Position numbers and translations under genes: made by a program
Assembly (NCBI GenBank): GCA_039000165.1
Contig: JAWBTW010000001.1
Location: forward strand, 30,525-94,524
DNA: 64,000 nucleotides
DNA from: Candidatus Aenigmatarchaeota archaeon
Lineage (GTDB): Archaea > Aenigmatarchaeota > Aenigmatarchaeia > CG10238-14 > SCSR01
Direction: 5' to 3'
Shown here: piece by piece, positions 1-64,000 of the stretch
How positions within the stretch are numbered: position 1 is the stretch's first letter
How the letters are laid out: every line of letters begins with the position of its first letter
Notes under the pieces: model-generated
Told to the model about the DNA's origin: nothing
What the model saw: the letters and a program-made list of their open reading frames with translations, nothing else
Database searches by the model: none

Positions 1-82
1 TCTTGAACAAATCTTCCATCCATTCTTATTTGGAATCAGAAGTAATAAAAAGTTTTTTAACTTACAAGAAGGAAAAAAGATT

Positions 83-835
83 ATGGTAGATTTCAAAAAA
101 TTTAATACTTTCATTTTTGATTTAGACGGAACTGTTTGGAACTGGGTAAGTTTGCTTCCAGGAGCAAAAGAAATTATTCAAAAATTAAAAAAAGAAGGAA
201 AGCAAGTTCTTTTTGTCTCAAATAATAGTATGCTTTGCAGAAGAAAGATGGTAGAGAAGTTAAGAAGCTTTGGGATAGAGGTTAAAGATAACGATTTGAT
301 AACTTCAAGTTTTGTTGCCGCGAACTACTTAAAAATTAAAAATGCTAGTGCTTTTCCTATAGGTCAAGGAGTGAAAGAAGAGTTGGAAGAAAATGGTGTA
401 AAAATTGATGAAAATAAACCAGAATATTTGGTTGTCGGTCAAGACTTAAGCTTTAACTGGGAAAAACTGATGAAAGCTTACGAGATAGTAAAAAATGGAG
501 CAAAGATATTGGCTACAGCAAGAGGAAAGGTTTATTTTGAAGGAGAAAAATTGATGCCAGCTACAGGAGTTTGGGTCAGTGCTATAGAATACATAACGGA
601 TAAAAAAGCAAAGCTTATAGGCAAACCTTCTAACGAAATGTTAGAAACTATTCAGCTTTTTGTTTGCTCACCAAGAAAAGAAACTGTTTTGATTGGTGAT
701 GAATGTGATTCAGATATAATGGCAGGAAAGATTCTTGGTTACTATACTGTTTTGGTTAAAACAGGAATAGATAAGGAGGCAAAAAAGGTCAAACCAGACT
801 TGATAATAGATTCTTTAGAAGAAATAAAGATTTAA
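83..835 (+). CDS. HAD-IIA (NagD-like) hydrolase
   Basis: FDLDGT motif I, SNNS, GKPS and IGDxxDSDI motifs. Confidence 0.9.
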   Translation: MVDFKKFNTFIFDLDGTVWNWVSLLPGAKEIIQKLKKEGKQVLFVSNNSMLCRRKMVEKLRSFGIEVKDNDLITSSFVAANYLKIKNASAFPIGQGVKEELEENGVKIDENKPEYLVVGQDLSFNWEKLMKAYEIVKNGAKILATARGKVYFEGEKLMPATGVWVSAIEYITDKKAKLIGKPSNEMLETIQLFVCSPRKETVLIGDECDSDIMAGKILGYYTVLVKTGIDKEAKKVKPDLIIDSLEEIKI

Positions 836-1302
836 TCACTTACTTTTCTTAGATATTTTTTGTACCAGTTCTGAATCGAGGATTTAACGTTTATTTTTCT
901 AACTAAAGCTTTAAGTTCGCTTACCCCTACTCGGAAGTGCCACCTTCCTTTTTTTGTTATAGAATAAACTCTTCTTGGTTTTTCGGCTATAATCATTTGA
1001 GATTCTACAAGACCTCTTTCTTCTAAAGACCAAAGAGTTGGATAAACTGTGCTTGCTCCTGGATTATAACCAAACTTTTCTCTTAATTTTTTCATGATCT
1101 TATAGCCGTGAAGATTTCCGTAATGTTCCAAAAAATAAAGTATTAAAAAATCTATACAGCTTCTAATCCATCTTCTTCTGTATTGCCTAGCAACATCTCC
1201 ATAATTTTCAGTAGGCAAAATTACTGGATATTTTTGAGTTACTTGTGGAAAACTCATGAAAATTAAAGGAAAAGTAAACTTTTTATGTTTTTCTAAAACC
1301 AT
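832..1302 (-). CDS. PadR-family transcriptional regulator
   Basis: HGYxIMK...STVYPTLxxLEERGLV...RRVYSITxKG winged-helix signature. Confidence 0.85.
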   Translation of the reverse strand: MVLEKHKKFTFPLIFMSFPQVTQKYPVILPTENYGDVARQYRRRWIRSCIDFLILYFLEHYGNLHGYKIMKKLREKFGYNPGASTVYPTLWSLEERGLVESQMIIAEKPRRVYSITKKGRWHFRVGVSELKALVRKINVKSSIQNWYKKYLRKVSD

Positions 1303-1335
1303 TTAATTTTTAAGTTCAAAATAATAAATCTATAG

Positions 1336-3015
1336 GTGATTAATTTCGAGAAAGAAAGATGGCTTGTAACAGCAGCTTTACCTTATGTGAACAATATCCC
1401 ACATGTAGGTAACATAGTAGGTTCTCATTTACCAGCAGATATTTTTGCAAGATTTCTGAGACTTTTTGGTTACGATGTTGTTTTCGTTGGTGGTACTGAT
1501 GAGCATGGTTCACCAACAGAAGTTGCAGCTTTTAAAGCTGGTTTAAGCCCAAAGGATTTTTGTGATAAACTATACGAAGTTCATAAGCTTATTTATGACT
1601 GGTTTGGCATAAGCTACGATAACTTTTCTAGAACTTCTAAAGAGATAAACCATAAAGTTACGACTGAAATTTTTTTGAGATTGCTTAAGAACGGATTTAT
1701 AATAAGGAAGAAACTTTTGCTTCCTTATTGCCCTGTAGATAAAAGATTTTTACCCGATAGATGGATAGAAGGCACATGCCCTTATTGTGGTTATAAACCT
1801 GCAAGAGGCGATCAATGTGAATCTTGTACTCGTTTGCTTGATCCTTCTGAACTTATAGAACCTTATTGTATAATTTGTAAAAACAAACCAGAAATAAAAG
1901 AAGTTGAGCATTTATTCTTAGACTTGCCAAAACTTGAAAAGCAACTTGAAGAATGGATAAAAGGAAACAAGCATTGGAAGCCTAACGTGAGAAATTTAGC
2001 TTTATCTTGGATAAAAGAAGGTTTAAAACCAAGATGCATTTCAAGAGATTTAAAATGGGGGATTCAAATTCCTCTAGAAGGATTCAAGGATAAAGTTTTC
2101 TATTGCTGGTTTGATGCTCCTATTGGTTACATTTCTTCAACAGTTGAATGGGCTGAAAAAGTTGGTAAGCCAGAAGAATGGAGAAAGTATTGGCAGGAAA
2201 AAGGTTCAAAAATAGTTCATTTTATAGGAAAGGATAATATTGTTTTTCATACGATAATTTGGCCTGCTATTTTGATGGGGACCGGAGAGTTTAATCTTCC
2301 TTATCAAGTTGGTGGCCTAGAGTTTTTGAATTATGAAGGGGATAAAATTTCAAAAAGTAGAAACTGGGGAGTTTTTCTAGATGTTGAGAATAGTAAGGTT
2401 ATAGTAAAGGTTGGTGATAAGAAAATAGATATAGAGCCTGATTATTTAAGGTTTTACTTAAGCTTGATAATGCCTGAGACAAAAGATTCAAATTTTGTTT
2501 GGAAAGAATTTGAAAAAAAGGTTAACGCTGAGCTTGTTGGTAATTTTGGGAATCTTGTTTTTAGAGTTTTGATTTTCGTTAGAAACAATTTTAATTCTAC
2601 AGTTCCTGAGCCTGAAAAGTTGGGAAGAAAAGAAAACAATCTAATTAAAAAGATAACTACTACAAAAAATTCTGTGAAAGAACTTGTTTTGCAACTTAAG
2701 TTTAGAGACGCTTTGAAAAAGATTTTAAGTTTAAGTAAAGCTGGTAATGCTTACTTCCAAAGCAAAAAGCCTTGGGAAACTCTTAAGGAAAATCCTGAAG
2801 ATTGTAGAACAACCTTATTTGTTAGCGTGCATCTAGTTAAAGCTTTAGCTGTGCTTCTCGAACCTTTTATTCCTTTTACTTCTGAGAAAATTTGGTCTCA
2901 GCTTAACTTAGAAGGTTCAGTCCACAAACAAGATTTTGATAGCTTAGACAAACTTGATATTCAACCTGGACATAAAATTGGAAAAGTTGAGCCTTTGTTC
3001 AAGAAATTTGAGTAA
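1336..3015 (+). CDS. metG: Methionine--tRNA ligase, catalytic part (no C-terminal tRNA-binding domain)
   Basis: TAALPYVNNIPHVGN, GTDEHG, Zn knuckles, YCWFDA, HFIGKDN, KISKS. Confidence 0.97.
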   Translation: MINFEKERWLVTAALPYVNNIPHVGNIVGSHLPADIFARFLRLFGYDVVFVGGTDEHGSPTEVAAFKAGLSPKDFCDKLYEVHKLIYDWFGISYDNFSRTSKEINHKVTTEIFLRLLKNGFIIRKKLLLPYCPVDKRFLPDRWIEGTCPYCGYKPARGDQCESCTRLLDPSELIEPYCIICKNKPEIKEVEHLFLDLPKLEKQLEEWIKGNKHWKPNVRNLALSWIKEGLKPRCISRDLKWGIQIPLEGFKDKVFYCWFDAPIGYISSTVEWAEKVGKPEEWRKYWQEKGSKIVHFIGKDNIVFHTIIWPAILMGTGEFNLPYQVGGLEFLNYEGDKISKSRNWGVFLDVENSKVIVKVGDKKIDIEPDYLRFYLSLIMPETKDSNFVWKEFEKKVNAELVGNFGNLVFRVLIFVRNNFNSTVPEPEKLGRKENNLIKKITTTKNSVKELVLQLKFRDALKKILSLSKAGNAYFQSKKPWETLKENPEDCRTTLFVSVHLVKALAVLLEPFIPFTSEKIWSQLNLEGSVHKQDFDSLDKLDIQPGHKIGKVEPLFKKFE

Positions 3016-3048
3016 AAGATTTAAAAATAAAACAAGAAATAAAATAGC

Positions 3049-3378
3049 ATGACAGAGATATCTTTCGCTCAATTTAAAGAGCTTGACCTAAGAGTAGGGA
3101 AAGTTTTGGAAGCAGAGCAAATACCAAACTCAAGGAATTTAATTAAACTAATAGTTGATTTTGGAACAGAAAAAAGGCAAGCAGTTGCTGGGCTTGTTGG
3201 TTATTATAAACCTGAGGAACTTGTTGGAAACAAGTATGTTTTCATCCTTAACCTGGAAAGGAAAAAGTTTTTTGGAATAGAAAGTCAATGTATGATTCTT
3301 GCTGCAGAAGATAGTAAAGGAAATGTGGTTTTGATAAAGCCAGAAAAAGATATAGAAGAAGGAAGTAAGATAACTTAA
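3049..3378 (+). CDS. MetRS C-terminal / Trbp111-like OB-fold tRNA-binding protein
   Basis: LDLRVGKVLEAE...VDFG.EKRQ..AGL...ESQCMILAA; directly follows metG. Confidence 0.9.
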   Translation: MTEISFAQFKELDLRVGKVLEAEQIPNSRNLIKLIVDFGTEKRQAVAGLVGYYKPEELVGNKYVFILNLERKKFFGIESQCMILAAEDSKGNVVLIKPEKDIEEGSKIT

Positions 3379-3505
3379 GTTTGCTTCTAGATAATAAAGG
3401 TTTAGACAAGCATAAATTTTATGCTTTAGAGAGAGGAAATAGAAGAATTAGTGAAAAGGCTGAACGAGTTTTTACTTTAAATTTTCTTAAATCAAAAAAA
3501 TTTAT

Positions 3506-3976
3506 ATGAAGAAAGTTAGGGATTTCATGAATTATAACGTTATTTTTGTAAGTCCTGAAGACTCAATTTTTGAGGCTGCAAAAATTTTCTGTGAGAAAAA
3601 CATTTCCGGAGCTCCAGTAGTAGAAGAAGGAAAAGTTGTCGGAGTGATAAGCATTTCCGATATAATAAGGTTTGTTAGTATGAAATTAAAAAAAGCAGAC
3701 TTGACACAAATTCCTTCGCTAAGCTTGCTTTTGTTCGATTTCATAAAGAGCAGTAAAGAATACTTACAAATGAAAAAAGAAATAAACAAGATTTTGAAAG
3801 TTAAGGTAAGAGATGTTATGAGTAAGGAAGTTGTTTCAATAAACCCAGAAGCTAGCTTAATAGAGGCAGCTTCGCTGATGGAAAAAAATGATGTTAATAG
3901 GTTACCCGTAATAGAAAATGAAAAGCTTGTTGGAATAATAGCTAGAGAAGACTTGATAAAAGCTCTTATAGAATAA
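3506..3976 (+). CDS. CBS domain-pair protein
   Basis: two CBS repeats (ISGAPVV..GKVVGVIS; VNRLPVI..KLVGII). Confidence 0.92.
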   Translation: MKKVRDFMNYNVIFVSPEDSIFEAAKIFCEKNISGAPVVEEGKVVGVISISDIIRFVSMKLKKADLTQIPSLSLLLFDFIKSSKEYLQMKKEINKILKVKVRDVMSKEVVSINPEASLIEAASLMEKNDVNRLPVIENEKLVGIIAREDLIKALIE

Positions 3977-4445
3977 AAGGAATCCTTCTACTTTTTGGAA
4001 TCATATTTTTTATACCTTGCTCAGTAAGCAAACTACTTCCAAGTATTTTATCCTTGAATTTAACTATGACAAAGTTGTGATATTCACAGTTTATTTTTTT
4101 CTCTGGCTTAACATCTAAGCCTTGCATAAATTTTAAAGCATTTTCTTGGTTTAAAATCACTATGTTTTTTGTTGCATTTTTACCAACAATTTGTGAACCT
4201 TCTATGGTTAAATGAATTTTCTCATTTCTCTTTAATTTACCAAAGTTAAATCCTAGGGAATTAACTTGAAGTTTTGAAAAATCAAAATTTAAAACTTCTT
4301 TGCTTGTTAGCCAAATTTTTTCTTCCTTATCTTTTGCTACACCAAAATCTTTTAAACTAACTTTTGTTCCGTAATTTTTCTCCAAAATTCTCTCTAATTC
4401 TTCTATCTCTTCTCTACCTAGAAAAGTCATTTTCTTAGTTTGCAT
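3966..4445 (-). CDS. RsmF C-terminal / NIP7-PUA-like accessory protein
   Basis: GFNFGK...LTIEGSQIVG..ATKN pattern; coupled to upstream m5C methyltransferase. Confidence 0.7.
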   Translation of the reverse strand: MQTKKMTFLGREEIEELERILEKNYGTKVSLKDFGVAKDKEEKIWLTSKEVLNFDFSKLQVNSLGFNFGKLKRNEKIHLTIEGSQIVGKNATKNIVILNQENALKFMQGLDVKPEKKINCEYHNFVIVKFKDKILGSSLLTEQGIKNMIPKSRRIPFIL

Positions 4446-5314
4446 ACAAAAAATCCCTCTGTTTTTTGAGAAGGAATGATTCTTAAAGCTTTAGCCAAAG
4501 ATTTATCGAACTCTTTTTCTTCAAACGTGGTTAAACCTTTAATACAGGGAAATTTAAGCTTTATTTCTTCTACTTTTAAACCAAGTGTTTTAATCGCAAA
4601 ATCTATAACCTCTTCGTTTTCCATCGGTTCTATAGAACAAGTTGAATAAACTAAAGTTCCGTTCTCTTTCAAACATTTGGAAGCAGAAATTATCAGTTTT
4701 TTTTGCAAATTTTGTAAAGCTTTTATACTTGTTAAACTTGTTTGTTGAAATATTCTTTCCTTAAGTTGACCTGTACCTGAGCATGGCACATCTAAAAGAA
4801 TTTTGTCAAATTTTAAGCCAAGTTTCCAAAACCTTTCTCCAAAATGTATAGTTATTATTGTGTTAGCCACTCCGCATCTTTGCAAGTTTCCTCTCAGAGC
4901 TTTTATTCTCTTGTAGGTTATGTCGTTAGCGATTATTACTCCCTTGTTTTCCATCATAGCAGCAATCTGGGTTGTTTTTGCTCCAGGAGCTGCGCATAAG
5001 TCAAGAATTATTTCTTCAGGCTTAGGTTCTAGAACTAAAGGAGGAATCATGCTAGAAGCATTTTGAATAAAAAAATAGCCTAGAACATGCTCTATAGTTT
5101 TTGCTAAATTTTCTTTAGTTTTTACCCAAAAACCTTCTTTTATCCAAGGTATTTTTTCGTATTCAAAACCTTTTTCTTCAAAAAATTTAATTGCTTCGTC
5201 TACCGAAAACTTTAAAGTATTTATTCTAACATGCCACAAAGGTAGAAAAGGTTCAGCAAATTTTTCTTTAAAGCCTGGATAGATTTTTTCATATCTTTCT
5301 AGTTCTAAGGTCAT
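4427..5314 (-). CDS. RsmB/NOP2/NSUN-family RNA m5C methyltransferase
   Basis: LDLCAAPGAKT, LLDVPCSGTG, YSTCS motifs. Confidence 0.95.
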   Translation of the reverse strand: MTLELERYEKIYPGFKEKFAEPFLPLWHVRINTLKFSVDEAIKFFEEKGFEYEKIPWIKEGFWVKTKENLAKTIEHVLGYFFIQNASSMIPPLVLEPKPEEIILDLCAAPGAKTTQIAAMMENKGVIIANDITYKRIKALRGNLQRCGVANTIITIHFGERFWKLGLKFDKILLDVPCSGTGQLKERIFQQTSLTSIKALQNLQKKLIISASKCLKENGTLVYSTCSIEPMENEEVIDFAIKTLGLKVEEIKLKFPCIKGLTTFEEKEFDKSLAKALRIIPSQKTEGFFVCKLRK

Positions 5315-5447
5315 AAAATTAAGTAAGATTTTTTATTATTTTAAATCAATTAATTATTAGAAAGATTAAGGTTGAAAAAGGCGTGTTCAAGATTACTGAA
5401 GTAACTATCCAGTGCGAAAAGGTTTAGAATATTTTTGTTGATCAAAA

Positions 5448-5675
5448 ATGAGAGGGGAATATGCTGAGCTTACATGTCCATTTTGTGATAAGGGAAGAAT
5501 ACGAGCGTGGTATATTCCAGGAGCAATAAGTGTTAAGAGAGGAAGCTGTAGAAGCTTACCAAGGTTTACAAAACACAAAAGCCCAGACGTTTGGATAATA
5601 AAATCTGGTTGCGAAGTTTGTGGTAAGTCGCAAGAGGAAGTTGAAAAAGAATTGAGGAGAAAGGGGATTATCTAG
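5448..5675 (+). CDS. Small Zn-finger protein
   Basis: CPFC ... CEVCG. Confidence 0.6.
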   Translation: MRGEYAELTCPFCDKGRIRAWYIPGAISVKRGSCRSLPRFTKHKSPDVWIIKSGCEVCGKSQEEVEKELRRKGII

Positions 5676-5844
5676 AAAGTTTTTTCCAAGCATAGCTAAG
5701 AGTTTCGTAAAGAACAGTGCAGCCCCCATAGACTACAAAAGAAGCAAGAATATCCTTTAGAGCTTCAGGATTTTTAGAGGCATAATAGCTTAAATAACCT
5801 AAGGCACAAGCTCCAGCGAGGTAACCTAAGTGTCTTAGCTTCAT
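5668..5844 (-). CDS. Small hydrophobic hypothetical protein (58 aa, below ORF-track cutoff)
   Basis: manual translation MKLRHLGYLAGACALGYLSY...WKKLSR*; fills the intergenic gap. Confidence 0.5.
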   Translation of the reverse strand: MKLRHLGYLAGACALGYLSYYASKNPEALKDILASFVVYGGCTVLYETLSYAWKKLSR

Positions 5845-5875
5845 GATTAAGAGTTAAAAAGAAAACTATAAAAAA

Positions 5876-6541
5876 TTATCGAACAATTTTAAGTAATTCT
5901 TCTATACTTTTAATTTCAAAATCTGCTCTTCCTCTTTCTTTTCTTTCTTGTCCATACTTTGCAAGTACAGTTTTGATTCCAAGCTTTTTCGCTGGTTTTA
6001 TGTCTCTTTCTACAGAATCCCCGACTAAAAGAACTTCTTCTGGCTTAAGTTCAAGTTTTTTTAAAGCAAGTTTCAAAGGTTCTAGGCTTGTTTTTTCTTT
6101 TCCTGTATCCTCTTTTCCTATGAGAAAATCAAAGTATTCATCTATTCCCAAAGCCAGAACTCTTTGATAAGCCTTTAATTTGGGGGCATCAGTAACTATT
6201 GCAAGCTTCAAACCAAGCTTTCTTAATTTCCTCAAAGTTTGCTTAACCTTTGGATAAGGCTTTAGGAATTTTTGTTTTTTCTCAAGGTAAGCATTTATTC
6301 CAGCCGCTAAGATTTTCTCGTTCAAAAAACCTTGGCTTTCCAAAAATTTTTCAAAAGCTTTGTCTGATTCTATCCCAACTTTAAAATAGGTTTCCATAAG
6401 TTTTTTGTAAGCTTTTTTGAAAGGAAGTCTCAAACCATTTTTTATCATTGCTTTTACAGCTGCCTTACAAGCTTCTTGCTTCATTTTTATAAAATCTATT
6501 AGAGTATTGTCCAAATCAAAAATTATTGCCTTGATTTTCAT
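5876..6541 (-). CDS. HAD-IA family hydrolase
   Basis: FDLDNTL, VTD, VGDSxERDI motifs. Confidence 0.92.
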   Translation of the reverse strand: MKIKAIIFDLDNTLIDFIKMKQEACKAAVKAMIKNGLRLPFKKAYKKLMETYFKVGIESDKAFEKFLESQGFLNEKILAAGINAYLEKKQKFLKPYPKVKQTLRKLRKLGLKLAIVTDAPKLKAYQRVLALGIDEYFDFLIGKEDTGKEKTSLEPLKLALKKLELKPEEVLLVGDSVERDIKPAKKLGIKTVLAKYGQERKERGRADFEIKSIEELLKIVR

Positions 6542-6573
6542 AAACTTTATTTTTAAATCAAATCTAATTAAGA

Positions 6574-7029
6574 TTACGTAACGTCTTCCCTTGTAAAAAT
6601 CCTTTCACAAAAGTAACATCTTAACCTTAAAGGTTCTTTTTCCTCCACCACAAACTTTGTTTCTACTTCCTCATAATTTGTTATACAGTTTTTGTTTGGG
6701 CATTTAATTACACCTTCCAAAATTTCTGGCAAGGAAATTTTTCTTTTTTCAACAACTTCCCAATTTCTTATTATGTTTAGAGTTGCAGAAGGGGCTATCA
6801 AAGCAATTCTACTCACTTCTTTTTCGGTTAATTCTCGGTTTTCAACTTTAACTACATCTTTTTTTCCTAGTTTTTTGCTTGGAACGTTCATTAAAATTAC
6901 GCTGATAGAATTATTTTCTTCTAGGTTTAAAAGGGACGCAACCTTTAACCCCAGATTGGCTGGAATGTGATCTATCACTGTACCGTTTTCTATTTTCCTT
7001 ACAAGCAATTCTTTCTCGCTCATGGACAT
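6574..7029 (-). CDS. pyrI: Aspartate carbamoyltransferase regulatory chain
   Basis: IENGTVIDHI, KKDVVKVE, CPNKNCIT, CYFCE. Confidence 0.97.
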   Translation of the reverse strand: MSMSEKELLVRKIENGTVIDHIPANLGLKVASLLNLEENNSISVILMNVPSKKLGKKDVVKVENRELTEKEVSRIALIAPSATLNIIRNWEVVEKRKISLPEILEGVIKCPNKNCITNYEEVETKFVVEEKEPLRLRCYFCERIFTREDVT

Positions 7030-7943
7030 ACCAGATTCAAAACAGCCATTCTTACAGGAATTCCATAATAAACTTGCTCAAAATACTTTGCCTTTTTTGT
7101 TTTATCTATACTTGGCTCTATCTCACTAGTTTTTGGCAGAGCATGCAATATTACAACATCTTCCTTAGTTTTTTCAAGGATTCGCGGAGTTATCTTAAAG
7201 CTCTTTTGAATCTTTTCTGCTTCATAAACATCTTCAAACCTTTCCTTCTGAATCCTGCAAACATAAATTACATCAGCGTTTTTTATTCCTGAGATTATGT
7301 TGTCTGTTTGGATTATATCAGCGTCAAACTTTTTCAAAATTTCCATTATAAATTCTTCTGGAAATTCTAAACCGATAGGTGAAACTAAGGTTAAACTAAC
7401 TTTAAACATAGCTAAAGCGTAAGCAAGACTTTTCATAACTCTTCCGTGCTTTAAATCTCCAACCAAAGCAACGTTTAAACCTTCTATTCTTCCCTTTAAT
7501 TTTTTGATAGTATATAAGTCTAAAAGAGTTTGGGTAGGATGTTGATTTGCTCCATCACCTGCATTTATCACAGGCTTTTCTGAAATTTCTGCTGCAAGCC
7601 TTGCAGCACCTTCTTTTGGATGGCGAATAACCATTACGTTACAATATTTCTCTACTGTTCTAATCGTATCGATTAAGGTTTCACCTTTTGCTATAGAAGT
7701 TCCTTCAATACTTTCAAAACCTATCACGCTGCCACCAAGCTTTTGCATCGCACTTGCAAAAGAAAGCCTTGTCCTTGTGCTTGGCTCAAAGAATAAGTTT
7801 GCAAGAATTTTTCCTTTCAGTAAATCTAGACAACCTTTTTCAGCAAGCAATGATTCCATTCTTTCTGCTTCCTCAAGAATTTTTTCTATTTCTCTTTTTT
7901 CTAAATCTCTTATCGATATAATATCTTTTCCTTTGAAATTCAT
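7020..7943 (-). CDS. pyrB: Aspartate carbamoyltransferase catalytic chain
   Basis: FFEPSTRT, NAGDGANQHPTQ, GDLKHGR, RIQKER, HALP. Confidence 0.98.
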   Translation of the reverse strand: MNFKGKDIISIRDLEKREIEKILEEAERMESLLAEKGCLDLLKGKILANLFFEPSTRTRLSFASAMQKLGGSVIGFESIEGTSIAKGETLIDTIRTVEKYCNVMVIRHPKEGAARLAAEISEKPVINAGDGANQHPTQTLLDLYTIKKLKGRIEGLNVALVGDLKHGRVMKSLAYALAMFKVSLTLVSPIGLEFPEEFIMEILKKFDADIIQTDNIISGIKNADVIYVCRIQKERFEDVYEAEKIQKSFKITPRILEKTKEDVVILHALPKTSEIEPSIDKTKKAKYFEQVYYGIPVRMAVLNLVCP

Positions 7944-10900
7944 ACTAACGCCCTTAAAAGCCTTTCAAGTAAGTTAAAGTTTGTGATCAAAGGAATTCCA
8001 AATTCTACAGCCTTTCTTCTTAAATAATATTCTAAATCACTCTCTTCTGAAGGTACGTTTATCACTAGCTTTATTTCTTTGTTAGCTAGCAAATCTAATA
8101 CCTCTTCTTTTATTTCTCTTGCGTGGAATAAATAGTTAAAGTTTTGGTAAATACTTGAAGGGACAAAAACTTGGAATCCTTTATTTTCGAGCAACCTTCC
8201 TATCTCTGCTCCTAAGCTGTTGTTTGAGATTAATAAAACTTTGTCACCTGGCTTTGGTATATTAATACCGCTTGCCATCAAAGATTTAATAAAAGCTTCC
8301 TCAAAACTTTGACCAAAGCAGGCTACTTCTCCTGTAGAAACCATTTCAACGCTTAGTATAGGATCTGCTTTTTCTAGACGCATAAAAGAGAACTGTGGTG
8401 ACTTTACTCCATACTTCTTAGGAACTTTTTCTCCATCAAGAATCTCTTCTCCAAAAATTGCTTTAGCAGCTAGTTCCATCAAGTTTATTCCTATTGTTTT
8501 TGAGACAAAAGGCATGCTTCTACTTGCTCTTAAGTTGCATTCAATAACGTAAGCTTCATTATCCTTAACAAGGAACTGAACGTTAAAAGGGCCAATAATC
8601 TTAAGTTTTCTTGCTATGTTTTTTACATAAACCCTAATCTTTCTTTTTATTTCTTCGCTTAAACTTATAGGAGGAATTGTCATGGTAGCGTCGCCTGAAT
8701 GAACTCCTGCTTGTTCGATATGCTCAATTATTGCTCCTATGAAAACGTTTTCTCCATCACTTACTCCGTCAACTTCAACCTCTTTTGCTCCTTCTATAAA
8801 CTTCGAAACAACAACAGGGTACTCTCTTGAAACTTTCGAAGCAAGTTTCAGGTATTCTTCTAGTTCTTTTTCATTTTTTGCAACTTTCATGGCAGAACCT
8901 GAAAGGACGTAAGAAGGCCTGATCAAAACAGGATAGCCAAAATCTTGAGCAAACTCTTTTACTTTATCTATACTTTCAGCCTTGCACCATTCTGGTTGAG
9001 GAATTCTTAATTCGTTTAGCAAAGAGCTAAACTTTGCTCTATCTTCAGCTCTATCTATGCTTTCTGCGCTTGTTCCAAGAAGTTTTACACCAAAGCTTGC
9101 AAGTTTCAAAGCTAAGTTGTTTGGAATTTGACCACCAACGCTTACTACTACTCCTAAAGGATTTTCCTTTTCAACTATATCCAAAACTCTTTCTAGGGTT
9201 AATTCCTCAAAGTAAAGTTTGTCCAAAACGTCAAAATCTGTAGAAACGGTTTCTGGGTTATAGTTTATCATTATAACTTCATCAACCTTATTTTTTAAAG
9301 CCCAGGCCATGTTCACGCAGCACCAGTCAAACTCTACGCTTGAACCAATTCTATAACAACCTGAACCAAGAACAATTGCTTTTGTTTTGTTTGGAAATTC
9401 TATATCATCCTTTTCGCCATTATAAGTTAGGTAAAGGTAATTTGTTTGAGCAGGCCACTCAGCCGCTAGCGTATCTATTTGTTTTACTACAGGCAAAATT
9501 CCAAAAGATTTTCTTTTTTCTCTAACTTCTTTCTCACTTATTCCCAAAAGTTGGGCGATTTTCTTGTCAGAAAAGCCAAGCTTTTTCATTTCTCTTAAGC
9601 TTTCTTTGTCTAAACTCTTGAAATTTCTTTCAGCTTCAACTATTTCTTTTATTTTAAACAAGAACCATTTGTCTATTCCTGTGAGCTGGTAAATTTCTTC
9701 TATTTCCATCCCTTTTTGTATAGCTTTGACTATGTAGAAAAGTCTTTGGTCTGTCGGGTTTTCCAATTCTTCTTTTATTCTTTCTAAATCCTCTTCTAAA
9801 TCTTGAGTATCAGTAAGCTCTTTTCCTATATCAAGCATTCTAACTGCTTTTTGCAAGGCTTCTTCAAACCTTCTTCCTATTGCCATTACTTCACCTACAG
9901 ATTTCATTTGAGTTCCTATTCTTCTGCTAACTTTCCTAAACTTTTGAAAATCCCATCTAGGAATTTTAACAACTATGTAATCCAAAGCAGGTTCGAAGCA
10001 TGCAGTAGTAACTCCAGTAACTTTGTTTTTAAGCTCTGGTAAAGTATAACCTAGAGCAAGCTTAGCAGCTATATAAGCTATAGGGTAGCCTGTAGCCTTT
10101 GAAGCTAAGGCAGAACTTCTTGAAAGTCTTGGATTAACTTCTATAACTCTAAACTCTTCGTTTTTCGGGTTAAGAGCAAATTGAATGTTGCATTCCCCTA
10201 TAATTTTTAAAGCTCTTACTACTTTGAAGCTTACGCTTCTTAGTAAATGATATTCTCTGTTTGTCAAAGTTTGGGAAGGAGCAACAACTATACTATCGCC
10301 AGTATGAATTCCCATGGGGTCAAAATTTTCCATATTGCAAACTATTGCGCAATTATCTTCACAATCTCTCATCACTTCATACTCAACTTCCTTCCATTTT
10401 CCTAAGTATTCTTCTATTAAAACTTGTTTTATTCTGCTGTGAGCTAAGCCACGAGAAACAATTTCTTTAAGCTGGTTTTCATCATAGGCTACGCCTGTTC
10501 CTTGGCCGCCAAGAGTATAAGCTACCCTTACCATTACAGGATAGCCTATTTTATTAGCAACTTCTATAGCTTCTTCTATACTATTTGCTTTCCCGCTTCT
10601 TGGAACAGGAATTTTATTTTCAGTTAAAATTCTTCTGAATTTTTCTCTGTTACTTGCGTTTTCTATTGCTTCTACACTAGTTCCCAAAACTCTTACGTTA
10701 TACTTTTCATAAACCCCTCTTTCAAAAAGTTCAACTCCGCAATTCAAAGCAGTTTGGCCACCAAAAGTTAAAAGAATTCCATCTGGCCTTTCTTCTTCTA
10801 TCACTTTTTCGACAAAATCCGGAGTAATTGGTAAGAAATAAACTTTATCCACAAACCTCTCATCAGTTTGAATTGTTGCAACATTTGGATTAACAAGAAT

Positions 10901-11032
10901 TACTTTTATTCCTTCTTCTTTTAAGGCTTTTATTGCTTGCGCTCCTGAATAATCAAACTCCCCAGCTTCACCTATTTTTATAGCTCCTGAACCAAGGATT
11001 AAAACTTTATTTATTCCTTTTAGCCTTGGCAT
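7940..11032 (-). CDS. carB: Carbamoyl-phosphate synthase large subunit
   Basis: GEAGEFDYSG, NPNVATIQTD, HTGDS, IEVNPRLSRSSALASKATG; duplicated ATP-grasp. Confidence 0.98.
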   Translation of the reverse strand: MPRLKGINKVLILGSGAIKIGEAGEFDYSGAQAIKALKEEGIKVILVNPNVATIQTDERFVDKVYFLPITPDFVEKVIEEERPDGILLTFGGQTALNCGVELFERGVYEKYNVRVLGTSVEAIENASNREKFRRILTENKIPVPRSGKANSIEEAIEVANKIGYPVMVRVAYTLGGQGTGVAYDENQLKEIVSRGLAHSRIKQVLIEEYLGKWKEVEYEVMRDCEDNCAIVCNMENFDPMGIHTGDSIVVAPSQTLTNREYHLLRSVSFKVVRALKIIGECNIQFALNPKNEEFRVIEVNPRLSRSSALASKATGYPIAYIAAKLALGYTLPELKNKVTGVTTACFEPALDYIVVKIPRWDFQKFRKVSRRIGTQMKSVGEVMAIGRRFEEALQKAVRMLDIGKELTDTQDLEEDLERIKEELENPTDQRLFYIVKAIQKGMEIEEIYQLTGIDKWFLFKIKEIVEAERNFKSLDKESLREMKKLGFSDKKIAQLLGISEKEVREKRKSFGILPVVKQIDTLAAEWPAQTNYLYLTYNGEKDDIEFPNKTKAIVLGSGCYRIGSSVEFDWCCVNMAWALKNKVDEVIMINYNPETVSTDFDVLDKLYFEELTLERVLDIVEKENPLGVVVSVGGQIPNNLALKLASFGVKLLGTSAESIDRAEDRAKFSSLLNELRIPQPEWCKAESIDKVKEFAQDFGYPVLIRPSYVLSGSAMKVAKNEKELEEYLKLASKVSREYPVVVSKFIEGAKEVEVDGVSDGENVFIGAIIEHIEQAGVHSGDATMTIPPISLSEEIKRKIRVYVKNIARKLKIIGPFNVQFLVKDNEAYVIECNLRASRSMPFVSKTIGINLMELAAKAIFGEEILDGEKVPKKYGVKSPQFSFMRLEKADPILSVEMVSTGEVACFGQSFEEAFIKSLMASGINIPKPGDKVLLISNNSLGAEIGRLLENKGFQVFVPSSIYQNFNYLFHAREIKEEVLDLLANKEIKLVINVPSEESDLEYYLRRKAVEFGIPLITNFNLLERLLRALV

Positions 11033-12132
11033 TTTTTCACCTCTTTTAAGAACAAGTCAAAAAGGAATTCTGTGTCTAAAGGACCAGGAGAGGCTTCTGG
11101 ATGGAATTGCACTCCGAAAATACTTTTTTTCTTGTGTTTTATTCCTTCTATTGTTTTATCGTTAGCGTTTATGAACCAAGGCTCAAAATCGGTTTCTTTC
11201 AAAGATTCTTCTTCTACAGCATAGCCATGGTTTTGACTTGTTATGTAGCATTTTTTTGTTTTCAAATCAATTACAGGGTGGTTTTGGCCTCTGTGACCAA
11301 ACTTAAGTTTGTAAGTTTTTGCACCAGAAGCTAAGGCGAGAATTTGGTTTCCAAGGCAAATTCCCATTATCGGTAACTCAGTTTCTAAGAGTTTTTTCAC
11401 TGTTTCTATGGTTTCTTTAACCATTTCTGGATTTCCTGGGCCGTTTGAAATAACTATTCCGTTTGGTTCAAAGTCAAGAATTTTATCACAAGAAAAATTG
11501 TAAGGAACTCTTATCACACTAAAATTTCTTTCAAGCAGACTTCTTAAAATTCCGTATTTTGTCCCACAATCTATCAAAACAACTTTTCTTTTCCCAGAAT
11601 TATATTCTATTGGCTTAGAAATACTAACCTCTTTAACCAAATTTCTTTTGTTTGGGTCCTCTATTTTATTCAGTTTTCCTTTTATTTCTTCTAAATCATA
11701 ATCTCCAACTTTTAGAATTCCAAGCATAACTCCCTTTATTCTTAATTTTTTTGTTAGTTCACGAGTATCTATTCCTTCTATTCCTGGAATTTTTTGCTCA
11801 TAAAGCCATTCTTCTAAACTTTTCTTACAAGTCCAGTGGCTTGGGTTTCTCTGAAGCTCAGAAATAACATAACCTTTAACTTTTATTCCTTCGGACTCGA
11901 AGTGCAAAGGAATCCCTTTTTCTTTTATAGAAAGGGAAGGTACTCCATAGCAACCTATAAGAACATAAGTTTGAACAAGAATTTGACCGAAATAAGAAGG
12001 ATCTGTTAAAGCTTCTGGGTAGCCTACCATTCCAGTATTAAAAACAACCTCACCAGAAACTTCACAAGGATAACCAAAGCCTTTCCCTTCAAGAATTGTT
12101 CCATCTTCAAGGGCTAAAATTGCTTTAACCAA
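11020..12132 (-). CDS. carA: Carbamoyl-phosphate synthase small subunit
   Basis: GEVVFNTGMVGY, SNGPG, GICLG, SQNHGY, QFHPE. Confidence 0.98.
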   Translation of the reverse strand: MVKAILALEDGTILEGKGFGYPCEVSGEVVFNTGMVGYPEALTDPSYFGQILVQTYVLIGCYGVPSLSIKEKGIPLHFESEGIKVKGYVISELQRNPSHWTCKKSLEEWLYEQKIPGIEGIDTRELTKKLRIKGVMLGILKVGDYDLEEIKGKLNKIEDPNKRNLVKEVSISKPIEYNSGKRKVVLIDCGTKYGILRSLLERNFSVIRVPYNFSCDKILDFEPNGIVISNGPGNPEMVKETIETVKKLLETELPIMGICLGNQILALASGAKTYKLKFGHRGQNHPVIDLKTKKCYITSQNHGYAVEEESLKETDFEPWFINANDKTIEGIKHKKKSIFGVQFHPEASPGPLDTEFLFDLFLKEVKKCQG

Positions 12133-12173
12133 TGCCCACTCTTATTTTTGTTTTTTGAAGTATTTAAAATTAA

Positions 12174-12872
12174 TCAAATTATATTGTAAAGTCTTAGAAC
12201 GATTTGTTTCGAATCTGGTTCAAACAAGCCGTATTTTTCAAGGTTTGAGGAATAAGAAATGAAAGAATCTTCATAATCTTCAACTTTTTTTCTAAACTCT
12301 TCTATCTTATTTTCTTTTATCCATTTTCCAATCTTAATTTTTTCTCCTTCAAAGCAGCCTGGACAAAGCTCTATTTCCACATACTTTTTATCAACATGTA
12401 AAAAAGGATATTTCTTACAAACTCCAGGCCTAACAGGATAAATTTCGCATAAGTTTGAATTGCTCAGGAAAATGCATTTACCGTCAGGCTTTTGTTTAAG
12501 AGTTAGAATATCATCAGAAACTTCAAAGTAGTGCTTGAAGGTTTGTTTTCTATCAAGGCCGATAAAAGAACAGATTTTTTCAAATTCTTCTGGAAGAACA
12601 GAAACTTTCCTTTTGATACAGCAATCGCCATCTTTTATACAATTGAAGTAAAAAAATTCTTCTTTGTTCAAAATGAGGATTGGGAGGAAAAATTCTCCTG
12701 TGTATTGCAATTTTATAAGTTTATCTCTTCCGTAAACTTTTGTTACAAGCTTACAAGCTTGTATAGCATACTTGTTTCTTGAAAAGATTGCTGGGTCATT
12801 TCGAAAAAGGCCTAATATAGAAAGAGTTCTTAGGATTTCTTCTGGTTTTATCACGACTTCAAATTTTTCCAT
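12174..12872 (-). CDS. YkgJ / CxxCxxCC cysteine-cluster protein
   Basis: CIKDGDCC, CIFL...CEIYPVRPGVCKKYPF. Confidence 0.8.
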   Translation of the reverse strand: MEKFEVVIKPEEILRTLSILGLFRNDPAIFSRNKYAIQACKLVTKVYGRDKLIKLQYTGEFFLPILILNKEEFFYFNCIKDGDCCIKRKVSVLPEEFEKICSFIGLDRKQTFKHYFEVSDDILTLKQKPDGKCIFLSNSNLCEIYPVRPGVCKKYPFLHVDKKYVEIELCPGCFEGEKIKIGKWIKENKIEEFRKKVEDYEDSFISYSSNLEKYGLFEPDSKQIVLRLYNII

Positions 12873-12930
12873 AATGAAATTTTAGAAAAAAAGCTTTTAA
12901 GATTATAGTAACTCAGATAACTAAGTTCAG

Positions 12931-13075
12931 CGCCGAGGCTGGGATTTGAACCCAGAAGGGGCAAAGCCCCACCAGCTTTCTCAACTCACCTCCGACTCAT
13001 CATTAGTCAGAGTCAAGCCATTTTATCATTGAAAGACTCAAGGCTGGCGCGTTAGCCAGGTTCCGCCACCTCGGC
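12931..13075 (-). tRNA. tRNA-Ser(UGA) with 59-nt intron at canonical 37/38 (12978..13036)
   Basis: acceptor GCCGAGG/CCTCGGC + discriminator G, anticodon stem CCAGC/GCTGG, TGA at 13038-13040, long variable arm GGGGC/GCCCC, T-loop TTCAAAT; central splice helix CUUG/UGAG. Confidence 0.95.
12978..13036 (-). ncRNA. Putative C/D-box sRNA encoded by the tRNA-Ser intron
   Basis: C-like ATGATAA (13023-29), 12-nt guide, D' CTGA (13007-10), C' ATGATGA (12997-13003), 12-nt guide, D-like TTGA (12981-84). Confidence 0.7.
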
Positions 13076-13170
13076 TTCCTCATCTTTATTCAGACCTTGA
13101 GTCTAATTAAAATATGAGTTTTAATTTTAAAATATTAGAACTTAAAAATTAAATTTATCAAATTAATTTT

Positions 13171-13530
13171 ATGAGTGCTGTTTTACAAGCTTTAAGTATA
13201 TTGCTTTTGTTTCTTGGAGAAGCTTTAGCGATTTATTCTGAGATTGCTGGCGCAAACAAAGTTTTAAATGAGAATAAAATATCAAGCGAAACATTCCTTT
13301 GGTTTTTTCTTTTGATAACTATCGCAGGATTACCTTTAATAGCTGGTTATTTTTTGGGAATAATTGCTTTTAAAAACATTTGGATAGTAAGCGTAGTTTC
13401 AATAGTTTCTATTTTGATAGTAGAACCAATTTTAGCCTATTTAATTTTTAAACAATTCCCAACTTATGGAGCGTTAATTGGTTTAATTCTAGGTTCAGTT
13501 GGTTTGATTATAACCTTAGTTGTAAAGTAG
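13171..13530 (+). CDS. Small 4-TM membrane protein (SMR/EamA-like)
   Basis: four hydrophobic helices. Confidence 0.6.
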   Translation: MSAVLQALSILLLFLGEALAIYSEIAGANKVLNENKISSETFLWFFLLITIAGLPLIAGYFLGIIAFKNIWIVSVVSIVSILIVEPILAYLIFKQFPTYGALIGLILGSVGLIITLVVK

Positions 13531-13560
13531 AAAATTTTTGTAAAATTTAAATAAGAAAAA

Positions 13561-13809
13561 TTAATCTCTTTTCTTTAAACTTTTGAGAAATTTGACGTAA
13601 TTCTTTAAAAAAAGAAAATCCCCTAAAATTGTAATTCCTAGCTCTGCCCCAAGAATGTATGGATTTTGTTCGGCAGCCCTAAAATATCCTTTTGTTGCTA
13701 TCTCATAAAACAAAAGGTTTTGAAGAAAAAGAGCGCCACCTGTTATACTATAATAAGCTATGTCTAAAATCTTTTCCTTATAATTCTTCAATCTTACTGC
13801 TTTTTTCAT
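13561..13809 (-). CDS. Hypothetical membrane protein
   Basis: two hydrophobic segments. Confidence 0.55.
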   Translation of the reverse strand: MKKAVRLKNYKEKILDIAYYSITGGALFLQNLLFYEIATKGYFRAAEQNPYILGAELGITILGDFLFLKNYVKFLKSLKKRD

Positions 13810-13890
13810 GGGAAAAAGTTAAAAACAAAAAAATTTAAGCTTTTTTTGCTTCTCGGAAATAAAAAATACCATAAAAGTTAATTTTAATTT

Positions 13891-14538
13891 ATGAATGAAT
13901 TTTTGCTTAACAGGTTTTTAATTCCTTTGGTTTTAACTGCAATTTTCTTTTATTTTCAAGCTTATTGGAAAAATTTGGAAAATTTTCTCAAAAAAAGAAT
14001 TAAAAATAAAAGGAAGCTTGAAACCTTTTTGTTTTTATTAGATTGCTTAAAAGTTAAGAGAGCAAGTTTAAAAAGAATTGTTTTTGTTCCTGTAGTTTAT
14101 TCTATCCTGCTTGAAGTTTTTCTTTCTTTAATTTTTCATAGCCCTTTGCACGGATTTTTTGAGCCAGTTTGGTTTGCAGGTTTGACCTCTGGCTTTCTTT
14201 CTCCAATTGCTGAAGAATTTTTAACAAGAGCTGTATTTCTTGGCTTTTGTGGTTCAGGCTTACTAGCTGTTTTAAAGTTGAGAGGAGTGAAATTTAACAG
14301 AGAAAAAGAGTATGCTTATTATTTTGTATGGCTTCTTATTTCCTCGCTTGTTTTTGTTCTTGCTCATGAAAATTTTACTCTTTTCCAGTTTATTCTTAGG
14401 TTTTCTCTTTCTATGCTTTACGGAATTCTTTACTTAGTTAACAGAAGAAATGTTTTACCCAGCATAGTAGCTCATGCTAGTGCTAACTGGTTTATAATCT
14501 TGAAGGATTATATACTTGGGTTTGAAAGTATTATTTAA
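13891..14538 (+). CDS. CPBP/Abi (CAAX protease-like) intramembrane metalloprotease
   Basis: PIAEEFLTR, FVLAH, AHASAN motifs. Confidence 0.9.
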   Translation: MNEFLLNRFLIPLVLTAIFFYFQAYWKNLENFLKKRIKNKRKLETFLFLLDCLKVKRASLKRIVFVPVVYSILLEVFLSLIFHSPLHGFFEPVWFAGLTSGFLSPIAEEFLTRAVFLGFCGSGLLAVLKLRGVKFNREKEYAYYFVWLLISSLVFVLAHENFTLFQFILRFSLSMLYGILYLVNRRNVLPSIVAHASANWFIILKDYILGFESII

Positions 14539-14548
14539 AGTAAGTTTT

Positions 14549-14833
14549 TCACTCCCTCACTATTCTTCCACTTCTTGGTACAGAAACCTGAAGCTTATCC
14601 CTAAACTCAGTAACAAAAGCTCCTGTTATTGAAACAGTATCACCTATGCTTACAGCTTTTATTTGCTCTCCCCATAAGGTTAAAGTTACTTGCCCAGTTT
14701 CATCTTCAATAGTAGCGTCGGCAACACTTCTTTTTCCATACCTTGTCATTACTTCACGCTTATCAGAAATGTCAATAACTTTTGCTCTTAAGCTTACATT
14801 ACTCATTCCATTTTTTAACTCGTTTATCTTCAT
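14549..14833 (-). CDS. Single OB-fold ssDNA-binding protein (SSB/RPA)
   Basis: MKINELK...DETG.V.LTLWGE OB-fold pattern. Confidence 0.88.
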   Translation of the reverse strand: MKINELKNGMSNVSLRAKVIDISDKREVMTRYGKRSVADATIEDETGQVTLTLWGEQIKAVSIGDTVSITGAFVTEFRDKLQVSVPRSGRIVRE

Positions 14834-14837
14834 TCTT

Positions 14838-15038
14838 TCACAATTTTAAATCGTGTTTAAAGTTATTAAGCTTTGCTTTCTCTAAAGGCCAGGCATCTTC
14901 TAAAAGCAGGTCAGGAACGTTTTCTAGAACAGGAAAAGCAAGCTCGCATTTTTTGCAAACCAAAAACATTTCCCTTTCTTCTATCTTTTCCTTACATTTT
15001 GGACAAGCCAAAATTTCTAAAAGCTCTTTTGGAAGCAT
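14838..15038 (-). CDS. trm112: Trm112-family methyltransferase activator
   Basis: LLEILACPKCK...CKKC...FPV...VPDLL. Confidence 0.9.
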   Translation of the reverse strand: MLPKELLEILACPKCKEKIEEREMFLVCKKCELAFPVLENVPDLLLEDAWPLEKAKLNNFKHDLKL

Positions 15039-15072
15039 AAGGATTATTTGAAAATTTAAAAATAAAACTTTT

Positions 15073-16032
15073 TTATTTGAAACTTGGATAAGTTCCAGGT
15101 TTTATGAAAACCTTATCAGTTTTTATTGCTATCCCTTTTTTCCTTTCAAACATTTCCTCGCTATTCAAAACAGCTTTTCCTAAGGCAACTAACTCTTCTT
15201 TCAAAGAATAAACAGCTACTATTTCATTTTTCTCTATTCCTTCTTGAATTCTTGTTAAGCCTGAGCAGAAAACTGGCGCTCCATGACAAATTGAATCGAC
15301 AGCAGAATCTTTAACAAAAACTCTTTTTAAGTGCAAAACAGCAAACTCAACAGGAATCAAAATTTCTTTTAAAAATTTTTCATTTCCTTCTTTCCAAAAT
15401 TCATAAGCATCCCTAATCTCCACTAAGGAATGAGCCTGCTCTTCAGTAAAATTTCCTGCTTTTGTCCTTCTTAGCTCAGTTAAATGAGCTCCTATTCCTA
15501 AGCTTAAGCCTAAATCGCTAACAAGCTTTCTTATATAAACTCCAGCTTGGCATCCAACTTTAAACAAAACATCCTTTCCTTCAATTTCCAAAATATCAAA
15601 AAAATAAACTTTTTTTTCTCTTGGTTTTCTTGCAACTGCACTTCTTACAGGCGGGACTTGAACTATTTTCCCAACAAACTTTTTTACTCCTTCTCTTAAA
15701 ATTTCTTCATCAACTTGCTTGTGTAAGTGCATCACTCCTACGTATTCTTTATCTAAACCTAAAAGCACACTCATAGCTTTTGTTGCGTTATCTAAGGCTA
15801 CAGGTAAAACTCCGGTCACGCCAGGATTTCCTCAAAGTTCTAAGGTCCCAGCATGACCAGCCTTTTTTGCTTGAAATATTTCCTTTACCCACTGAGTTAC
15901 TTGATGGCTTGTTGGTCCTGCATGCTTATCAACTATTATCACTGAATTTTTTATTTGCTCTTCTATGCTTCTCTCGCTAGGTCTTTTACCATAACTTTCG
16001 TCAGTTTCTTCCTCTGCTTTAATCAGCCAGAT
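15073..16032 (-). CDS. cbf5: H/ACA pseudouridine synthase Cbf5 in two exons (about 16032..15840 and 15827..15073); 5' end uncertain
   Basis: exon 1 reads ...VDKHAGPTSHQV..WVK...KAGHAGTL; exon 2 reads (D)PGVTGVLP...PPVRSAV...GVYIRKL...ELRRT + PUA; removing 12 nt restores GTLDP. Confidence 0.92.
15828..15839 (-). other. Putative 12-nt bulge-helix-loop mRNA intron in cbf5 (AACTTTGAGGAA)
   Basis: lies inside the catalytic Asp codon G|AT, contains in-frame TGA; central helix CCUU/GAGG, exon helix GGGA/UCCU. Confidence 0.85.
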
Positions 16033-16973
16033 TTTTTCACCCCCTTGACTTTAAGGCCATGCGCAAAAAACTCTTTTATCATAAGAAAAACAAAGACTAT
16101 AGCTGCTATAAGAATTACTAGAAAAACTGGAAACAGTTGAGAGGAAATTTTCCAATTTCCTATGGTAATTTCAGGGAATTGGATATTGCCAATAGACCAA
16201 GTTGGAAATTGGATTTCGCCTTGAGGTTTTTGAGTTTGAGTTGTAATTTTTTTAACTTTTATGCTAAAAGGAAAGGTAAAGTTACACTCTCTACTAGTTA
16301 CGTTTAAAACAAAAGAATAATACTTGTCCTCAGTTAAATTTGGTGTTACAAAATCAAACTTTATGTCAACATAACCAAAAGGAGGAAGGGAAACTAATTC
16401 TAAAGGTTTAGGATAAACTTTAAGCTCAGAAAAAATTGAGTAGTTTAAGCCAAATAAACTGTTACCTAAGTTTGTCATTCTTACGGAATAATTTATTGTT
16501 TGAGAAGAGTTAAACTCCTGAGCTTGTAGACTAAAGTTTACATTGCAAGAAAGGTTCTGTGAAGTTTCATTCCTCACATTTGTTATATTTGTTGTGTTTT
16601 TAATAACAATAAAATCTAGGAAAGGTTCAACAGTTACCGAAGTTCCGTTTATATCTTCAGCAGTGATGTTTGCTAACACATAGTAGCCTTCTTTTTCTTT
16701 TATTGAAGAAAACCATAAACCATTTCTGTTTGTCCCTATTTCAAGGCTAAGATTAATGATTTTATAGCCAACTACCTTAAAATCTAGAGTATGAGTTAAA
16801 AGAGTTGCATAAACTTTTGTTACGTTAGTATCAGAAGTAACATTAGCTGAGAGAATTAAAGAAGTGTTTTCATAAACTATTCCTTTAGGAGTGAGTCTGT
16901 AGGAGTTTATAGAAATGGCTTGAGAAACTGGAATTAAAAGGAAAAAAATTAAGAGCAAGAGTGACTTCTTCAT
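16023..16973 (-). CDS. Secreted membrane-anchored Ig-like surface protein
   Basis: N-terminal signal peptide, many N-x-S/T sequons, C-terminal TM helix. Confidence 0.75.
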   Translation of the reverse strand: MKKSLLLLIFFLLIPVSQAISINSYRLTPKGIVYENTSLILSANVTSDTNVTKVYATLLTHTLDFKVVGYKIINLSLEIGTNRNGLWFSSIKEKEGYYVLANITAEDINGTSVTVEPFLDFIVIKNTTNITNVRNETSQNLSCNVNFSLQAQEFNSSQTINYSVRMTNLGNSLFGLNYSIFSELKVYPKPLELVSLPPFGYVDIKFDFVTPNLTEDKYYSFVLNVTSRECNFTFPFSIKVKKITTQTQKPQGEIQFPTWSIGNIQFPEITIGNWKISSQLFPVFLVILIAAIVFVFLMIKEFFAHGLKVKGVKKSG

Positions 16974-16998
16974 AATTACTTTTTTGTTAAACTTGGAA

Positions 16999-17835
16999 TT
17001 ATTTCTTTCCTTTTTTAGGTTTTGTCCAAAATCTTATCGCAACAACAATTATTGCCACGATTGCTAATATAATAGTTGCTAAAAGTTGTGGGCTGCTTGT
17101 TATTAAACCAAATAAACCTGTTGGAATTGGTGCTATTATCTCCTCTTGATAAGGAGTAATTTTGCTGCTTTTTGCTTCTAGTTGATAGGTTTTTCCTTTA
17201 ACCTTGAAGGATACCTTTGCTATTATTTCCCCTTCTTCTAATGAAGGATAAACCGAAAAGTAAGAGACTTTTGTTTCACCTGGTTTGATTTCTTGAGTTA
17301 CTTGTGAGGGAGTATAATTCCATGTTTCTGGAACACTTAAGTTTAGAGACACACTTACAGTTTCTGATTCTTCATTTTTAATTCCAATTCCAAAACTAAA
17401 CTTTTTATCTGCTAATACAGACTCAGGCTCTATTAAATATTCAACACTTACTTTCGGAACCTCTTCCTTTTTAACTTCTAAGTCAACTGTTTTTATGTCA
17501 TAAAATCTTGGAGAAGATAGCTTTACGTATAGCTTGTAATTTCCTTCGAGATAACTTGGAATTGTTAAATTAACCTCAATATCTTTTGTTTCTTTTGGTT
17601 GAAGCTCAAAAGATTTTGGAAAAATTGTAGCACCAGAGATTCCGCTTACTTCTAATGTTAAGTTTGCAAGAGTTGAATTGAGCAAGTTTGTTGCTTGAAC
17701 TTTAAAGCTTACCGTAGAGCCTGCGTTTACGCTTAAATTTTGTGGGACTGAAAGCTTAAAAGGAAGAAAGAAGTATGCTCTAACTAAAGGTAAAGATAGT
17801 AAAATTGCAGCTGCGAGTATTATAAACTTTTTCAT
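16999..17835 (-). CDS. Surface protein with NEW3/CARDB-like beta-sandwich domains
   Basis: signal peptide, VPETWNYTP..EIKPGE motif, C-terminal TM + basic tail. Confidence 0.75.
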   Translation of the reverse strand: MKKFIILAAAILLSLPLVRAYFFLPFKLSVPQNLSVNAGSTVSFKVQATNLLNSTLANLTLEVSGISGATIFPKSFELQPKETKDIEVNLTIPSYLEGNYKLYVKLSSPRFYDIKTVDLEVKKEEVPKVSVEYLIEPESVLADKKFSFGIGIKNEESETVSVSLNLSVPETWNYTPSQVTQEIKPGETKVSYFSVYPSLEEGEIIAKVSFKVKGKTYQLEAKSSKITPYQEEIIAPIPTGLFGLITSSPQLLATIILAIVAIIVVAIRFWTKPKKGKK

Positions 17836-18746
17836 GCTGTTTCACCCTTTTTCATAGTTTCTTCCTTTTTCCTTATTTCCTTAGATTTATACATACCATA
17901 AATGTTCCAGGCTATGATGATTAAAAAGATTATGTTTAAAACTATAAGAACTGGTGAAATTTCCTGAATCGCAGCTAAATAGCTTGTTATTTCTTCCTCA
18001 GGAAATTCTTCTTCAGGTTTAAATGAAATGGGGGTTAAAATTGGCCCAAGTTTTGTAAAATTGGCCAATTCTCCCTTATAAGGATATTCAAGTACTATTG
18101 AAACACTTCCTGTTATGTTTGAGGGGGTAATGTTAAAGGTTAGAGTGGAAGCCTCACCTGGTTTAAGTTTTAAAGATTTAATTCCATCTTCATAAACCCA
18201 TTGTTGAGGGAGTTTTAAGTAAATTTTTATTTCTTCTTCAACACTTCCTTTATTCTCTATGGTAACGTTCAAAGGAAAGCTTTGGTTTTCTATTATAGTT
18301 TGCGGGACTATTATTCTTGAAAGAGAAAATTCTGCCTTTGGCTTTGCTCTAATTTTTAAAGTTGCTACTCCTTCTGTCCTGTAGGCAGTGTAAGTTTCTT
18401 GAGCTATAATAGTTGCTACATAAACCTTTTCTTCTTCTATGTTGTCAGGGATTTTTATTTTAAGCTGGAATTCTCCTGGTTTAGTGAAAGGAATAACTTC
18501 AAAATAATCTGGCTCGATCACGTAAGTAAGAGGCAAGTCTTCAACAAAGACAAAAACTTTTCTCATCCAAGTTCCTTTTGAAGAAATCTTTCCAGAGACT
18601 ACTATTTCTTCTCCTGCAAAACCTTCAATCTCTTTTGGCAATGTTACAATCAATTTTCTTCTTGTTGGAGATATGGAATTTGCTACCTCAACAAAGGTTA
18701 AGCTTACTACCAAACAAGCAATAACAGCTAAGGCTAATTTTTTCAT
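17832..18746 (-). CDS. Surface protein with NEW3/CARDB-like domains
   Basis: signal peptide, VTIENKG...LPQQW...LKPGE, C-terminal TM + basic tail. Confidence 0.75.
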   Translation of the reverse strand: MKKLALAVIACLVVSLTFVEVANSISPTRRKLIVTLPKEIEGFAGEEIVVSGKISSKGTWMRKVFVFVEDLPLTYVIEPDYFEVIPFTKPGEFQLKIKIPDNIEEEKVYVATIIAQETYTAYRTEGVATLKIRAKPKAEFSLSRIIVPQTIIENQSFPLNVTIENKGSVEEEIKIYLKLPQQWVYEDGIKSLKLKPGEASTLTFNITPSNITGSVSIVLEYPYKGELANFTKLGPILTPISFKPEEEFPEEEITSYLAAIQEISPVLIVLNIIFLIIIAWNIYGMYKSKEIRKKEETMKKGETA

Positions 18747-19008
18747 TATTACTTAATAGTATGCAAAGCTTTTTATTTGCATATGAAAAAACCTTTTTAA
18801 CTTTTCTGTTTTTTTGTCAAAAAACTTATAAACTTAATCTTTCTTTCATCACCGACTGATAAAAAATGTTATATTTTTACCTCGCTCCTTTAGCTAAAAT
18901 TTTCTAAAACTTGTTTTTAAGTTTTTAATAATTGGTTTTTTTTAATTAATAATTAATTAATATAAATCAGAAAAGTTAATTTATAATTAAAGGAAATCGG
19001 CATAATAA

Positions 19009-19314
19009 GTGAGAAAAATGCCAAAAAAGGTTTTTGAATATCCAGACGAAGAAAGACTTGAAATACTTATCCTTGCAAACTCACCTTGCACGCCTACAGA
19101 AATACTTGAACTTGAAAACATTCCTATAAGACCTGATACACTAGAAACTATAAAAAAGAGAATGGACTGGCTTTGTAATCAGGGAAAGGTGAAGAAAAAG
19201 AAAATAGCTCAGGGTAACATTTACTGGCATTCTAAAATAGAAGAATTTAAAAAAAGAATTGTACTTAAATTGACTAAGAAAATAATCTCTGTTCCTGGCA
19301 ATCATATCGAGTAG
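19009..19314 (+). CDS. Putative winged-helix protein
   Basis: TPTEIL...ETIKKRMDWLCNQGKVKKKK...IYW wHTH-like pattern. Confidence 0.55.
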   Translation: MRKMPKKVFEYPDEERLEILILANSPCTPTEILELENIPIRPDTLETIKKRMDWLCNQGKVKKKKIAQGNIYWHSKIEEFKKRIVLKLTKKIISVPGNHIE

Positions 19315-19659
19315 CTACTTTTTCTTTTTGGGTTTTTCTTCCTTAGCTTCTTTAAGTTTTTCTTTCTCCTTTGCTGCTTTTATTTGTCCCTCACTTGGAA
19401 ACTTAAGCCCAAGCTTGTTTGCTATTTCTGAATTTTTAAAGGCCTGAATAACTTCTTCGTCGCTAGCATCTTCTTTTATCTCAAGCTTATAAGGTAATGG
19501 CTCAAGATGAGCTACATTGCACTTTCTTCTTTTTATTCCTGTTAAAAGTTTTGGCCCTGTCACTAGAACGAAGCTTTTATCTATTTTCTTTAAAACCACG
19601 CAATATTTTCCCGCTTCCCTTCCACTAATTTTCATACAAACTCTTCCAACTTCAAGCAT
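19315..19659 (-). CDS. rpl14e: 50S ribosomal protein L14e
   Basis: EVGRVCMKISGREAGK...RRKCNVAHLEP. Confidence 0.96.
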   Translation of the reverse strand: MLEVGRVCMKISGREAGKYCVVLKKIDKSFVLVTGPKLLTGIKRRKCNVAHLEPLPYKLEIKEDASDEEVIQAFKNSEIANKLGLKFPSEGQIKAAKEKEKLKEAKEEKPKKKK

Positions 19660-19912
19660 TTTCCCACTCCTTCCTTGCCTTTTCCTTTAAAAATTCTTTA
19701 AGGCATGCGCTACACAAATAGCCACCGAACATCCTTTCTGGTCTTTTTTCACTTTTTCCCAATTTTTTCATTTCTGAAGGCGAAAGCCTTTTTATCCCAT
19801 GTAAAGGCTTTTTACATATTGCGCATTTTGCGATACTTGGTTTTTTCTTTTTTAAATGGATTACAAGCCTATTTCCAGGAGTTCTAACTTTTACTTTTTT
19901 AATGCTACTCAC
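19652..19912 (-). CDS. rpl34e: 50S ribosomal protein L34e
   Basis: VRTPGNR...CAIC...RPERMFGGYLCSAC. Confidence 0.96.
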   Translation of the reverse strand: MSSIKKVKVRTPGNRLVIHLKKKKPSIAKCAICKKPLHGIKRLSPSEMKKLGKSEKRPERMFGGYLCSACLKEFLKEKARKEWENA

Positions 19913-20348
19913 CTTCCAGTAGTTTTTTTGCTACCCATCCTACTGAAAAAGAAACCAATATATACCAAATACTCCAGTTTAGTTTTGAGCCTATAAAGGG
20001 AACTTCAAACGGGATTGAAACTGTCATACCACTAAAAGCGTTGCTTAAGAAAGGTAGAACCGCTATCAATACTAACATAGAAGCTACTAATACTTTAAGG
20101 TTTTGACGCATGTATTCTGAGTTAACTTTCAAAAGTTCGTTTAAGTAAAGATTTACTTCTTGAGTATTGCCTAAGGCCTGGGCTTTGGTCAGATTTTCCC
20201 TTATTTCAATCATTCTTGTTTTTATTTCTTTTAAGACGTCTTTTTTTACCAGAATTCTGTTTAGAAGAAGGAGAAATAAAGTGATAGCTGAAGAAATCAT
20301 TAACAATAAGATATGGGGTTTGTATAATATTTCAAGCATTTTAATCAA
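19905..20348 (-). CDS. DUF106 / EMC3-TMCO1 (Oxa1 superfamily) membrane protein
   Basis: TM-coiled coil-TM-TM, WSIWYIL; conserved position after secY. Confidence 0.85.
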   Translation of the reverse strand: MIKMLEILYKPHILLLMISSAITLFLLLLNRILVKKDVLKEIKTRMIEIRENLTKAQALGNTQEVNLYLNELLKVNSEYMRQNLKVLVASMLVLIAVLPFLSNAFSGMTVSIPFEVPFIGSKLNWSIWYILVSFSVGWVAKKLLEGE

Positions 20349-21808
20349 CCTAAGATTTTCTTTATCAATGGGTGCATTTCTTCCTCTCTTTGCATACTTA
20401 ATTCTTCATAATAACTATAAATAATCATAACAGTTAATAAGATTCCTGTTCCTGTACCTATTGCTCCCAAGAAATCTGCAAATGCAGCTAAAATTCCTAC
20501 TATTATTCCACCTAATACTGCAAGATAGGGGATATATCTTCTCAAAACGTTTTCCATAATCTTTTTATCGCTTCTATAGCCTGGGATGTGTAAACCTATA
20601 GCATCTATTTGCTCAGCAACGCTTGCAGGATCCATTCCTGAAGTGTTTATCCAGAAATAAGAGAAAATAGCGCATCCAACCACCATAAAAGAAAGGTAAG
20701 TCATTGCTCTAACTATTTCCCAAGAGTTGAAAGTTGTGGTTGAAAGATTTGGAAAAGCTAAACTTAAAAGTTCGAGTAATAGATTCCTTGGAGATGAAAG
20801 AAAATAAACAACTCCACTTATGGGGTTACCAGGAGTGTAGCTTCCGTCTGGTTGGGCTACCTTTTCAAAACAACCCAGAAAGCTACAAAAAGCATTCTCT
20901 GTTTCTTGTAAGCCTACTCTACTGAAAAGCTGAATGTTAGCCAACAGTGCAGCCACCAAAATCACTGGAATGTTACTTGTATACAAAAGTTTTAAACTCC
21001 ATGTTCTTCCAAAACCTCTTATTGCTGTAAAAGACAAAGGAATTGGGATATGGATTCCTTGAATGTAAACTACTATCAAGAAAATTATAACCGTTGAAAG
21101 CAAGGGGATTAAATAAGATAAAGCAAGCCAATTATTTCCTGCTAAGATGTTAGCAAAAAAACCCCACAGCCTACCTACAAACTCCCCAGTGGGAGTTGTT
21201 GTTTTGCAAAGCCATACCATGCTAGATGGGCCACAAGGACTAAAAACGTTTATTATTATTTGAGTTGCAACTCCTGCTGCTATAAAAAGACTTACTCCTG
21301 AACCAAAACCCCATTTACTCACTAACTCGTCTAAAAGAATTACTATTACACCACCTGCCGCAAGTTGAAGAATTACGAAAATATACATTCCAACTCCTCC
21401 TATAACTGGAATGTTTCCTGCTACAACAAAAGCTATTGCTTCTAAAAAGCAGAATAAGAAAGCCAAAAACTTACTCCAAGCCTGAAATTTTTCTCTTCCT
21501 TCTGGTTTTGTCATATCCCAGTTTATTATTTTCGAACCTACCAAAAGTTGAAGAATTATTCCTGAAGTTACTATCGGTCCAATCCCTAAGGTTAATAAGC
21601 TGCCAAACCTTGCTCCTAGAAGAGTTTGAATTTGAACTAATGCCTCAAATTGTGGTGTTGAGGCAATACCATAAACTGCTATATGAGACAATGCTAAGTA
21701 AAGAACTAATGCTATCAAAGTCCAGGTTAATTTTTTGTTAAAGCTTTGCTTGTAAGTTGGTTTTTGGATCGAAGGCAAAAATCTTGTTATTTTTTCTATT
21801 TCTACCAT
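20345..21808 (-). CDS. secY: Preprotein translocase SecY (Sec61alpha)
   Basis: LGIGPIVTSGIILQLL, KWGFGSGVSLFI, YTSNIP, GTGILLTV. Confidence 0.98.
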   Translation of the reverse strand: MVEIEKITRFLPSIQKPTYKQSFNKKLTWTLIALVLYLALSHIAVYGIASTPQFEALVQIQTLLGARFGSLLTLGIGPIVTSGIILQLLVGSKIINWDMTKPEGREKFQAWSKFLAFLFCFLEAIAFVVAGNIPVIGGVGMYIFVILQLAAGGVIVILLDELVSKWGFGSGVSLFIAAGVATQIIINVFSPCGPSSMVWLCKTTTPTGEFVGRLWGFFANILAGNNWLALSYLIPLLSTVIIFLIVVYIQGIHIPIPLSFTAIRGFGRTWSLKLLYTSNIPVILVAALLANIQLFSRVGLQETENAFCSFLGCFEKVAQPDGSYTPGNPISGVVYFLSSPRNLLLELLSLAFPNLSTTTFNSWEIVRAMTYLSFMVVGCAIFSYFWINTSGMDPASVAEQIDAIGLHIPGYRSDKKIMENVLRRYIPYLAVLGGIIVGILAAFADFLGAIGTGTGILLTVMIIYSYYEELSMQREEEMHPLIKKILG

Positions 21809-21894
21809 TATCTTTAAAATTGAGTGTTCTAATTTAAATATTTAGAAGAAGCTCGTTTATCCCTATACCAAAAACTTTTTAAATTCTTGAAAAA

Positions 21895-22335
21895 CTATTG
21901 AACAACTACAGCTTTCCCCCCAGCTTCTTCTATCTTTCTTACGGCTTTTTTAGAGAAAAACTTTGCTTCAATTATTAAGGGTTTGGTTATTTTTCCTGTA
22001 CCTAGGACCTTTTCATAACCGAGTTTTAAGACATTTATTTTTATTTTTTCTCCATCTTTTTCTGCAATTTTTTGTTCTAAGAGGCTTTCTGCTTTTTTAT
22101 CTAGTTCTTCAAGGTTTATGGACTTAATTTCTTTAACATCAAAAGGCCTTTTAAAACCTCTTTTTCCAAAATGATCTTTCGCGTACTTAACAGTATAGGT
22201 CCATTTGTGCTTATGCATCCCGGCAAAGCCTCTACCTCCTCTGCTTCCTTTCCCTCTGTGCTTCTTGTGGCTTCCGTAGCCATAAGTACGATGTCCTCTG
22301 TATTTTCTAACCTTTTTCTCCCTTCTCACGACCAT
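21895..22335 (-). CDS. rpl15: 50S ribosomal protein L15
   Basis: RGKGSRGGRG, KVLGTG, KIEEAGG. Confidence 0.97.
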   Translation of the reverse strand: MVVRREKKVRKYRGHRTYGYGSHKKHRGKGSRGGRGFAGMHKHKWTYTVKYAKDHFGKRGFKRPFDVKEIKSINLEELDKKAESLLEQKIAEKDGEKIKINVLKLGYEKVLGTGKITKPLIIEAKFFSKKAVRKIEEAGGKAVVVQ

Positions 22336-22787
22336 TAAATCATCCTCTTAAGCAATTCGTTTATTTCTTTTCCTCTATAGCCTAAATCTCCTTTTGGATA
22401 GTGCTCTTTTACGGATTTAAACCCCTTTGAAGGTGGTGTTAACCTAAAAACAGGTTTAAGTTTTTCAAAATCCTTTAACTTAACCTTTTCTTCAAGCAAG
22501 GCAGAAGCAAAATCTTCAAAACTATCAAAATTTGTTATTTCTTTTAAAATCTTTTCATCAACTCTTTTATCTCCCAAAGCTCTTAACCTTTTCCTTAGAA
22601 GCTCTACTAAAGTTTCTTTGTCTATTTCACCCCATGTTACAAAATCTTTGACTTTTTGTACCATTCCTTTAAAGCTTGGAGTTTCTGGCAAGATTACACA
22701 GTTATTCACATGCTTAAGCCTAAGCATTCTCAAAGTATCTTCTATTTCTTTTCTAGCTTTACCTCTTATCCTTATAACCGCTAACAT
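22335..22787 (-). CDS. rpl30: 50S ribosomal protein L30
   Basis: AVIRIRG, TLRMLRL, VTWGEI, GDLGYRG. Confidence 0.96.
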   Translation of the reverse strand: MLAVIRIRGKARKEIEDTLRMLRLKHVNNCVILPETPSFKGMVQKVKDFVTWGEIDKETLVELLRKRLRALGDKRVDEKILKEITNFDSFEDFASALLEEKVKLKDFEKLKPVFRLTPPSKGFKSVKEHYPKGDLGYRGKEINELLKRMI

Positions 22788-23486
22788 TTATTCACCTTTC
22801 TCGTAAATGTATAGATTTTTCAAAGCGTCAAAAATCGCTCCTATTAGGTTCATTCTGGTCGAAGTGTTCCCAAAAGTTTTTACCCAAACATCCTTTATTC
22901 CGGCTAGTTTTAAAATCTTCTTTGCTTCATCGCTAGCTACCAAGCCAACCCCTTTTGGCGCAGGTAGCAAAACTGCTCTTACTGAGCCACATTTTCCCTC
23001 AATTTTGAAAGGAATAGAATGAGGTTCATCACAGCTACACTCAAAGCTACCACATCCTCTTTTAATTTTTAGTATGTTAAGTTTTGCTTTTTGTATAGCT
23101 TTAGCTATAGCATCTCTTGCTTCAGGAGCTGATCCTTTTCCAATACCAACAATTCCGTCTTCATTTCCAACAACAACAAAAGCAGTCATTTTGAACCTTC
23201 TTCCTGATTTGTGCATGGTTGCGGTAATCTTCACAGGAATTCTTTGGATTCCCCCACCTTTTCCTGTTCTTCCTCCTATAAGAATTAGCTCGCTTTTCAA
23301 GTTTGGTAAAAGTTTGTCGACAATTTCAGGTTCAGTAATCTTTCTTCCGGACTTGAAAATTTCCTCTATACTTGTAATCTTTCCTTCAAAAACCTCTTTT
23401 CCTAGGGAAGTTCTTGGCTGCCATTTTTCTAAAGGTGAAACCGTTTCTATCTTAGGTAGCTCCTCTTCTACTTTTTCTTCTACCAT
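22788..23486 (-). CDS. rps5: 30S ribosomal protein S5 (start probably ATG at 23486)
   Basis: WQPRTSLG, VVVGNEDG, PAPKGVGL. Confidence 0.96.
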   Translation of the reverse strand: MVEEKVEEELPKIETVSPLEKWQPRTSLGKEVFEGKITSIEEIFKSGRKITEPEIVDKLLPNLKSELILIGGRTGKGGGIQRIPVKITATMHKSGRRFKMTAFVVVGNEDGIVGIGKGSAPEARDAIAKAIQKAKLNILKIKRGCGSFECSCDEPHSIPFKIEGKCGSVRAVLLPAPKGVGLVASDEAKKILKLAGIKDVWVKTFGNTSTRMNLIGAIFDALKNLYIYEKGE

Positions 23487-23487
23487 T

Positions 23488-24006
23488 CTATTCACCTAAA
23501 ATTTTTTTCTTCATTTTTTCAAAATCTTCCGGTATATTCTTAAACTTTTCTAAGTAGTTAGAGATGTGCATACCTTTTATTCTCTCTTCACTAGGCAAAA
23601 CTTCCTCACTAACTCTAACTTTAAGTCCAGCGTCCAAAGCACCTTTTACACAAGCATAAATCCTTGAACCTTTCGTAGAAGGGCTCAAACCAAGGTCTAA
23701 AATTGCTTCCTTTATTCCCTTTTCCAAAGCCCTTTTTCCTAGAAGTAAACCTGTTAGGTATGATGCAGGTAAATTATCACAAGCATAGTTCCAACCAAGC
23801 TTTCTTAACTCCTTAGAAAAAGCAAAAACTATGGTTCTATCCCCCCTTTTGTCGAACTCAACGATATGAGCTCTTATATATTTTAGGCTTTTTCTTACTA
23901 CTAGCCTAGGTTTTTTGGAAAGTAAAAGCTTAAGTCTTCTCTTATAATCTGTTTTTCCTTCTCTCCTTCTTTTGAAAGGCATTTTGTATGTTGGCTTAAG
24001 CTTCAT
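23488..24006 (-). CDS. rpl18: 50S ribosomal protein L18
   Basis: RRREGKTDYKRRL, NLPASYLTG. Confidence 0.97.
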   Translation of the reverse strand: MKLKPTYKMPFKRRREGKTDYKRRLKLLLSKKPRLVVRKSLKYIRAHIVEFDKRGDRTIVFAFSKELRKLGWNYACDNLPASYLTGLLLGKRALEKGIKEAILDLGLSPSTKGSRIYACVKGALDAGLKVRVSEEVLPSEERIKGMHISNYLEKFKNIPEDFEKMKKKILGE

Positions 24007-24428
24007 TTTTTCCCTCTTTTTTTTATCAAATCATGTTGCTCAAGATAAATTTTCAAGTGTGACTTGCTTCTAAACATTCCTCCTTTTACAAGTCTGTAAA
24101 GCCTTTTAAAGGTAACATTATCTATTTCTCTTTTACTTTTCATTTCCTTCAGCATCTCTCTTAAAGCTCTCACTGTTGAAACCCATCTTTCCTTTCTAGA
24201 AACAACAGCATACTTTGCTCCCTTTCTCAATTTTCCTCTTTTTTTCTTTTCCTTAGGTTTTTTCACTTTTTCCGGTAAAACTTTTATCGCTCCTTTTTTA
24301 ATCAACTTTCTTATGTCAGCGGCTGTTATAGCTTCATCTATTTCCTTTTTTCTGGTTGGATCAAGCCAAACTCTTGATTCTCCAACCTTAAGTATTTTTG
24401 CTGCAAGTCTTCTTTGAAGTCTTGTCAT
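24003..24428 (-). CDS. rpl19e: 50S ribosomal protein L19e
   Basis: QRRLAAKILKVGESRVW, KGGMFRS. Confidence 0.97.
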   Translation of the reverse strand: MTRLQRRLAAKILKVGESRVWLDPTRKKEIDEAITAADIRKLIKKGAIKVLPEKVKKPKEKKKRGKLRKGAKYAVVSRKERWVSTVRALREMLKEMKSKREIDNVTFKRLYRLVKGGMFRSKSHLKIYLEQHDLIKKRGKK

Positions 24429-24766
24429 GGGTTTAGCACCTTTATTTTTAATTCTTCTGCTTTTTTCAAAATTTCTTGTCTTTTTTTCTTTCCTACAGTA
24501 TGAGCGATTTTTATGGCTTCTTTTTCTGGGTTGATTTTTTCAAGTTCTTTGAGGTTGTGAACCAAAACTTCTTTGTAGCCTGAGGGATGTAAATATCTTA
24601 AATTTTTTGGAGCTCCATAGCCTGGGGATGGCATTTTTCCTTTTGATTTTTCTTTCCTTCTAAGCTTGCTATGCATTCCTCTTGGTCTTCTCCATTTTTC
24701 CCCTAACCTTTTATAGGCTTTTGCACCTTGCCTTAAGAATTTTGGTTTTTTCTTTGGGTTAACCAT
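24425..24766 (-). CDS. rpl32e: 50S ribosomal protein L32e (start ATG at 24766, overlapping the L6 stop)
   Basis: KPKFLRQ, WRRPRGMHSK, HPSG. Confidence 0.96.
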   Translation of the reverse strand: MVNPKKKPKFLRQGAKAYKRLGEKWRRPRGMHSKLRRKEKSKGKMPSPGYGAPKNLRYLHPSGYKEVLVHNLKELEKINPEKEAIKIAHTVGKKKRQEILKKAEELKIKVLNP

Positions 24767-25290
24767 TATTCTCGCCCTACAATCCATATACCATCTTGGA
24801 AAACTCTTCTATCTCTAGCTTTTATCCTACAGGCTTGCTCGATGTTTGCTGCCGTTTGTGAAACATCTTCTAAATCTATTCCAGAAACATAAATTTCTGG
24901 TGGAACTACTTCAACCTTAACATTACCCTTTATTTTTGCAATTCTTGGAACCCTTTCTCCTAAGAAATTTTGAATTAAAACCCTATCTCCTTCAACTTTT
25001 ACTGTTACTGGAAAATGTGAATAAACGATCTTAAGCTTGTACTTAAAACCTTTTTGAACACCTTCTACCATATTTCTTAAATGGGCAATTACAGTTCCTA
25101 CCATAGCTTTTAACTTCCTTCTTTCTTTTTCACAAGAAACTTTTATAAGATTGTTAAGTTTTTCCACTTTTACTTCTTTTGGGATTTTAAGTTCTTTTTC
25201 TAATTTTCCTAAGGGTCCTGAAACTTTAAACTTACTTCCTTCTATTTCAACACTAACTCCTTCTGGAATTTTAAACTCAACAAAGTACAT
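24766..25290 (-). CDS. rpl6: 50S ribosomal protein L6
   Basis: YSHFP, NFLGE, QTAANIEQ, DRRVFQDGI. Confidence 0.97.
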   Translation of the reverse strand: MYFVEFKIPEGVSVEIEGSKFKVSGPLGKLEKELKIPKEVKVEKLNNLIKVSCEKERRKLKAMVGTVIAHLRNMVEGVQKGFKYKLKIVYSHFPVTVKVEGDRVLIQNFLGERVPRIAKIKGNVKVEVVPPEIYVSGIDLEDVSQTAANIEQACRIKARDRRVFQDGIWIVGRE

Positions 25291-25298
25291 CCTATCAC

Positions 25299-25685
25299 CT
25301 AATAAAAGTATGCTAAAAGTCTACCTCCCAAATGTAACTCTCTAGCTTTTCTATGGTCCATTATTCCTTTTGGTGTTGTTAAGACCAAAAAGCCAAACTC
25401 TCTCGCAGGTAAAAATCTTTTTTCCCATTTCTGCAATTCTTCAACTTTAACGGAGTAGTTTGGCTTGATAACGTTACAATCTATTATTTTTCCCTTAAGC
25501 TCAACCCTGAACTTTCCTGATTTACCATCATCTATAAATTCGAAAGCCCCAATGTAGCCTCTTTCCTGCATAACTTTCAAAACACTTCTAACAACCTTAG
25601 AGGCAGGAGTAACACATTCCTTTTTTCCTACTCTTTCTGCGTTTTTTATTGCCGATAAAACATCAGCAAGCGTGTCATGACGCAT
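25299..25685 (-). CDS. rps8: 30S ribosomal protein S8
   Basis: IKNAE, GYIGAFEFIDDGKSG, GGRLLAY. Confidence 0.97.
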   Translation of the reverse strand: MRHDTLADVLSAIKNAERVGKKECVTPASKVVRSVLKVMQERGYIGAFEFIDDGKSGKFRVELKGKIIDCNVIKPNYSVKVEELQKWEKRFLPAREFGFLVLTTPKGIMDHRKARELHLGGRLLAYFY

Positions 25686-25755
25686 AATCTCACATAATAG
25701 TAAAATGTAATTTTAGTTTAAAAGGTTTTTAAAGTTTGCCAAACAGAAAGAATTT

Positions 25756-26064
25756 ATGAGTTATGAGATTGAACTTGAAAAATGCACAATTGCCTTGGGA
25801 GGTCTTTTGTTAGAAGATGGTACTTATCTTAGAAAAGATATTGTTAGAACTTACTATAGAAATTTCTGTTTGGGTGATTTTCAAGCCGAGAAAATCATTA
25901 AAAATTTAAATTTATTTTTAACTGAAGCACAAAAAATGATAGAAGAGATGAAAAAAGTAAGAACTGAAGATTTACGGTTAGCTGCAAGCTTAGGGGTAAT
26001 AATCAATTATTACCCAACTTTGAAAGATGAGTTAAAGAATCTTGCTAGAAAGTATTTTGGTTAA
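25756..26064 (+). CDS. Hypothetical protein
   Basis: ORF with TATA-like element about 25 nt upstream. Confidence 0.55.
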   Translation: MSYEIELEKCTIALGGLLLEDGTYLRKDIVRTYYRNFCLGDFQAEKIIKNLNLFLTEAQKMIEEMKKVRTEDLRLAASLGVIINYYPTLKDELKNLARKYFG

Positions 26065-26396
26065 ACTCTTCCGTACTTATCTTCTATTCTAATTATGTCC
26101 TTTTCTGAAAATTTACCACAACAAATCTCGGTTACTATTGAAGGTTCGTCTATTCCTATGATTCTGTGTTCACATTTTTTTGGGATAATTTCGAAAGTGT
26201 CGCTTCTCAAGATAATTTCCTTACCTTTTTTTATGATTTTCACAGGTCTTACAGCATGCCAAAACTCGGACCTTTTATTATGATACTGTAAAGAGGTGCA
26301 CTCGTTAGGAAAGATTATAAGGGTTTTTATCGTTATCCCATCTTTATGTAAGGAGTGTAAATGGTCTATTCCCCATTTTTTTAGTTTAAGTTTCAT
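26061..26396 (-). CDS. Cupin, mannose-6-phosphate isomerase type II C-terminal-like
   Basis: SLQYHNKRSEFW, HRI, DIIRIEDKYGR. Confidence 0.88.
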   Translation of the reverse strand: MKLKLKKWGIDHLHSLHKDGITIKTLIIFPNECTSLQYHNKRSEFWHAVRPVKIIKKGKEIILRSDTFEIIPKKCEHRIIGIDEPSIVTEICCGKFSEKDIIRIEDKYGRV

Positions 26397-26430
26397 CTAA
26401 TCAATAGTTAGGAGTTTAAAAATTTATTTT

Positions 26431-26640
26431 TTAAAATAAAAGGTAAGCTACAAGCAAAAAACCAAATACTACACAAACGAAGACAAAATCCAGTATGCTT
26501 ACAGAAGAAGGAACTTCCAAAACGAAAAATCCTGTCGAAGAGCCTAGGGTAAAAAAGAAAAGGGGAATTAAAAATAAGGAAGAAAGGAATATAAAAAATT
26601 TATATAAGTTATCCTTCTTTTCTTCTTTATTTAACCTCAT
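26431..26640 (-). CDS. Small membrane protein
   Basis: two hydrophobic helices, TGFFV motif. Confidence 0.5.
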   Translation of the reverse strand: MRLNKEEKKDNLYKFFIFLSSLFLIPLFFFTLGSSTGFFVLEVPSSVSILDFVFVCVVFGFLLVAYLLF

Positions 26641-26682
26641 AATTAATATTAAACGAATGAAAATAAAAAGGCTTGCAAGAGC

Positions 26683-27271
26683 TTATTTTTTGAGGTGTTT
26701 GATGTCGTTTATAGCCACAATTTTTATTTCTTTATCCTTTGTTACCTCTATTATATTCAGGGATGCTTTCTCTTGTTTTAATTTTTCTCTGGGTAATTTA
26801 GTTAGATACACCAAAAGTTCAACTATTATTGAAGCATGAGTTACTACCAAAACTGTTTTATTAAAATATTTTTTTTAATATTTTATTGAAAAATTTGACA
26901 GCTCTTCTTTGAACACTTTGACAGCTTTCTCCCCCTTCTGGTACAAACTCATGAAATTGCTTACCACTCTCTTTCAATGCTCTAAAAAATTCTTCCTTGG
27001 GTCTGCCTTGGAAAATTCCAAAATCTCTTTCCTTGAGCAGTTTATCAAACTTTATAGGCAAACCATGATACCTGTTTATTATTTCTGCAGTTTCTTTCGC
27101 TCTTTTTAATTTGCTAGAAAAAATTACATCTATTTTTTCCTTTTTAAGTCTCTCGGCAAGCTTTTCTGCTTGTTTTCTTCCTTTTTCATTTAAACTTTCA
27201 TCTATTGAACCAAGGAAAATTCCTTTTTCACTTCCTTCAGTTTCTGCATGTCTTACTAGTAGAATCTTCAT
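26683..27271 (-). pseudogene. Histidine phosphatase (phosphoglycerate mutase family) with a frameshift in an A8 run (26869-26876)
   Basis: RHAET motif; deleting one A continues as KYFNKTVLVVTHAS...INDIKHLKK*, supplying the second catalytic His. Confidence 0.85.
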
Positions 27272-27309
27272 TTTCTCTGCAAATTTCTAAGGGAATATTT
27301 TATTAAACA

Positions 27310-27384
27310 TGCGCCAGCCGGGATTTGAACCCGGGTTACGAGCTTGGAAGGCTCGTGTCTTAGACCAGGCTGGACCACTGGCGC
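27310..27384 (-). tRNA. tRNA-Gly(UCC), no intron, CCA not encoded
   Basis: GCGCCAG/CTGGCGC acceptor, CGAGC-CTTCCAA-GCTCG anticodon arm, GGTTCAAATCC. Confidence 0.96.
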
Positions 27385-27422
27385 TTCGTTACTTTTATAA
27401 ATTATTAATTCAAGGTTTAAAT

Positions 27423-27569
27423 ATGCCTACTGAAGAAATTATAAAAAAATCAATAAAAAAATTGAAGAAAAAATTTCCTGAGTTAGGAGAAACTTTAGAA
27501 AGAGAGCTTATTCCTTTGAAAGGAGAAGAAATTCAACCAAGAGTTATAAAGAAAAAGAAAAGAATTTAA
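27423..27569 (+). CDS. Small basic hypothetical protein (48 aa)
   Basis: MPTEEIIKKSIKKL...; TATA-like TTTTATAA about 25 nt upstream. Confidence 0.45.
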   Translation: MPTEEIIKKSIKKLKKKFPELGETLERELIPLKGEEIQPRVIKKKKRI

Positions 27570-27910
27570 CCAATGTAAGGAGTTGGAGGGACTGGTTGAG
27601 CAGGTTTGAGCTTTGGTCTTTTTCTAAAGTATTCCTTGTAATATTCCCAAGTTTTTCTTGCTTTTTCTCCTCTCAAAATTTTTATTATAATCATCTTTGG
27701 CCTAAAAGGTTGTTGAGAAGTTGGGTTGTAATCTATTAAAACAATATCCCCAATTTTAAGCTCGTTTGCAATTCTCGGGTCAACTTCATAAGTTATCACA
27801 TTTTCATCCCAGGTTTCGACTAAAGCCTGAACAGAAGAATCAGAGCTTGCTATTTCTTTATCTTTCGAAGAAAAAATTTCTAAAATTTTTCCAACATGAT
27901 AGTAAACCAT
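27566..27910 (-). CDS. Hypothetical protein (OB-fold-like)
   Basis: ORF; LKIGDIVLIDY pattern. Confidence 0.6.
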   Translation of the reverse strand: MVYYHVGKILEIFSSKDKEIASSDSSVQALVETWDENVITYEVDPRIANELKIGDIVLIDYNPTSQQPFRPKMIIIKILRGEKARKTWEYYKEYFRKRPKLKPAQPVPPTPYIG

Positions 27911-27913
27911 TTT

Positions 27914-28183
27914 TCATCCTCCTGCTATCAAATATCCAACAATTATTTCATCTGTACTTATAGGTTCGTTTTCAATATTCTTAAGTATTCTTCCTTCCTT
28001 AGTTAGCAAGATAACTTCATTCAAAAAATCAACTTTATCCTTATTTTTTGCCAAAAATTTTTCTCTTAATGCCTGAATTGCATCCTTATAAAAGGCATTT
28101 TCTGGAAGGTATAGGAATTCTTCTTTTTCGTTTAAACCAAAAAGTTCGTTGGCTTTGCCAATGTATCTAACTTTTATCTTCAT
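27914..28183 (-). CDS. MoaD/ThiS/SAMP ubiquitin-like protein
   Basis: MKIKVRY N-terminus, C-terminal AGG. Confidence 0.8.
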
Positions 28184-28671
28184 AGTTTATATCCTATTTT
28201 TCTTAGGAATTCTTTTCTTTCTTTTATCTCGTCATCTTTTTCGACACCTTTGGGTTTTAGTCCGTCTATTACGCCAATTACTCCTCTTCCTTGTTCTGTT
28301 TCTGCTATTATTACTTCTACAGGGTTTGCAGTTGCGCAAAAAATCGAACAAACTTCTGGGACTTCTTTTATTCTGTTCAGAACATTTATTGGGTAAGCAT
28401 TCCTTATGAAAATCAGAAAAGTATGACCGCAACCAATTTCAAGGGCCTTCTCACTAGCAAGTCTTTCTAGTTCTTCATCGTTTCCTGAGTGTCTTACCAA
28501 GCATTTTCCTGAAGATTCGCAAAAGGCTAAGCCGAACTTTATGTTTGGAACAGAATTGACCAAGGCTTCGTGCAAATCTTCAACACTTTTTATAAAATGT
28601 GATTGACCAAAAATCAAATTACAGTTTTCTGGTGCTTGAATTTTAACTATTTTGAATTCCATAATATTCAT
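28180..28671 (-). CDS. Adenosine-specific kinase / DUF355 family protein
   Basis: [35 protein letters not shown]. Confidence 0.92.
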
Positions 28672-28685
28672 TTTTAAATTCAGAT

Positions 28686-29462
28686 TTAAATTTTATTCTT
28701 CAGAAAAGAATAAAGGTGTGACTTAAACTTGAGTTTTTTATCTTCTTTCCTTGAAATTTTTCCTTGAGTTAAAAGTTCGAACATTCTTTGAGCATTCTCT
28801 AGCATTGCATGATTATTGTTGAAAGCGACGAAAACTTTTTCTGGGTTTAAGCTCAAAATCTTTTCCTTCACTTCATCTAACTCTTTATCAGTGTAATAAT
28901 GGGAATACCAAGCAGTTCTCCCATGCATTCTTTCATAAACTGTTTTATTTGAGGAATAAACCTCAAGTGGAAAGTCTGGTGAGTCAACACTTACCCAAGT
29001 AATTTTAAGCTTTCTTGCCCATTCTATCCATTCTTCCTTAAACCAATCTGAATTTCTAACCTCTAAAGCAAACCTTTCTTTTAAATTAGTTTTCTTGATA
29101 AACTCTTCTAGCTTTGATGAAAACTTTGAAGTAAGGCTTGGTGGTAGTTGAAATAAGTAGAACTCTATGTTTTTCTCTAAAGGTTTAAACAAATCTTTAA
29201 ACCTTTTCCAGAGCTCGAAAGCTTTTTCATTGAACTTATAAGTATGCGTAACGGTTTTGTTAACCTTTACAGCCCATCTAAATTCAGGGTTTATTTCCCG
29301 AGTTTTCTTGGCCCAAGATTTTACTTGGTTAGGAAAAGGAAAACGATAAAAGCTTGCGTTTAGCTCGATTGCGTTCAAGTTAGAGTTTTTTATATACCAA
29401 TCAAAGCTAAGTTCAGGGTTCCAACTATAAAACCAGCCTGAGGTTCCGACAAAAACTTCCAT
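28686..29462 (-). CDS. DUF72 family protein
   Basis: VGTSGW, ELNASFY, FQLPPS, RMHG, FNN. Confidence 0.93.
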
Positions 29463-29535
29463 AATACTCTTTTGTTCTTATAAACTCTTAATTCCTTCAA
29501 ATTCCTTTCCTGATGCAAGAAATTTCAACAACTTT

Positions 29536-30384
29536 TTAAGAATGAAAAGCTCCTTCAAAACCTTTAATCAGTTCATCTATATCCTCACCTAAATTCTTAC
29601 CTATGTAACCTCCCTCTAGGACAAAAAAAGTCGGTTTTTTGATCTTTCCTATAATTCTTCCTACTTTTCTATAACAGGTTGAGCTTAATCCTAACGAAGC
29701 CAAATCGCCTTTGTGAGCGTCAAAACCCGCAGAAACTGCCACAAACTCTATTTTACCTAAATCAACTTTTTCTATAGCTTTTTTCAAAGTTTTTAAATAA
29801 ACCTCGTCTCCACATTCTGCCCTTAAAGGAAAATTTAAACAATTTTTCTCAGAGTTGAAGCCTGTTCCTGGATAAAAAGGAAATCTATGTAAAGAGATGA
29901 AGGTAACTTTCTCGTCATCTAAAAAGATTTCTTGTGTACCGTTGCCATGGTGTCCATCTATATCTATAATTAAAGTGTTTAGGTTCATTTTCTTAACAGC
30001 TATTGCTAAATTGTTGAAATAACAAAATCCTCTTGTCGCAGCATTCAAAGCTATTCCATTTTTTCCTGCATGATGTCCAGGAGGTCTCATAAGGGAAAAG
30101 CCGTTAATTTCAGCAGCAAGTATCGCTCCTCCCGCAGAAAGTCTTGCATACTCGTAAATATTGGGATAAGCTGGGGTATCCACATCTTCTATTTCCCCTT
30201 TCTTTACTTTTGCAACATAACTTTTTGTATGGACTCTTAACAAATCTTTTAGAGAAGCTGGTTTTGGTTCTAAAAATTCGTAACCTTTGCTATTAAGAAT
30301 ATTGTAAGCTATTATAATTCTGTCCGGACTTTCAAGATGATATTCACCATATTCTAAACATTTTCTTGAAAATACTATTTTCAT
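29536..30384 (-). CDS. Histone deacetylase-family protein
   Basis: RPPGHHA, GFCYFNN, DIDGHHGNGT, SAGFD, LEGGY. Confidence 0.95.
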   Translation of the reverse strand: MKIVFSRKCLEYGEYHLESPDRIIIAYNILNSKGYEFLEPKPASLKDLLRVHTKSYVAKVKKGEIEDVDTPAYPNIYEYARLSAGGAILAAEINGFSLMRPPGHHAGKNGIALNAATRGFCYFNNLAIAVKKMNLNTLIIDIDGHHGNGTQEIFLDDEKVTFISLHRFPFYPGTGFNSEKNCLNFPLRAECGDEVYLKTLKKAIEKVDLGKIEFVAVSAGFDAHKGDLASLGLSSTCYRKVGRIIGKIKKPTFFVLEGGYIGKNLGEDIDELIKGFEGAFHS

Positions 30385-30445
30385 AAACTCAAGCCATTTT
30401 ATTTTAAGACTTATTGTTTTTAATTTTTAAAGCAATCTTTTTATT

Positions 30446-30682
30446 ATGTATGGGGTTAAAATTTACAAAGTTTCAAAGGAAAAGCTGAGAGGAGCTCTGG
30501 GAAGAGCGTGGCCTTTTAAGGGAATAATAGAAATATCTGCAGAACTTTATGGTTATAAAGAAAAAGAGGTTTTGGAACATGAACTAATGCACATAAAATA
30601 TCCTTTTCTTTCAGAGTATGAAATAAGGATAAGGACAAGGCTTAAACTTATTTCCTTAGGAATAGTTCCCTCTTTTCATTAA
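30446..30682 (+). CDS. Minimal HExxH zincin-like protein
   Basis: VLEHELMH...E. Confidence 0.65.
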   Translation: MYGVKIYKVSKEKLRGALGRAWPFKGIIEISAELYGYKEKEVLEHELMHIKYPFLSEYEIRIRTRLKLISLGIVPSFH

Positions 30683-31179
30683 GCTAGTTGAATTTTCCTT
30701 TTTATCCAGTAGGTTTCCTCTTCGCTTCTTTCCTCTTCCTTCTTTTCCTCTTCCACTTTTTCTTCTCTGGGTTTTTCTTCTGTTGGAGCAAACTCTCTTA
30801 TTTTATTAGCAATACTTTTTATTTCCTCTTCACTCATAGCTATAGGCTGAGCTTCCATTAAAGGAATTTCTTTCTCGAAGATAGGATAAATCCTCACGTG
30901 AAAGTGGGGAACTATTTCCGAATTTATGACCGAGAAGCTTATTTGTCTTGGCCTTAAACTTTTCTTAATCATTTCTGCAACTTTTAAGGCAGAAGAAAAA
31001 ACCTTTGTTGATATCTCAAGATTTTCGTCAAAATTTTGGTAATGTTGTTTAGGAATAACTATGCTCATTCCTACGCTTCTTGGGTTGATGTCAAGAAAAG
31101 CAAGCGTGGCTTCGTCTTCATAAATTATGTTACTCGGAATTAATTTTTTTACTATGTTGCAAAACACGCACTTTTCCAT
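30679..31179 (-). CDS. HIT family protein
   Basis: CVFC, AFLDINP, PHFHVR (third His replaced). Confidence 0.9.
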   Translation of the reverse strand: MEKCVFCNIVKKLIPSNIIYEDEATLAFLDINPRSVGMSIVIPKQHYQNFDENLEISTKVFSSALKVAEMIKKSLRPRQISFSVINSEIVPHFHVRIYPIFEKEIPLMEAQPIAMSEEEIKSIANKIREFAPTEEKPREEKVEEEKKEEERSEEETYWIKRKIQLA

Positions 31180-31284
31180 AGTTTTAAATTCCTTTCCCGA
31201 GTTATAAATTTATTGCCTCGAATTAAACTTTTATTTATTTGCATATAAACATTATAAATCAAAAAAGTCTAGAAAGGTGGAAAA

Positions 31285-32265
31285 GTGGTTAAAGAAAGTA
31301 AACCAAGGAGCGGAAGTTTAGCCTTTTACCCAAGAAAAAGAGCTAGAAGAATCTATCCAAGAATCAAAACTTATCCAGAATCCGAAAAAGCTAAAATTCT
31401 TGCGTTTGCTGGTTATAAAGTTGGGATGGCTCAGGCTATCGTGGTTGATACAAGAAAGGAATCACCCACTTTCGGTCAAGAAATTTCTGTTCCAGTAACC
31501 ATACTGGATTGCCCTCCTCTTAAGGTTGTAGGAATAAGGGCGTACCAACAAACAAAAAAAGGTTTAAAAGTGTTTACAGAAGCTTGGACAAAAGATTTGC
31601 CAAAGGATTTGGAAAGAAAAGTAAAAGTTAAGCCAAAAGAGGAAAATCTAAAAAAAATTGAAGAAAATATCGATAAGGTTTCTAAGATAAGATTGATAGT
31701 TTGCACTCAACCAAGAATTTCTGGGGTAAAAAAGAAAAAGCCAGAAGTTTTTGAGATAGAAGTTGGTGGGAAAGACGTAAAAGAAAAGTTTGAGTTTTCA
31801 AAAAGCTTGTTCGGAAAAGAAATAAGCGTAAAAGATTTTGTTAGAGAAGGCGAGCTTGTTGATGTTATAGCAGTAACAAAGGGAAAAGGTTTTGCTGGTC
31901 CAGTAAAAAGGTTTGGTGTTAAAATTCAAGTGAGACACGCGAAAAAAAAGAGAAGGCATGTTGGTACTTTAGGTTCACAAGTTCCAAGAAGGGTTTTGTA
32001 TACAGTACCCCAAGCAGGCCAGCTAGGTTTCCAAACGAGAACAGAGTTCAACAAAAGAGTTTTGAAGGTTGGAGAAAACGGAAAAGAAATAACTCCAAAA
32101 GGAGGGTTTGTAAGGTATGGAATATTGGGTTCACACTATATTTTACTTCAAGGCTCTGTTCCCGGGCCTAGAAAAAGGTTAATAATGCTTAGGCATGCTA
32201 TAAGGCCAGGAAGAGTTAAGTTCCTTCCTGTAGAAATAAAGGAAATAGTAGTAAAAAGTGGTTAA
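31285..32265 (+). CDS. rpl3: 50S ribosomal protein L3
   Basis: PRSGSLAFYPRKR, GYKVGM, TKGKGFAGPVKRFG. Confidence 0.98.
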   Translation: MVKESKPRSGSLAFYPRKRARRIYPRIKTYPESEKAKILAFAGYKVGMAQAIVVDTRKESPTFGQEISVPVTILDCPPLKVVGIRAYQQTKKGLKVFTEAWTKDLPKDLERKVKVKPKEENLKKIEENIDKVSKIRLIVCTQPRISGVKKKKPEVFEIEVGGKDVKEKFEFSKSLFGKEISVKDFVREGELVDVIAVTKGKGFAGPVKRFGVKIQVRHAKKKRRHVGTLGSQVPRRVLYTVPQAGQLGFQTRTEFNKRVLKVGENGKEITPKGGFVRYGILGSHYILLQGSVPGPRKRLIMLRHAIRPGRVKFLPVEIKEIVVKSG

Positions 32266-32617
32266 AATGGATGAAATAGAAGAATTGACAAAAAAAATCG
32301 TTGAGTTTAGAGATAAAAGAGATTGGAAAAAGTTTCACACTTTTAAAGATTTAGCCATAGACATTTCTGTAGAGGCTGCAGAACTTTTGGAAATATTTTT
32401 ATGGAAAAAAGAAAACGAACTAGAAAAAGTTGTAAAAGAAAAAAGAGAGGAAATAAAGGAAGAGTTAGCAGACGTTTTAATTTCATCATTTCTTTTGGCG
32501 CATGATTTGGGTTTGGATGTTTATGAAATAGTTAAGGAAAAAATTAAGAAAAATGAAATAAAGTATCCAGTAGAAAAATTTAAAGGTGTGGCTAAAAAAT
32601 ACAGCGAAGTGGTATAA
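32258..32617 (+). CDS. MazG-like nucleotide pyrophosphohydrolase (start may be ATG 32267)
   Basis: FRDKRDWKKFH..KDLA..ISVEAAELLE...EELADV...KNEIKYP. Confidence 0.92.
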   Translation: MVKMDEIEELTKKIVEFRDKRDWKKFHTFKDLAIDISVEAAELLEIFLWKKENELEKVVKEKREEIKEELADVLISSFLLAHDLGLDVYEIVKEKIKKNEIKYPVEKFKGVAKKYSEVV

Positions 32618-33423
32618 TGAAAGCAAACGTTTTTGATTTAGAAGGGAATGTTGTAGAAAAAGTAGAATTACCTAAGATTTTTGAGGAAAAGGTTAGAGAA
32701 GACTTGATACTTAGAGCTTTTCTAGCTACTATGAGCAAGAAAAGACAACCTTATGGCACGGATGTAATGGCAGGGAAAAGAAGTTCGGCACATTATCATG
32801 GAGTGAGAAGAGAAAGATGGACTATGATGAATCGTGAAATGGCAAGAATGCCTCGTTTACACGGAAAAATTTCTCCTCATCTGATGTGGCGGGCAAGGTT
32901 TGTGCCCCAAGCAGTCAAAGGAAGAGAAGCTCATCCGCCAAAAGTTGAAAAAATTTGGGAACAGAAAATAAATAAAAAGGAAAGAAGAAAAGCTATTCGT
33001 TCAGCAATAGCTGCCACTGCGATTAAGGATTTGGTCCTGAAAAGGGGACATAAAGTTGAAAAAATAGAGGTGCCTATAGTTGTTGAAGACAAAATCCAGG
33101 AAGTAAAGAAAAGTAAGGAGCTTGAGGAATTTCTCAAAAAAATTGGTCTAGAGGAGGAGCTTAAAAGAATAAGGAAAAAAAAGGTAAGAGCAGGAAAAGG
33201 AAAGATGAGAGGGAGAAAATACAGAAGAAAAGTTGGACCTTTGATAGTTATAGCAGAAGATAAAGGAATAGTTAAAGCTGCTAAAAACTTACCTGGAATA
33301 GATGTCTGTAGAGTTGAAAATTTGTCTGTTGAAATGCTTGCTCCTGGAGCACATGTTGGCAGATTGACTATATGGACAAAATCGGCTTTGGAGAGATTGG
33401 GTGAGAAAGGTGGATCCTTATAA
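32617..33423 (+). CDS. rpl4: 50S ribosomal protein L4
   Basis: [32 protein letters not shown]. Confidence 0.97.
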
Positions 33424-33670
33424 AATTTTACGTTATCCTTATTTAACAGAAAAATCGATAAGTTTGGTGGAGAAGGAAAATAAAATAGTTTTTATAGTAG
33501 ACAGGAGAGCTACAAAAAAGCAAATTAAAGAAGCTTTCGAAAAACTTTTTGAGGTAAAAGTTGAAAAAGTTAACACAGAAATAACTTTAAAAGGAGAGAA
33601 AAAAGCTTATATAAAATTGAAGCCTGAGTATAAGGCTATAGACGTTGCGATGAAACTTGGAATGGTCTAA
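33401..33670 (+). CDS. rpl23: 50S ribosomal protein L23
   Basis: PYLTEK, VFIVD, KKAYIKL. Confidence 0.96.
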
Positions 33671-33679
33671 GGTGTAACT

Positions 33680-34384
33680 ATGGGGAAGAGAATAATAGCA
33701 AGGGCAAGAGGAAAAGGTGGTCCAAGGTATAGGGCGCCAAGTCATAGATATTTGGGTAGAGTAACTTATGCTCCTGTCACTGGAATTTCAGGTAAAGTTT
33801 TAGACATAGTTCATGACCCAGCTCGTTCAGCTCCTGTTGCAATAATCAAATTGGAAGATGGGAGAGAAGTTTTACATATTGCTCCAGAAGGTCTAAGAGC
33901 AGGAGACTTAATAGCTTACGATGGTGAACCAAAGGTTGGCAATGTTTTGCCTTTAGAAAAAATTCCTGAAGGAACAAAGATTTGTTGTATAGAAACATAC
34001 CCTGGTTCCGGACCTAAGCTTTGTAGGAGCTCTGGTAGCTTCTCTATAGTTTTAGGAAAAACAAAAGATAAGGTTAAGGTTCAGTTTCCTTCTGGCAAAA
34101 TAAGAGAGCTTGATAAGGATTGTAGAGCAATGATAGGTGTGCCAGCAGGAGGGGGAAGAATTGAAAAACCATTCATTAAAGCAGGAAAAAAGTTTTATGC
34201 TATGAAAGCAAGGGGAAAGTTATGGCCAAGAGTTAAAGGCGTAGTTATGTCACCAGTTGACCATCCTTATGGAGGAAAAAGTCATAGACCAAGACCAAGC
34301 AAAACTGTTTCAAGACATGCTCCTCCGGGAGCAAAGGTGGGAAGTATTGCTGCAAGAAGAACAGGGAGAAAGAAGGGGAGTTAA
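33680..34384 (+). CDS. rpl2: 50S ribosomal protein L2
   Basis: MGKRI, HDPAR, WPRVKG, DHPYGG. Confidence 0.98.
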   Translation: MGKRIIARARGKGGPRYRAPSHRYLGRVTYAPVTGISGKVLDIVHDPARSAPVAIIKLEDGREVLHIAPEGLRAGDLIAYDGEPKVGNVLPLEKIPEGTKICCIETYPGSGPKLCRSSGSFSIVLGKTKDKVKVQFPSGKIRELDKDCRAMIGVPAGGGRIEKPFIKAGKKFYAMKARGKLWPRVKGVVMSPVDHPYGGKSHRPRPSKTVSRHAPPGAKVGSIAARRTGRKKGS

Positions 34385-34385
34385 A

Positions 34386-34655
34386 ATGAATAAGTACTTG
34401 GAAAAAATTTTAGGAGTATACGGAGAAACTAAAGAAAAAGTTGAAAAGGATTTCTGGAAAAAAGAGGTACCATTGTCTTTGGCTTTTTGCGTAGCATCAA
34501 TTGTTTATCCCTATTTTGGTTTTCTTTCGATGTATTTTTCGATTCGTGGAATAGCACACGTGGAAAAACTAAGAAGGTTAAAGTATAAAAGTTATGAAGA
34601 AGAAGCTAAAAAATGGGAAGGAAAGATAAGAACTTTACTTTCTAAGGTGGAATAA
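34386..34655 (+). CDS. Hypothetical membrane protein inserted in the r-protein operon
   Basis: ATG at 34386 after GGGGAG; hydrophobic core; abuts S19 start. Confidence 0.6.
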   Translation: MNKYLEKILGVYGETKEKVEKDFWKKEVPLSLAFCVASIVYPYFGFLSMYFSIRGIAHVEKLRRLKYKSYEEEAKKWEGKIRTLLSKVE

Positions 34656-35060
34656 ATGGCAAAAGTATTTACTTATAGGGGCTACACCTTAGAAGAACTT
34701 AAAAAAATGAGTATAAACGAGTTCGCTAAGCTTTTGACTGCTAGAGAAAGGAGAAGTCTTCTTAGAGGACTTACAGAAAGGCAGAAGAAGTTGTTAGAAG
34801 AAATAAGGAAAAACCCTGACAAATTTCATAAAACTCACGAAAGGGATATGATCATTCTTCCTGAAATGGTTGGTGCAAAGATTGGAGTTTACGTTGGTGG
34901 TGCAAAAAAAGGAGAAAGTGGGAAGTGGGCGCCAGTAGTAATTACGCCAGAAATGATTGGTCATAGGCTTGGTGAATTTGCCCCAACTTGTAAAAGAGTA
35001 AAGCATTCAGCTCCTGGTGTTGGAGCTACTCGTGGTTCAAAGCACGTGGCAATAAAGTGA
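34656..35060 (+). CDS. rps19: 30S ribosomal protein S19
   Basis: [24 protein letters not shown]. Confidence 0.97.
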
Positions 35061-35064
35061 TTTT

Positions 35065-35424
35065 ATGAAAACAGCTTCTGCTTTGCTAGAAGATGCAAGA
35101 GTTTCTCTCGAGCATTGTGTAATTATTTGCAGAGAGTTGAAGAATAAAAAAGTTGGGGAAGCAAAAAAATTCCTAGAAATGCTCATAGATAAAAAAATTA
35201 GTTTGAACGGAAAGTATTATACTAAAGCTGCAAAACAAATTCTTGAAATTTTAAAGAGTGCTGAGGCAAATGCAAAAGTAAAAAACTTAAACCAAGAAAA
35301 ACTTTTTATTAAAGTTGCGAAAGCTGATAAGGGAAGAGTGTTTATTAGGCCAAAATCAAGATGGCGTTTTAGAGGAAGGAAAGCAAAGGTTACGAGAATA
35401 GAAATAATTTTGGGTGAAAGATAA
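35065..35424 (+). CDS. rpl22: 50S ribosomal protein L22 (short form)
   Basis: KAAKQILEILKSAEANA; position between S19 and S3. Confidence 0.92.
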   Translation: MKTASALLEDARVSLEHCVIICRELKNKKVGEAKKFLEMLIDKKISLNGKYYTKAAKQILEILKSAEANAKVKNLNQEKLFIKVAKADKGRVFIRPKSRWRFRGRKAKVTRIEIILGER

Positions 35425-36098
35425 TGGCAGTAGAGAAGCTTTTTGTGAAAGAAGGAATAAAGGAAGCACAAATAGAGGAGTTTTTAGCCAAAAAGTTTGA
35501 GAAAGCTGGTTATAGCCATACAGATATCCAAAGAACTCCTTTGGGTGTTAGGATTATAGTTTATGCTCATAAGCCTGGTTTAGTTGTAGGAAAATCAGGA
35601 AAAAAAATAAAGGATATAACAGAAGAGTTAAAGGAAAAATTTAACTTGGAAAACCCTCTCTTGGATGTTAGAGAAGTTGAAAATCCTTTGCTAGATGCTA
35701 ATATAGTTGCTAGAAGAGTAGCAAAAGCTATAGAAAAAGGTGTAAACTTCAAGAAGGTTGCGAACTATTATGTACAAAAAGTGATGGAAGCTGGAGCCAT
35801 AGGAGTACAAATAAGGATAGGGGGGAAGCTTGCAGGAAAAGAAAGAAGTAGGTTCCAAAAGTTTAAAAAAGGTTTCGTTGCTTTTTCCGGAGATTATGCT
35901 GAAACTTTAGTTGATGTAGGTTATGCTCAAGCTATGATTAAACCAGGAATAGTTGGAATTAAGGTCCATATAATGAGAGAGGCCCCCAAAGAGTTGGAGT
36001 TTGAGAAAGGAATAAAAAAGGAAAAAGAATTTAAAGCAGCAGAAGAAATAGAAAAGAAGGAGGAAAGTGGTGAGGAAAAGCCTTCAAGTGAAAAATAA
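35424..36098 (+). CDS. rps3: 30S ribosomal protein S3
   Basis: AGYS, RTPLG, KPGLVVGKSG, GIVGIKV. Confidence 0.97.
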   Translation: MAVEKLFVKEGIKEAQIEEFLAKKFEKAGYSHTDIQRTPLGVRIIVYAHKPGLVVGKSGKKIKDITEELKEKFNLENPLLDVREVENPLLDANIVARRVAKAIEKGVNFKKVANYYVQKVMEAGAIGVQIRIGGKLAGKERSRFQKFKKGFVAFSGDYAETLVDVGYAQAMIKPGIVGIKVHIMREAPKELEFEKGIKKEKEFKAAEEIEKKEESGEEKPSSEK

Positions 36099-36140
36099 AT
36101 TTTTTAAATCCTTCTATATTTTTAAGGGTTAGTTTGCATT

Positions 36141-36350
36141 ATGGTAGAACTTAAAGCCAAGCAGTTAAGAGAAATGAAACTTGAAGATTTGAATAAAAAG
36201 CTTTCTGAGTTGAGATTAGAGCTTATGAAAGAAATAGCGAACGCAAAACTCGGAAGACCTGTTAAAAATCCTGGAAAGATTAGGGAATTGAAAAAAGCCA
36301 TAGCAAGGATTTTGACCATTAAAAAAGAAAAGAGTGGAGGAAAGAAGTAA
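36141..36350 (+). CDS. rpl29: 50S ribosomal protein L29
   Basis: LREM...NPGKIRELKKAIARILT. Confidence 0.96.
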   Translation: MVELKAKQLREMKLEDLNKKLSELRLELMKEIANAKLGRPVKNPGKIRELKKAIARILTIKKEKSGGKK

Positions 36351-36352
36351 AA

Positions 36353-36652
36353 ATGCCGGAAGTTTGCCCAAAGTGTGGACTTCCCGTTGAATTGTGTGTT
36401 TGTAAAACAATAGAAAGAGAAACAGAAAAAATCAGAGTGTTCATAGAGAGAAGAAGGTTTGACAAACCAATAACAATAATAGAAGGAATAAAAGAAAATG
36501 CAAAAGAAATAACTTCTCACCTTAAACAGAAGCTTGCTTGTGGAGGAACTTTCAAGAAAGGACATATCGAGCTTCAAGGCGATCACAGAGCAAAAATAAA
36601 GGAGCTTTTAGTTAAACTTGGATATTCAGAAGATTTAATTGAAATAATGTAG
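36353..36652 (+). CDS. sui1: Translation initiation factor aIF1 (SUI1)
   Basis: CPKCGLPVELCVC, LKQKLACGGT, IELQGDH. Confidence 0.97.
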   Translation: MPEVCPKCGLPVELCVCKTIERETEKIRVFIERRRFDKPITIIEGIKENAKEITSHLKQKLACGGTFKKGHIELQGDHRAKIKELLVKLGYSEDLIEIM

Positions 36653-36926
36653 CTTAAAGAAACAGCTCTATTTCAACAATGTTTTTCAGTTCACTTAGGG
36701 CTAACTTTGAAATTTTTGTTAAAATAAATTTTCTGTGAGTTATGTAAAATGTTGAAGTTGCAGCTCCCTGTCAGCTTTAAGCTTTCTTAAACTCTTGGGG
36801 ATTGAACTTTTCTAAAGAGGTTGCTCTGGAAACGACGCTTCCAAATAGCTTGCGTGATAAAACCGAACCCAAAAATGAATTTGAATCGAAGACAAGAGTT
36901 AAATTAAGCGTTGAGTAATTAATAAT

Positions 36927-37211
36927 ATGCCAATTACTCCGGAAAACTTAGTTAGGCATGAGCTTATAGGTTTAGAAGTAAAAATCAAAGAGAGTACAGA
37001 CCCAACTCTTAAGAACCTGAAAGGTAGAATAATAGACGAAACTTATAACACTTTTAGGATAGAAACTAAGGAGGGAAAAGAAAAGGTTATCCCTAAAAAG
37101 AATTGTATATTTATATTTGTTCTGCCTAATAAAACAAAAGTACAAGTTGATGGTCGGATATTGGTGGCAAGACCAGAAGATAGGATAAAAAAGAAGTTTA
37201 AGAGATGGTAG
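36927..37211 (+). CDS. rnp1: RNase P protein component Rpp29
   Basis: HELIGL, GRIIDET, RPEDR. Confidence 0.95.
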
Positions 37212-37537
37212 GGATGAGAGACATTGGCATAGACGTTAAGCCTCCAGAAAAGGAATGTAACGATGAAAAATGCCCCTTCCATGGAAGGCTAAAGATTAGA
37301 GGTAAGATTCTTGAAGGAAAGGTAGTATCAGCTAAGGCACAAAAAACAGTGATAGTTGAAAGAGACTATCTTCTGTACATCCCAAAGTATGAAAGATATG
37401 AAAGGAGAAGGTCAAGAATTCCGGCTTATAATCCTGAATGTATAAACGCAAAGGAAGGTGACACAGTAAAGATAGCAGAATGCAGACCATTAAGCAAAAC
37501 AAAAAGCTTTGTTGTGATAGAAGTTGTACGAAAGTGA
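37205..37537 (+). CDS. rps17: 30S ribosomal protein S17
   Basis: [22 protein letters not shown]. Confidence 0.97.
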
Positions 37538-37832
37538 GAGTATGAGTTTTATCGAACCTACTTTTAAAAAAATAATATTGGAACTTTATCAAAAGGAAAG
37601 GTTAACCAAAGATGAAATAGCAGCAATAATCGAACCTCAACTTAAAAATTTTCCTTCAGAAACAAAAAAAGTTGAAGCTTACAGAAGTGCAAATGCTTAT
37701 GCTAGATTCTTGGAAAAGGCTAATTATGCTATTAGATTTAGCCATAAAGGAAGAGATTATACCTTGCAGATTACAAAAAAAGGCAAAGAGGCTGCTAAAA
37801 AATTAAAGGCGATGAAAAATGAAAGCAGTTAA
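37524..37832 (+). CDS. Putative winged-helix protein inserted in the r-protein operon (start may be 37542)
   Basis: LT.DEIA...FLEKANYA...LQITKKGKE wHTH-like. Confidence 0.6.
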
Positions 37833-38217
37833 AGCAAGGGTAACAAAAGCTTTGAACGTTGGAAGTTATGTAGTTTGCGCAGACAATACAGGAGCGAAAC
37901 TTTTGAAAATAATTTCAGTTTTTGGCTATAAAGGAAGGAGAAGAAGACAACCAAAGGCAGGAGTTGGGGATATGGTTAAAGTAACGGTAAAAGAAGGGGA
38001 TGTAAAAATAAGAAAACAAGTTCTAAACGCTGTAATAATAAGACAAAAAGCTGAGTATAGGAGATTAGAAGGGATAAGAGTTAAGTTTGAGGACAACGCT
38101 GCGGTGATAGTAGATGAGAATGGTGAACCAAAAGGAACCGAAATCAAAGGACCCGTAGCAAGAGAGGCTGTTGAAAGGTTTTCAGGAATAGGTAAGATTG
38201 CAAGTATGGTGGTATAA
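37819..38217 (+). CDS. rpl14: 50S ribosomal protein L14
   Basis: [20 protein letters not shown]. Confidence 0.98.
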
Positions 38218-38592
38218 ATGAAACCAAAATCAAAGAAACCAAGAAAACAAAGAAAATTTTTGTACAAAGCTCCCTTACACTTAAGAAGAAAGATGATTTC
38301 TGCTCATTTGTCAAAGGAGCTAAGAGAGAAATATAAAACAAGGAGTTTACCGCTGAGGAAAGGCGATGAAGTTGAAATAATGAGGGGTGAATTCAAAAAA
38401 AGAAGAGGGAAAGTTTCTAGAATAGACACAAAAAAATATAAAGTCTATATAGAAGGGGTAACCAGAAAAAGAACTGATGGTACAGAAAGGCAAGTCCCAA
38501 TCCATCCTTCAAACCTAAGAATAATAAATTTAAACCTTGAGGATAAAAGAAGAGTTAAAATACTAGAAAGAAAAATGAAGGGAAAAGAATGA
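38218..38592 (+). CDS. rpl24: 50S ribosomal protein L24
   Basis: [22 protein letters not shown]. Confidence 0.97.
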
Positions 38593-39272
38593 AACTTAAA
38601 AGATTGCTTGCCCCAGAGTTTTGGAAACAGCCTAAGAAAGTTTTTAAATTTACTGTAAGCCCTAGACCTGGACCGCATAAAAAGTTTGAGTGTATACCTT
38701 TGTTAATAATAGTAAGAGATATACTAAAGCTTGCAGAAACTGGGAAAGAAGCAAAAAGGATAATTAAAAATGGGGAAATTTTAGTTGATGGTAGAAAAAG
38801 AAAAGATCATGCTTACCCTGTAGGGTTAATGGACGTTGTTTCTATCCCTAAGATAGATAGACATTTTAGAATTCTGCCAGGACTAAAAGGATTAGAAGTT
38901 GTTGAAATAGGTAAGGAAGAAGCGAACCAAAAGCTTTGTAGGATAAACAATAAAACAGCAGTTAAAGGTGGGAAAATTCAACTCAACCTCCATGACGGAA
39001 GGAACATTCTGATAGAAAAGGAAAAAGATGAATATAAAACTGGAGATTCTGTTTTGATAGAAGTACCTTCTCAAAGGATTTTAAAGCACATCAGGCTTAA
39101 ACCTGGTTCAATAGGAATAATTTTGAAAGGACAAAACTCAGGAAAAAGAGCAAAAGTAGAAGAAATAATAGAGAGAAGAAGCCTGAAAGAATCTAAGAAA
39201 ATTATTTGTAGTTTGGAGGATAAAAAAGTTGAGATAAGTAAAGACTATTTCTTTGTAATAGAAGAGGGATAA
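38589..39272 (+). CDS. rps4e: 30S ribosomal protein S4e
   Basis: [26 protein letters not shown]. Confidence 0.97.
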
Positions 39273-39273
39273 G

Positions 39274-39783
39274 ATGGGAGAAAATCCTATGAGGAAAATA
39301 AGAATAGAGAAAGTAACTTTAAACGTGGGTTGTGCGGCTGATGTTCAAAAAATAGAAAGGGCAAAAAAGCTTTTAGAATACTTGACTGGAAGAAAAGCTG
39401 TTGTAACGAAATCTAAAAGAAGAAGCACTTTTGGAGTAGCAAAAGGAAAGCCAGTTGGGGTAAAAGTAACTTTAAGGAAAGAGAAGGCTTTGGAATTTTT
39501 AAAGAAGGCTTTGGAAGCTGTAGATAAAAAGATTGAAGCTTCCAAGTTTGATAAGGATGGGAATTTTAGTTTTGGGATTAAAGAGTACATAGAAATTCCA
39601 GGTGTGAAATATTCGCATGAAATTGGAATGCTTGGTTTGGATGTTTGCGTAACTCTGGAAAGGCCAGGCTTTAGGATTAAAAGGAGAAGAATACAAAAAA
39701 GAAAAATTCCTAAGGAGCATAGAATAACAAGGGAAGAGGCTATGGAATGGATTAAAAAAAACTTTGGGGTTGAGATAATTTGA
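39274..39783 (+). CDS. rpl5: 50S ribosomal protein L5
   Basis: NPMRKIRIEKVTLN, GNFSFGI, LERPGFR. Confidence 0.97.
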   Translation: MGENPMRKIRIEKVTLNVGCAADVQKIERAKKLLEYLTGRKAVVTKSKRRSTFGVAKGKPVGVKVTLRKEKALEFLKKALEAVDKKIEASKFDKDGNFSFGIKEYIEIPGVKYSHEIGMLGLDVCVTLERPGFRIKRRRIQKRKIPKEHRITREEAMEWIKKNFGVEII

Positions 39784-39800
39784 ACGAGATTAAACTTTTG

Positions 39801-39941
39801 ATGCTAACAACAAAAATAAACGGAATATTGCTTAAAAAGGCAGAAATAGAGAAAAGCTTAGAAGTTTACGCGCATTTGCTTGAAATTCCCGTAGAAAGTG
39901 AAGAAAATATAATAGAAATTTTAGGAAACATGGGTGGTTAA
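39801..39941 (+). CDS. 46-aa hypothetical ORF between L5 and S14
   Basis: manual translation MLTTKINGILLKKAEIEK...NMGG*; stop abuts the S14 ATG. Confidence 0.45.
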   Translation: MLTTKINGILLKKAEIEKSLEVYAHLLEIPVESEENIIEILGNMGG

Positions 39942-40082
39942 ATGAAAAAGTATGGAAGGGCAACAAGACCTTGTAAGAGATGCGGAAAAACAAAAGGGGT
40001 AATTAGAAAGTATGGGTTGTACTATTGTAGACAATGTTTTAGGGAGATAGCAAAGAAAATTGGGTTTAAAAAGTATTCGTAA
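39942..40082 (+). CDS. rps14: 30S ribosomal protein S14 (Zn type), missed by ORF track
   Basis: [46 protein letters not shown]. Confidence 0.97.
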
Positions 40083-40113
40083 AGATTAAAATTATGAAAA
40101 ACAATTCTATAAT

Positions 40114-40992
40114 ATGTTTGAAGAAATTTCCATTCTTGTTGCTCTTTTTGGTTCTTCTCTTGCCGGAATTTGGGATTTAAAAACTACAGAAATTCCAGAT
40201 TCCATACCTCATGCTATGATTTTTATTGCTTTATTGATTGCCTTAGCAAGAAGCTTTTATGAACAAAGTTTTTTTCCTTTTGTTTACAGTTTAGCTTGCG
40301 GTACTATACTTTTTGTTTTTGGTTTCGCTCTTTACTATTCAGGGCAATGGGGTGGAGGAGATGCTAAAATTTTAAGTGCTATTGGTTTTCTAATTCCAAA
40401 CATAATTAAAACCTCTTGGTTTGATAGGATTTTGCCTTTTCCTTTCAGCGGAATGGTGAGCTATACTCTAAACGTTTTCTTTGTGGGAACAGCCTACATG
40501 CTAGTTTATTCTTTTGTTCTTGCCTTAGTGAACAGGAAAATACTGAGTTTTTTCTCTAGAGAGGTAAAGGCTAGCGCAAACTTGATAGCAATTTTTAGTT
40601 TAGCTTTGTTCTTTATTTTTGTTGCGCTCAATTTTTATCTTTGTCATATTTTTGAAGTTTCAATAAACTTTCAGTTTTTAATGGTAAATTCCTTACTCCC
40701 CTTAGTTTTAACCTTGGGAATTTTCTTGATTTGGAAATTTACAAGGTCTGTGGAGGAAGTTGGCTTCAAGAAAAGGATTCCTGTTTCAAGGTTGAAGGTT
40801 GGTGATGTTTTAGCTGAAAGTAAATTGTGGGAGGGTATAACTCAAAAAGAGCTTATAAAGATTAAAAAATCTGGGAAAAAGTATGTAACGATAAAGGAAG
40901 GTGTAAGGTTTGCTCCTGCTTTTCCTTTAGCCTTAGTTTTCACGCTTTATTTTGGGGATGTTTTCCCCTTGATATTCAGGGTTTTGGTTTAA
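40114..40992 (+). CDS. A24 prepilin/preflagellin peptidase
   Basis: WDLKTTEIPD, GGGDAK, RFAPAF. Confidence 0.92.
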   Translation: MFEEISILVALFGSSLAGIWDLKTTEIPDSIPHAMIFIALLIALARSFYEQSFFPFVYSLACGTILFVFGFALYYSGQWGGGDAKILSAIGFLIPNIIKTSWFDRILPFPFSGMVSYTLNVFFVGTAYMLVYSFVLALVNRKILSFFSREVKASANLIAIFSLALFFIFVALNFYLCHIFEVSINFQFLMVNSLLPLVLTLGIFLIWKFTRSVEEVGFKKRIPVSRLKVGDVLAESKLWEGITQKELIKIKKSGKKYVTIKEGVRFAPAFPLALVFTLYFGDVFPLIFRVLV

Positions 40993-40996
40993 AAAT

Positions 40997-41656
40997 TTGA
41001 AAAACCAAATATATGTTATGGGCTTGAATTTCAGGGATTTTTTCGATTGGTTCTTAGGCTTGTTTGGGCATAAAAAGAACATAAGGTTAGGAATATATGG
41101 GGAAACTAACGTAGGAAAGACAACTCTTGCCAATAGGATTTCTCTTGACTGGACGGGAGAAGAAGTCGGAAAAGTTTCTGAAATTCCGCATGAAACAAGA
41201 AGTGTTCAGAAAAAAGAAAGAGTTGAGATTAAAGTCAAGAATAAAAAAATAATCCTCAACCTTCTGGATATGCCAGGCCTAGCAACAAAAGTTGATTACA
41301 GAAGCTTTTTGAAGTATGGGCTATCTAAGAAAGAAGCAAAAAAGAGAGCGAGAGAGGCTACAGAAGGGATAATAGAAGCAATTAAATGGTTAAGCAACGT
41401 TGATGCTGTTTTAGCGGTTATGGACGCTACCCGCGATCCTTTAACCCAAGTTAACATCACTCTTTTGGGAAATCTAGAAGCAAGAAAGATTCCTGTAATT
41501 ATTGTAGCTAATAAAATCGATAAGAAAAGAGCAAAACCTCAAGCCATAAGAGAGGCTTTCCCGCAATATCCTGTGGTCGAAGTTTCTGCTTTAAAGGGGA
41601 AGAATATGAACGAGCTTTATGAGGCTATAGCTAAGTATACAAGGCGAGCAAAATGA
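40997..41656 (+). CDS. oapA: Archaeal Era-like GTPase (OapA family); start may be 41018
   Basis: GETNVGKTT, HETR, DMPG, NKID, SAL. Confidence 0.88.
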   Translation: MKNQIYVMGLNFRDFFDWFLGLFGHKKNIRLGIYGETNVGKTTLANRISLDWTGEEVGKVSEIPHETRSVQKKERVEIKVKNKKIILNLLDMPGLATKVDYRSFLKYGLSKKEAKKRAREATEGIIEAIKWLSNVDAVLAVMDATRDPLTQVNITLLGNLEARKIPVIIVANKIDKKRAKPQAIREAFPQYPVVEVSALKGKNMNELYEAIAKYTRRAK

Positions 41657-42051
41657 AGTTGAAGATAGATTTTGTTTCGTCTGCAACGCTTGACGGAAAA
41701 CCAAGAAAGGAAAGGATTAACTTCATTCTTAACAAAGTAAAAGACGGCTCTATATTAGTTATGGACGGTGTGATGAGTCCTGACGAAGAGCTCGACTTGA
41801 TAAGAGAAACTATGAGAAGGGTTGATGATGGTTTTCCGGGAATAGAAGTTTGCAGCCTGAAAAGGAAAGTTAAAGGGTTCCAACTATTTCTTGAAAGAAT
41901 TTCCGACCATACGTTAAAGTTAAGAGAGCTTCTTACAAGAAAGCCGAGCGAGAAAAAGCTAAAGGAAGGGATAACCTTAGTTGGGCCGGCAAAATACATA
42001 AAGAAGATTAAAAAGAATCCTAATTCCTTTTCAGTTCTTACCGAGGTTTGA
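41653..42051 (+). CDS. oapB: DUF2073 (OapB) protein
   Basis: LSPDEE-like SPDEELDLI, FPGIE, GITLVGPA; operon context. Confidence 0.85.
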   Translation: MKLKIDFVSSATLDGKPRKERINFILNKVKDGSILVMDGVMSPDEELDLIRETMRRVDDGFPGIEVCSLKRKVKGFQLFLERISDHTLKLRELLTRKPSEKKLKEGITLVGPAKYIKKIKKNPNSFSVLTEV

Positions 42052-42054
42052 ATC

Positions 42055-42453
42055 ATGCACAAATGCATAAGATGCGGGGAAATATTTCAGGATAACGATG
42101 AGTCTATTCTTCGAGGTTGTACGCATTGCGGCTCAATATTTTTCCTTTACTTAAAAACTCTTGATGAAAGTAAACAACTAGAAGAGATTGAAAAAGAACT
42201 TGAGGAAAAAGAAACAACTCTTGAAAAAGAAATAGAAAAGAAAATAGAAGAAATAAAGAAAGGGGAAGTTAAGAGAAAGGGAAGAAAAAAGAAGTTTGGG
42301 GTAGAAACCATAAGAATTCCGAAAGAAGGAGTTTATGAAATTAACCTCGATGCTCTAATGAAAAAAAGGCCCTTGATAATTTTGGAAAAAGGAAAAGTTT
42401 ATTTTGTTCACCTGCCTTCGGTTTTTGAGAAGGAGCTTGAAAAAAACTCATAA
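42055..42453 (+). CDS. oapC: DUF2072 Zn-ribbon (OapC) protein
   Basis: HKCIRCG...GCTHCG..FF, ETIRI..GVYEINL. Confidence 0.85.
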   Translation: MHKCIRCGEIFQDNDESILRGCTHCGSIFFLYLKTLDESKQLEEIEKELEEKETTLEKEIEKKIEEIKKGEVKRKGRKKKFGVETIRIPKEGVYEINLDALMKKRPLIILEKGKVYFVHLPSVFEKELEKNS

Positions 42454-42825
42454 AATTCCAAGCTCTTTATCTTTTTCTACTTTTTCTTTTAGCTCAGGTT
42501 TGAGCTCAACTAGTTGAGAAAAAAGCTTCTCTTTGTACTCTCTGGTTATAAGATTATCGTCAGCTATTGTTTTAAGGAGAATAAACGTGTCCATACTTAC
42601 TTCAGGCTTTCTATGATTTTCCTTTTCTAAGCAGCTTTCAAGGCTTATGTTAAACGCCTTTCGGCATGCCTCTGCTAAAGTACTTGCAGTAATATTATAG
42701 ATTTCTGCAACCACAACCTGTTCAGGATAAGCTATTTGTTGCTGTTTTAAGATTTCATTTTTCATTTTTTCTATGAGCTCGTGAACAGCCTTAAAAACAC
42801 ATTCTTCTCTTTGGCAAGGTAGCAT
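42448..42825 (-). CDS. Hypothetical protein
   Basis: ORF only. Confidence 0.55.
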   Translation of the reverse strand: MLPCQREECVFKAVHELIEKMKNEILKQQQIAYPEQVVVAEIYNITASTLAEACRKAFNISLESCLEKENHRKPEVSMDTFILLKTIADDNLITREYKEKLFSQLVELKPELKEKVEKDKELGIL

Positions 42826-42869
42826 TTTCTCAGTAAATATTTTTTCTTTTTCTTAACTTATTGCTTATG

Positions 42870-43028
42870 CTAGCGAAGCGCTTCCTTTTGGATTTGAGCA
42901 AACCTTTCCTGGATTTGTGTAAAAGCTGCTGTAGTTTGCTTGTAAAATTCAAAAGTCATGTAAAAGACTACAGCAACCATCAAAAGCATTACTAAAAGCT
43001 CCACTAGCACTAATAGTCCTGATGTCAT
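42870..43028 (-). CDS. Small N-terminally hydrophobic protein (52 aa)
   Basis: manual translation MTSGLLVLVELLVMLLMVAVVFYMTF...EALR*. Confidence 0.4.
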   Translation of the reverse strand: MTSGLLVLVELLVMLLMVAVVFYMTFEFYKQTTAAFTQIQERFAQIQKEALR

Positions 43029-43071
43029 ACTTTATATAATGGTTGAACTAATATTTAAAGATTACTATCTT

Positions 43072-44598
43072 TTAGTGGTAACTAAATCTAGGAATTTTTC
43101 CAAACCTTTTGACAAACTCCTTAGGCCATTTTTTGGGATCCAAACCTTTCTGAGCAAGAAAAGCCACAACCCATCTCTCTAAACCAATTCCTGAGCAGCC
43201 TGTCCAAACTTCTTTTCCACTAGAAGTTTTAAAGTCCCAGGCATCGCTAAACTTGGTTCCTGCAACAGTTATGTTCTGAAATTCAAGCCATTCAGACTTT
43301 TCTCTTGGCCCACGAAAAGGAAGCCAAGCCTCAAAGTCGATAGTTCCCTTTTCTTTTTCTGCTTGACCTAATTGACCAGCTTGAGCCATGTACCAAGGCG
43401 TGACCCATGCCATTCTCCATTCTATGTCTAGAATTTTTTCGAAAACATACTTATACCTTTCAATCAACTTCTCTCTTATTTCTAAGGCTTGTTCTTTTGT
43501 TCCAAGCCAGATTAGTTCTATCCTGTGAAATTCACAAACCCTTTCTATTCCGTGCAAACCCCCTGCTTCCCATCTCATACTTGTTCCAGAAGCATCCCAA
43601 ACTTTTATTGGTAAATCTTCTTCCCTTAAACTTTTTTTCTCAAAGTACCAGTAAAAAGGCGGACATTGAGCAAAACATACTCCTAATCTTGGAGGTTCAA
43701 GCTTTTCTTTGAGCTGTTCGTAAGGAATTTTATTAGTAACTTTAACGTAATCTGCAAAATCTTCCCAAGCTGCTGGATCATAAGTTAAGGGTTTACTAAC
43801 GTAAAAAAATGAATTGGAAGAACCAGGCACATGGCCTGTGCGAAGCCAAACTTCTAGAGGAGTAACTTTTGGTAAAATGACCTCCTCAAAGTTTAATGGT
43901 TTTATAACTTCTTTTATTGCTATTTGTTGCATTGTTCTAAAAATTTTTGTTGGAATAGGAGTGTAAAGCCAAACTCCCACATCAAACCTTTTTATCCAGC
44001 CAAGCTTTTCCATTTCTTCTGAAGGGTCTTTATCCCAAACAGGTTTTTTTTCCTTGCTCTTCCATATAAGTTCCCAATGTTCTGATTTTCCTTTGTAATC
44101 TTGAAGTTCAATCTTTTCCTCAACTCTTCTTAAGATTCTTTCGACGTAACGATCTTCTAAGGCAGTAGAATCTAGGTTTTGAAGTTTTATGATTATTTCA
44201 TTTCCCTTAATCTCCATATCTTTAAACCAGGGGACTTTTATTTGAATTTTTTCCTTAGGAAGTTTTTTAGGGGAGTATCTTATTTCGTAATACTTTACGA
44301 AAATGTTTCTTACTCCTATTCCATAATCTTTACCAAATTTTTCGGAGAGAAAATTTCTCAACCTTAAAAAAGCGTCATGCGGCCTCAAGTATGTTGTACC
44401 TTCTATCGTAAGCAAGAGCTTTGTGCCTTCTATTGCCCAGTGAACTATTCTTGAACCTTCTTGTTCATGAGGCACGCCCTTCCTGAAGAGTTCGCTGTTT
44501 ATTTCTTTTGCTACAAGCTTAGGAAAATCTAGCTTAACAGGCTCTAAGGGTTTGCTAAACTCCATCACTCCCTCTAATGTTAGCCTCATAACGACCAA
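43072..44598 (-). CDS. serS: Serine--tRNA ligase, methanogenic (atypical, Zn-dependent) type
   Basis: long N-domain with RPHDA; AQCPPFY, GGLHGIERVCEFHRIE, WLEFQN, GCSGIGLERW. Confidence 0.92.
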   Translation of the reverse strand: MVVMRLTLEGVMEFSKPLEPVKLDFPKLVAKEINSELFRKGVPHEQEGSRIVHWAIEGTKLLLTIEGTTYLRPHDAFLRLRNFLSEKFGKDYGIGVRNIFVKYYEIRYSPKKLPKEKIQIKVPWFKDMEIKGNEIIIKLQNLDSTALEDRYVERILRRVEEKIELQDYKGKSEHWELIWKSKEKKPVWDKDPSEEMEKLGWIKRFDVGVWLYTPIPTKIFRTMQQIAIKEVIKPLNFEEVILPKVTPLEVWLRTGHVPGSSNSFFYVSKPLTYDPAAWEDFADYVKVTNKIPYEQLKEKLEPPRLGVCFAQCPPFYWYFEKKSLREEDLPIKVWDASGTSMRWEAGGLHGIERVCEFHRIELIWLGTKEQALEIREKLIERYKYVFEKILDIEWRMAWVTPWYMAQAGQLGQAEKEKGTIDFEAWLPFRGPREKSEWLEFQNITVAGTKFSDAWDFKTSSGKEVWTGCSGIGLERWVVAFLAQKGLDPKKWPKEFVKRFGKIPRFSYH

Positions 44599-44632
44599 TA
44601 AGTTGATTTTAGCTTTTAATCAAATATATTTT

Positions 44633-45928
44633 ATGCCAGAAAGCTTAAAAAGAGCTCTAACTTTTAAGGATGTGGTAATTCTTGGAGTTGCTATAATAAT
44701 TGGAGCAGGAATTTACAGCATAATAGGAAAAGCTGCAGGAATAGCAGGCTATTCAGTTTGGGTTTCTGTAATTTTTGCAGGAATAGTTACTTGTTTTACA
44801 GGCCTAAGCTTTGCTGAGATGACAAGCATTTACCCAAAAACCTATGGTTATTTTAAGCTGATTAAAACTGCTTTGGAAAGTATGGGAGGGAAGGTTTGGG
44901 GTTTTGTTGTTCAATGGATTTTAGTTCTAGCTTGCATTTTTGCTATCGCAACAATATCCTTAGCTTTTGCTGGCTATTTTTCAAGCTTTATTTATGTCGA
45001 CAAAGCTTTAGCAGCGGTCCTCATAATTCTTTTTTCAGCCTTTGTTTCTTATGTGGGAGTAAAGGAATCAGTAAGCTTAACAATTATTTTTTCTACAGCA
45101 GAAATTTTGGGCTTGATAGTTGTTATAGTTCTTGGAGTTTTTTTCTTAAAACCTGACGCTCAAGTTTTGCTGAAAATAAGTTTTGACTATAATGTTATCT
45201 ATGCAGCATCTCTAATATTCTTTGCTTTTACTGGTTTTGAGCTAATTCCTGCTCAAGCAGAAGAAACCCAACAAGCAGAAAAATTTGTTCCAAAAGCTAT
45301 AGTTGCTTCTATACTCATTTGCACGCTGATTTATTGTTTGGTTTCTATCGCAGTTACAAACTTATTAGAGCCTAACATGTTAGAACTTTCACAAGCTCCT
45401 TTGGTTGATGCAGTTTCAGCAAAGTTTGGAAGTAACTTTGGTTGGTTTTTATGGATTTGCGCTATAATCTCAATCGTTACAACAGTTTTAGGCGTAACTA
45501 TAACAAGCTCAAGACTTGTTTATGGTTTGGCAAAAGAAAAACTCTTTCCTGTTTTCCTTTCAAAAGTTTCTAAAAGGTTTAAAACTCCTAGTCTAGCTAT
45601 TTTCACAATAGCTTTTCTCTCAGCTATAACCACTTTTTTGATAAAAGATTTGAAAACCACGGCCGAGATTGCAAACTTCCTCACAATTCTTACTTTTTAC
45701 TTGGTAAACATTTCTGTAATAGTTTTAAGATGGACGAAGCCAAGAATACCCAGAGGCTTTAAAGTTCCTTTAAACTTTAAAAACACTCCTATACCTTCTT
45801 TAATAGCAAGCATTTTCTGCATGTTTTTGCTCTTTCATTTTCCTTTTGTAATAATTTTTAACGCAGTTTTTATCATAGGTTTAGGAATAGTTTTTTACTT
45901 TTTGACAAGGGAAAAATTTTTCGCTTAG
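44633..45928 (+). CDS. APC-family amino acid permease
   Basis: IIGAGIY, FFAFTGFE, many TM helices; ATG at 44633. Confidence 0.93.
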   Translation: MPESLKRALTFKDVVILGVAIIIGAGIYSIIGKAAGIAGYSVWVSVIFAGIVTCFTGLSFAEMTSIYPKTYGYFKLIKTALESMGGKVWGFVVQWILVLACIFAIATISLAFAGYFSSFIYVDKALAAVLIILFSAFVSYVGVKESVSLTIIFSTAEILGLIVVIVLGVFFLKPDAQVLLKISFDYNVIYAASLIFFAFTGFELIPAQAEETQQAEKFVPKAIVASILICTLIYCLVSIAVTNLLEPNMLELSQAPLVDAVSAKFGSNFGWFLWICAIISIVTTVLGVTITSSRLVYGLAKEKLFPVFLSKVSKRFKTPSLAIFTIAFLSAITTFLIKDLKTTAEIANFLTILTFYLVNISVIVLRWTKPRIPRGFKVPLNFKNTPIPSLIASIFCMFLLFHFPFVIIFNAVFIIGLGIVFYFLTREKFFA

Positions 45929-46998
45929 CTTGTAACTTCAAACTGTTTAAAAGTTTCAACAAGCTTTTTATTTTCAGGTTTTTCGAAATGCTCTCTTATC
46001 GGTTTAATTATTTTATCAAGCTCTCTTGCAACGTTTAGCTTTAAGTCTTGGGGATGGACTTTTCCTTCTCTAAAAGCTTTTTCCAGCTCTTCATAACTTT
46101 CAAAAGTTATGTTGCCGCCATACTTCCTTTCTCTTTCTACTTCAAAACTTCTGTTTTCTCGGAAAATTATGTACTTTGCAATTTCTAATACAGGATTATT
46201 TTCAACTACTTTTTCAGGGCACCAAGCCTTTCTTAATTTTTCTTCTATTTCTTCCTTTTTATCATGAACAAAGATGCAAGTCCAGGGTTTTGACTTGCTC
46301 ATTTTTGCTGCTATAGTTTTTTCTAACTTTTCTTTTGTTTTTGTTTCTGGCGGCTTAGCTAAGCCAGGGAGTAAATGGTGATGAATTGCTATGGGCTTTT
46401 TCCACCCTAGCTTAGGAAAAACTTCTCTACATAAAACATGGGCTTTTCTTTGGTCCATTCCACCATGGGCTATATCTTTGCCTAAGTATTTCACATCAAT
46501 GCATTGCAAAGGAGGATAAATAAATTGAGAAAAGTCAAGCTTTTCCTTCTCGCTTCTTCCCATTATCGTTAGGCAGCGAGTAACTCTTGGCAAAGTTATT
46601 TTTTTACAAAACCTTACCAAATCTTTCCAATATTCATCGTTGTTATGGTAAAGCTCTGAACCTAAAACAATCTCAGCTTTTGGGCAAAAAAACTTAAAAC
46701 CTTCTGCAAAATATTCAGAAGCTTTTTTTATGTTTTCCCAGTTTCCTCCTAGCTTGTTGTTGATAAAAGTGTGCCAGTCTGCAAGGAAAACTTTACATTT
46801 TATTCCTGCTTCTGCTAAATCGTTTATCTTGTAGCCGCAAATTAATAAAGTACCAATGTGTAATAAACCAGAGATTTCAAAACCTATGTAATGCTCAGGT
46901 TTGTCGTTTGTTTCTAGCAATTGTTTCAATTCTTCTTCTGTTAGTATCTCTTCTGTTGGTGGTCTTTTTATAAGCTCAAGTTTTGTTTCTAGGTCCAT
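45925..46998 (-). CDS. tyrS: Tyrosine--tRNA ligase
   Basis: YIGFEISGLLHIG, ADWH, YPPLQ, GGMDQRK, KMSKS. Confidence 0.97.
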   Translation of the reverse strand: MDLETKLELIKRPPTEEILTEEELKQLLETNDKPEHYIGFEISGLLHIGTLLICGYKINDLAEAGIKCKVFLADWHTFINNKLGGNWENIKKASEYFAEGFKFFCPKAEIVLGSELYHNNDEYWKDLVRFCKKITLPRVTRCLTIMGRSEKEKLDFSQFIYPPLQCIDVKYLGKDIAHGGMDQRKAHVLCREVFPKLGWKKPIAIHHHLLPGLAKPPETKTKEKLEKTIAAKMSKSKPWTCIFVHDKKEEIEEKLRKAWCPEKVVENNPVLEIAKYIIFRENRSFEVERERKYGGNITFESYEELEKAFREGKVHPQDLKLNVARELDKIIKPIREHFEKPENKKLVETFKQFEVTS

Positions 46999-47035
46999 AA
47001 TTTCATATTTTTTTAAATAAATTAAAAAGGATTGG

Positions 47036-47051
47036 TGTTAGACGTCTAACA
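47036..47051. repeat. 16-bp perfect palindrome, copy 1
   Basis: TGTTAGACGTCTAACA; supplies the stop of ORF 47038..47655. Confidence 0.95.
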
Positions 47052-47655
47052 TTTTAAAAAATTTATTTTTTCTTTTGACTTTTCTTGGTTTGAGTTTTGG
47101 CTTTGAAACCTCTTCTTCTACCCTTGCTACCGGAGCGATTGACTGAACTACAGCTCTTGGTTTTTTTACTGTTTTATAATTTTCATAAAGCCATATTATA
47201 AAGCAAGAAAACAAGTAGATTACTATCAGTTTAACTATGAAAAATTGTATTTCAGAAAGTGTACAATCATAGAATCGCTCAAACTCAGCAACTATAATTG
47301 AATTACTTCTTACTTCATCAGTAATAAAGCATACTACTAATCCACCAGGAAAAATTTTGGTTATCATATCCTCTGTTTCAAACTTTTCTAATAGTTGAGT
47401 ATAAATTGAGTGTTTGTGAGACCATTCCATTATCAACTTTTTAGTTTCAAGCTCCTTTTCTTCTTCCGTAAGAGTTGTGTTTGCTTGTATTAAAGTATGT
47501 TTCCAAAGGTAATTAGCCTTATCAGACAATATAGAGAGAGAAATGGTCATTATATTAATAAAGTAGTGAATAAAAATAAAAAGAAATAAATTTATGAGGA
47601 AAAAGAAAACACAAAATTTTTTCCAAGTTGGAGCCAAGAACTCCCTTGAACCCAT
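47038..47655 (-). CDS. Hypothetical membrane protein
   Basis: N- and C-proximal TM helices; ends ...MLDV* inside the palindrome. Confidence 0.65.
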   Translation of the reverse strand: MGSREFLAPTWKKFCVFFFLINLFLFIFIHYFINIMTISLSILSDKANYLWKHTLIQANTTLTEEEKELETKKLIMEWSHKHSIYTQLLEKFETEDMITKIFPGGLVVCFITDEVRSNSIIVAEFERFYDCTLSEIQFFIVKLIVIYLFSCFIIWLYENYKTVKKPRAVVQSIAPVARVEEEVSKPKLKPRKVKRKNKFFKMLDV

Positions 47656-47696
47656 AATTCTATTGTGAATTTTTATCTTATAAATATCTTAGAAAA

Positions 47697-48629
47697 TTAA
47701 AGCTCAACTATAAACATAAGTCTTTCTACAAGTTCTTTATACCTGTTCCTTATCGTTACTTCTGTGCATCTCATTTTCTCGGCCAAATCTCTTTGAGTTA
47801 TCCTTTCTCCTGTTAAAACAGAAGCTATATAAGCAGCAGCTGCTGCTAAACCAGTAGGAGCTTTCCCAAGAGTTAGCCTAGCTTGTTTAGCAGCTAAAAG
47901 TATTTTGTAAGCTACGTCTTCCGTTTTACCAGATTTACCAGCTTCATTTAATGGTCTAGAAACATACTCTCCAGGAGAAGGAGGAGGCAATTTATAGCCC
48001 AATTCTTTTACTATAAATCTATAACTTCTTCCTATTTCTGTTTTCCTAAGACCAGAAATTTCAGAAACTTGATCGATCGATCTAGGTATTCCTAATTGCC
48101 TGCATGATAAATAAACACTAGCAACAGCAAGCCCCTCTAACGACCTTCCACGTGAAATTCTTTCTTTTAAGGCTTTTCTAAGAATAAGAGAAGCGTTTTC
48201 CATGGCATTTTTTGGTAGTTCCAGTTTGTTACTTATCTTGATGATTTGATCTAAACCCAAAGCCAAGCTTCGTTCGTTAGCGTCAGAAACTCTCATCCTT
48301 GTCTGCCACTTTCTTAAGCGATAAGATGTTTCCTTTTGTTGTGGCTTTAAAGGCTTTCCATACGCATCACGATCAAGATTACTGATTGATGTCATTAGAC
48401 CCATGTCGTGAAGTGTGTAAGTTAAAGGTGCACCACTTCTTGGCCTTTTTTCTCTTTGCTCTTCGTCAAAAGCTCTCCACTCCGGACCTTTATCGTAAAT
48501 CTTTTGTGCTATAACAAGACCACAATTGCTACATACATCTTCTCCTGTGTCGTAATCTTTTATTATGTTCTTGCTACCACATTCAGGACATTTTTCGACT
48601 CTTGCTCTCAACAAAGGTTTTTCTTCCAT
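47697..48629 (-). CDS. tfb: Transcription initiation factor IIB (TFB)
   Basis: CPECGS...CSNCG Zn ribbon, GPEWRAF, two cyclin repeats, TEVTIRNRYKEL. Confidence 0.95.
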   Translation of the reverse strand: MEEKPLLRARVEKCPECGSKNIIKDYDTGEDVCSNCGLVIAQKIYDKGPEWRAFDEEQREKRPRSGAPLTYTLHDMGLMTSISNLDRDAYGKPLKPQQKETSYRLRKWQTRMRVSDANERSLALGLDQIIKISNKLELPKNAMENASLILRKALKERISRGRSLEGLAVASVYLSCRQLGIPRSIDQVSEISGLRKTEIGRSYRFIVKELGYKLPPPSPGEYVSRPLNEAGKSGKTEDVAYKILLAAKQARLTLGKAPTGLAAAAAYIASVLTGERITQRDLAEKMRCTEVTIRNRYKELVERLMFIVEL

Positions 48630-48676
48630 GCTGACTTATTCTCTAATAAGTTGTTTAATTTTAAAAGTTTTTTAGG

Positions 48677-48692
48677 TGTTAGACGTCTAACA
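48677..48692. repeat. 16-bp palindrome, copy 2 (extends to 18 bp, 48676..48693)
   Basis: GTGTTAGACGTCTAACAC. Confidence 0.95.
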
Positions 48693-48732
48693 CTTAAAAA
48701 ATTTATTCTCCATCATAATTTGCCTTTAAAAA

Positions 48733-48942
48733 TTAAACTGAAATTACTTTCTTCTCAAGAAGAATTGCTTCCCCACCTTCGTTTTTTATTCTTGTTGCTA
48801 TTAACCTTAAAGTTTTTATGTCATCGCTTTCCCAAACAGAATGCTGAATTTTTTCTGCTCTAATTGCTTTTAAAGCTCTGTTTACTTGAACTTGCAAGAC
48901 TTTTTTATCTCTTGGGATGTCGTAAATTATTATGTACTTCAT
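48733..48942 (-). CDS. Stand-alone Cas2/PaaX-central-domain-like protein (69 aa)
   Basis: YIIIYDIP ... KIQHSVW, hallmarks of the Cas2/VapD/PaaX ferredoxin-like fold. Confidence 0.75.
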   Translation of the reverse strand: MKYIIIYDIPRDKKVLQVQVNRALKAIRAEKIQHSVWESDDIKTLRLIATRIKNEGGEAILLEKKVISV

Positions 48943-48946
48943 AAGT

Positions 48947-48962
48947 TGTTATACGTCTAACA
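48947..48962. repeat. 16-bp palindrome, copy 3 (1 mismatch)
   Basis: TGTTATACGTCTAACA between the TATA-like box and the ATG of the Cas2-like gene. Confidence 0.9.
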
Positions 48963-48981
48963 AGCTTAAAAATTTTTCTAG

Positions 48982-48997
48982 TGTTAGACGTCTAACA
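48982..48997. repeat. 16-bp palindrome, copy 4
   Basis: TGTTAGACGTCTAACA; supplies the stop of the SUI1-like ORF. Confidence 0.95.
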
Positions 48998-49309
48998 TAA
49001 AAATAAAAAAAGAAGGGAGGTTAAGGAAAGTTTTTGTAAGATTTCAACAATTTTAGCAGGTTCGTGAACACCTCTGAGAACTATTTCCTTTTGGTTGATG
49101 CTACCACTAGTGTTGAGAGCTTTTTGAAGTTCTTTTAAAGCTCTCTTTCTCCACGCTTCACTTTTTGTTATTTCTCCGCTGACTATTGTACAACCATTAG
49201 ATGTTTTTTGAATCTTTACTTCGCATATTTTCTTTTCCTTCTCATCTTTAAGAGGACAAGAGCAATCTTTCTTAAGATCTTTTGGCATACCACAAGCTTT
49301 ACATGCCAT
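48992..49309 (-). CDS. Divergent SUI1/aIF1 paralogue
   Basis: CKACGMPKDL..CSC, TIVSG, ELQKAL..SGS, IVLRGVH align with the aIF1 at 36353. Confidence 0.7.
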   Translation of the reverse strand: MACKACGMPKDLKKDCSCPLKDEKEKKICEVKIQKTSNGCTIVSGEITKSEAWRKRALKELQKALNTSGSINQKEIVLRGVHEPAKIVEILQKLSLTSLLFLFLC

Positions 49310-49336
49310 TCTCCCATCCTCTCTATTCAATCAGAT

Positions 49337-49882
49337 TCATCTCATAACTTTTTTTGCAGTTTTTTTACCAGCATAGAAAAATCCTACTACTACTAATGCT
49401 GTTATTATCAGGCCTATTACAAGGAAGATTATTGCCTTAGAGCTATCTTTGCTATCTTCAACGCTTTCTATTAATGATTCGATTATTCCCATATCTTTGA
49501 TACTTTCGAACGATCTTATCCAAACGTTTATGTCCCAAAGAAGAGCTAAGGTATTGTATATCGATACAAGTATGCCTCTTAAAGACCTTGTACGTATTGC
49601 CTCTATCCATCCGTTGATAGTTATTACCACGCCAAGTAAGATTATCGGAAGCCCAACTATCACGTTTATAGGTAATAGAAACTGAGTGCTCAAGATGTTC
49701 AAAGCAATGCCCACAAGAATAAAAGTGTAGTAGAAGCCTACAAGCGCCAAAGCAAGGACAACTAAAGCTATTGCTTTTTCACCTTTCCCTTTTGAAATAC
49801 CCCAAAGAAGCCCTGAAGCATAGGCATTCCAGCACGACACAAAAAAATTCCAAGCTATGATTAGCCACAAGAGCAAATCCAT
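49337..49882 (-). CDS. Multi-TM membrane protein (start MDLLLW at 49882)
   Basis: about 5 hydrophobic helices; GGAGG RBS upstream. Confidence 0.7.
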   Translation of the reverse strand: MDLLLWLIIAWNFFVSCWNAYASGLLWGISKGKGEKAIALVVLALALVGFYYTFILVGIALNILSTQFLLPINVIVGLPIILLGVVITINGWIEAIRTRSLRGILVSIYNTLALLWDINVWIRSFESIKDMGIIESLIESVEDSKDSSKAIIFLVIGLIITALVVVGFFYAGKKTAKKVMR

Positions 49883-50026
49883 TTCTCTTTTTCCTCCACT
49901 CCTTTTTTCCTTCCCTTTTCTGGAGTTTTGCCGCTCCAGGCCTAGGGAAGAGAGGCCCTCTGGTTTTACCTTCATCGACGGAAAAAAAGAAGGGGGGAAT
50001 TATCGGGACGAGAATCCCTCATATCG

Positions 50027-51010
50027 TTATGGTTGTTCGGATGTTATTGGAATCACGTATTGTAGTTGAGGTGCGTTTATGAAAAGCGTTATTTTCCACT
50101 CTGGATGTTCTTCGGCTATTTTCTTTAAGCTATCGTAAACGTATTGAAGAGAGAGATATTGGATAGCTTGAGCAGCAGTCAGATTTTGTGAAATCAGTTT
50201 TCCTACAGCTTCGGTGGTAGCGTTAACAACTAACTCTATAGCTATTGCTTGTCCTTGTGCAACCCGAATGGAAGCTTCTCTAGTGGCATTTGCCAGTAAG
50301 AGTATTTTTTCTGCTTCCTTTTGAGCTGCTAAAAGCTCTAGGTAAGCTTTTTGAACGTTTTCTGGCGGCACTACGTTTCGGATAAATATTTTGTCAACAA
50401 TTGCTACTCTTTGTAAAGTGGTTATATTGTCAAGAAATTCTTGGGCATAATTTGTTACGGTAAGAGAGAAATATTCTCTCTTCTTGTAGACTAACTCGTC
50501 TGTTGTAAATTTCTGCCCGTAATTTCTTACAGCATCCCTTATTCCTTTTAAGACTGTTTCTTCTATTTTTCCAAATTCTCTGTAATTTTCATAAACCTTT
50601 TTGATTCTTTCTTGCCATCCTGGAGTTTCTGTATCAATATGCCAATGTACAGTTATGTCTGTAGCTATATCAGTTGCGTCTAATGTATCTATAAAGACCG
50701 CGCCATACTTACAGCCTTTTAGTGGCTCTTTTTTAGCCCTTGTTATTCCTTCAGGAGTAGTTTCTGTTGGGCTTAGCATGTCTTCTATCCTTACCGAAAC
50801 ATCGTAGTAAACAACACTTTCCCAAAAGCTTTTTTCAGCCCACCATTTTGGTCCTTTTTCTATTCTTATTACTCCGCCTACTTGGTCAGTTACTATTGCT
50901 ACTTGCCCTACGTTGATGCTGTAGTGGGTCGCTTCAAAGGTAAAGATTCCTATCAAAATTCCTACTACTAGTAGAAAGATAATGATTCCTGCAATCCATC
51001 TTTTTTCCAT
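50027..51010 (-). CDS. SPFH / prohibitin-like membrane protein
   Basis: N-terminal TM, IRDAVRNY..FTTDELV..KRE, coiled coil ending AQGQA. Confidence 0.8.
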   Translation of the reverse strand: MEKRWIAGIIIFLLVVGILIGIFTFEATHYSINVGQVAIVTDQVGGVIRIEKGPKWWAEKSFWESVVYYDVSVRIEDMLSPTETTPEGITRAKKEPLKGCKYGAVFIDTLDATDIATDITVHWHIDTETPGWQERIKKVYENYREFGKIEETVLKGIRDAVRNYGQKFTTDELVYKKREYFSLTVTNYAQEFLDNITTLQRVAIVDKIFIRNVVPPENVQKAYLELLAAQKEAEKILLLANATREASIRVAQGQAIAIELVVNATTEAVGKLISQNLTAAQAIQYLSLQYVYDSLKKIAEEHPEWKITLFINAPQLQYVIPITSEQP

Positions 51011-51014
51011 ACTC

Positions 51015-51254
51015 TCACCTCTTCTTAACCTTCTTCCTTACTGTTTTTGCAAGGAAGTAGCAGCCGTATATCGAAACTATAGACAAAACAACCCATCCCA
51101 AGATTGGTGCCCATGCTATATGCCAGTAGCCTTTCTGAATAGCTGGAAATGCGTTTAACACTAGCAAAGTCCATATAGCTACTAGCTCTATTGCTATCGC
51201 AAGTCCGATGAGTAGTAGATCTATCACTACCACTATCACTCTTTTCTCCTCCAT
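51015..51254 (-). CDS. Small 2-TM membrane protein (start MEEKRV at 51254)
   Basis: two hydrophobic helices, GGAGG RBS. Confidence 0.65.
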   Translation of the reverse strand: MEEKRVIVVVIDLLLIGLAIAIELVAIWTLLVLNAFPAIQKGYWHIAWAPILGWVVLSIVSIYGCYFLAKTVRKKVKKR

Positions 51255-51269
51255 TTTCTTCTTTCCTCC

Positions 51270-51354
51270 TTTTTCTTGCCCCACCCACGGCTGGATTTTG
51301 GGGTACGTGGGGCTTGACCCCAGGCTTAAAAGCCCTCCAGCCCACAGAAAAAAA
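51270..51354. repeat. 85-bp GC-rich intergenic repeat, copy A (structured element)
   Basis: identical to 56310..56394. Confidence 0.95.
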
Positions 51355-51362
51355 AGGGAATT

Positions 51363-51635
51363 TTAAAGAGAGAAAGCCCAAAAAAAGGCTATAGCCCATG
51401 CTATTATCACTGCTATGAAAGGAACCCTCTTGTCTTTGTAAACCATTGAATATGAGTAAATTCCTAAGGCTGCAAAGAAGCCAAAGAGCAGAAGTATGTA
51501 ATAGCTGAATACTACAGGAAACGTTTGTTGAAATTCTTAGATTCTTAGGTTAAGTCCGATTATTAGCAAGAAAGCGCACCATCCTGCCAAAAACAAAGCT
51601 GCAAAGCAAAGACTTACTATTTTACTCTTTTCCAT
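51363..51635 (-). pseudogene. 3-TM membrane protein gene with a single in-frame TAA (51537-51539)
   Basis: GGAGGTGA RBS; MEKSKIVSLCF...LNLRI*EFQQTFPVVF...FWAFSL*. Confidence 0.65.
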
Positions 51636-51902
51636 TTAGCTTCTCACCTCCTTTTTAATTTGATAACCTTGAAGAAAAACAAGAAAAGACATTCAATTCT
51701 TAACAAAAGACAACTCAAGAAAAAAATTTTCTTTTTGATTAGAAAAAACTCTACCAATTTTTCTTCAATTTTTGCTTTTTCCTTCAAGTTTTATCAAGTT
51801 AGTTGCTCTAAAGGTAAACCAAGTTTTTTCGTTTACTAAATCTTATAATTGTAAGATTCGAAAGCCTTATAAGTTTTTTTCTCAAAAAATGAAACATTTG
51901 TT

Positions 51903-53963
51903 TCACCTTTCTGGAATAAACTCAATTTTTTTCCAAGCTTCGCCTTTTTTAAAATCTTCTATGCTTGCAACGTAAAGGATTAAACCTATTCCTTTATGCT
52001 CAAAGCTATACTTTGCAGCTTGCTGTATTACACAAACTTTTATTTTTTCCGAAGAGCAAACAAAGTAAATTTCTTTTCTGGAATTCTTTATTTTTTCATA
52101 AATCTTAGCCGGAACAGCTTCAGCTATCAAGCTAACTTCAAAGTTAAACTCATTTTTTTCTATTTCAATTTTTTCTTGAGTCCTTGAAACTATTCTGTAG
52201 CCATTCAAAGTGAAAACGTTTTCCAAAAACTTTATTTCCTCTTCGCTAAACTCCTTTCTCTCATGCTTTGGCAAGGTATTGTTTCTTAAGATAAGAGCAA
52301 GCTCACCCTCATGTGTTAAGAAGTAGAATATGGCAGTTTGCTTGTAAACCTTTGCTTTTCTTGAACCGATAAAACCTATTTGGCTAAGCTTTTCTACAAT
52401 TTCGTTAAAAACTCTGCAAGACATTTTTAACTTTTTATAAAGCTCAGAAGTGTAAGAACCTTCAAAACTAGCTAAAGCTTCTAAAACTTTCCACTCGTTA
52501 TAAGTAACTCTTAAAATCTTTTTCTCAATATCTTCTTTTTCAAGCTTAAGCGCAACCTCAAAATCTTTTCTTTCTCTTTCTTTAAATTTCAAAATCTTTT
52601 CTTCCATTTCCTTTCTTAAAATTTCATCGCTTATAATTCCCCTTTCAACCAAAACTAAAGGAAACTTTATCAGGAAAGGATTTGGAAAATCAGACTTTCT
52701 TATCAAAATAAAAGCATGTCCTACAGGAAGCCTTCTCAAGTAATCTATATCTTTTTCTTCTCTTAATCCTAACATATTAGCTGCATCTTGTACGTCTGAA
52801 GAATACTTTGTATCTAAGCCCAAATTCATGTAAATATGCGTAGAAGTGTTTCCCAAGGCAGGATAGCTTACTAGAGAAGGGTGCTGATCAACGTAAATCA
52901 TTCCTATTCCTAACTCTCTAATTTCTCTGAATATCAAATCAGTTACAGCTTCTACCCCAAACTTCTTAGTTTTTTCTCTGTTCAAAACATGATGAGCTTC
53001 TTCAAGGATTATTACTCCCAAAAGCTTTTCTCTTTTGTTTGAAACAATAAGCCAATCTCTTATCCATTGCAAGATTATTTCTATGAAAAAAGTTTTGTCG
53101 TCATTGCTTAAAGAATCGAGCTCAAGTATTGTTATTTTGCCTTTTTCAAAAAAGCTTGAAGGCAAAATTCCTTTTTCACAATCAAAAATCTCTCCTGTTT
53201 CTCTCAAGCATAAAGATTCTAAAGGCCTTTTTGCAGTTGCTATCCAGTTTTTCTCTCTTGGTGAAAGCTCAGAATGTGAATATTTCTCAAGCCAATCTTT
53301 TATATCTTTTATTCTTGGAGTTTCTGGCTCAAGCTTTTTGTAGAGCTCATCTAAGGCTTTTAAGATTATGTGCCTTCCTCCTCCCAAAAGCCAGTAAGCA
53401 TGGTCAAAAACTTCAGCGAACTCTTTTATCCACTGAGAAACTTGAACTCCTTGAGGAGGAACCAAAGGATTAAACCTGAAAGGAGCAATATCTCTTCCAA
53501 CAGTGTAAACTGTTATTCTTTCTTTAAGCTCAGTAGCAAGCAAATCTCTGTAGTTTCTTTTTGAAAAGTCAAAAATTAAAATTGGGATTTCCCTTTTTGC
53601 TAGGGATTTTACAAGAAAATGAACAATATTAGTTTTTCCTGAGCCTGAAGAACCAAAAATTCCTACATGCGTTAGCAAATCTTTTTCGTTAAAAAACAAA
53701 GGGTAAAGCTCTTTCTTTCCGTATAAAATGGTTCCGAGCTCAAAATCTCCTTTTGAAGCAATTTCTTTTGGAGGAGGCTCTAGCAAAGCTGAACTTTTTA
53801 ATTCATCATCAGAAAAAATGCTTGCTTTTATTCCGTCTATTATTTCAACTATTTTTTTTCTATATTCTTCATCTCCTAGAAAATAAGCTGCCTCGAGCCT
53901 TGCTGCTTTTTCTTTCCCCAAAAAAGGAATAAGCCTTTGAATCTCTTTTGTTATTTCTTCCAT
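51903..53963 (-). CDS. HerA/VirB4/TraG-like (DUF87) P-loop ATPase with C-terminal wHTH-like region
   Basis: HVGIFGSSGSGKT, FNPL, ILEEAH, REIRELG...DQHPS. Confidence 0.88.
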   Translation of the reverse strand: MEEITKEIQRLIPFLGKEKAARLEAAYFLGDEEYRKKIVEIIDGIKASIFSDDELKSSALLEPPPKEIASKGDFELGTILYGKKELYPLFFNEKDLLTHVGIFGSSGSGKTNIVHFLVKSLAKREIPILIFDFSKRNYRDLLATELKERITVYTVGRDIAPFRFNPLVPPQGVQVSQWIKEFAEVFDHAYWLLGGGRHIILKALDELYKKLEPETPRIKDIKDWLEKYSHSELSPREKNWIATAKRPLESLCLRETGEIFDCEKGILPSSFFEKGKITILELDSLSNDDKTFFIEIILQWIRDWLIVSNKREKLLGVIILEEAHHVLNREKTKKFGVEAVTDLIFREIRELGIGMIYVDQHPSLVSYPALGNTSTHIYMNLGLDTKYSSDVQDAANMLGLREEKDIDYLRRLPVGHAFILIRKSDFPNPFLIKFPLVLVERGIISDEILRKEMEEKILKFKERERKDFEVALKLEKEDIEKKILRVTYNEWKVLEALASFEGSYTSELYKKLKMSCRVFNEIVEKLSQIGFIGSRKAKVYKQTAIFYFLTHEGELALILRNNTLPKHERKEFSEEEIKFLENVFTLNGYRIVSRTQEKIEIEKNEFNFEVSLIAEAVPAKIYEKIKNSRKEIYFVCSSEKIKVCVIQQAAKYSFEHKGIGLILYVASIEDFKKGEAWKKIEFIPER

Positions 53964-53965
53964 TT

Positions 53966-54562
53966 TTATCCACCTAAGTTTAAGTCTGAAAATAAGCTTG
54001 CTATCTTTGATTCTTCTTCGTATTGCTCTTCAAGCTCTTTTAGCTGCTTTCTTAAGGCTACTATGTCACGCCAGAAAAGAGTATTTTCCTTTCTCTTTTC
54101 CATTCTTAGCAAAGTAACGTTAAGCTTAAACTCCCTTAGCTCTTCCCTGTTTGAAATTGTTGAAATTATTTTTTCCATTTCTGCTATGTCTGAATCTATT
54201 TCTTTGTTAAACTTTGCGTTCATCTCTTCTCTTTCCTTAATAATTTGCTTGATTTCTTCTATTCTTTCCTTCAAGAACCTCACTCTATCGAACAAATTTC
54301 CAACAACTTTTGAACCAAAGAGCTCTAAAGGTTCAATTTCGGTTGATTGCATATCCTTAGCAAGCTTTTGAAGAATTGGCACGCTTATTTTCTGAATTTT
54401 TGGTTTGATTACTTTAACTTCTTCTTGTTTGTACTTTGGAATTTTTGGCAAAGCTTGAGAAGAGCTATCTTCTTTTTTCTCCACATAATCTTCGCTGTCC
54501 TTGCTCTTGTAGCTTTTTATAACTCTTTTTATTTCTTTGTCATCCAATTCATAGTATTCCAT
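53966..54562 (-). CDS. Coiled-coil hypothetical protein, coupled to the ATPase
   Basis: heptad-rich C-terminal half; 2-nt gap to the ATPase. Confidence 0.7.
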   Translation of the reverse strand: MEYYELDDKEIKRVIKSYKSKDSEDYVEKKEDSSSQALPKIPKYKQEEVKVIKPKIQKISVPILQKLAKDMQSTEIEPLELFGSKVVGNLFDRVRFLKERIEEIKQIIKEREEMNAKFNKEIDSDIAEMEKIISTISNREELREFKLNVTLLRMEKRKENTLFWRDIVALRKQLKELEEQYEEESKIASLFSDLNLGG

Positions 54563-54740
54563 ATAATCACTTATTGGTAGTTAATGAAAATTAAATTATT
54601 TAAATCTTTCGATGTTAAGACAACTAAAGACATTTTTCTTCATCTTTTCAAATTTTTTTTTCAATTCTTTAAGAAATTTGTCCAAAAAAATTGGTACAAA
54701 TGCGTCAAATTTAAAAACTTTTTTGTCATTATATTTTCAT

Positions 54741-55178
54741 ATGATAGACGAAAGAGATTTGATTATATTAAACGAGCTGAGAAAAAACGCAAGGCTTAGC
54801 TCTCGTGCCCTAGCAAAAAAAGTTGGCTTACCAATTTCTACCGTGCATAGAAGAATAAAAAGAATGGAAAAGGAAGGAATAATCAAAGGGTATTATGCAG
54901 CCATAGACTTTGAAAAGATAGGAAAGCCTATAGAAGCATTAATATTGATAAACCTTGCAGAAGGAAGAGAATATATCCCTTTAGAACAAATAAAAAAAGA
55001 GCTTAAAGGAATAGGAGAAATAATGGAAATTCTTGTTCTTCAAGGAGGAAACATTGATCTAATAACAAAAGTAAGACTTCCTAACCTTAAAAACCTTTCA
55101 TCATTTTTGGAAAACATAAGAAAGCTTGAGGGAATAGAGGAAGTTTCTTGCTCCATAGTTGCTGAGGAATTGAGTTAA
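54741..55178 (+). CDS. Lrp/AsnC transcriptional regulator (start ATG 54741)
   Basis: MIDERDLIILNEL..NARLS..LAKKVGL..STVHRRI..MEKEGIIKGY. Confidence 0.93.
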   Translation: MIDERDLIILNELRKNARLSSRALAKKVGLPISTVHRRIKRMEKEGIIKGYYAAIDFEKIGKPIEALILINLAEGREYIPLEQIKKELKGIGEIMEILVLQGGNIDLITKVRLPNLKNLSSFLENIRKLEGIEEVSCSIVAEELS

Positions 55179-55187
55179 TTTTTTAGA

Positions 55188-55203
55188 TGTTAGACGTCTA
55201 ACA
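55188..55203. repeat. 16-bp palindrome, copy 5 (extends to 18 bp)
   Basis: ATGTTAGACGTCTAACAT between convergent genes. Confidence 0.95.
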
Positions 55204-55244
55204 TAAAACAAAAAAATGGGGAAGTGGAAAGGAAGTCAAAGAAC

Positions 55245-55421
55245 TCATTGCCTTCTAAGCTTTGGTATAGCAAAAGCTAAGATTAGCCCTAGAAAGAAAA
55301 TCAGTACAACGAAGATTGCTGTGCCAAGAATAGGACCTGCCATGAGAGCAAGGAAAACCGTCACTATTAAGTAAAGCACCGATAGCAAAGCCATTGCTAC
55401 AATTTTTTCTTCCTTTGGCAT
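55245..55421 (-). CDS. 58-aa 2-TM protein (start MPKEEK)
   Basis: GGAGG RBS; almost wholly hydrophobic. Confidence 0.65.
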   Translation of the reverse strand: MPKEEKIVAMALLSVLYLIVTVFLALMAGPILGTAIFVVLIFFLGLILAFAIPKLRRQ

Positions 55422-55432
55422 GTTAGTTCCTC

Positions 55433-56290
55433 CTAGATTATGATGAAAAAGCCCCAGTCCCTCCATGCACCGAAGCTCATCCACCACCAAGCTGCTATCA
55501 CCCAGCCAAAGAATGTTAGTTTGCCATAGCCCCATGTGTATATCCAACCGTCTCCAAGCTCTGTCTGTATTATATTTTCGATGAACCACCTTATTAAGTA
55601 TCCTACTAATGCTAATATTGCTCCGACCAAAGCTATTATTCCTGCTACAACCTTGCTAACAAGCTCTGGAATCGCTAGCAAGCCCGCGATTATCGGCCCT
55701 AAAAGCCCTGCTATGGAAGCAAAGGTTGACCTATACTTTGCATCCTCTAACATGTATTGAGGAATGTGGTGATGCTGCTTTGAAGCTCCGGTTAAAGTAT
55801 AGGCTTTGTTCTTAGCTAGTGGGTAGTAGGTTTCTATGTTGTCAGGATGGTCGTACTTAACCCAGAAATAATCGCTTCCAGGAGCTCTAACAAAAAGTAT
55901 GCTATCCCAATAGTATTTTGGCAAGCTTAAACTAGAAGTTGTTGCCATAACTCTATAGCCTGGTTCTATGAAAAGCCAGGAAGGCATAGGCACTCTAGGA
56001 AGTTTTGGTTGAGGATATATTTTTGCTATTGGATAAGGCTCAGACTTTATTGTTATCACTCTTCCTTCAACAGTAGTTTTTACTTCAATCTGGACGTAGT
56101 GTTGACCTGCTTTTATTATGTCGAACCTTTTGGCATAGACTTTGAAACCATTTATTTCAAACGTTTTTGAAGTTTCTATGGTTAAATTTGTGTTTAATAG
56201 CGAGACACTTGCATAAGTTGGCAGAGCTACACCTGAACTTAGCACTAGCAAGAGAAGCAGCGCTACTACTGCTACTTTATACTTTCGCAT
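55433..56290 (-). CDS. Secreted protein with hydrophobic Gly/Ala-rich hairpin and Trp-rich C-terminus
   Basis: signal peptide MRKYKVAVVALLLLLVLS; IAGLLGPIIAGLLA...VAGIIALVGAILALVG. Confidence 0.7.
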   Translation of the reverse strand: MRKYKVAVVALLLLLVLSSGVALPTYASVSLLNTNLTIETSKTFEINGFKVYAKRFDIIKAGQHYVQIEVKTTVEGRVITIKSEPYPIAKIYPQPKLPRVPMPSWLFIEPGYRVMATTSSLSLPKYYWDSILFVRAPGSDYFWVKYDHPDNIETYYPLAKNKAYTLTGASKQHHHIPQYMLEDAKYRSTFASIAGLLGPIIAGLLAIPELVSKVVAGIIALVGAILALVGYLIRWFIENIIQTELGDGWIYTWGYGKLTFFGWVIAAWWWMSFGAWRDWGFFIII

Positions 56291-56309
56291 TTTTCTTCTT
56301 CCCTCCTTT

Positions 56310-56394
56310 TTTTTCTTGCCCCACCCACGGCTGGATTTTGGGGTACGTGGGGCTTGACCCCAGGCTTAAAAGCCCTCCAGCCCACAGAAAAAAA
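56310..56394. repeat. 85-bp GC-rich intergenic repeat, copy B
   Basis: identical to 51270..51354 (offset 5040 bp). Confidence 0.95.
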
Positions 56395-56408
56395 GGGGAA
56401 AATGAAAG

Positions 56409-58547
56409 CTATTCCTTTTCTTCTTCCTCTTTGTCTCTCTTTTCTAGAAATTCTGTCAGTTGCTTTGCTATGAATTTTGCTGGAAGTGTTTGAGATACTG
56501 GCTTAACTATAGCCTTTATCAAAGAACCTATGCCAATTAGCACAAAGATTATTCCAACTATGCAGCAAATGTAACCTATTGCCATATCCAAGGCTGGAAC
56601 CGAGAGTAACGTCCATGAACCTATTTTCCAGTCTATTATGCCTATGGAAAGTTTTGCAAATATCAGATACTTTAGAAAGAATAAACCTAGAAAGAACGCA
56701 ACGATACCGCAAAGGATTATCGAGATAGGAAACTTGAACCTTTGCCATACTGGTATGGTTACCTCTTTTACTATCTTTTTGCCTTCTTTTGCTGCACTCT
56801 TTGCTAACTCTTTTGCCTTCTTTCTTTTGTACTCGTCTCTTGCTATTGCTCCTACTGTTACAATCATTGAAGTAATGCATACTGTTGCAAGAACCCAAAC
56901 CCAGGGACTAATTCCATGTTCACTTATTGGCTTGTCAGGATCAGAGTCTGGGTTTGGATCAGGTTTTGGGTTTGGCGGAGTTCTGTCAACTATTTCTGTA
57001 TTGTTATCTGGCAGGACTGGCGGTAAAAGTTTGAAGCTTAAGTAAGCGTTGCTTGTCACTAGCCCATCCCAAGACCTTTTCACGTAGAAAAATACCTTTC
57101 CTTCTGTTTCGCTTGCTACGCCTAGGTTTTCCACCTCAAAACTAAGCTTTTCTGTTTCATTTGGTTTTAAAGTTATAGTAACGCTAGTAGGTTTAATAGA
57201 AGCTCTTGAAGTGCTTGTGTCAGCAATAACAATCGCAGAACTTGCTGTTTTTGCGTACTGCTTCAACACTACTTCGCACTTTCTTTTCCCTGCTGCCTCT
57301 ATCTCTGAACTTCCAACCCACTTCACACTTTCTATTCTTATGTCAGCAATTGGCGGTCTATAAACCCAAGTTTCAGCAAGCTCAGTAGGAACAAAGAAAG
57401 TAACTATTGGAGCTCCGCTATAAGCACCCCATGGAATTTCCACTATTACAGCATGAGGCTCGCCGTCTTTCATTTCTATCTGCCATTTATAACCTCTTAG
57501 CCATGTTTTGGCAATGTTTCCTTGGCTTGTCATTTTATTTAGGTACCACATCAAGCTGTAGTCGCCTTCGCTTGGATAGATGGGTGGAGCTATAGGATCT
57601 CTTATAAAATTGATGTCCCAAAATCCGTCTCTTGCAACCCAACCTTTTTCTGAATCGATTATCGGATAGGCTAAATCTGGCTGCTTGAAAGGTGCTGGAC
57701 TACCTCCCACATCCTTATCGCTTACTGCACAGGGATTCCATCTTACTACACCGAACCAGAAGGTAGAGTAAGCTTTGCTGTCCTTTATGTAGCAAAGCAC
57801 GCAGCTTTTTGAAGGATAGTATACTGTGGTGGCACCATGATCATATCTTATATATTGGAGTGCTTCGCTTGTAAAAATGTAGTTCTCGTTGAAAAGGACT
57901 ATTTCAGGTACATGTGGCTCTGAGAAATCACCCTCTAGTCTACCTAAGTTTTTGATTAGTACAGGACCTTTTGGTGTGTTAACCACGAATTCCTTTTCTC
58001 CTGCCTCTGTATTGAGCGAAGCTTTGCCCATTAGAGTACCTTCTAGATAAACAGAAACTTCGAAGATTGTGTATTTTTCCCAACTAGGCTCTCCCCATTG
58101 GTAATATTTAACTACTGTTGCTGGTATAGAAACATCTTTTTCGTACCAAACGTTACCGATAAGTTTGTTCGCGCATCCTCGATAAACTTTTGGTGCAACT
58201 ATTCTGTCTTCTATTGGAGCAAGCTTAAGTAGCCTTTTGAAATAGGACTTTACTGGTTTTATTACTATTTCAACTGTTTTCTTCGTTTTTATCTTAGCTC
58301 CTTCTTCATCTTTCAAAGGCTGCGTTGTGTTTGCAGGAAGTTTTATTCTTCCCTCAAAGTTATCCATCTGGTCTACTGCTGCAGTAAAAACCCAGTAGCC
58401 CCCTCGCCAATTCCCTGAGCTATCTTCGTCACCACCTTGCAACTGAATGTTTTGCGGTGGGGTTAAAAGTGTTGCTTCGCAGCTTACTGTTAAGCTAAGC
58501 ACTAGGAAGAGAAGCAGTGCTACTATTGCTACTTTATACTTTCGCAT
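56409..58547 (-). CDS. Large secreted membrane-anchored protein
   Basis: signal peptide MRKYKVAIVALLLFLVLS, Ig-like module, PNPKPDPNPDSDPD linker, 3 C-terminal TMs. Confidence 0.75.
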   Translation of the reverse strand: MRKYKVAIVALLLFLVLSLTVSCEATLLTPPQNIQLQGGDEDSSGNWRGGYWVFTAAVDQMDNFEGRIKLPANTTQPLKDEEGAKIKTKKTVEIVIKPVKSYFKRLLKLAPIEDRIVAPKVYRGCANKLIGNVWYEKDVSIPATVVKYYQWGEPSWEKYTIFEVSVYLEGTLMGKASLNTEAGEKEFVVNTPKGPVLIKNLGRLEGDFSEPHVPEIVLFNENYIFTSEALQYIRYDHGATTVYYPSKSCVLCYIKDSKAYSTFWFGVVRWNPCAVSDKDVGGSPAPFKQPDLAYPIIDSEKGWVARDGFWDINFIRDPIAPPIYPSEGDYSLMWYLNKMTSQGNIAKTWLRGYKWQIEMKDGEPHAVIVEIPWGAYSGAPIVTFFVPTELAETWVYRPPIADIRIESVKWVGSSEIEAAGKRKCEVVLKQYAKTASSAIVIADTSTSRASIKPTSVTITLKPNETEKLSFEVENLGVASETEGKVFFYVKRSWDGLVTSNAYLSFKLLPPVLPDNNTEIVDRTPPNPKPDPNPDSDPDKPISEHGISPWVWVLATVCITSMIVTVGAIARDEYKRKKAKELAKSAAKEGKKIVKEVTIPVWQRFKFPISIILCGIVAFFLGLFFLKYLIFAKLSIGIIDWKIGSWTLLSVPALDMAIGYICCIVGIIFVLIGIGSLIKAIVKPVSQTLPAKFIAKQLTEFLEKRDKEEEEKE

Positions 58548-58909
58548 TTTTCTTCTTCCCTCCTTTTTTTATTTTCCTCATCATCTCGAGGAATTCTGCC
58601 ATAGCTCAAACTATGACTGTAAGAAGCCTCTCCTTTCCCCTAAAACTCTAAAGACAGCGCTTTTTCTTTCCCAAGACAAGTAGCTTTCAAAATTTTATAG
58701 AAGGCTATATTCTTGAGTACTTCACTTTTTTGTTTTTTTCCTTGATCTTGTTAGCCACTCTATCCAAAACGAATTTTGCACAGTCCTTTTGTAAGTGTAA
58801 ATTAGGTAAAGTAAGAGCATATGGATAATTTACTGCAAGCCATAGAAAGAAAAGTTTATAAAGGGAAAAAGGTTTTTAAATCTTTATATCTATTATTAAC
58901 TATTAAAAA

Positions 58910-59674
58910 GTGGTAACCATGAAAATATTTACCGACTTAAACGATACCTTAGTTAATTGTAAGTTTGGTAACTTAGACTTGGCAATAGTTAAAGAACTTG
59001 ACAAGTATTACCCAGGAATTTTTAGGGACGCTATGAACGAGCTATTAGAAATTGCAAGCTGGGAGGATAAAGTAGCAAGAGCGTTTAAAGTTCTGGGCAA
59101 GTATAGGGTCTCAAAAGAAGATTATTCTTGTGTAGCTGAGCAACTGGTAAATGGAAACAGTGTGAAAGTTTTTGAGCCTGTGATTAAAAGCTTGGAAAAG
59201 GTTTCTGACGTTTTAACAGGAATTTATATTTTTACAGGAAGTTCTCAAGAAGTCGCTGACCTTTTAACTGAGAAGAAAATTAAACCCTTACTTCCAAGTT
59301 ATGTTGAACTAATGGTTTTTGCCACACAACTATGCGAAGAAAAGGGAAGTTATACAGGAAAACTTAAGACTCTTTACGGTTTTAACGAGAGAAAAGAAAT
59401 TACAAGAAAATTGAAAGTTGGCGATGTTTCGGTGGGAATAGGAGATAATTATTCTACCGTTAACCAAGGTATGGTAAGAGAAGCAAACTATGGAATTTTT
59501 CTTTCCAAAAAATGGAACACTATAGACAGAAAGGGGAATATTTTTTATGTAAGGCCAAAACACTTGTACGTTGCTATCGAGCAAATACTAAACGAAAGCT
59601 TACCAGTTTGCAAGTGGATAATAAAGTGCGATTTGAGTGAGGCTTATGCAAGAGAAACTAATCCAAGAACTTAG
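58910..59674 (+). CDS. HAD-superfamily (phosphoserine-phosphatase-like) protein
   Basis: FTDLNDTL, FTGS, GIGD. Confidence 0.7.
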   Translation: MVTMKIFTDLNDTLVNCKFGNLDLAIVKELDKYYPGIFRDAMNELLEIASWEDKVARAFKVLGKYRVSKEDYSCVAEQLVNGNSVKVFEPVIKSLEKVSDVLTGIYIFTGSSQEVADLLTEKKIKPLLPSYVELMVFATQLCEEKGSYTGKLKTLYGFNERKEITRKLKVGDVSVGIGDNYSTVNQGMVREANYGIFLSKKWNTIDRKGNIFYVRPKHLYVAIEQILNESLPVCKWIIKCDLSEAYARETNPRT

Positions 59675-60437
59675 TAATCTTGGATTAAGCAATTATGAAG
59701 CTAGAGTTTACTTAGCTCTAGCTTTAAAAGGGCCTTTAACAGGTTTTGAAATAAGCGAAGTTAGCAAAATTCCTTACCCAAAAGTTTACGAAACAATAAA
59801 CAAGCTTAAGCTTAAGAACATGATAGAAATTTCCTTCGAAGGAAAGCATAGGAAATTTAAAGCTGTTGATCCAGAAAATGCTTTTCAAAGATTAGTAAGA
59901 ACAAAGGAAGAAGAAATTCTTGAGTTTAAAAACAAAGTAAAAGAAGTTTCAGAACTAATAAAAAGCCAAAATCAAGAGAACAAACAAGATGGAAGTTTAT
60001 GGATTTCCCAAGGAAATAGAGAATTCCTGGAAAAAGTTTCTTTTATGATAGAAAAAGCAAACGATTATGCTTATGGCTTAACCAGAAAATTCTCAAGAAT
60101 TGCTGAATTGGATGAAGAGATTATTAAGGCAGCAAAAAGAGGGGTTAAGATTAAACTTCTTGGTACTTCTTCTTTTGATGAGATAAGCTTAGCAAGAGCT
60201 CAATGGTATGTTGCAAACAAGATAGAAATAAGAACTTTAGAGTTAGAAGAACAACCAAGAATTTGTTTAATAGACGGAAAAGAAGTTTGTATAAGAATAG
60301 ATAACCAAAACAACTCGCAGGTTATTTGGTCTGACAATCCACACTTGGTTAACTTGATTAAAAGATATTTTGAGCTTTTATGGGAAAAAGCAGAAGAATT
60401 CAAACTTCCAAAAAATACTTTAACTTCTTCCTTCTAA
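59637..60437 (+). CDS. TrmB-family transcriptional regulator
   Basis: LGLSNYEARVYLAL...IPYPKVYE; PLD-like C-domain. Confidence 0.92.
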   Translation: MRLMQEKLIQELSNLGLSNYEARVYLALALKGPLTGFEISEVSKIPYPKVYETINKLKLKNMIEISFEGKHRKFKAVDPENAFQRLVRTKEEEILEFKNKVKEVSELIKSQNQENKQDGSLWISQGNREFLEKVSFMIEKANDYAYGLTRKFSRIAELDEEIIKAAKRGVKIKLLGTSSFDEISLARAQWYVANKIEIRTLELEEQPRICLIDGKEVCIRIDNQNNSQVIWSDNPHLVNLIKRYFELLWEKAEEFKLPKNTLTSSF

Positions 60438-60445
60438 ATTAATGT

Positions 60446-61708
60446 ATGATTCAGCTTAACTTCCTAGGAGCTTTAAATACAGTAGGAGCTTCTGGGGTTT
60501 TTATTGATAATGGAATAGAAAAAATTCTTTTAGATTATGGGACAAAAATTCAGGAGATTCCTCCAAAATTTCCTTTGCCTGTTTCTCATCCAATAGATGC
60601 TTTGCTTCTCTCTCATTCGCATCTAGACCATTCAGGTGGAATGCCGATACTTTTTAAAAACTCCAACTCATGTCCAATTTTTGCTATAAACGTTAACAAA
60701 GAATTGGTCGAGCTTCTTTTGTTTGATTCTATTAAAGTGAGTAGGGAAGAAGGGGTTGAGCTACCTTTTAGAAAAAGAGAAGTGAAAAAAACAATAAAAA
60801 ATTTTTTATCTGTTAACTACAGAGAAAGTTTTAAGATTCATAAAAGCAAGATAACTTTTTTTGACGCAGGTCATATTCCTGGCTCTGCAATGATTTTTAT
60901 TGATTTTGGTGAAAAAACCTTACTTTATACAGGCGATTTTAACACCGTAGAAACAAGACTCTTGAAAAAAGCAGACTTAAACCTGCCAGAAATAGATGTT
61001 TTAATAACAGAAAGTACTTATAGCGATAGAGACCATCCTGAAAGAAAAGAGCAAGAAAAAGAACTGATAAAAACTATAAGGGAAACTTTGTCAAGAGATG
61101 GAATTTGCCTGATAGCTGGTTTTGCTGTTGGAAGAATAGATGAAATTCTACTTGTCCTTGATTCTTATGGAATAGACTATCCTGTTTTTGTGGACGGAAT
61201 GGCAAAAAAAGCCATAACCATAATAAACAAGTACAATAATTTACTAAAAAACCCAAAAAGTTTGGATAAAGCTTTAGAAAAAGTAGAGTATGTAAAAAGC
61301 CAGAAAATGAGAAAAAGGATTTTAAAAGAACCTTGTGTTATTCTTTCAACTAGCGGGATGCTTTCTGGCGGGCCAATAGTTGAGTATATAAAAAGGCTTT
61401 ATTCAAGAGAAGATTGTAGTCTTGTTCTTACTTCTTTTCAGCTAGAAGGTACTCCTGGCAAAACATTGCTTGAAACAGGAAGATATATAAATGAAGAGCT
61501 TGACTTAGACGTAAAAATGCAGGTTAAAAGACTTGATTTTTCTTCCCATGTTGGAAGAAAGGGTTTGTTTGAGTTTATAGAAAAAGTTTCTCCTGAAAAA
61601 GTTTTTTGTGTACATGGCGATCATACACAAGAGTTTGCTTCTGAGCTTAAAGAAAAAGGTTTTGACGCTGTTGCTCCTTTAGCAAACAACAGAGTTTTTA
61701 CTCTTTAA
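60446..61708 (+). CDS. MBL-fold beta-CASP ribonuclease
   Basis: SHSHLDH, AGHIPG, YTGD, ESTY, SGMLSGG, SSH, VHGD. Confidence 0.93.
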   Translation: MIQLNFLGALNTVGASGVFIDNGIEKILLDYGTKIQEIPPKFPLPVSHPIDALLLSHSHLDHSGGMPILFKNSNSCPIFAINVNKELVELLLFDSIKVSREEGVELPFRKREVKKTIKNFLSVNYRESFKIHKSKITFFDAGHIPGSAMIFIDFGEKTLLYTGDFNTVETRLLKKADLNLPEIDVLITESTYSDRDHPERKEQEKELIKTIRETLSRDGICLIAGFAVGRIDEILLVLDSYGIDYPVFVDGMAKKAITIINKYNNLLKNPKSLDKALEKVEYVKSQKMRKRILKEPCVILSTSGMLSGGPIVEYIKRLYSREDCSLVLTSFQLEGTPGKTLLETGRYINEELDLDVKMQVKRLDFSSHVGRKGLFEFIEKVSPEKVFCVHGDHTQEFASELKEKGFDAVAPLANNRVFTL

Positions 61709-61766
61709 AACTACAAAAATATTAACCAAAAAGTAGTAAAATTTAAATATTTATCACTCAATAATA

Positions 61767-62045
61767 GTGACTATGAAAGGAAATGAGTTAGAGTTTTGCA
61801 CAGAAAAATACAAAAAATGGCGTAACATAGCTTTAAATTCGGAAAACTTGGAAGAAGCTAAGAAAGCAGCTGAAAGAGCGTTTTTCTGGTTAGAGCTTTA
61901 TTCAGCTTACTTAGCTATATTATCAGCAGAGAAGCTTGCTAAGCATAATAAAAAATTAAAAAATAAAATTTTTGCTGCAAGAATAAAAATTTGTAAGAAA
62001 TTGAACGAATACTCAAAACAAATGCTTAACGATTTAAAACTATAG
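61767..62045 (+). CDS. Hypothetical protein
   Basis: ORF only. Confidence 0.6.
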   Translation: MTMKGNELEFCTEKYKKWRNIALNSENLEEAKKAAERAFFWLELYSAYLAILSAEKLAKHNKKLKNKIFAARIKICKKLNEYSKQMLNDLKL

Positions 62046-62942
62046 GTTTTTGAGAGTTTCTAAGAATTTTTCTGTCGATAAAAATCCTCTTATGCTTGCT
62101 CCTCCTGCTGTTAAGTGGCCGCCTCCTCCAAAAAGGTTTGCAATTTTATGTACGTCTTTTCCTGTATGACTTCTTAACTCGAGCTTTGTGAAAATGCTGT
62201 TTTTGACTTCGTCAACCTTATGAAATATTGCTACAATAAAATCAAAAGGCGCGCTAGAATGCTCTTTAAGCTTCTCGTTTATTATATGAACCGGTATTGG
62301 GCTGTTGGATTCGTAAATTGCTATTTTGTTCCCGTTAACCTCGAAAACCCTGGCTTTTTTTATAACCTCTTCCTCTGCCCTTTTTTTCCATTCATAGTAG
62401 TTTTTTAAAAGCATGGCTATACCTTTATTCTGCTCAAACTTTTCTATTCCTGAAAAAGCAAGGTCACGAGCCAAGCCTCTTAGCTTATGGTAGGATTTGG
62501 TAAATTTGATAGCAGCTATCAAATCTCTTAAGAACAAAGCTTCCTCACTTTTGATCTCGTTTCTATCTATCTCGTTTGCTATCTCTATTAAGCTTGACTC
62601 CAAACCAAAATACTTTCCTACAAGCTTAGCCGCACTTGGACTTGAGCTATCAACAAAAGCTTCTACGTTTTTATATTCTTGTGTTTCAGGCCATATGTGG
62701 TGGTCTATCCAAGTTGCCTTTTCAAAAAGAGAAGAAAGCAGTAAAGATTTAGAATCGGCTGTGATGTCAAAAATATAGAGCTTTTTAAACCTTTCTTTCA
62801 TTAAGCAAGAAAATAAAGTCTTTTTGATGACTGAGGGAGAAGAAAAACGCACGGTTGCCTTACAACCGAATTTCTTGAAGAATAAGGACAAACAGATTAT
62901 TCCGTCAGCATCATTGTGTGTTATGACTAAGGGAGCTTCCAT
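62040..62942 (-). CDS. DHH/DHHA1 phosphoesterase
   Basis: THNDADG, WIDHH, GGGGH. Confidence 0.9.
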   Translation of the reverse strand: MEAPLVITHNDADGIICLSLFFKKFGCKATVRFSSPSVIKKTLFSCLMKERFKKLYIFDITADSKSLLLSSLFEKATWIDHHIWPETQEYKNVEAFVDSSSPSAAKLVGKYFGLESSLIEIANEIDRNEIKSEEALFLRDLIAAIKFTKSYHKLRGLARDLAFSGIEKFEQNKGIAMLLKNYYEWKKRAEEEVIKKARVFEVNGNKIAIYESNSPIPVHIINEKLKEHSSAPFDFIVAIFHKVDEVKNSIFTKLELRSHTGKDVHKIANLFGGGGHLTAGGASIRGFLSTEKFLETLKNL

Positions 62943-62973
62943 ATTTATTAAATTATTGCCCTAATTTATTTAT

Positions 62974-64000
62974 ATGAAAAAAACTCAAAAGAAAAAAGTT
63001 GTTTTCTTGGTTATAGACGGTTTGGCCGATTTGCCAATAAACAACAAAACTCCTTTAAGCGAGGCAAGAAAACCTAACCTTGATTATTTTGCTTCTAATG
63101 GTTTATTAGGACAAATAATTCCAGTGAAAAAGTCTTACTGGAACGAACTAACAAGAACAAGCGTAAGCCATATAGCAAACATTTCTTTGCTTGGTTTTAA
63201 CCCTTATAAACTTGAAATTAAAAGAGGTCCTTTGGAAGCTGTTGGAGCTAACATTCCCTATACTGAAGGGCATTTAGCAGTAAGATGCAACTTTGCTACA
63301 GTCGATAAAGAACTAACTGTTTTAGATAGACATATAGGAAGAAACTTTTCTGGCTTGGATGAAATTGCAAGAACGATAAACGAACATGTTAATATTGGCG
63401 TACCTTTTGTTTTTATGCGAACTTATGGACATAGAGCAGTTTTAATAATAAAAGAAAAATTGAGCGATAAGATAACGGATTCTGACCCTTATTATGATGG
63501 GGAAAAGGTGAGAAGAGTTGAGCCTTTGGAACCAGAAGCAAAAAGGAGTGCAGAGCTTGTTCAAAAGTTTTTAGATAGAGCAAGGGAGCTTATAGAGTTT
63601 CATCCTGCTAATGAAAAAAGGATTAAAGATGGTTTGCCACCAGCAAACTATATAATAACAAGAGAAGCAGGAAACAAACTGCCTTCTTTACCAAACTTTT
63701 CGAAAAAGTATAAGGTAAAAGCTGTTTGCATAGCTGAAAACGGAGTGATGAAAGCAACTTGCTTGCTTGCAGGTTTTAACGCAATAACAGTTCCTGAGTT
63801 AAAGTTTCAGCCCAGCTTAAAGTTTATATTCGACAGCATAGACGCTGCTTTGGCTGAGTATGATTTTGTTTATGCTCACATAAAAGGACCTGATGAGCCT
63901 GCTCATGATGGCGACTTCCATAAAAAAAGAGAAATGATAGAAGAAATTGACAGAAAGCTTGAGCGTTTCAGGAATTTTAAGGGAATTTTGGTTGTAACTT
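62974..64000 (+). CDS. apgM: 2,3-bisphosphoglycerate-independent phosphoglycerate mutase-like protein, runs off the window end
   Basis: manual translation VIDGLAD..TPL..A.KPNLD, RGPLEA, RCNFAT, HIKGPDEPAHDG. Confidence 0.88.
   Translation, partial: MKKTQKKKVVFLVIDGLADLPINNKTPLSEARKPNLDYFASNGLLGQIIPVKKSYWNELTRTSVSHIANISLLGFNPYKLEIKRGPLEAVGANIPYTEGHLAVRCNFATVDKELTVLDRHIGRNFSGLDEIARTINEHVNIGVPFVFMRTYGHRAVLIIKEKLSDKITDSDPYYDGEKVRRVEPLEPEAKRSAELVQKFLDRARELIEFHPANEKRIKDGLPPANYIITREAGNKLPSLPNFSKKYKVKAVCIAENGVMKATCLLAGFNAITVPELKFQPSLKFIFDSIDAALAEYDFVYAHIKGPDEPAHDGDFHKKREMIEEIDRKLERFRNFKGILVVT

Follow-up and report, generated by a model that had tools for sequence, protein, structure and literature searches.

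In eukaryotes, the snoRNAs that serve as guides of rRNA modification are freed from the introns of unrelated host genes (mentioned in PMC7994747, section 9). Those introns are spliceosomal, in contrast to the guide considered here, which is housed in endonuclease-spliced bulge-helix-bulge (BHB) introns and whose host is a tRNA or the target rRNA itself. In ribosome maturation, RsmA/Dim1 is a near-universal checkpoint enzyme. The archaeon Nanoarchaeum equitans is without RsmA/Dim1, and its 16S rRNA carries Am1408, Am1409 and Am1534, methylations for which there are MALDI-MS and RiboMeth-seq measurements (Seistrup et al. 2017, NAR 45:2007, PMC5389701). According to the accessible text of that report, the D' guide of the N. 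equitans small RNA sR13 pairs with 16S 1405-1415, placing A1408 at N+5, while its D guide pairs with 1531-1540, and it was proposed by the authors that sR13 retards the folding of helices 44 and 45, replacing the RsmA checkpoint. In the same text, the methylation site in the anti-Shine-Dalgarno (anti-SD) tail is A1534 as measured in N. equitans and is stated to be C1533 for I. hospitalis.

Other described systems concern the intron as a container. The intron of euryarchaeal pre-tRNA-Trp (Haloferax, Pyrococcus sR50) is a C/D guide for Cm34 and Um39 of its own tRNA (PMC7994747, accessible text). The elongator tRNA-Met of N. equitans has a 66-nt intron that contains a stable C/D-like RNA (Randau 2012, PMC3491384), to which the accessible part of that paper assigns no target. 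The BHB introns of archaeal 16S and 23S rRNA (Thermoproteales) are described, in the portions of the sources available, as empty hairpins or carriers of homing-endonuclease ORFs (PMC4496867, PMC3608112), and the question of functional noncoding RNAs from rRNA introns was left open in a 2013 review (PMC3608112, section 6).

The locus described here was found in a stretch of 64,000 nucleotides (the window) from a Candidatus Aenigmatarchaeota archaeon, and consists of a tRNA-Ser(UGA) gene whose intron is built as a box C/D guide RNA. Like sR13 as described, it is a dual guide with the D' guide on the decoding site, A1408 at N+5 and the D guide on the anti-SD tail, in a host without RsmA/Dim1. Unlike sR13, which is free-standing and has CUGA D boxes, it is a tRNA-Ser(UGA) intron with an AUGAUAA/UUGA k-turn, and the nucleotide at N+5 in the tail is C1535 (complementarity 1532-1539) rather than A1534; moreover, the sR13 methylations were measured, whereas the A1408 and C1535 sites are predicted here from the guide register. 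With the tRNA-Trp guide it shares the form of a C/D RNA in a 37/38 BHB intron whose guide and splice folds are mutually exclusive, but it has no complementarity to its host, and its target is 16S rRNA. With the tRNA-Met intron RNA of N. equitans, which accumulates, it shares C/D elements in an intron of a non-Trp tRNA of a DPANN archaeon, but that RNA has a mutated box C, another tRNA and other guides. As in archaeal rRNA BHB introns, the 16S copies in relatives sit in protein-spliced introns whose removal restores the 16S, whereas the cargo, unlike that of the rRNA introns described, is a guide RNA whose targets lie in the flanking exons. The dual decoding-site/anti-SD target is thus already known from sR13 (PMC5389701, accessible text). 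Searches of the literature outside subscription journals returned no C/D guide housed in a tRNA-Ser or rRNA intron, and the novelty relative to that literature is the housing of the guide in a tRNA-Ser intron or in 16S introns between its own targets.

Host gene and anatomy of the intron

With introns allowed, ARAGORN calls a tRNA-Ser(tga) at C1 c[43454,43599], which corresponds to window positions 12930-13075. It is a class II tRNA interrupted after G37, located in an ORF-free gap with ORFs at 12174..12872(-) and 13171..13530(+) on either side. The gene was missed by default ARAGORN and by Rfam at gathering scores, for which the sole call in the window was a tRNA-Gly at 27310-27384; a local Rfam scan gives a tRNA match (RF00005) of 42.3 bits with a 62-nt insert at the locus. 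According to the ARAGORN calls, this is the single tRNA-Ser(UGA) gene of the genome, since the further "Ser(tga)" calls, on contigs C6 and C2, show CUUAAG loops that suggest tRNA-Leu(UAA). The features are collected in Table 1.

Table 1. Features of the tRNA-Ser(UGA) locus in window coordinates, and housing sites of the small RNA among relatives (16S sites in E. coli numbering; in the splice motifs a slash stands at the junction; f1 to f5, families)
Feature	Position	Strand	Basis or remark
tRNA-Ser(UGA) gene	12930..13075	-	ARAGORN with introns allowed; intron at 37/38
5' exon, ends at G37	13037..13075	-	Sequence and BHB geometry
Intron, 59 nt, BHB; box C/D sRNA	12978..13036	-	37/38 site
Terminal box C variant AUGAUAA (G6 to A)	13023..13029	-	Sequence
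D' guide AAUGGCUUGACU	13011..13022	-	Core UGGCUUGAC pairs with 16S G1405-A1413
Box D' CUGA	13007..13010	-	Sequence
D'-C' linker CUA, 3 nt	13004..13006	-	Sequence
Box C' AUGAUGA	12997..13003	-	Sequence
D guide GUCGGAGGUGAG	12985..12996	-	Core GGAGGUGA pairs with 16S U1532-C1539
Terminal box D variant UUGA	12981..12984	-	UGA doubles as central-helix strand of the splice motif
GAA, 3' strand of 3-bp terminal stem with intron U4-C6	12978..12980	-	Sequence
3' exon, starts at A38	12930..12977	-	ARAGORN and BHB geometry
Housing: tRNA-Ser(UGA) intron	37/38		36 copies: f1 14 (one contig-cut), f2 3, f3 1, f4 16, f5 2
Housing: 16S	1492/93		11 copies: f1 10, one outside the order; motif example [GGGC]UA/A ... 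[GCCU]AA/A
Housing: 16S	1499/1500		11 copies: f1; motif example [GUCG]CC/A ... [CGAU]AA/A
Housing: 16S	1513/14		23 copies: f1 14, f5 7, contaminated bin G069 1, outside the order 1; motif example [GCCG]UA/A ... [CGGU]AA/C
Housing: 16S	1520/21		1 copy: f1; motif example [GGGA]AC/A ... [UCCU]AA/G

The splice geometry was obtained from junction-constrained searches, as an unconstrained BHB search mostly yields spurious long-range solutions. The predicted motif has a 7-bp outer helix, a central helix of C32-G35 (CUUG) with UGAG (4/4 pairs, two of them G.U) and 3-nt bulges AG/U and AA/A. Judged from its sequence, the intron is of the BHB type in a relaxed form, because the inner helix begins only past one mismatch. 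No RNA run was found to contain the locus. Contig joints that skip 50-53 bases in four RNA runs belong to tRNA-Ser genes of other organisms and are uninformative on splicing, because different letters stand between their sides.

The minus strand at 12978-13036 reads letter for letter as given in the initial annotation, and the description of the intron as a complete dual C/D guide was confirmed for all boxes and for the 12-nt guides. The order of elements is U CUUUCA / AUGAUAA / AAUGGCUUGACU / CUGA / CUA / AUGAUGA / GUCGGAGGUGAG / UUGA / GAA, with 12 nt in both guide spacers and a short spacing of 3 nt between D' and C'. In the freed intron, the predicted k-turn has a C stem of U4-A59, U5-A58 and C6-G57, a loop of A7 A8 U9 and a core of G10.A56, A11.G55, U12.U54 and A13-U53. 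The change of G6 to A in box C and of C1 to U in box D produces an A-U pair in place of the usual G-C pair with the tandem G.A kept, and the two deviations read as compensating for each other. Among 56 distinct family members, position 6 of box C and position 1 of box D co-vary, being A-U in f1, G-C in f4 (AUGUGGA or AUGAGGA with CCGA or CUGA, the box register of this family being read by hand) and C-G in one copy of f2 (AUGAACG with GUGA). A58 and A59 of the intron have a second role in the 3' bulge of the splice motif. Because the UGA of box D sits in the central helix of that motif, it and the C/D k-turn exclude each other, and the guide fold would therefore be available only after excision.

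In the local Rfam scan, no C/D family reached its gathering score for the intron. The closest model, snoPyro_CD (RF00095), matches 12978-13033 over its full length with 21.9 bits (E 0.012, gathering score 45), and the sR2 and sR5 models give weaker matches; such sub-threshold scores lower the case for membership in those lineage-specific families, not in the C/D class. A relaxed scan for dual-guide C/D RNAs over both strands of the whole 783-kb genome (about 33% G+C) returned two candidates, both of them tRNA-Ser introns, the second lying in tRNA-Ser(CGA) on contig C14. The same scan on 20 locally shuffled genomes gave a mean of 0.15 candidates, with one candidate in three genomes and two in none. 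For the second intron RNA, whose D guide varies within the genus, a Cm56 target was considered and set aside as weak.

The proteins needed by such an RNA are encoded in the genome: fibrillarin (283.6 bits), Nop5 (231.4 bits, its gene adjacent to the fibrillarin gene) and L7Ae (109 bits) all exceed their Pfam cut-offs, and the splicing endonuclease EndA is present with 95.1 bits. Folding prediction for the naked intron gives an 8-bp hairpin, CUCUGACU/AGUCGGAG (-15.9 kcal/mol), in which D' and the first part of the D guide are concealed, so that opening would be needed.

Pairing with 16S rRNA and guide-target covariation

The 16S and 23S rRNA genes were located with Rfam models, the 16S at C8:6332-7881 on the minus strand, and E. 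coli numbering was transferred by alignment to E. coli 16S, with the landmarks A1492/A1493 and A1518/A1519 in place. Guide positions 2-10 from D', which form the core UGGCUUGAC, make nine contiguous Watson-Crick pairs with G1405-A1413 in the decoding site, on the 5' side of the upper end of helix 44, which puts A1408 at N+5. Positions 2-9 of the D guide, the core GGAGGUGA, make eight Watson-Crick pairs with the anti-SD tail, with C1535 at N+5, and this pairing lengthens to 10 bp in families f2, f4 and f5. The initial annotation had recognized the complementarity of the D guide to the tail correctly, but its proposal of a D' target near the 5' end of 16S did not hold: the pairing there amounts to seven Watson-Crick pairs and one G.U with guide positions 1-3 unpaired, and is weaker than, and out of register compared with, the nine pairs at 1405-1413. 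Its expectation that a target should pair over about 9-10 bp is borne out by the D' duplex (9 bp) but not by the D duplex, which has 8 bp in this genome.

As was also claimed at the outset, neither guide fits the host tRNA. No complementarity of at least 8 bp to the host exons was found, the only "self" match of the D guide lies within the intron, and the best matches to tRNAs are scattered pairs with mismatches around N+5. The significance of the 16S targets could not be drawn from one genome: when G.U pairs were allowed, the best score was equalled by 77 of 300 shuffled D' guides and by 184 of 300 shuffled D guides, and the target prediction from this genome alone is not significant. The case therefore rests on the comparison with relatives.

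In relatives in which the RNA is housed in a 16S intron, one stretch of DNA supplies both the guide and its target. The D' guide was readable in 41 of these 46 loci, with four mis-anchored loci left out. Pairing is complete (9/9 Watson-Crick) in 24 of the 41, and 8/9 with the 5'-terminal position unpaired in 10; the remainder comprises three loci with one G.U, three with one bulged A, and genome G113. At position 1410, the guide follows the 16S. All five A1410 genomes (G069 contig C31, G028, G008, G009 and G081) are matched by U, and the only C1410 genome, G113, by G, whereas in the 35 copies facing G1410 the opposite nucleotide is C in 32 and a wobbling U in three, with no clash. In three further variant copies, two of which come from A1410 genomes, the guide contains an additional A that is bulged. 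At 1409, C in the 16S of G045 (genus g31) corresponds to G in the tRNA-hosted guide of G048 from the same genus, a covariation that is deduced from the congener's 16S.

The most telling case is G113, in which the tail of 16S is rewritten together with its guide. The tail reads CACUACAAA in place of CACCUCCUU, and the D guide, UUUGUAGUG, matches this rewritten tail over 11 bp; at the level of the 16S end, GGAUCACUACAAAAA stands against the usual GGAUCACCUCCUU, and the guide as read against it, AUUUGUAGUGAU, forms 11 pairs. Tail pairing is 8/8 in 37 of 40 readable copies, a count that is partly circular, as the D guide was located by its best tail match. Exceptions in pairing are a mismatch at C1533 in G098, a terminal mismatch at C1539 in G017 and G097, a 1-nt bulge in G026, and G048, whose D-guide region lacks complementarity to the 16S tail read from its congener.

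Changes shared among kin count once, which leaves a minimum of two and a maximum of about seven independent covariation events. The covariation is in agreement with a D' site at 16S G1405-A1413, and it is very probable that the pairing of both guides with both 16S stretches is a selected function. Together with the pairing in standard register, these changes uphold the early suggestion of a guide acting in trans.

Distribution, conservation and housing among relatives

A BLAST search with the whole pre-tRNA against 60 relatives, which is not biased by the guides, returned full-length matches in four families as well as matches to the intron only. The intron was matched at 23 loci, one of them cut by a contig end; both guide cores are kept in all printed sequences, and the flanks and the D'-C' linker vary. 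In relatives this linker varies freely and accepts hairpin insertions. With an exact pattern, the RNA was found in 60 of the 118 genomes of the order, at 62 sites (none for the reversed-pattern control), and a sequence-only model built from 56 distinct copies extends this to 83 of the 118, including 30 of the 34 high-quality genomes. At the level of the class, the exact pattern occurs in 62 of 371 genomes (two of the 253 in the rest of the class), and the pattern relaxed at 1409/1410 in 47 of 371 (one of 253).

A scan of one genome per species across 185,579 species gave 44 loci that match the family pattern exactly. Most of them are filed under Candidatus Aenigmatarchaeota; one is on the N. 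equitans Kin4-M chromosome, two are in Undinarchaeota and two in Altiarchaeota, and these five copies are free-standing genes with consensus CUGA boxes. The N. equitans locus, an exact and free-standing match with A1534 at N+5, is taken from its guides to be sR13, the name following the accessible text of PMC5389701, while the Undinarchaeota and Altiarchaeota copies read C1533 at N+5. Common descent of the window RNA and the N. equitans gene is likely; it falls short of proven because conserved targets impose most of what the two sequences share.

Conservation of the boxes, which had been proposed as a test of the reading, was found for one part of the RNA and not for another. The internal D' and C' boxes are kept in nearly all copies and are invariant or nearly so in an alignment of pattern-selected copies, in which D' was partly fixed as CYGA; in a copy found without the pattern (L136), D' is AUGA. 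The terminal D box, on the other hand, is without GA in family f5 and genome G006, where UUAA, UAAA and UAAG are found, which suggests that for the D guide pairing rather than methylation is conserved.

The distribution was also compared with that of RsmA/Dim1. A profile search with PF00398 found no RsmA/Dim1 in the present genome (G000), its two partial matches (27.5 and 23.2 bits) being PCMT and GCD14-type enzymes. By hand count, about 162 of the 253 genomes elsewhere in the class give a strong match (E at most 1e-15), compared with one of 118 in the order, G069, which has 6% contamination. Loss of RsmA is not a strict correlate of the small RNA, as families f22-f26, f31, f35 and others without RsmA match neither pattern.

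In total, 82 copies were placed in 80 genomes, 36 in the tRNA-Ser intron and 46 in 16S introns (Table 1). The four 16S sites all lie within 30 nt, between the two guide targets, and the inserts at them measure 83-161 nt. At junctions that restore a 16S like that of G000, chosen as the best motif among up to eight equally good ones, 46 of 46 copies have a central helix with 3-4 of 4 pairs, and the inner helix has 2-13 bp in every copy except the ambiguous one of G113, which has none; this copy is counted under 1513/14 (f5), and its placement by script is 1511/12. The sites fall at the decoding adenosines, in the linker of helices 44 and 45 and in helix 45, and removal of the introns would therefore be needed for a working ribosome. 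The region 1488-1496, in which 16S introns sit, is the mature pairing partner of the D' target strand.

Of the 80 genomes, 78 hold one copy each; a second copy occurs only in a 1.7-Mb bin and in another bin, which has 6% contamination. Housing differs even between close relatives: on a 3.1-kb contig filed under another phylum's name (L187), the RNA sits in a 1492/93 intron, yet the spliced 3' region of its 16S with the spacer is about 96% identical to G000.

Proposed action, alternatives and implications

Taken as a whole, the observations are probably best explained by an excised intron that functions as a C/D guide sRNP and acts on 16S rRNA at both targets. EndA would cut pre-tRNA-Ser(UGA) at the relaxed BHB motif, giving the tRNA and a stable 59-nt intron that is probably circularised. 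In the freed intron, the terminal C and D boxes would form a k-turn and D' and C' a k-loop, to which L7Ae, Nop5 and fibrillarin would bind. The resulting sRNP would find its targets in trans, on nascent 16S rRNA, with 2'-O-methylation of A1408 directed by the D' guide and methylation of C1535 by the D guide, and while bound it may keep both strands from their mature partners, providing a late assembly step of the kind proposed for sR13 in the accessible text of PMC5389701. The two methylations are not equally secure. That of A1408 is likely in view of the conserved D' and C' boxes, the presence of the enzymes and the measurement of this modification in N. equitans. The tail is a less certain case, with an N+5 that shifts among 1533, 1534 and 1535 and a terminal box D without GA in family f5.

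These last two features speak for the strongest alternative, an unlikely but serious one, in which the RNA would only pair: as an antisense placeholder or assembly chaperone it would mask both 16S stretches until late, with no methylation at one site at least. The retention of both guides in f5 and G006 despite the lost GA, the differing N+5 in the anti-SD tail (1535 here, 1534 in N. equitans, 1533 in Undinarchaeota and Altiarchaeota), the position of the 16S introns in the mature partner of the D' target strand and the folding retardation proposed for sR13 (PMC5389701, accessible text) would all be accommodated. Against it stand the internal boxes D' and C', which almost every copy keeps, the retention of fibrillarin and Nop5 in a 0.78-Mb genome with only two scan-found C/D candidates, and the methylation at 1408 and 1534 measured, according to the same text, for the N. 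equitans counterpart.

A guide in cis, methylating its own pre-tRNA-Ser or other tRNAs, has a precedent for intron-borne C/D guides in tRNA-Trp (PMC7994747, accessible text), but it is highly improbable here, given exons without complementarity of at least 8 bp, tRNA matches that are scattered and mismatched around N+5, guides that track changes in 16S and not in tRNAs, and 46 of 82 copies housed in 16S itself. An ordinary spliced spacer with box-like words and complementarities arising by chance, for which the AT-rich genome, the imperfect boxes C and D and the weak single-genome target statistics could be cited, is effectively refuted by the comparative data, by conservation across five families, occurrence in other DPANN lineages and covariation with 16S and within the k-turn; the two scan candidates against 0.15 expected also speak against it.

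The action of an excised guide sRNP on 16S may be extended to the mobility of its intron. In this tentative and rather doubtful proposal, the guide steers its own intron: the sRNP, with its probably circular intron, would dock on nascent 16S by means of both guides, reverse-splicing into the 30 nt between the targets, made permanent by a DNA copy, would have taken place repeatedly, and the RNA, whatever its housing, would constitute a late 30S assembly checkpoint in an order without RsmA/Dim1. Such guide-steered insertion would account for the four 16S sites (1492/93, 1499/1500, 1513/14 and 1520/21) and for a change of housing to or from the tRNA-Ser intron, which is seen even among close relatives.

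In practical terms, the tRNA-Ser(UGA) gene is one that escapes default tRNA finders, and the introns lengthen the 16S genes of relatives. For the guide itself, the compensatory changes, including the rewriting of a whole tail together with its guide, amount to proof at the level of sequence of sR13-type pairing across a DPANN order. A tRNA-Ser intron would here deliver a trans-acting rRNA guide, and tRNA splicing and ribosome maturation would therefore be coupled, with the sole tRNA-Ser(UGA) gene and the guide having to come from one transcript. The alternation between the tRNA intron and four sites in the target gene provides a natural experiment on the mobility of endonuclease-spliced introns, and bears on how guide RNAs become intronic, a question that has mostly been discussed for eukaryotic snoRNAs.

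A second intron-borne C/D candidate

Besides the tRNA-Ser(UGA) intron, the sole box C/D candidate in the whole source genome is the 53-nt intron of tRNA-Ser(CGA), the layout of which is that of the tRNA-Ser(UGA) intron sRNA. Its 5' half reads G37|UGA AUGAAGA AGCCUGAGGUAU CUGA AUA, and the AUA linker is followed by AUGAUGA UACUUGAAUU CUGA GAA|A38. The D' guide core, GAGGUAU, is conserved in three congeners; the D guide is not conserved. The top rRNA match lies in 23S rRNA (eight Watson-Crick pairs and one G.U pair), and tRNA T-loops are possible pairing partners of the D guide, with C56 at the N+5 position, which pairs with the fifth guide nucleotide upstream of the box. In the source genome, which is 91.6% complete, searches gave no hits for Trm56 (PF01994) and found no RsmA/Dim1; across the order, a strong RsmA hit was obtained in one of 118 genomes.

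Coordinates of the tRNA-Ser(CGA) gene and of the loci in G113 and G045
Feature	Genome	Contig	Positions	Strand	Remark
tRNA-Ser(CGA), 53-nt intron	G000 (source)	C14	6986-7124	-	outside the window
L142, 16S	G113 (family f5)	C101	3610-4510		
L146	G045	C17			
L148	G045	C8	12900-13600		

Intron load and tRNA naming

The source genome carries a high intron load, and ARAGORN, run with introns allowed, misnamed several intron-bearing tRNAs on five of its contigs (C2, C3, C6, C8 and C9); the label Ser(tga), for instance, was given to tRNA-Leu(UAA)-like genes, and Ser(cga) or Ser(aga) to class I tRNAs. Some family f4 genomes and G096 have a second intron in tRNA-Ser(UGA), just 5' of the anticodon stem (L038, L039, L040, L045, L072), and ARAGORN wrongly labels these two-intron genes tRNA-Ile or tRNA-Thr.

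Variation in the main sRNA and in 16S 3' ends

The 16S rRNA of G113 ends in GGAUCACUACAAAAA, with the anti-SD core CCUCC replaced, and a second short hairpin is inserted at 1520/21, between GGGAAC and GUGCGGCUGG. Loci L146 and L148 of G045 belong to genus g31, the 16S of which has C1409 and the tail GGAUCCCUCUCAG; G045 also encodes a free-standing canonical C/D sRNA, AUGAAGA AUGCCGCCGCAU CUGA UUA AUGAUGA GAUGGAGUACCU CUGA, the guides of which differ from those of the main sRNA. Hairpins of about 20-40 nt are inserted in the D'-C' linker of the main sRNA in several lineages (L128, L130, L134, L135, L137, L139), with boxes and guides unchanged.

The genome contig scan returned a 3.1-kb contig under a Hadarchaeum title (L187), which is probably mis-binned, since its 16S 3' end and spacer are about 96% identical to those of the source genome.

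A GGCGAC GCCC stretch lies 3' of several 16S genes (L067, L069, L081, L086), and 16S GGGCUAAGUCGCC at 1487-1499 is its possible partner in a BHB-like geometry; this pairing may form part of the 16S processing stem.

Follow-up and report, generated by a model that had tools for sequence, protein, structure and literature searches.

The protein at the centre of this analysis, Cbf5, is an RNA pseudouridine synthase. In Crenarchaeota (Desulfurococcales and Sulfolobales) its gene carries an intron of 16-44 bp, which is bounded for the most part by unconventional BHB motifs and has undergone lineage-specific loss (Yokobori et al. 2009, PMC2738675). As set out in the relevant portions of that paper, the intron has been spliced experimentally, its borders fall after the first letter and before the second in the catalytic Asp codon, and the cuts are made between the second and third residues of a bulge; the same portions treat the cbf5 gene of N. 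equitans as intron-less, tie mRNA splicing to a heterotetrameric endonuclease, and cite a range of 11-175 nt for tRNA introns. Where Schwarz et al. (2020, PMC7714728) discuss the subject, cbf5 is the only additional reported archaeal BHB intron besides a 5'-UTR case in Haloferax, and a 2023 review describes the cbf5 intron, in its passage on the matter, as restricted to a small group of archaea. Introns within archaeal protein-coding sequence have so far been treated as a curiosity.

The locus described here lies in a window of 64,000 nucleotides (the whole stretch of DNA that was analysed) and, on the strength of its sequence, very probably represents the known type of cbf5 intron in an archaeon that is not crenarchaeal and has a small genome, part of a distribution that is much wider than in print. 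The twelve nucleotides at 15839-15828 on the minus strand are very probably a ‘bulge-helix-loop’ intron of the cbf5 mRNA, predicted to be cut by the splicing endonuclease EndA and joined by the ligase RtcB; that they are spliced at all, we infer from comparative evidence. In full-text searches that covered few subscription journals, no paper was found to describe an intron of cbf5 from DPANN, Bathyarchaeia or Asgard archaea.

The insert and its gene

The identity of the gene is clear from family models (NCBIfam TIGR00425, 373 bits, and NF003280, 409 bits, both far above their cut-offs) and from the Pfam domains DKCLD, TruB_N, TruB_C_2 and PUA. It is the single cbf5 of a metagenome-assembled genome of 783 kb (0.78 Mb) in 25 contigs, estimated to be 91.6% complete. 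On the minus strand, the 12 nt AACTTTGAGGAA stand between GGT CAT GCT GGG ACC TTA G (ending at 15840) and AT CCT GGC GTG ACC GGA, and split the catalytic Asp codon after its first letter (G|AT). Because an A flanks the insert on either side, the pair of cuts can be slid by one base to the right, and 15838-15827 is an equally valid choice. The elements of the gene are as follows:

16037..16044, minus strand: Shine-Dalgarno-like GGGGGTGA upstream of cbf5 (from the sequence)
16030..16032, minus strand: putative ATC start codon of cbf5, placed by inference where aligned relatives have TTG or ATG
15840..16032, minus strand: cbf5 exon 1, made up of 64 codons and the first letter (G) of the Asp codon, comprising DKCLD and the GPTSH motif and ending ...AGHAGTL-G (family models, structure alignment)
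15828..15839 (equally 15827-15838), minus strand: cbf5 intron AACTTTGAGGAA, 12 nt, predicted to be excised (sequence, structure alignment, fold, relatives)
15832..15834, minus strand: in-frame TGA inside the intron (ORF translation)
15073..15827, minus strand: cbf5 exon 2, with the AT of the Asp codon, 250 further codons and the stop, comprising the rest of TruB_N, TruB_C_2 and PUA (family models, structure alignment)

The initial annotation of this DNA had described a 12-nt insert within the Asp codon, a reading of GHAGTL-E-L-stop for the unspliced frame, and the recovery of the motif on removal of the insert, and all three descriptions agree with what was found. The sequence is exactly as it had been given; the insert is in frame (GAA CTT TGA, the stop at 15834-15832), so that a straight reading runs ...AGHAGTLEL, TGA and then GNPGVTG, and would yield a 66-residue peptide ending ...GTLEL. 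When the 12 nt are taken out, a 315-codon frame results in which GAU (Asp) and the motif GTLDPGVTG are recreated, since the sole gap in an alignment to solved Cbf5 structures (2apo_A and 2aus_C) is one of four residues exactly at the catalytic GTL-D-P. No contiguous GAY codon is present in the region of the insert; the Asp could therefore be obtained only by removal at the level of RNA, and could be supplied neither by read-through nor by a ribosomal hop.

The beginning of the gene is less conventional. No ATG, GTG or TTG lies upstream of the conserved Cbf5 N-terminus, and ATC occupies the aligned start position in all six species of the window's genus and in G075, a more distant member of the same order. 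The Shine-Dalgarno-like GGGGGTGA or GGAGGTGA precedes that position in the same genomes, and in G075, G002 and G004 in-frame stops are found 1-5 codons upstream of the ATC. In the window the putative start overlaps the end of the upstream gene, which terminates in TGA (stop 16023-16025). Inspected by eye, the flanking ORFs are a signal-peptide or membrane protein upstream and two small ORFs downstream, and none of them resembles a homing endonuclease.

The predicted fold and the splicing machinery

The 63-nt RNA at 15806-15868 (minus strand) folds with a predicted free energy of -31 kcal/mol (z = -6.19; 0/200 shuffles as good). A 15-bp outer helix sets the codons of AGHAGT in the first exon against those of DPGVTG in the second; within it stand an unpaired AAA at 15829-15827 and a central helix, CCUU/GAGG, referred to below as H. 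The outer helix and the AAA are found in both the minimum free energy (MFE) and the centroid structures, and the MFE structure adds two weak pairs (A-U and G-U) that close the loop to 4 nt and engage the two bases preceding the 5' cut. The elements of the fold are:

15846..15860, minus strand: outer exon-exon helix, 5' strand CUGGUCAUGCUGGGA, with core h = GGGA (MFE and centroid)
15842..15845, minus strand: central helix H, 5' strand CCUU, exonic (second and third bases of the Thr codon, first and second of the Leu codon), followed by AG and then the 5' cut (pair statistics)
15830..15833, minus strand: central helix H, 3' strand GAGG, intronic (pair statistics)
15827..15829, minus strand: AA|A bulge of 3 nt in which the predicted 3' cut lies (no pairing in either the MFE or the centroid structure)
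15812..15826, minus strand: outer exon-exon helix, 3' strand UCCUGGCGUGACCGG (fold, pair statistics)

Both predicted cuts thus fall 2 nt 3' of one strand of a central 4-bp helix (CCUU AG| ... GAGG AA|A). The 3' cut lies within a canonical 3-nt bulge, and the 5' cut (CCUU AG|A) comes 2 nt after the helix, either inside the terminal loop or at its edge. In the canonical hBHBh' form both cuts are placed in helix-flanked bulges of 3 nt, whereas only the 3' site is bulged here; because the inner helix is missing, the window's intron would belong to the relaxed form that is named ‘bulge-helix-loop’ in the corresponding section of Kaneta et al. (PMC5829648). The initial annotation had proposed the GGGA/UCCU helix, the AA|A bulge and the CCUU/GAGG helix, which were recovered in a stronger fold than it had noted, and its register, in which each cut follows a strand of a 4-bp helix at a distance of 2 nt on the 3' side, is the one described in the Results of PMC2738675.

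The host encodes both of the enzymes that would be needed. Its one EndA gene (95 bits, 188 aa) has the N- and C-terminal domains in the same ORF and aligns end to end with the homotetrameric (alpha4) enzyme of M. jannaschii (1a79; E 2.6e-29), and RtcB, an RNA ligase, is present with a score of 549 bits. Judged by its sequence, EndA is a single alpha-type enzyme in a genome that is 91.6% complete, and a divergent beta subunit could sit in the missing 8%. Six extra Lys-rich residues are found in the region KLKRGPKAP, at a point where the alignment of the N. equitans alpha subunit is free of gaps and where ARMAN-2, too, carries additional residues; judged by this alignment, they are probably the ‘L3’ loop. 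In the pertinent sections of Kaneta et al. (2018, PMC5829648), L3 occurs in the alpha4 enzymes of several DPANN lineages and is associated with more disrupted tRNA genes. The same sections say that the relaxed motif needs the (alpha-beta)2 or epsilon2 types of enzyme, and a broad range for alpha4 DPANN enzymes with L3 is only suspected there.

The tRNA genes of the host offer a benchmark, albeit a weak one. ARAGORN in its permissive intron mode made 44 tRNA calls, 21 of them with introns; the helix rule of cbf5 holds for 10 of the 21, as compared with 19% of random sites, a comparison in which the shifts were optimised and the borders drawn by ARAGORN are loose. The AG| ... AA|A context recurs in several of the tRNA introns so predicted, one of which even reads ...AA|ATCC.

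The proposed course of events would be the following. The transcript would fold so that the AGHAGT codons pair with the DPGVTG codons over 15 bp and the exon bases CCUU pair with the intron bases GAGG; a single alpha-type EndA would cut at both sites, in the AA|A bulge and, within the terminal loop, at CCUU AG|A; and the exons would be ligated by RtcB to give GAU (Asp) in GTLDPGVTG. Because the unspliced mRNA would yield only the 66-residue peptide, the synthesis of active Cbf5 would depend on splicing.

Inserts in relatives and what they share

At the Asp codon, an insert of 12 nt with TGA at the same place is retained in all six species of the window's genus. GAGGAA is constant among these inserts, and the loop varies (AACTTT, AGCTTT, AGATTT and, in three species, AAAATT). 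In a survey of the order, a cbf5 match was obtained in 107 of 118 genomes and every match with an internal stop was fetched; the catalytic site was read directly in 55 genomes (that of G101 lies off the end of its contig), and the other 52 matches have no internal stop, so that a stop-free insert in them would have escaped. Within that scope the Asp codon is interrupted in ten genomes: the six members of the genus, G019 and G100 (which share one 15-nt sequence), G041 (12 nt, from another family) and G075 (13 nt). G019 and G100 belong to different genera, and their identical introns correspond to the AAAATT form seen in the window's genus, with three bases added. A survey of the class gave a cbf5 match in 315 of 371 genomes, and the best 150 of the 315 were considered; of 11 loci fetched outside the order, two have inserts (G125, 15 nt, and G140, 30 nt). 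In-frame stops at other points were rejected as introns, whether a TAG that replaces one Glu codon (G046) or stops that lie outside the aligned gene (G054, G116, G053, G061, G063, G122, G123, G124, G149 and G186).

Two relatives point to a second site. In G075 a 20-nt insert interrupts GPT|SH, approximately 25 codons upstream of the 13-nt insert at the Asp codon, and the conserved exon between the two (SHQITAWLKNIFQVKKIGHAGTL) lies in a third frame, with the result that the protein is regained only by cuts at the positions of the helix rule, which remove 20 nt and 13 nt. G104 has an insert of 21 nt at GPT|SH. Both would form a textbook hBHBh' motif, with the bulges AC|A and AA|A and, as inner hairpin, GGAG(C)/(G)CUCC, and their central helices (CCCU/GGGG in G075, UCCC/GGGA in G104) differ by a compensatory change; the predicted folds score z = -3.0 for G104 and z = -0.1 for G075. 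A general pattern for this intron matched five of the 371 class genomes, of which three (G034, G086 and G344) were set aside as matches in contigs without cbf5, leaving G075 and G104. This second cbf5 intron site, canonical in its predicted structure, is new here.

A wider scan of species genomes, which combined Cbf5 context with the shared 3' end RRRG-AA|ATCC, returned at least 120 loci. Among those listed, 30 are cbf5 genes with an insert of 13-35 nt at the Asp codon, and the other 90 listed were dismissed as chance matches, mostly bacterial. The 30 listed inserts carry the taxon labels Bathyarchaeia or Bathyarchaeota (12), ‘Thermoproteota’ (4), Nitrososphaerota (2), Culexmicrobium (1), Pelearchaeum (1), Woesearchaeota (5), Aenigmatarchaeota (1), Heimdallarchaeota (1), ‘archaeon’ (2) and Methanosarcinales (1). 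The longer inserts (G125, G140 and most of those from Bathyarchaeia) have an inner hairpin.

Surveys and scan together gave a set of 42 inserts from DPANN, TACK and Asgard archaea, 12-35 nt in length, of which 12 came from the surveys, found without any constraint on their sequence, and 30 from the loci listed by the scan, whose pattern admits only purines in the 3' strand of H and requires GAAATCC. All four pairs of H form in 41 of the 42 (the exception, G100, has a C.A mismatch), as compared with 955 of 1722 combinations (55%) when partners are swapped between sequences and 0-3 of 42 when the 3' strand is shifted by 1-3 nt, and these figures are inflated because 30 of the 42 inserts were drawn by that pattern. 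In the 12 unconstrained inserts alone, which come from 12 genomes of seven genera with six of the 12 in one genus, H pairs completely in 11, whereas 50% of swapped partners do so.

The same set was examined for compensatory change. In a MAFFT alignment (A1), pairing of H reaches 99.4%, and two of the four pairs show double compensatory changes (in 12 and 15 sequences), while the inner hairpin covaries with both-side changes at all four; the core of the outer helix (columns 12-15 with 58-61) is 93.5% paired in the 42 sequences. The covariation score is 0.318, against 0.199 +/- 0.008 for shuffles (0/500 as high), a comparison in which related sequences can exceed shuffles even when they have no structure, and 0.05-0.14 when the register is slid. 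The AAA bulge is invariant in 42/42 aligned inserts, and was forced by the scan pattern in 30 of them. The exon codons follow suit: Gly is encoded by GGG in 33/42 genes with an insert as compared with 3/50 without, Thr by ACY in 42/42 as compared with 29/50, and Asp by GAT in 12/12 of the unconstrained set as compared with 31/50. Codon choice in the exons is bent to the predicted fold, and this is an independent sign of structure.

The distribution of the inserts was set against a quick IQ-TREE analysis of the exon-2 protein (64 rows, SH-aLRT support). Insert-bearing cbf5 genes nest in their own genera beside insert-less sisters: G075 is placed in g11 (98/95), G104 in g20 (96), G125 in g50 (100), G140 in g60 (99) and G100 in g20 (92, not starred), and the window's genus forms a clade with a support of 99. 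Because insert-bearing and insert-less genes are sisters within genera, either many losses or many gains are needed, and this patchy distribution of the predicted introns within genera is new here.

Some of these genes also have a mosaic appearance. With a breakpoint 30 nt past the Asp-codon insert, chosen after inspection of the data, the identity of G075 to its congeners G035, G076 and G015 is 0.65-0.70 on the 5' side and 0.77-0.85 on the 3' side (Fisher p = 1.4e-9, 2.1e-5 and 0.035), whereas insert-less congener pairs used as controls gave 0.86/0.88, 0.73/0.75 and 0.73/0.77 (not significant). G140 is a weaker mosaic (0.70/0.80, p = 0.002; control 0.85/0.80), the same test is not significant for G100 and G104, and G125 departs in the opposite direction. 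The 5' quarter of cbf5 in G075 (its 5' 250 nt), which bears both introns, thus looks imported and foreign to the genus, and this too is new here.

A tentative reading, which we hold to be possible rather than probable, would join these observations: the Asp-codon intron of cbf5 may be pan-archaeal (DPANN, TACK and Asgard), may spread laterally with its flanking exon by homologous recombination and with no homing endonuclease, and may have been whittled here to a minimal 12-nt bulge-helix-loop that is still cut by an alpha4 endonuclease with a DPANN-specific loop. Such spread would explain both the patchiness within genera and the foreign 5' 250 nt of G075. If this were true, the synthesis of Cbf5 would be a read-out of splicing capacity, possibly aided by the weak ATC start.

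Alternative explanations and comparison with known introns

The intron reading has points against it: no 3-nt bulge surrounds the 5' site, and the MFE structure even pairs the two bases ahead of that cut; a length of 12 nt is below the published range; and G100 has its mismatch in H. An artefact of assembly or sequencing might be suspected of a metagenome-assembled genome in 25 contigs, and is a negligible prospect, for the insert is also present in five further species assemblies and in Logan contigs from three separate hot-spring metagenome studies, which bridge 15828-15839 with no gap and no joint (runs X4, X5 and X8); the initial annotation had asked for a check in raw DNA reads, and in these independent contigs the insert is present. 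Two of these contigs (record 8 of run X4 and record 17 of run X5) are identical to the window; the third (record 21 of run X8, 36.9 kb) has T>C at 15838, the same A>G change in the loop that occurs in the sister species G001. A search for sequencing runs that contain the locus listed none of RNA, and a run labelled as metatranscriptomic (X10) has contigs on 15583-15732 and 15898-16059, the stretch 15733-15897, with the junction, lying outside them. The insert is thus real DNA, and the gene might instead be a pseudogene, a decaying cbf5 that has become dispensable. A stop that interrupts the catalytic motif in frame, the tendency of small symbiont-like genomes to lose genes, and the failure to detect Gar1 in the genome by model search would all suit that explanation, although the same Gar1 model also misses Sulfolobus among the control genomes, and Nop10 is present. 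The initial annotation had considered a second intact cbf5 beside a decaying copy; no second copy was found in the 91.6%-complete genome, and this one is not decaying. Across the six species, all of which keep the insert, cbf5 with the insert removed has a dN/dS of 0.07-0.17 at dS up to 1.0, with no further stops or frameshifts, and the structure covaries. A pseudogene is very unlikely on account of the confirmed DNA, the single copy, the conservation in 6/6 species, the dN/dS values and Nop10.

Two further explanations accept a functional gene and dispense with splicing. The gene might be split, yielding the 66-residue N-terminal peptide and a 248-residue protein from a GTG at 15819, which would serve as an inactive scaffold without the Asp. 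Split genes are known in Nanoarchaeum, and the GTG-start ORF begins 9 nt past the insert; the catalytic Asp would be lost, however, though every other catalytic-site residue is conserved, the covarying 4-bp helix between exon and insert and the exon codon bias would go unexplained, and the middle exon of G075, in its third frame, would go untranslated. A slim chance is all that we accord it. Translation of the insert, by reading through the stop, by recoding TGA to an amino acid or by a ribosomal hop over the 12 nt, might be suggested by a length that is a multiple of three within the genus and by the TGA at the same place in 6/6 species, and is exceedingly improbable. The product, GTL-ELxGN-P, would be without the Asp; the upstream gene terminates in TGA; and the stops in cbf5 inserts are TGA, TAA or TAG (TAA in G041, G125 and G140), which excludes recoding of TGA, while other inserts have lengths of 13 and 20 nt. 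A hop, for its part, cannot build GAU from a G and an AU that stand 12 nt apart. An intron removed from the mRNA, by comparison, very probably accounts for the locus.

The initial annotation had regarded the crenarchaeal cbf5 intron as one of very few known archaeal mRNA introns, which is in keeping with the relevant statements in PMC7714728 and PMC10485636; the scan shows, however, a far wider occurrence than those papers state. The window's locus and at least 41 homologous inserts share one codon position across archaea with small genomes (DPANN-type), Bathyarchaeia, other members of Thermoproteota, Nitrososphaerota and one Heimdallarchaeote, and gene callers split or truncate cbf5 in the genomes that bear them. 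The 12-nt form would offer a minimal substrate, provided by nature, with which to probe the recognition range of an alpha-type endonuclease that has the DPANN loop, and the patchy distribution, the GPT|SH site and the mosaic 5' segment render the gain, loss and transfer of endonuclease-type introns testable.

Three described systems invite comparison. Like the crenarchaeal cbf5 intron, the insert lies in the same gene, at the same position and phase (the initial annotation had pointed to the catalytic Asp codon, where the account in PMC2738675 does place the borders), has the same cut register and a relaxed BHB motif, is too short to encode a protein and is patchy in its distribution. It differs in length, being, as had been claimed, a very short version (12 nt in 6/6 species of the genus, against 16-44 bp in the figures of PMC2738675), in the absence of an inner helix (a bulge-helix-loop), in its hot-spring host, and in that the crenarchaeal intron has been spliced experimentally, whereas splicing here is predicted. 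The host's non-crenarchaeal character, also suggested at the outset, is borne out by a genome of 0.78 Mb and by one alpha-type EndA, nearest to the M. jannaschii enzyme, in place of an (alpha-beta)2 enzyme. With archaeal tRNA BHB and bulge-helix-loop introns, as the pertinent sections of PMC5829648 portray them, it shares the 4-bp helix, the cuts 2 nt 3' and the 3-nt bulge at the 3' site, as well as a length within 11-175 nt and the AG| ... AA|A context that is common to several tRNA introns of the host; unlike them, it lies within an open reading frame, and its helices are built of codons. The BHB intron in the 5' UTR of HVO_1309 in Haloferax volcanii, as it appears in the corresponding section of PMC7714728, is likewise an mRNA intron of the splicing endonuclease outside Crenarchaeota, an assignment that is a prediction for the present locus and has in vitro support for HVO_1309; that intron is found in an unrelated gene and in a UTR, whereas the one described here divides a codon.

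Putative start codon and predicted outer helix of the window's cbf5

The cbf5 reading frame appears, from its alignment with related genes, to begin at an ATC codon, for which the relevant features are as follows:

16030-16032, minus strand: putative ATC start of cbf5, aligned with the starts of its relatives
16037-16044, minus strand: Shine-Dalgarno-like site GGGGGTGA before cbf5, a strong match

The same arrangement, in which ATC lies 4-6 nt 3' of a strong Shine-Dalgarno-like site, is found in all six species of the window's genus and in G075, a relative from another genus; other relatives carry TTG or ATG at the aligned position. In-frame stops are found directly upstream of the ATC in three among these six species and G075, and the start of cbf5 overlaps the end of the upstream gene by 10 nt.

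Around the putative 12-nt intron, the codons for AGHAGT and those for DPGVTG display 15 bp of complementarity in the window genome (15846-15860 with 15812-15826, minus strand). With this extended outer helix only 72% paired across the 42-sequence alignment of Asp-codon inserts and their flanks, its greater part is, on that comparison, lineage-specific.

Other calls and irregular records

A further RNA gene in the window was predicted by ARAGORN in its intron mode:

12930-13075, minus strand: predicted tRNA-Ser(UGA) with a 59-nt intron

This gene was not called in the window by the default scan or by Rfam at its gathering threshold, both of which returned a tRNA-Gly (27310-27384) as the sole tRNA.

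The conserved AHMxELRRT motif is altered in the cbf5 of another species genome (G046:C21, locus L032, plus strand), where one TAG stands in place of the Glu codon. No insert is involved, just a point change, which may reflect an error, a pseudogene or recoding. Separately, a 26-nt insert was observed in a cbf5 fragment (L160) from a record titled 'uncultured Methanosarcinales archaeon'. This fragment (…SDYVKKILGIEKAGHSGTL…) looks closer to Woesearchaeota-labelled genes than to the group named in its title. The contig may be mis-binned.

A second putative intron site and a possible mosaic gene

Inserts at a second site, within the GPT|SH motif of cbf5, were located in two relatives from other genera:

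L037 (G104), about 422-442, plus strand: 21-nt insert
L040 (G075), about 1139-1158, minus strand: 20-nt insert

Both are predicted to adopt a canonical hBHBh' fold with an inner hairpin, and their central helices differ by a compensatory change; a general pattern search matched this insert in only 2 of the 371 species genomes of the class.

Both putative introns of the G075 gene fall within its divergent 5' ~250 nt, which are 65-70% identical to the genes of its congeners (L010, L056 and L011), against 77-85% for the remainder, at a breakpoint picked after the data had been seen. Because the 5' identity is low relative to the rest, and no such contrast is found in the insert-less congeners, the comparison suggests that this segment was imported.

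A predicted intein in the cbf5 of G019

The cbf5 of species genome G019 is interrupted by a much longer element, identified through Pfam matches:

L036 (G019:C6), about 1010-2583, plus strand: in-frame insert of ~1.5 kb

The insert scores 73 bits against Intein_splicing and 56 bits against LAGLIDADG_3. Because a putative 15-nt intron is likewise present, one and the same cbf5 combines, on sequence evidence, an RNA intron with a protein intein bearing a homing-endonuclease domain.

Follow-up and report, generated by a model that had tools for sequence, protein, structure and literature searches.

The stretch of DNA analysed here (the window) is 64 kb long, and its source organism is a hot-spring DPANN archaeon. 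It carries a gene for a small protein with a Cas2/PaaX_M fold, P0001, and five copies of a 16-bp palindrome, TGTTAGACGTCTAACA, one of which has a single mismatch (TGTTATACG...) (Table 1). A sequence-only reading of the window had listed these five copies and no others, and a search allowing up to two mismatches returned exactly these; the number expected by chance in the window was 0.00 (100 dinucleotide-preserving shuffles). The genome-wide count that the same reading had called for gave 17 copies in the 783-kb genome (16 exact and one with one mismatch), 12 of them outside the window, and 17/17 lie between genes, with coding sequence making up 92% of the genome.

Table 1. Features at the palindrome copies, with positions in the window
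Feature	Position	Strand	Remarks
Class I Tyr/Trp-type aminoacyl-tRNA synthetase (TyrRS-type) gene	45925..46998	-	Pfam tRNA-synt_1b, E = 3.3e-41
Palindrome copy 1, exact	47036..47051		37 nt upstream of the TyrRS-type gene ATG
Strain-specific insertion, 632 bp	47065..47696	-	205-aa membrane protein gene, 47038..47655
tfb1 (TFIIB-type transcription factor B)	47697..48629	-	Pfam TFIIB and Zn_Ribbon_TF
Palindrome copy 2, exact	48677..48692		47 nt upstream of the tfb1 ATG
69-aa Cas2/PaaX_M-fold protein P0001	48733..48942	-	Proposed palindrome reader
Palindrome copy 3, G6>T	48947..48962		Past the TATA-like box and before the ATG of the Cas2-like gene
BRE/TATA-like box of the Cas2-like gene	48963..48981	-	CTAGAAAAATTTTTAAGCT; putative promoter, read from sequence
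Palindrome copy 4, exact	48982..48997		Holds the stop codon of the SUI1-like gene 48992..49330(-)
Palindrome copy 5, exact	55188..55203		9 nt past the stop codon of the Lrp/AsnC gene (54612..55178, +)

Most of the fine structure around the copies was as first described. Copies 1 and 2 share flanks (GG before and (T/C)TTAAAAAATTTATT after), copies 4 and 5 share TAAAA(T/C)AAAAAA after the palindrome, and the stop codons of the 205-aa membrane protein gene and of the SUI1-like gene lie within copies 1 and 4, respectively. The Cas2-like gene is bracketed, with copy 2 located 40 nt past its stop codon and copies 3 and 4 located 4 and 39 nt before its ATG. Copy 1 lies within the promoter region of the TyrRS-type gene, copy 2 is directly upstream of a BRE/TATA-like element, AAAAAACTTTTAAAA, and the box that copies 3 and 4 enclose is similar to the box of the AGAAAAGTTTATTT type found upstream of the palindromes of paralogues. 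A site at the position of copy 1 is also present in the related genomes G001 and G005, copy 5 is conserved in G001, and the mismatch of copy 3 and its 35-bp spacing to copy 4 are identical in G001 and G035. Two descriptions held in part. Copy 5 had been placed between convergent genes, and the next sizeable gene is indeed on the minus strand, but a possible 52-aa plus-strand ORF starts 12 nt downstream. The membrane protein gene and tfb1 had been regarded as one block enclosed by copies 1 and 2; they are not one unit, and the variable part is the membrane protein gene only, on an insertion that begins 13 nt past copy 1. Run X1 carries this insertion, and G001, G005 and a contig of 36.9 kb from run X7 lack it at the locus. 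No homologue of the 205-aa protein was found in contig C1 of G001, nor, except for one 28-aa scrap, in G002-G005 and G035. The synteny of tfb1, located immediately downstream of the Cas2-like gene, is kept in the genome under study (G000), G001, G005, and G035, and in G012 a TFB-like ORF, read by eye, starts 18 nt past the Cas2-like gene.

P0001 (open frame, 71 aa) scores below the curated cut-offs of the Cas2 models (20.8 bits against 23.8 for Pfam PF09827 and 21.1 against 24.5 for TIGR01573), and a profile of its 42-member family reaches Cas2 chains in the PDB only at E ~0.04. PaaX_M was matched by 21 of the 42 members (best E = 2e-6; E = 0.045 for P0001 itself), and CRISPR_Cas2 by as many. 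The AF2 model of P0001 had a pLDDT of 96.7, and nearly all of the Foldseek matches listed, the top ones included, are Cas2 (3exc, TMq 0.73). The homodimer was predicted with an ipSAE of 0.60 (best control, 0.00); among solved structures, 20 of 30 same-chain pairs attained this mark, as did 1 of 23 single-chain proteins. The runs agreed in at least 94% of the contacts (pLDDT 93), although this result may come from likeness to the solved Cas2 dimers. According to the models, P0001 would adopt the ferredoxin-like fold of Cas2 and form a homodimer, with a predicted interface that consists of beta1, residues 32-36, alpha2, and beta4 and leaves alpha1 free. The fold, the predicted homodimer and the conserved Asp at the end of beta1 (Asp8, almost invariant across the family) are shared with the Cas2 of CRISPR systems. 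In contrast to the latter, P0001 is not located beside Cas1 or an array, it pairs with a specific palindrome, and, judged by its length, it is devoid of the C-terminal segment of the 87-101-aa Cas2 proteins. Neither Cas1 nor a CRISPR array was found in the window. The Cas1 of the genome is located on contig C19 instead, together with a Cas2 of 87 aa and a CRISPR array with at least 29 repeats. No recombinase gene was found beside the Cas2-like gene.

The computation shows that the site and the protein are paired across relatives. The motif had been proposed to co-occur with the Cas2-like family, and it was found in 8 of 8 genomes with an orthologue at least 60% identical, against 5 of 53 others among 61 related genomes (these counts, like those of the covariation, are drawn from related, non-independent sequences). 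A palindrome with arms of at least 7, at most one mismatch and a location within 70 nt upstream is present at 28 of 34 homologue loci in 12 related genomes, and in the 20 paralogue loci that were read, it is usually located just downstream of a BRE/TATA-like box. Its letters vary between paralogues and track the protein, covarying with residues of helix alpha1 and the beta2-beta3 turn. For residue 34, H, D or F is associated with ACGT at the palindrome centre (20 loci), R or K with ATAT (6), and N with AGCT (2); for residue 18, V is associated with GTTA (12 of 13 V loci), R with GTC (5/5), and L with GAT (3/3). The strongest eight residue-base pairs are all within residues 11-21 and 34-36. Furthermore, the protein of G006, which is 51% identical, keeps five of the six specificity-linked residues, and the G006 genome contains 21 copies of the same motif. 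Very probably, the 16-bp palindrome serves as the DNA site of P0001.

Alternatively, another factor, such as an HTH regulator, could bind the palindrome, and the Cas2-like gene could be a regulated target, perhaps an RNase of the Cas2/VapD type. Cas2 and VapD relatives are described as nucleases in passages of PMC3351183 and PMC10491678, the near-invariance of Asp8 would agree with such an activity, classical DNA-binding motifs are absent from a ferredoxin-fold domain of 69 aa, and the Lrp/AsnC gene ends close to copy 5. However, each paralogue's palindrome is distinct and follows its own protein sequence even within single genomes (G010 and G009), and this explanation therefore needs a separate co-varying partner for each paralogue, while the neighbour genes listed for four G010 paralogues look mutually unrelated. 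In addition, the palindrome is located between the TATA box and the expected start where these can be placed, and hence is probably not transcribed from that promoter. We consider a different binder very improbable.

The sites at the Cas2-like genes are conserved, co-vary with the protein and overlap the gene's own core promoter. Because they flank the TATA box of their own gene or lie in the interval from this box to the ATG, they are read as operators, and the bracketing of the TATA box by copies 3 and 4 fits autorepression. In G010, three of the four countable paralogue palindromes are single-copy and lie on their own gene's promoter (400 of ~600 kb read), which suggests that autoregulation is the basic job of the family and that dispersal is special to the TGTTA-type subfamily. 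A regulator site had been offered by the sequence-only reading as the alternative to a recombination site, and it holds for copies 3 and 4 and for nearly all of the paralogues' sites, which are at the TATA box or ATG, while elsewhere the sites look like cassette borders. The PaaX repressors, which have palindromic operators, contain a homologous domain (Pfam PF20803, 'PaaX protein central Cas2-like domain'), and the location of the gene among its own palindromes likewise fits autoregulation. The archaeal protein, however, is the Cas2-like domain alone, without the winged helix and the C-terminal domain, and its sites are dispersed at gene-block borders. The DNA reader of PaaX is taken to be the N-terminal winged helix and not the Cas2-like domain, whereas the covariation observed here points to the Cas2-like domain itself. 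PaaX_M alone was matched, and the three-domain layout of the PaaX-type regulators is absent.

A promoter-like geometry was also observed for the copies throughout the genome. A gene or tRNA start is located 36-49 nt from the site in 9 of 16 palindrome spacers (1.5 expected, P < 5e-5), and these spacers comprise 11 tandem, 4 convergent, and 1 divergent, while divergent spacers make up 35% of the intergenic DNA. Within the genus, T-runs precede the site on both strands; in G006 the symmetry of the flanks does not exceed the chance level (3.9 of 16 versus 4.3), and the 16-bp core alone is conserved. All of this might be explained if the sites were operators or boundary elements only, that is, if the protein were a transcription factor, possibly acting as a roadblock or insulator, and the palindromes were its regulon sites. 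The recurring architecture of the own-gene promoter and the distance to the next start would be expected of an ordinary regulator that binds near promoters, the scarcity of sites in divergent spacers and their occurrence in convergent ones would fit a block to read-through, the same promoters keep their sites within the genus (for instance, TyrRS in G000, G001, and G005), and orthologous sites agree at 16/16 positions with drift in their flanks. On the other hand, 16 of 17 sites being exact is far above the information needed for a regulon of such size, and the flanking genes form no conserved regulon across genera, in favour of the recombination site put forward by the sequence-only reading. 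In G006, 32 of the 38 listed flanking ORFs have no homologue found in G000, the homologues that were found are never next to a site in G000, and the flanks are unrelated right up to the core; no site was found upstream of TyrRS in G012 and G006. Moreover, one array has sites 19-23 nt before the ATG, and therefore no room for a promoter after the site.

If the sites were operators only, their link to indels would be passive: being some of the few exact repeats dispersed in a tiny genome, with accessory genes beside them, they would be broken by chance through ectopic or short-homology recombination and ordinary gene turnover. Congeneric genomes differ by gene blocks that end at the palindrome, as the sequence-only reading had expected, and the junctions are at the core: in several orthologous site pairs, the sequences agree at 25/25 positions on one flank, and on the other they are unrelated as soon as the core ends. 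Breakpoints between G000 and G001 fall in 6 of 14 spacers with a palindrome and in 68 of the 527 other spacers (odds ratio 5, p = 0.007), a count that missed two further palindrome-spacer events. Four G001-only blocks (AcnX, 1.7 kb; Yip1, 0.7 kb; FAD-oxidoreductase, 2.0 kb; DUF4143 ATPase, 1.7 kb) each come with exactly one added site, so that a single site in G000 corresponds to [site]-block-[site] in G001; that each extra G001 site is accompanied by an extra block argues against operators only. The AcnX block is an insertion, since AcnX is present in one of five genomes in the genus and shares 50% identity with its closest homologue, and the inner ends of the block are perfect 12-nt inverted repeats that abut both sites. 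The neighbours across the sites around the Cas2-like gene also differ in G005, G003, and G035. In contrast, 68 of 76 G000-G001 indel events leave the palindrome untouched, as would be expected of operators that indels do not need, and gene flux is therefore mostly independent of the motif. The variable membrane-gene block of the window has a site on one side only, switches in G000/G001 identity are no commoner at the sites than in the remaining spacers (p = 0.95), a gradient within genes towards the site was not significant (4/7, p = 0.19), and no circular or site-to-site junction was seen among the contigs examined. Taking both sides into account, we regard operators or boundary elements only as possible but rather unlikely.

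Block-wise differences also bear on whether the palindromes are selfish elements of the REP/RAYT (REPIN) type, mobile non-coding repeats copied by the Cas2-like protein. In REP/RAYT systems the protein gene is flanked by its own palindromes. The Cas2-like gene is likewise located among its own palindromes, the copies are exact, their number varies widely between relatives (1 to 21 sites; 0 to 16 genes), and one weak joint in run X1 skips 40 nt including copy 1. However, the site differences between G000 and G001 all come with gene blocks, with no gain or loss of a bare element seen, the unit is just 16 bp with unrelated flanks, and most of the counted paralogue palindromes are single-copy operators. 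The fold is that of Cas2 and not that of an HUH Y1 transposase, and neither a His-hydrophobic-His motif nor a catalytic Tyr pattern was seen in P0001 by eye; selfish palindromes copied by the Cas2-like protein seem highly unlikely.

A single model, to which we would give an even chance, combines a palindrome read by a dimer, autorepression at the protein's own promoter and gene-block junctions elsewhere; binding, repression and an active part in recombination are the parts of it that we infer. The palindrome would be the cognate double-stranded DNA site of P0001, which most likely binds as a homodimer with its two-fold axis on the central ACGT, the beta2-beta3 turn (residue 34) reading the centre and helix alpha1 (residues 17, 18, and 21) reading the outer half-site letters. 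A working model for a Cas2-fold dimer reading 16 bp could be provided by the DNA-binding domains of papillomavirus E2 and EBNA1, while the predicted dimer interface of P0001 is Cas2-like. Autorepression could come from two sites at the promoter of the gene: a strong one directly ahead of the BRE/TATA box, and a conserved weaker one that lies past the TATA box and before the ATG, with copy 3 as a weak repressing operator. The other 13 copies in the genome, mostly 0-45 nt past the end of one gene and 36-49 nt ahead of the following start, would act as punctuation between transcription units and as places where blocks are inserted, lost or exchanged between related genomes. Recombination might occur inside the 16-bp core, directed or stimulated by bound P0001, with the conserved Asp8 of P0001 or the host XerA as the candidate catalyst.

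To our knowledge, Cas2 is universal in CRISPR-Cas systems, while its own biochemical role and origin remain unclear, and our literature search found no paper on the pairing of a palindrome with a stand-alone Cas2-like protein. If the model is correct, a free-standing Cas2-fold family with paired palindromes would provide a concrete function for Cas2-like domains, sequence-specific DNA recognition. The few regulators of DPANN archaea would then include one more transcription-factor fold, and there would be a defined DNA address for the uptake and shedding of genes in tiny, supposedly streamlined genomes. If recombination at the site is active, this would be a new cassette system; if not, it would be a clean case of operator sites shaping genome rearrangement.

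It is conceivable, though unlikely, that the Cas2-fold dimer reads duplex DNA by a simple residue-to-base code and that its site is a portable cassette junction in Aenigmatarchaeota, integron-like but without an integron integrase. Gene cassettes with their own promoters would then be captured, excised and exchanged at the 16-bp site, and insertion would regenerate the site on both sides of the insert. In CRISPR arrays the repeat is duplicated when a spacer is inserted, which recalls the formation of [site]-insert-[site] from one [site], and the system could be a sister or relic of an ancestral Cas2 function. Of the cassette border proposed by the sequence-only reading, the association with the family and the breakpoints at the palindrome stood, whereas the many indels without the motif speak against it. 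The core-site consensus of integrons is GTTRRRY/RYYYAAC, and the palindrome halves GTTAGAC / GTCTAAC fit it, but the palindromes of paralogues do not keep GTTRRRY. The site is a 16-bp perfect duplex palindrome and not a folded attC (an imperfect palindrome of 55-140 nt, R''-L''...L'-R', with extrahelical bases), and the units have their own promoters and both orientations. No IntI with attI beside an array was found in the genome, which has two tyrosine recombinases only: a XerA equivalog (285 bits against 220; 235 against a cut-off of 265 with the integron-integrase model) and a tRNA-adjacent integrase, neither beside the Cas2-like gene. The pdif (XerC/D-site) modules of Acinetobacter plasmids are groups of genes with short inverted-repeat sites at their borders; site-bounded modules are common to both systems, but there is no 11-6-11 Xer-type layout here. 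Cassettes whose presence or absence differs with junctions at the site were observed, as in integrons, and a short palindromic site past gene ends is shared with integron cassettes, including those of the archaeal integrons (PMC9668308). One- or two-gene site-bounded units, arrays and accessory cargo that includes toxin-antitoxin-like pairs were also found, for instance, on metagenome contigs that carry a HEPN/nucleotidyltransferase-like pair, a UDG-like gene and an array of the form site-231 aa-site-94 aa-site (functions named by eye).

The 16-bp palindrome TGTTAGACGTCTAACA was found in the window as four exact copies and a fifth with one mismatch (copies 1 to 5 in the table), and a search at up to 2 mismatches returned no additional match there, with none expected from 100 shuffles. 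The sequence-only reading, which had described five copies and none elsewhere in the window, was therefore borne out on this point, and its other observations on the copies also hold: flanks are shared, stop codons lie within copies 1 and 4, and the gene for the 69-aa protein P0001 is bracketed by copies. The genome-wide count that it had proposed was carried out on G000, the genome containing the window at C1:30525-94524 (783 kb in 25 contigs, contained in sequencing runs labelled as hot-spring metagenome), and gave 17 copies, 16 of them exact and one with a single mismatch; none was added at 2 mismatches and 19 were obtained at 3. All 17 copies are intergenic, while ORFs cover 92% of G000 with a simple ORF caller, whose calls are crude (the 56-aa ORF called over one copy is in fact a tRNA region). 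Among 61 related genomes, the motif (at most 1 mismatch) was present in 13 and a reversed control pattern in none; all five genomes of the genus carry it, with 1 to 21 copies each, and G006, from another genus, has 21. Five viral contigs have one exact match apiece, which is near chance by a rough estimate, and an Rfam search matched no family at the palindrome sites. A bacterial-type terminator was rejected since the T-run lies 5' of the hairpin on both strands, and dif, origin boxes and uptake sequences were rejected because copy number and context do not fit.

Locations of palindrome copies, neighbouring genes and rearranged segments (window coordinates unless a genome or contig is named)
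Feature	Location	Size	Remark
Palindrome copy 1	47036		exact; in promoter region of TyrRS gene
Palindrome copy 2	48677		exact
Palindrome copy 3	48947		one mismatch
Palindrome copy 4	48982		exact
Palindrome copy 5	55188		exact
P0001 gene	48733..48942(-)	69 aa	Cas2-like
TyrRS gene	45925..46998(-)
Membrane gene	47065-47696
tfb1	47697-48629(-)		TFB paralogue, palindrome nearby
tfb2	G000:C7:29078-30016		TFB paralogue, palindrome nearby
Segment with SPFH/Band_7 gene	50002-51240
Direct repeats	51243-51368; 56283-56408; 58495-58580	86-126 nt	89-91% identical
HerA/FtsK-like ATPase gene	51903-53963(-)	686 aa
16S rRNA gene	G000:C8:6332-7881(-)		palindrome 88 nt downstream of 3' end
Intron-bearing tRNA gene	G000:C6:33225-33346(-)		bracketed by two palindromes (33177-33409)
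XerA equivalog; tRNA-adjacent integrase	G000:C6:43058-43870; G000:C10:21115-21966		tyrosine recombinases
Additional G000/G001 events	C1 77560; C10 20496		outside the spacer count
Examples of one-sided flank identity	C2 48337; C2 52084; C6 44266
G001-only block, AcnX		1.7 kb	site on both sides
G001-only block, Yip1		0.7 kb	site on both sides
G001-only block, two small ORFs and FAD-oxidoreductase		2.0 kb	site on both sides
G001-only block, 69-aa ORF and DUF4143 ATPase		1.7 kb	site on both sides

P0001 scores below the curated Cas2 cut-offs (20.8 vs 23.8 bits and 21.1 vs 24.5 bits), and of 42 aligned members of its family, 21 match the Pfam profile CRISPR_Cas2 and 21 match PaaX_M ("PaaX protein central Cas2-like domain"), so that the earlier label of a Cas2/PaaX-like protein was correct. 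The family comprises 56 clusters at 50% identity, with proteins nearly all of 53-98 aa, and is found in 37 of the 61 relatives at 0 to 16 copies per genome. Although homologous to the Cas2-like core of PaaX, P0001 is without the winged helix of PaaX, and its genomic context sets it apart from CRISPR Cas2: the genuine CRISPR module of G000 (Cas1, an 87-aa Cas2 and an array) is on a different contig. A search of titles and abstract openings in the literature turned up no work on this family, on a Cas2 domain that reads DNA or on Cas2/PaaX-like proteins with palindromes in DPANN.

When 34 homologue loci from 12 genomes were analyzed, a palindrome (arm of at least 7, at most 1 mismatch, at most 70 nt upstream) was found upstream of the gene in 28. 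In 20 loci of paralogues, which have their own palindromes, it usually ends 5-20 nt 5' of the ATG, right after a AGAAAAGTTTATTT-like BRE/TATA box. These palindromes have the common form TGT-nnn-A(C/T)·(G/A)T-nnn-ACA (the dot is the centre), and the letters vary between paralogues, even inside one genome. The variation follows the protein: loci whose palindrome has AC·GT at the centre (20) encode H, D or F at residue 34, those with AT·AT (6) encode R or K, and the two with AG·CT encode N; residue 18 of helix alpha1 is V with the half-site GTTA (12 of 13 V loci), R with GTC (5/5) and L with GAT (3/3). Of 413 residue-base pairs tested, the top eight involve only residues 11-21 and 34-36; the set comprised the 24 sequences left after removal of those more than 80% identical, which are still related, so that permutation p-values make the case look stronger than it is. 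It had been suggested that co-occurrence of motif and protein be examined, and the two do go together: every one of the 8 genomes whose orthologue is at least 60% identical has the motif, as do 5 of the other 53. The G006 protein, 51% identical to P0001, shares with it 5 of the 6 residues that covary most strongly. This pairing of site and protein follows directly from the computation. A separate binder for each paralogue, instead of the Cas2-like protein, would be a much less economical explanation, and judging from these sequence patterns, it is highly likely that the palindrome is the cognate site of P0001.

A structural model of P0001 bears on how such a site would be read. The homodimer was predicted with an ipSAE of 0.60 (best control, 0.00), a pLDDT of 93 and a contact agreement between runs of at least 94%; 20 of 30 solved same-chain pairs attained the score mark, as did 1 of 23 single chains, and the pass may reflect likeness to known structures because Cas2 dimers have already been solved. 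The predicted interface consists of beta1, residues 32-36, alpha2 and beta4, leaving helix alpha1 free, and residue 36 contacts residue 36 on the axis, which agrees with a position of residue 34 over the palindrome centre and with alpha1 being free to reach the outer letters. A P0001 dimer would probably bind its site with alpha1 contacting the outer half-sites and the beta2-beta3 turn placed over the centre.

The promoter of the Cas2-like gene itself carries copy 4 just upstream of a TATA-like box and the weaker copy 3 between the box and the ATG, and both the mismatch of copy 3 and the 35-bp spacing of the two copies are also found in the related genomes G001 and G035. This architecture, which is likewise a direct result of the computation, suggests that P0001 represses its own gene, and it would in this respect work like the small autoregulated repressors. 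The alternative raised earlier, that the palindrome is a regulator site, is thus supported at this promoter, whereas elsewhere the copies look like cassette borders.

In G000, nine of the 16 spacers with a site have a gene or tRNA starting 36-49 nt away from it, where random placement within the same spacers would give 1.5 (P < 5e-5), and a feature ends within 45 nt of the site in 12 of 16 spacers (9.1 expected, P = 0.06). Eleven of these spacers are tandem, 4 convergent and 1 divergent, while divergent spacers make up 35% and convergent spacers 14.5% of the intergenic DNA of G000. The sites therefore separate the end of a unit from the next promoter, or lie between two ends, a geometry of punctuation obtained by computation. 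Within the genus, the flanks follow the pattern T-run, site, A-run on both sides; G006 shares the 16-bp core only. The neighbours of sites in G000 include TyrRS, tfb1, tfb2, SerRS, two tRNAs, the 16S rRNA 3' end, a five-gene cluster and accessory genes (SerRS, tfb2 and the cluster being named by eye from translations). The site at TyrRS is conserved within the genus in G000, G001 and G005; G012 and G006 have no site upstream of TyrRS, and for 32 of 38 site-flanking ORFs in G006 no homologue was found in G000. A 23S rRNA gene was not found in the 8.5 kb examined around the G000 16S rRNA gene. Divergence of neighbour genes between G000 and G005 is very uneven (identity of 97.7% for tfb2, 69% for tfb1 and 91% for TyrRS). 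In G010 (400 kb, two thirds of its genome), three paralogue palindromes are single-copy, each on its gene's own promoter. The TGTTA-type palindrome occurs there in 5 exact copies, of which the first lies on its own promoter, another 114 nt upstream of ArgRS (named by reading), a third 514 nt upstream of 23S rRNA and the remaining two in other places.

It had also been proposed that blocks of genes are gained and lost at the palindrome. G000 was compared with contig C1 of G001 (801 kb), a different species of the same genus, and the alignment covers 555 kb of G000 with 91% identity; such related genomes do not count as independent samples. Among 76 indel or replacement events, 8 had an end within 35 nt of a site, and a breakpoint was found in 6 of 14 assessable site spacers vs 68 of 527 site-free spacers (odds ratio 5, p = 0.007; p = 0.013 for spacers of at least 60 nt). 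Four blocks that occur in G001 and are missing from G000 are each flanked by two sites, and G000 carries a single site at the corresponding place. In several orthologous site pairs, one flank is 25/25 identical and the other is unrelated from the first base past the core, so the junctions lie, by computation, at the core. The AcnX block is an insertion, because only one of the five genomes of the genus and 8 of 118 in the order have AcnX, whose nearest relative shows 50% identity. At its inner ends, the block has perfect 12-nt inverted repeats directly next to the two sites, which would fit either a circle with a 40-bp palindrome crossed over inside the core or an inverted-end element duplicating a 16-bp target. 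A 207-nt stretch flanked by two G001 sites is what is left of a DUF4143 ATPase gene, and this family therefore occupies three site-bounded slots. The proposal thus stood for the G001 blocks and the breakpoint excess, but not for the membrane gene of the window, an insertion beside copy 1 with a site on one side only (run X1 has it, whereas G001, G005 and a run X7 contig lack it, so that both forms of the slot occur among the contigs), nor for the 68 of 76 events that lie away from sites.

The upstream neighbour across the sites at the Cas2-like gene is a SUI1-like gene in G000, G001 and G035, tfb2 in G005 (97.7% identical to the G000 tfb2, which is on another contig there) and an 876-aa gene in G003. 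Downstream of the intron-bearing tRNA gene of contig C6, G001 has a 6.5-kb block in place of the palindrome, with ORFs that look like an ABC/ECF-type transporter by eye. In G001, about 3 kb of different DNA takes the place of the segment with the SPFH/Band_7 gene, which a run X7 contig skips, and no palindrome was found at the ends of this segment. At one paralogue locus, a segment was replaced between G010 and G034, rather than cleanly inserted.

Signs of active recombination were also looked for. No circle or site-to-site joint at the palindromes was found in the Logan contigs of four hot-spring runs, which cannot show absence of junctions, so that the circular junctions proposed earlier did not appear; one weak joint, from 47018 to 47059 (side 21), was present in the X1 contigs. 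A switch in G000/G001 identity at sites was not seen (p = 0.95). Between these genomes, site flanks have a higher identity (median 97.3% vs 92.7%, p = 6e-6), with 95-96% identity within 1 kb of sites dropping to about 91%; this may merely reflect conserved neighbour genes, because a gradient toward the site inside genes was not significant. G000 encodes only two tyrosine recombinases, both no more than about 600 nt away from a site, and no link was found between either of them and the palindrome sites. From the comparison of genomes, recombination in or at the 16-bp core seems fairly probable, and the dispersed sites behave like module borders of the attC/pdif type. A P0001 dimer at these sites might mark, and perhaps provoke, recombination, and an active part for the protein is somewhat less likely than not. 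Asp8 is nearly invariant in the family and is placed at the predicted interface beside residues 32-36, and the equivalent Asp is catalytic in Cas2 nucleases; a cut at the site centre is therefore a candidate idea.

The integron core and inverse-core consensus is GTTRRRY/RYYYAAC, and the palindrome halves GTTAGAC and GTCTAAC match it. This fit is probably a coincidence, because the paralogue palindromes do not keep the consensus. The tests for IntI and for attC structure were negative. The published aadA7 attC starts with GTCTAAC, and archaeal integrons, some of them in another Aenigmatarchaeota order, use canonical attCs (PMC9668308).

A scan of metagenomes gave at least 134 stretches, and 80 loci (L163-L242) were examined among the matches listed. 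Many of these are single matches in GC-rich contigs and probably chance, and Ga0190319 contigs duplicate G006 loci. Among the matches listed, with several contigs duplicating G006, site-bounded units held a HEPN/nucleotidyltransferase-like pair, a UDG-like gene and an 84-aa gene adjoining SerRS (functions by eye), and in an array of site, 231 aa, site, 94 aa, site, only 19-23 nt separate site and ATG. The G006-like contigs L188 and L082/L088 have runs of 3-4 palindromes 32-110 nt apart, ORF-free between and adjoining a small-gene pair that is RelE-like by eye; such runs may represent vacant slots or several operators. A contig from another genus, L160 (G035:C45:1-3776), is a mosaic relative to G000: its left part has 68% nucleotide identity or no match, tfb1 has 87-94%, and the Cas2-like gene, palindromes and SUI1-like gene have 97-98%, while TyrRS of G035 has only 71% protein identity. 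The mosaic is either a transfer between genera or a chimeric assembly.

Two of the direct repeats in the window lie at the starts of minus-strand genes beginning at 56290 and 58547 and one lies inside a 124-aa ORF (51025..51399); they look like a 5' region and signal peptide that paralogous secreted proteins have in common, and X5 and X8 contigs go back from 56287 to 51252 across them. The HerA/FtsK-like ATPase of the window carries an F-93-type winged-helix domain, a combination typical of archaeal plasmids and viruses, and an 86%-identical copy is on the same contig as the Cas2-like gene in G003.
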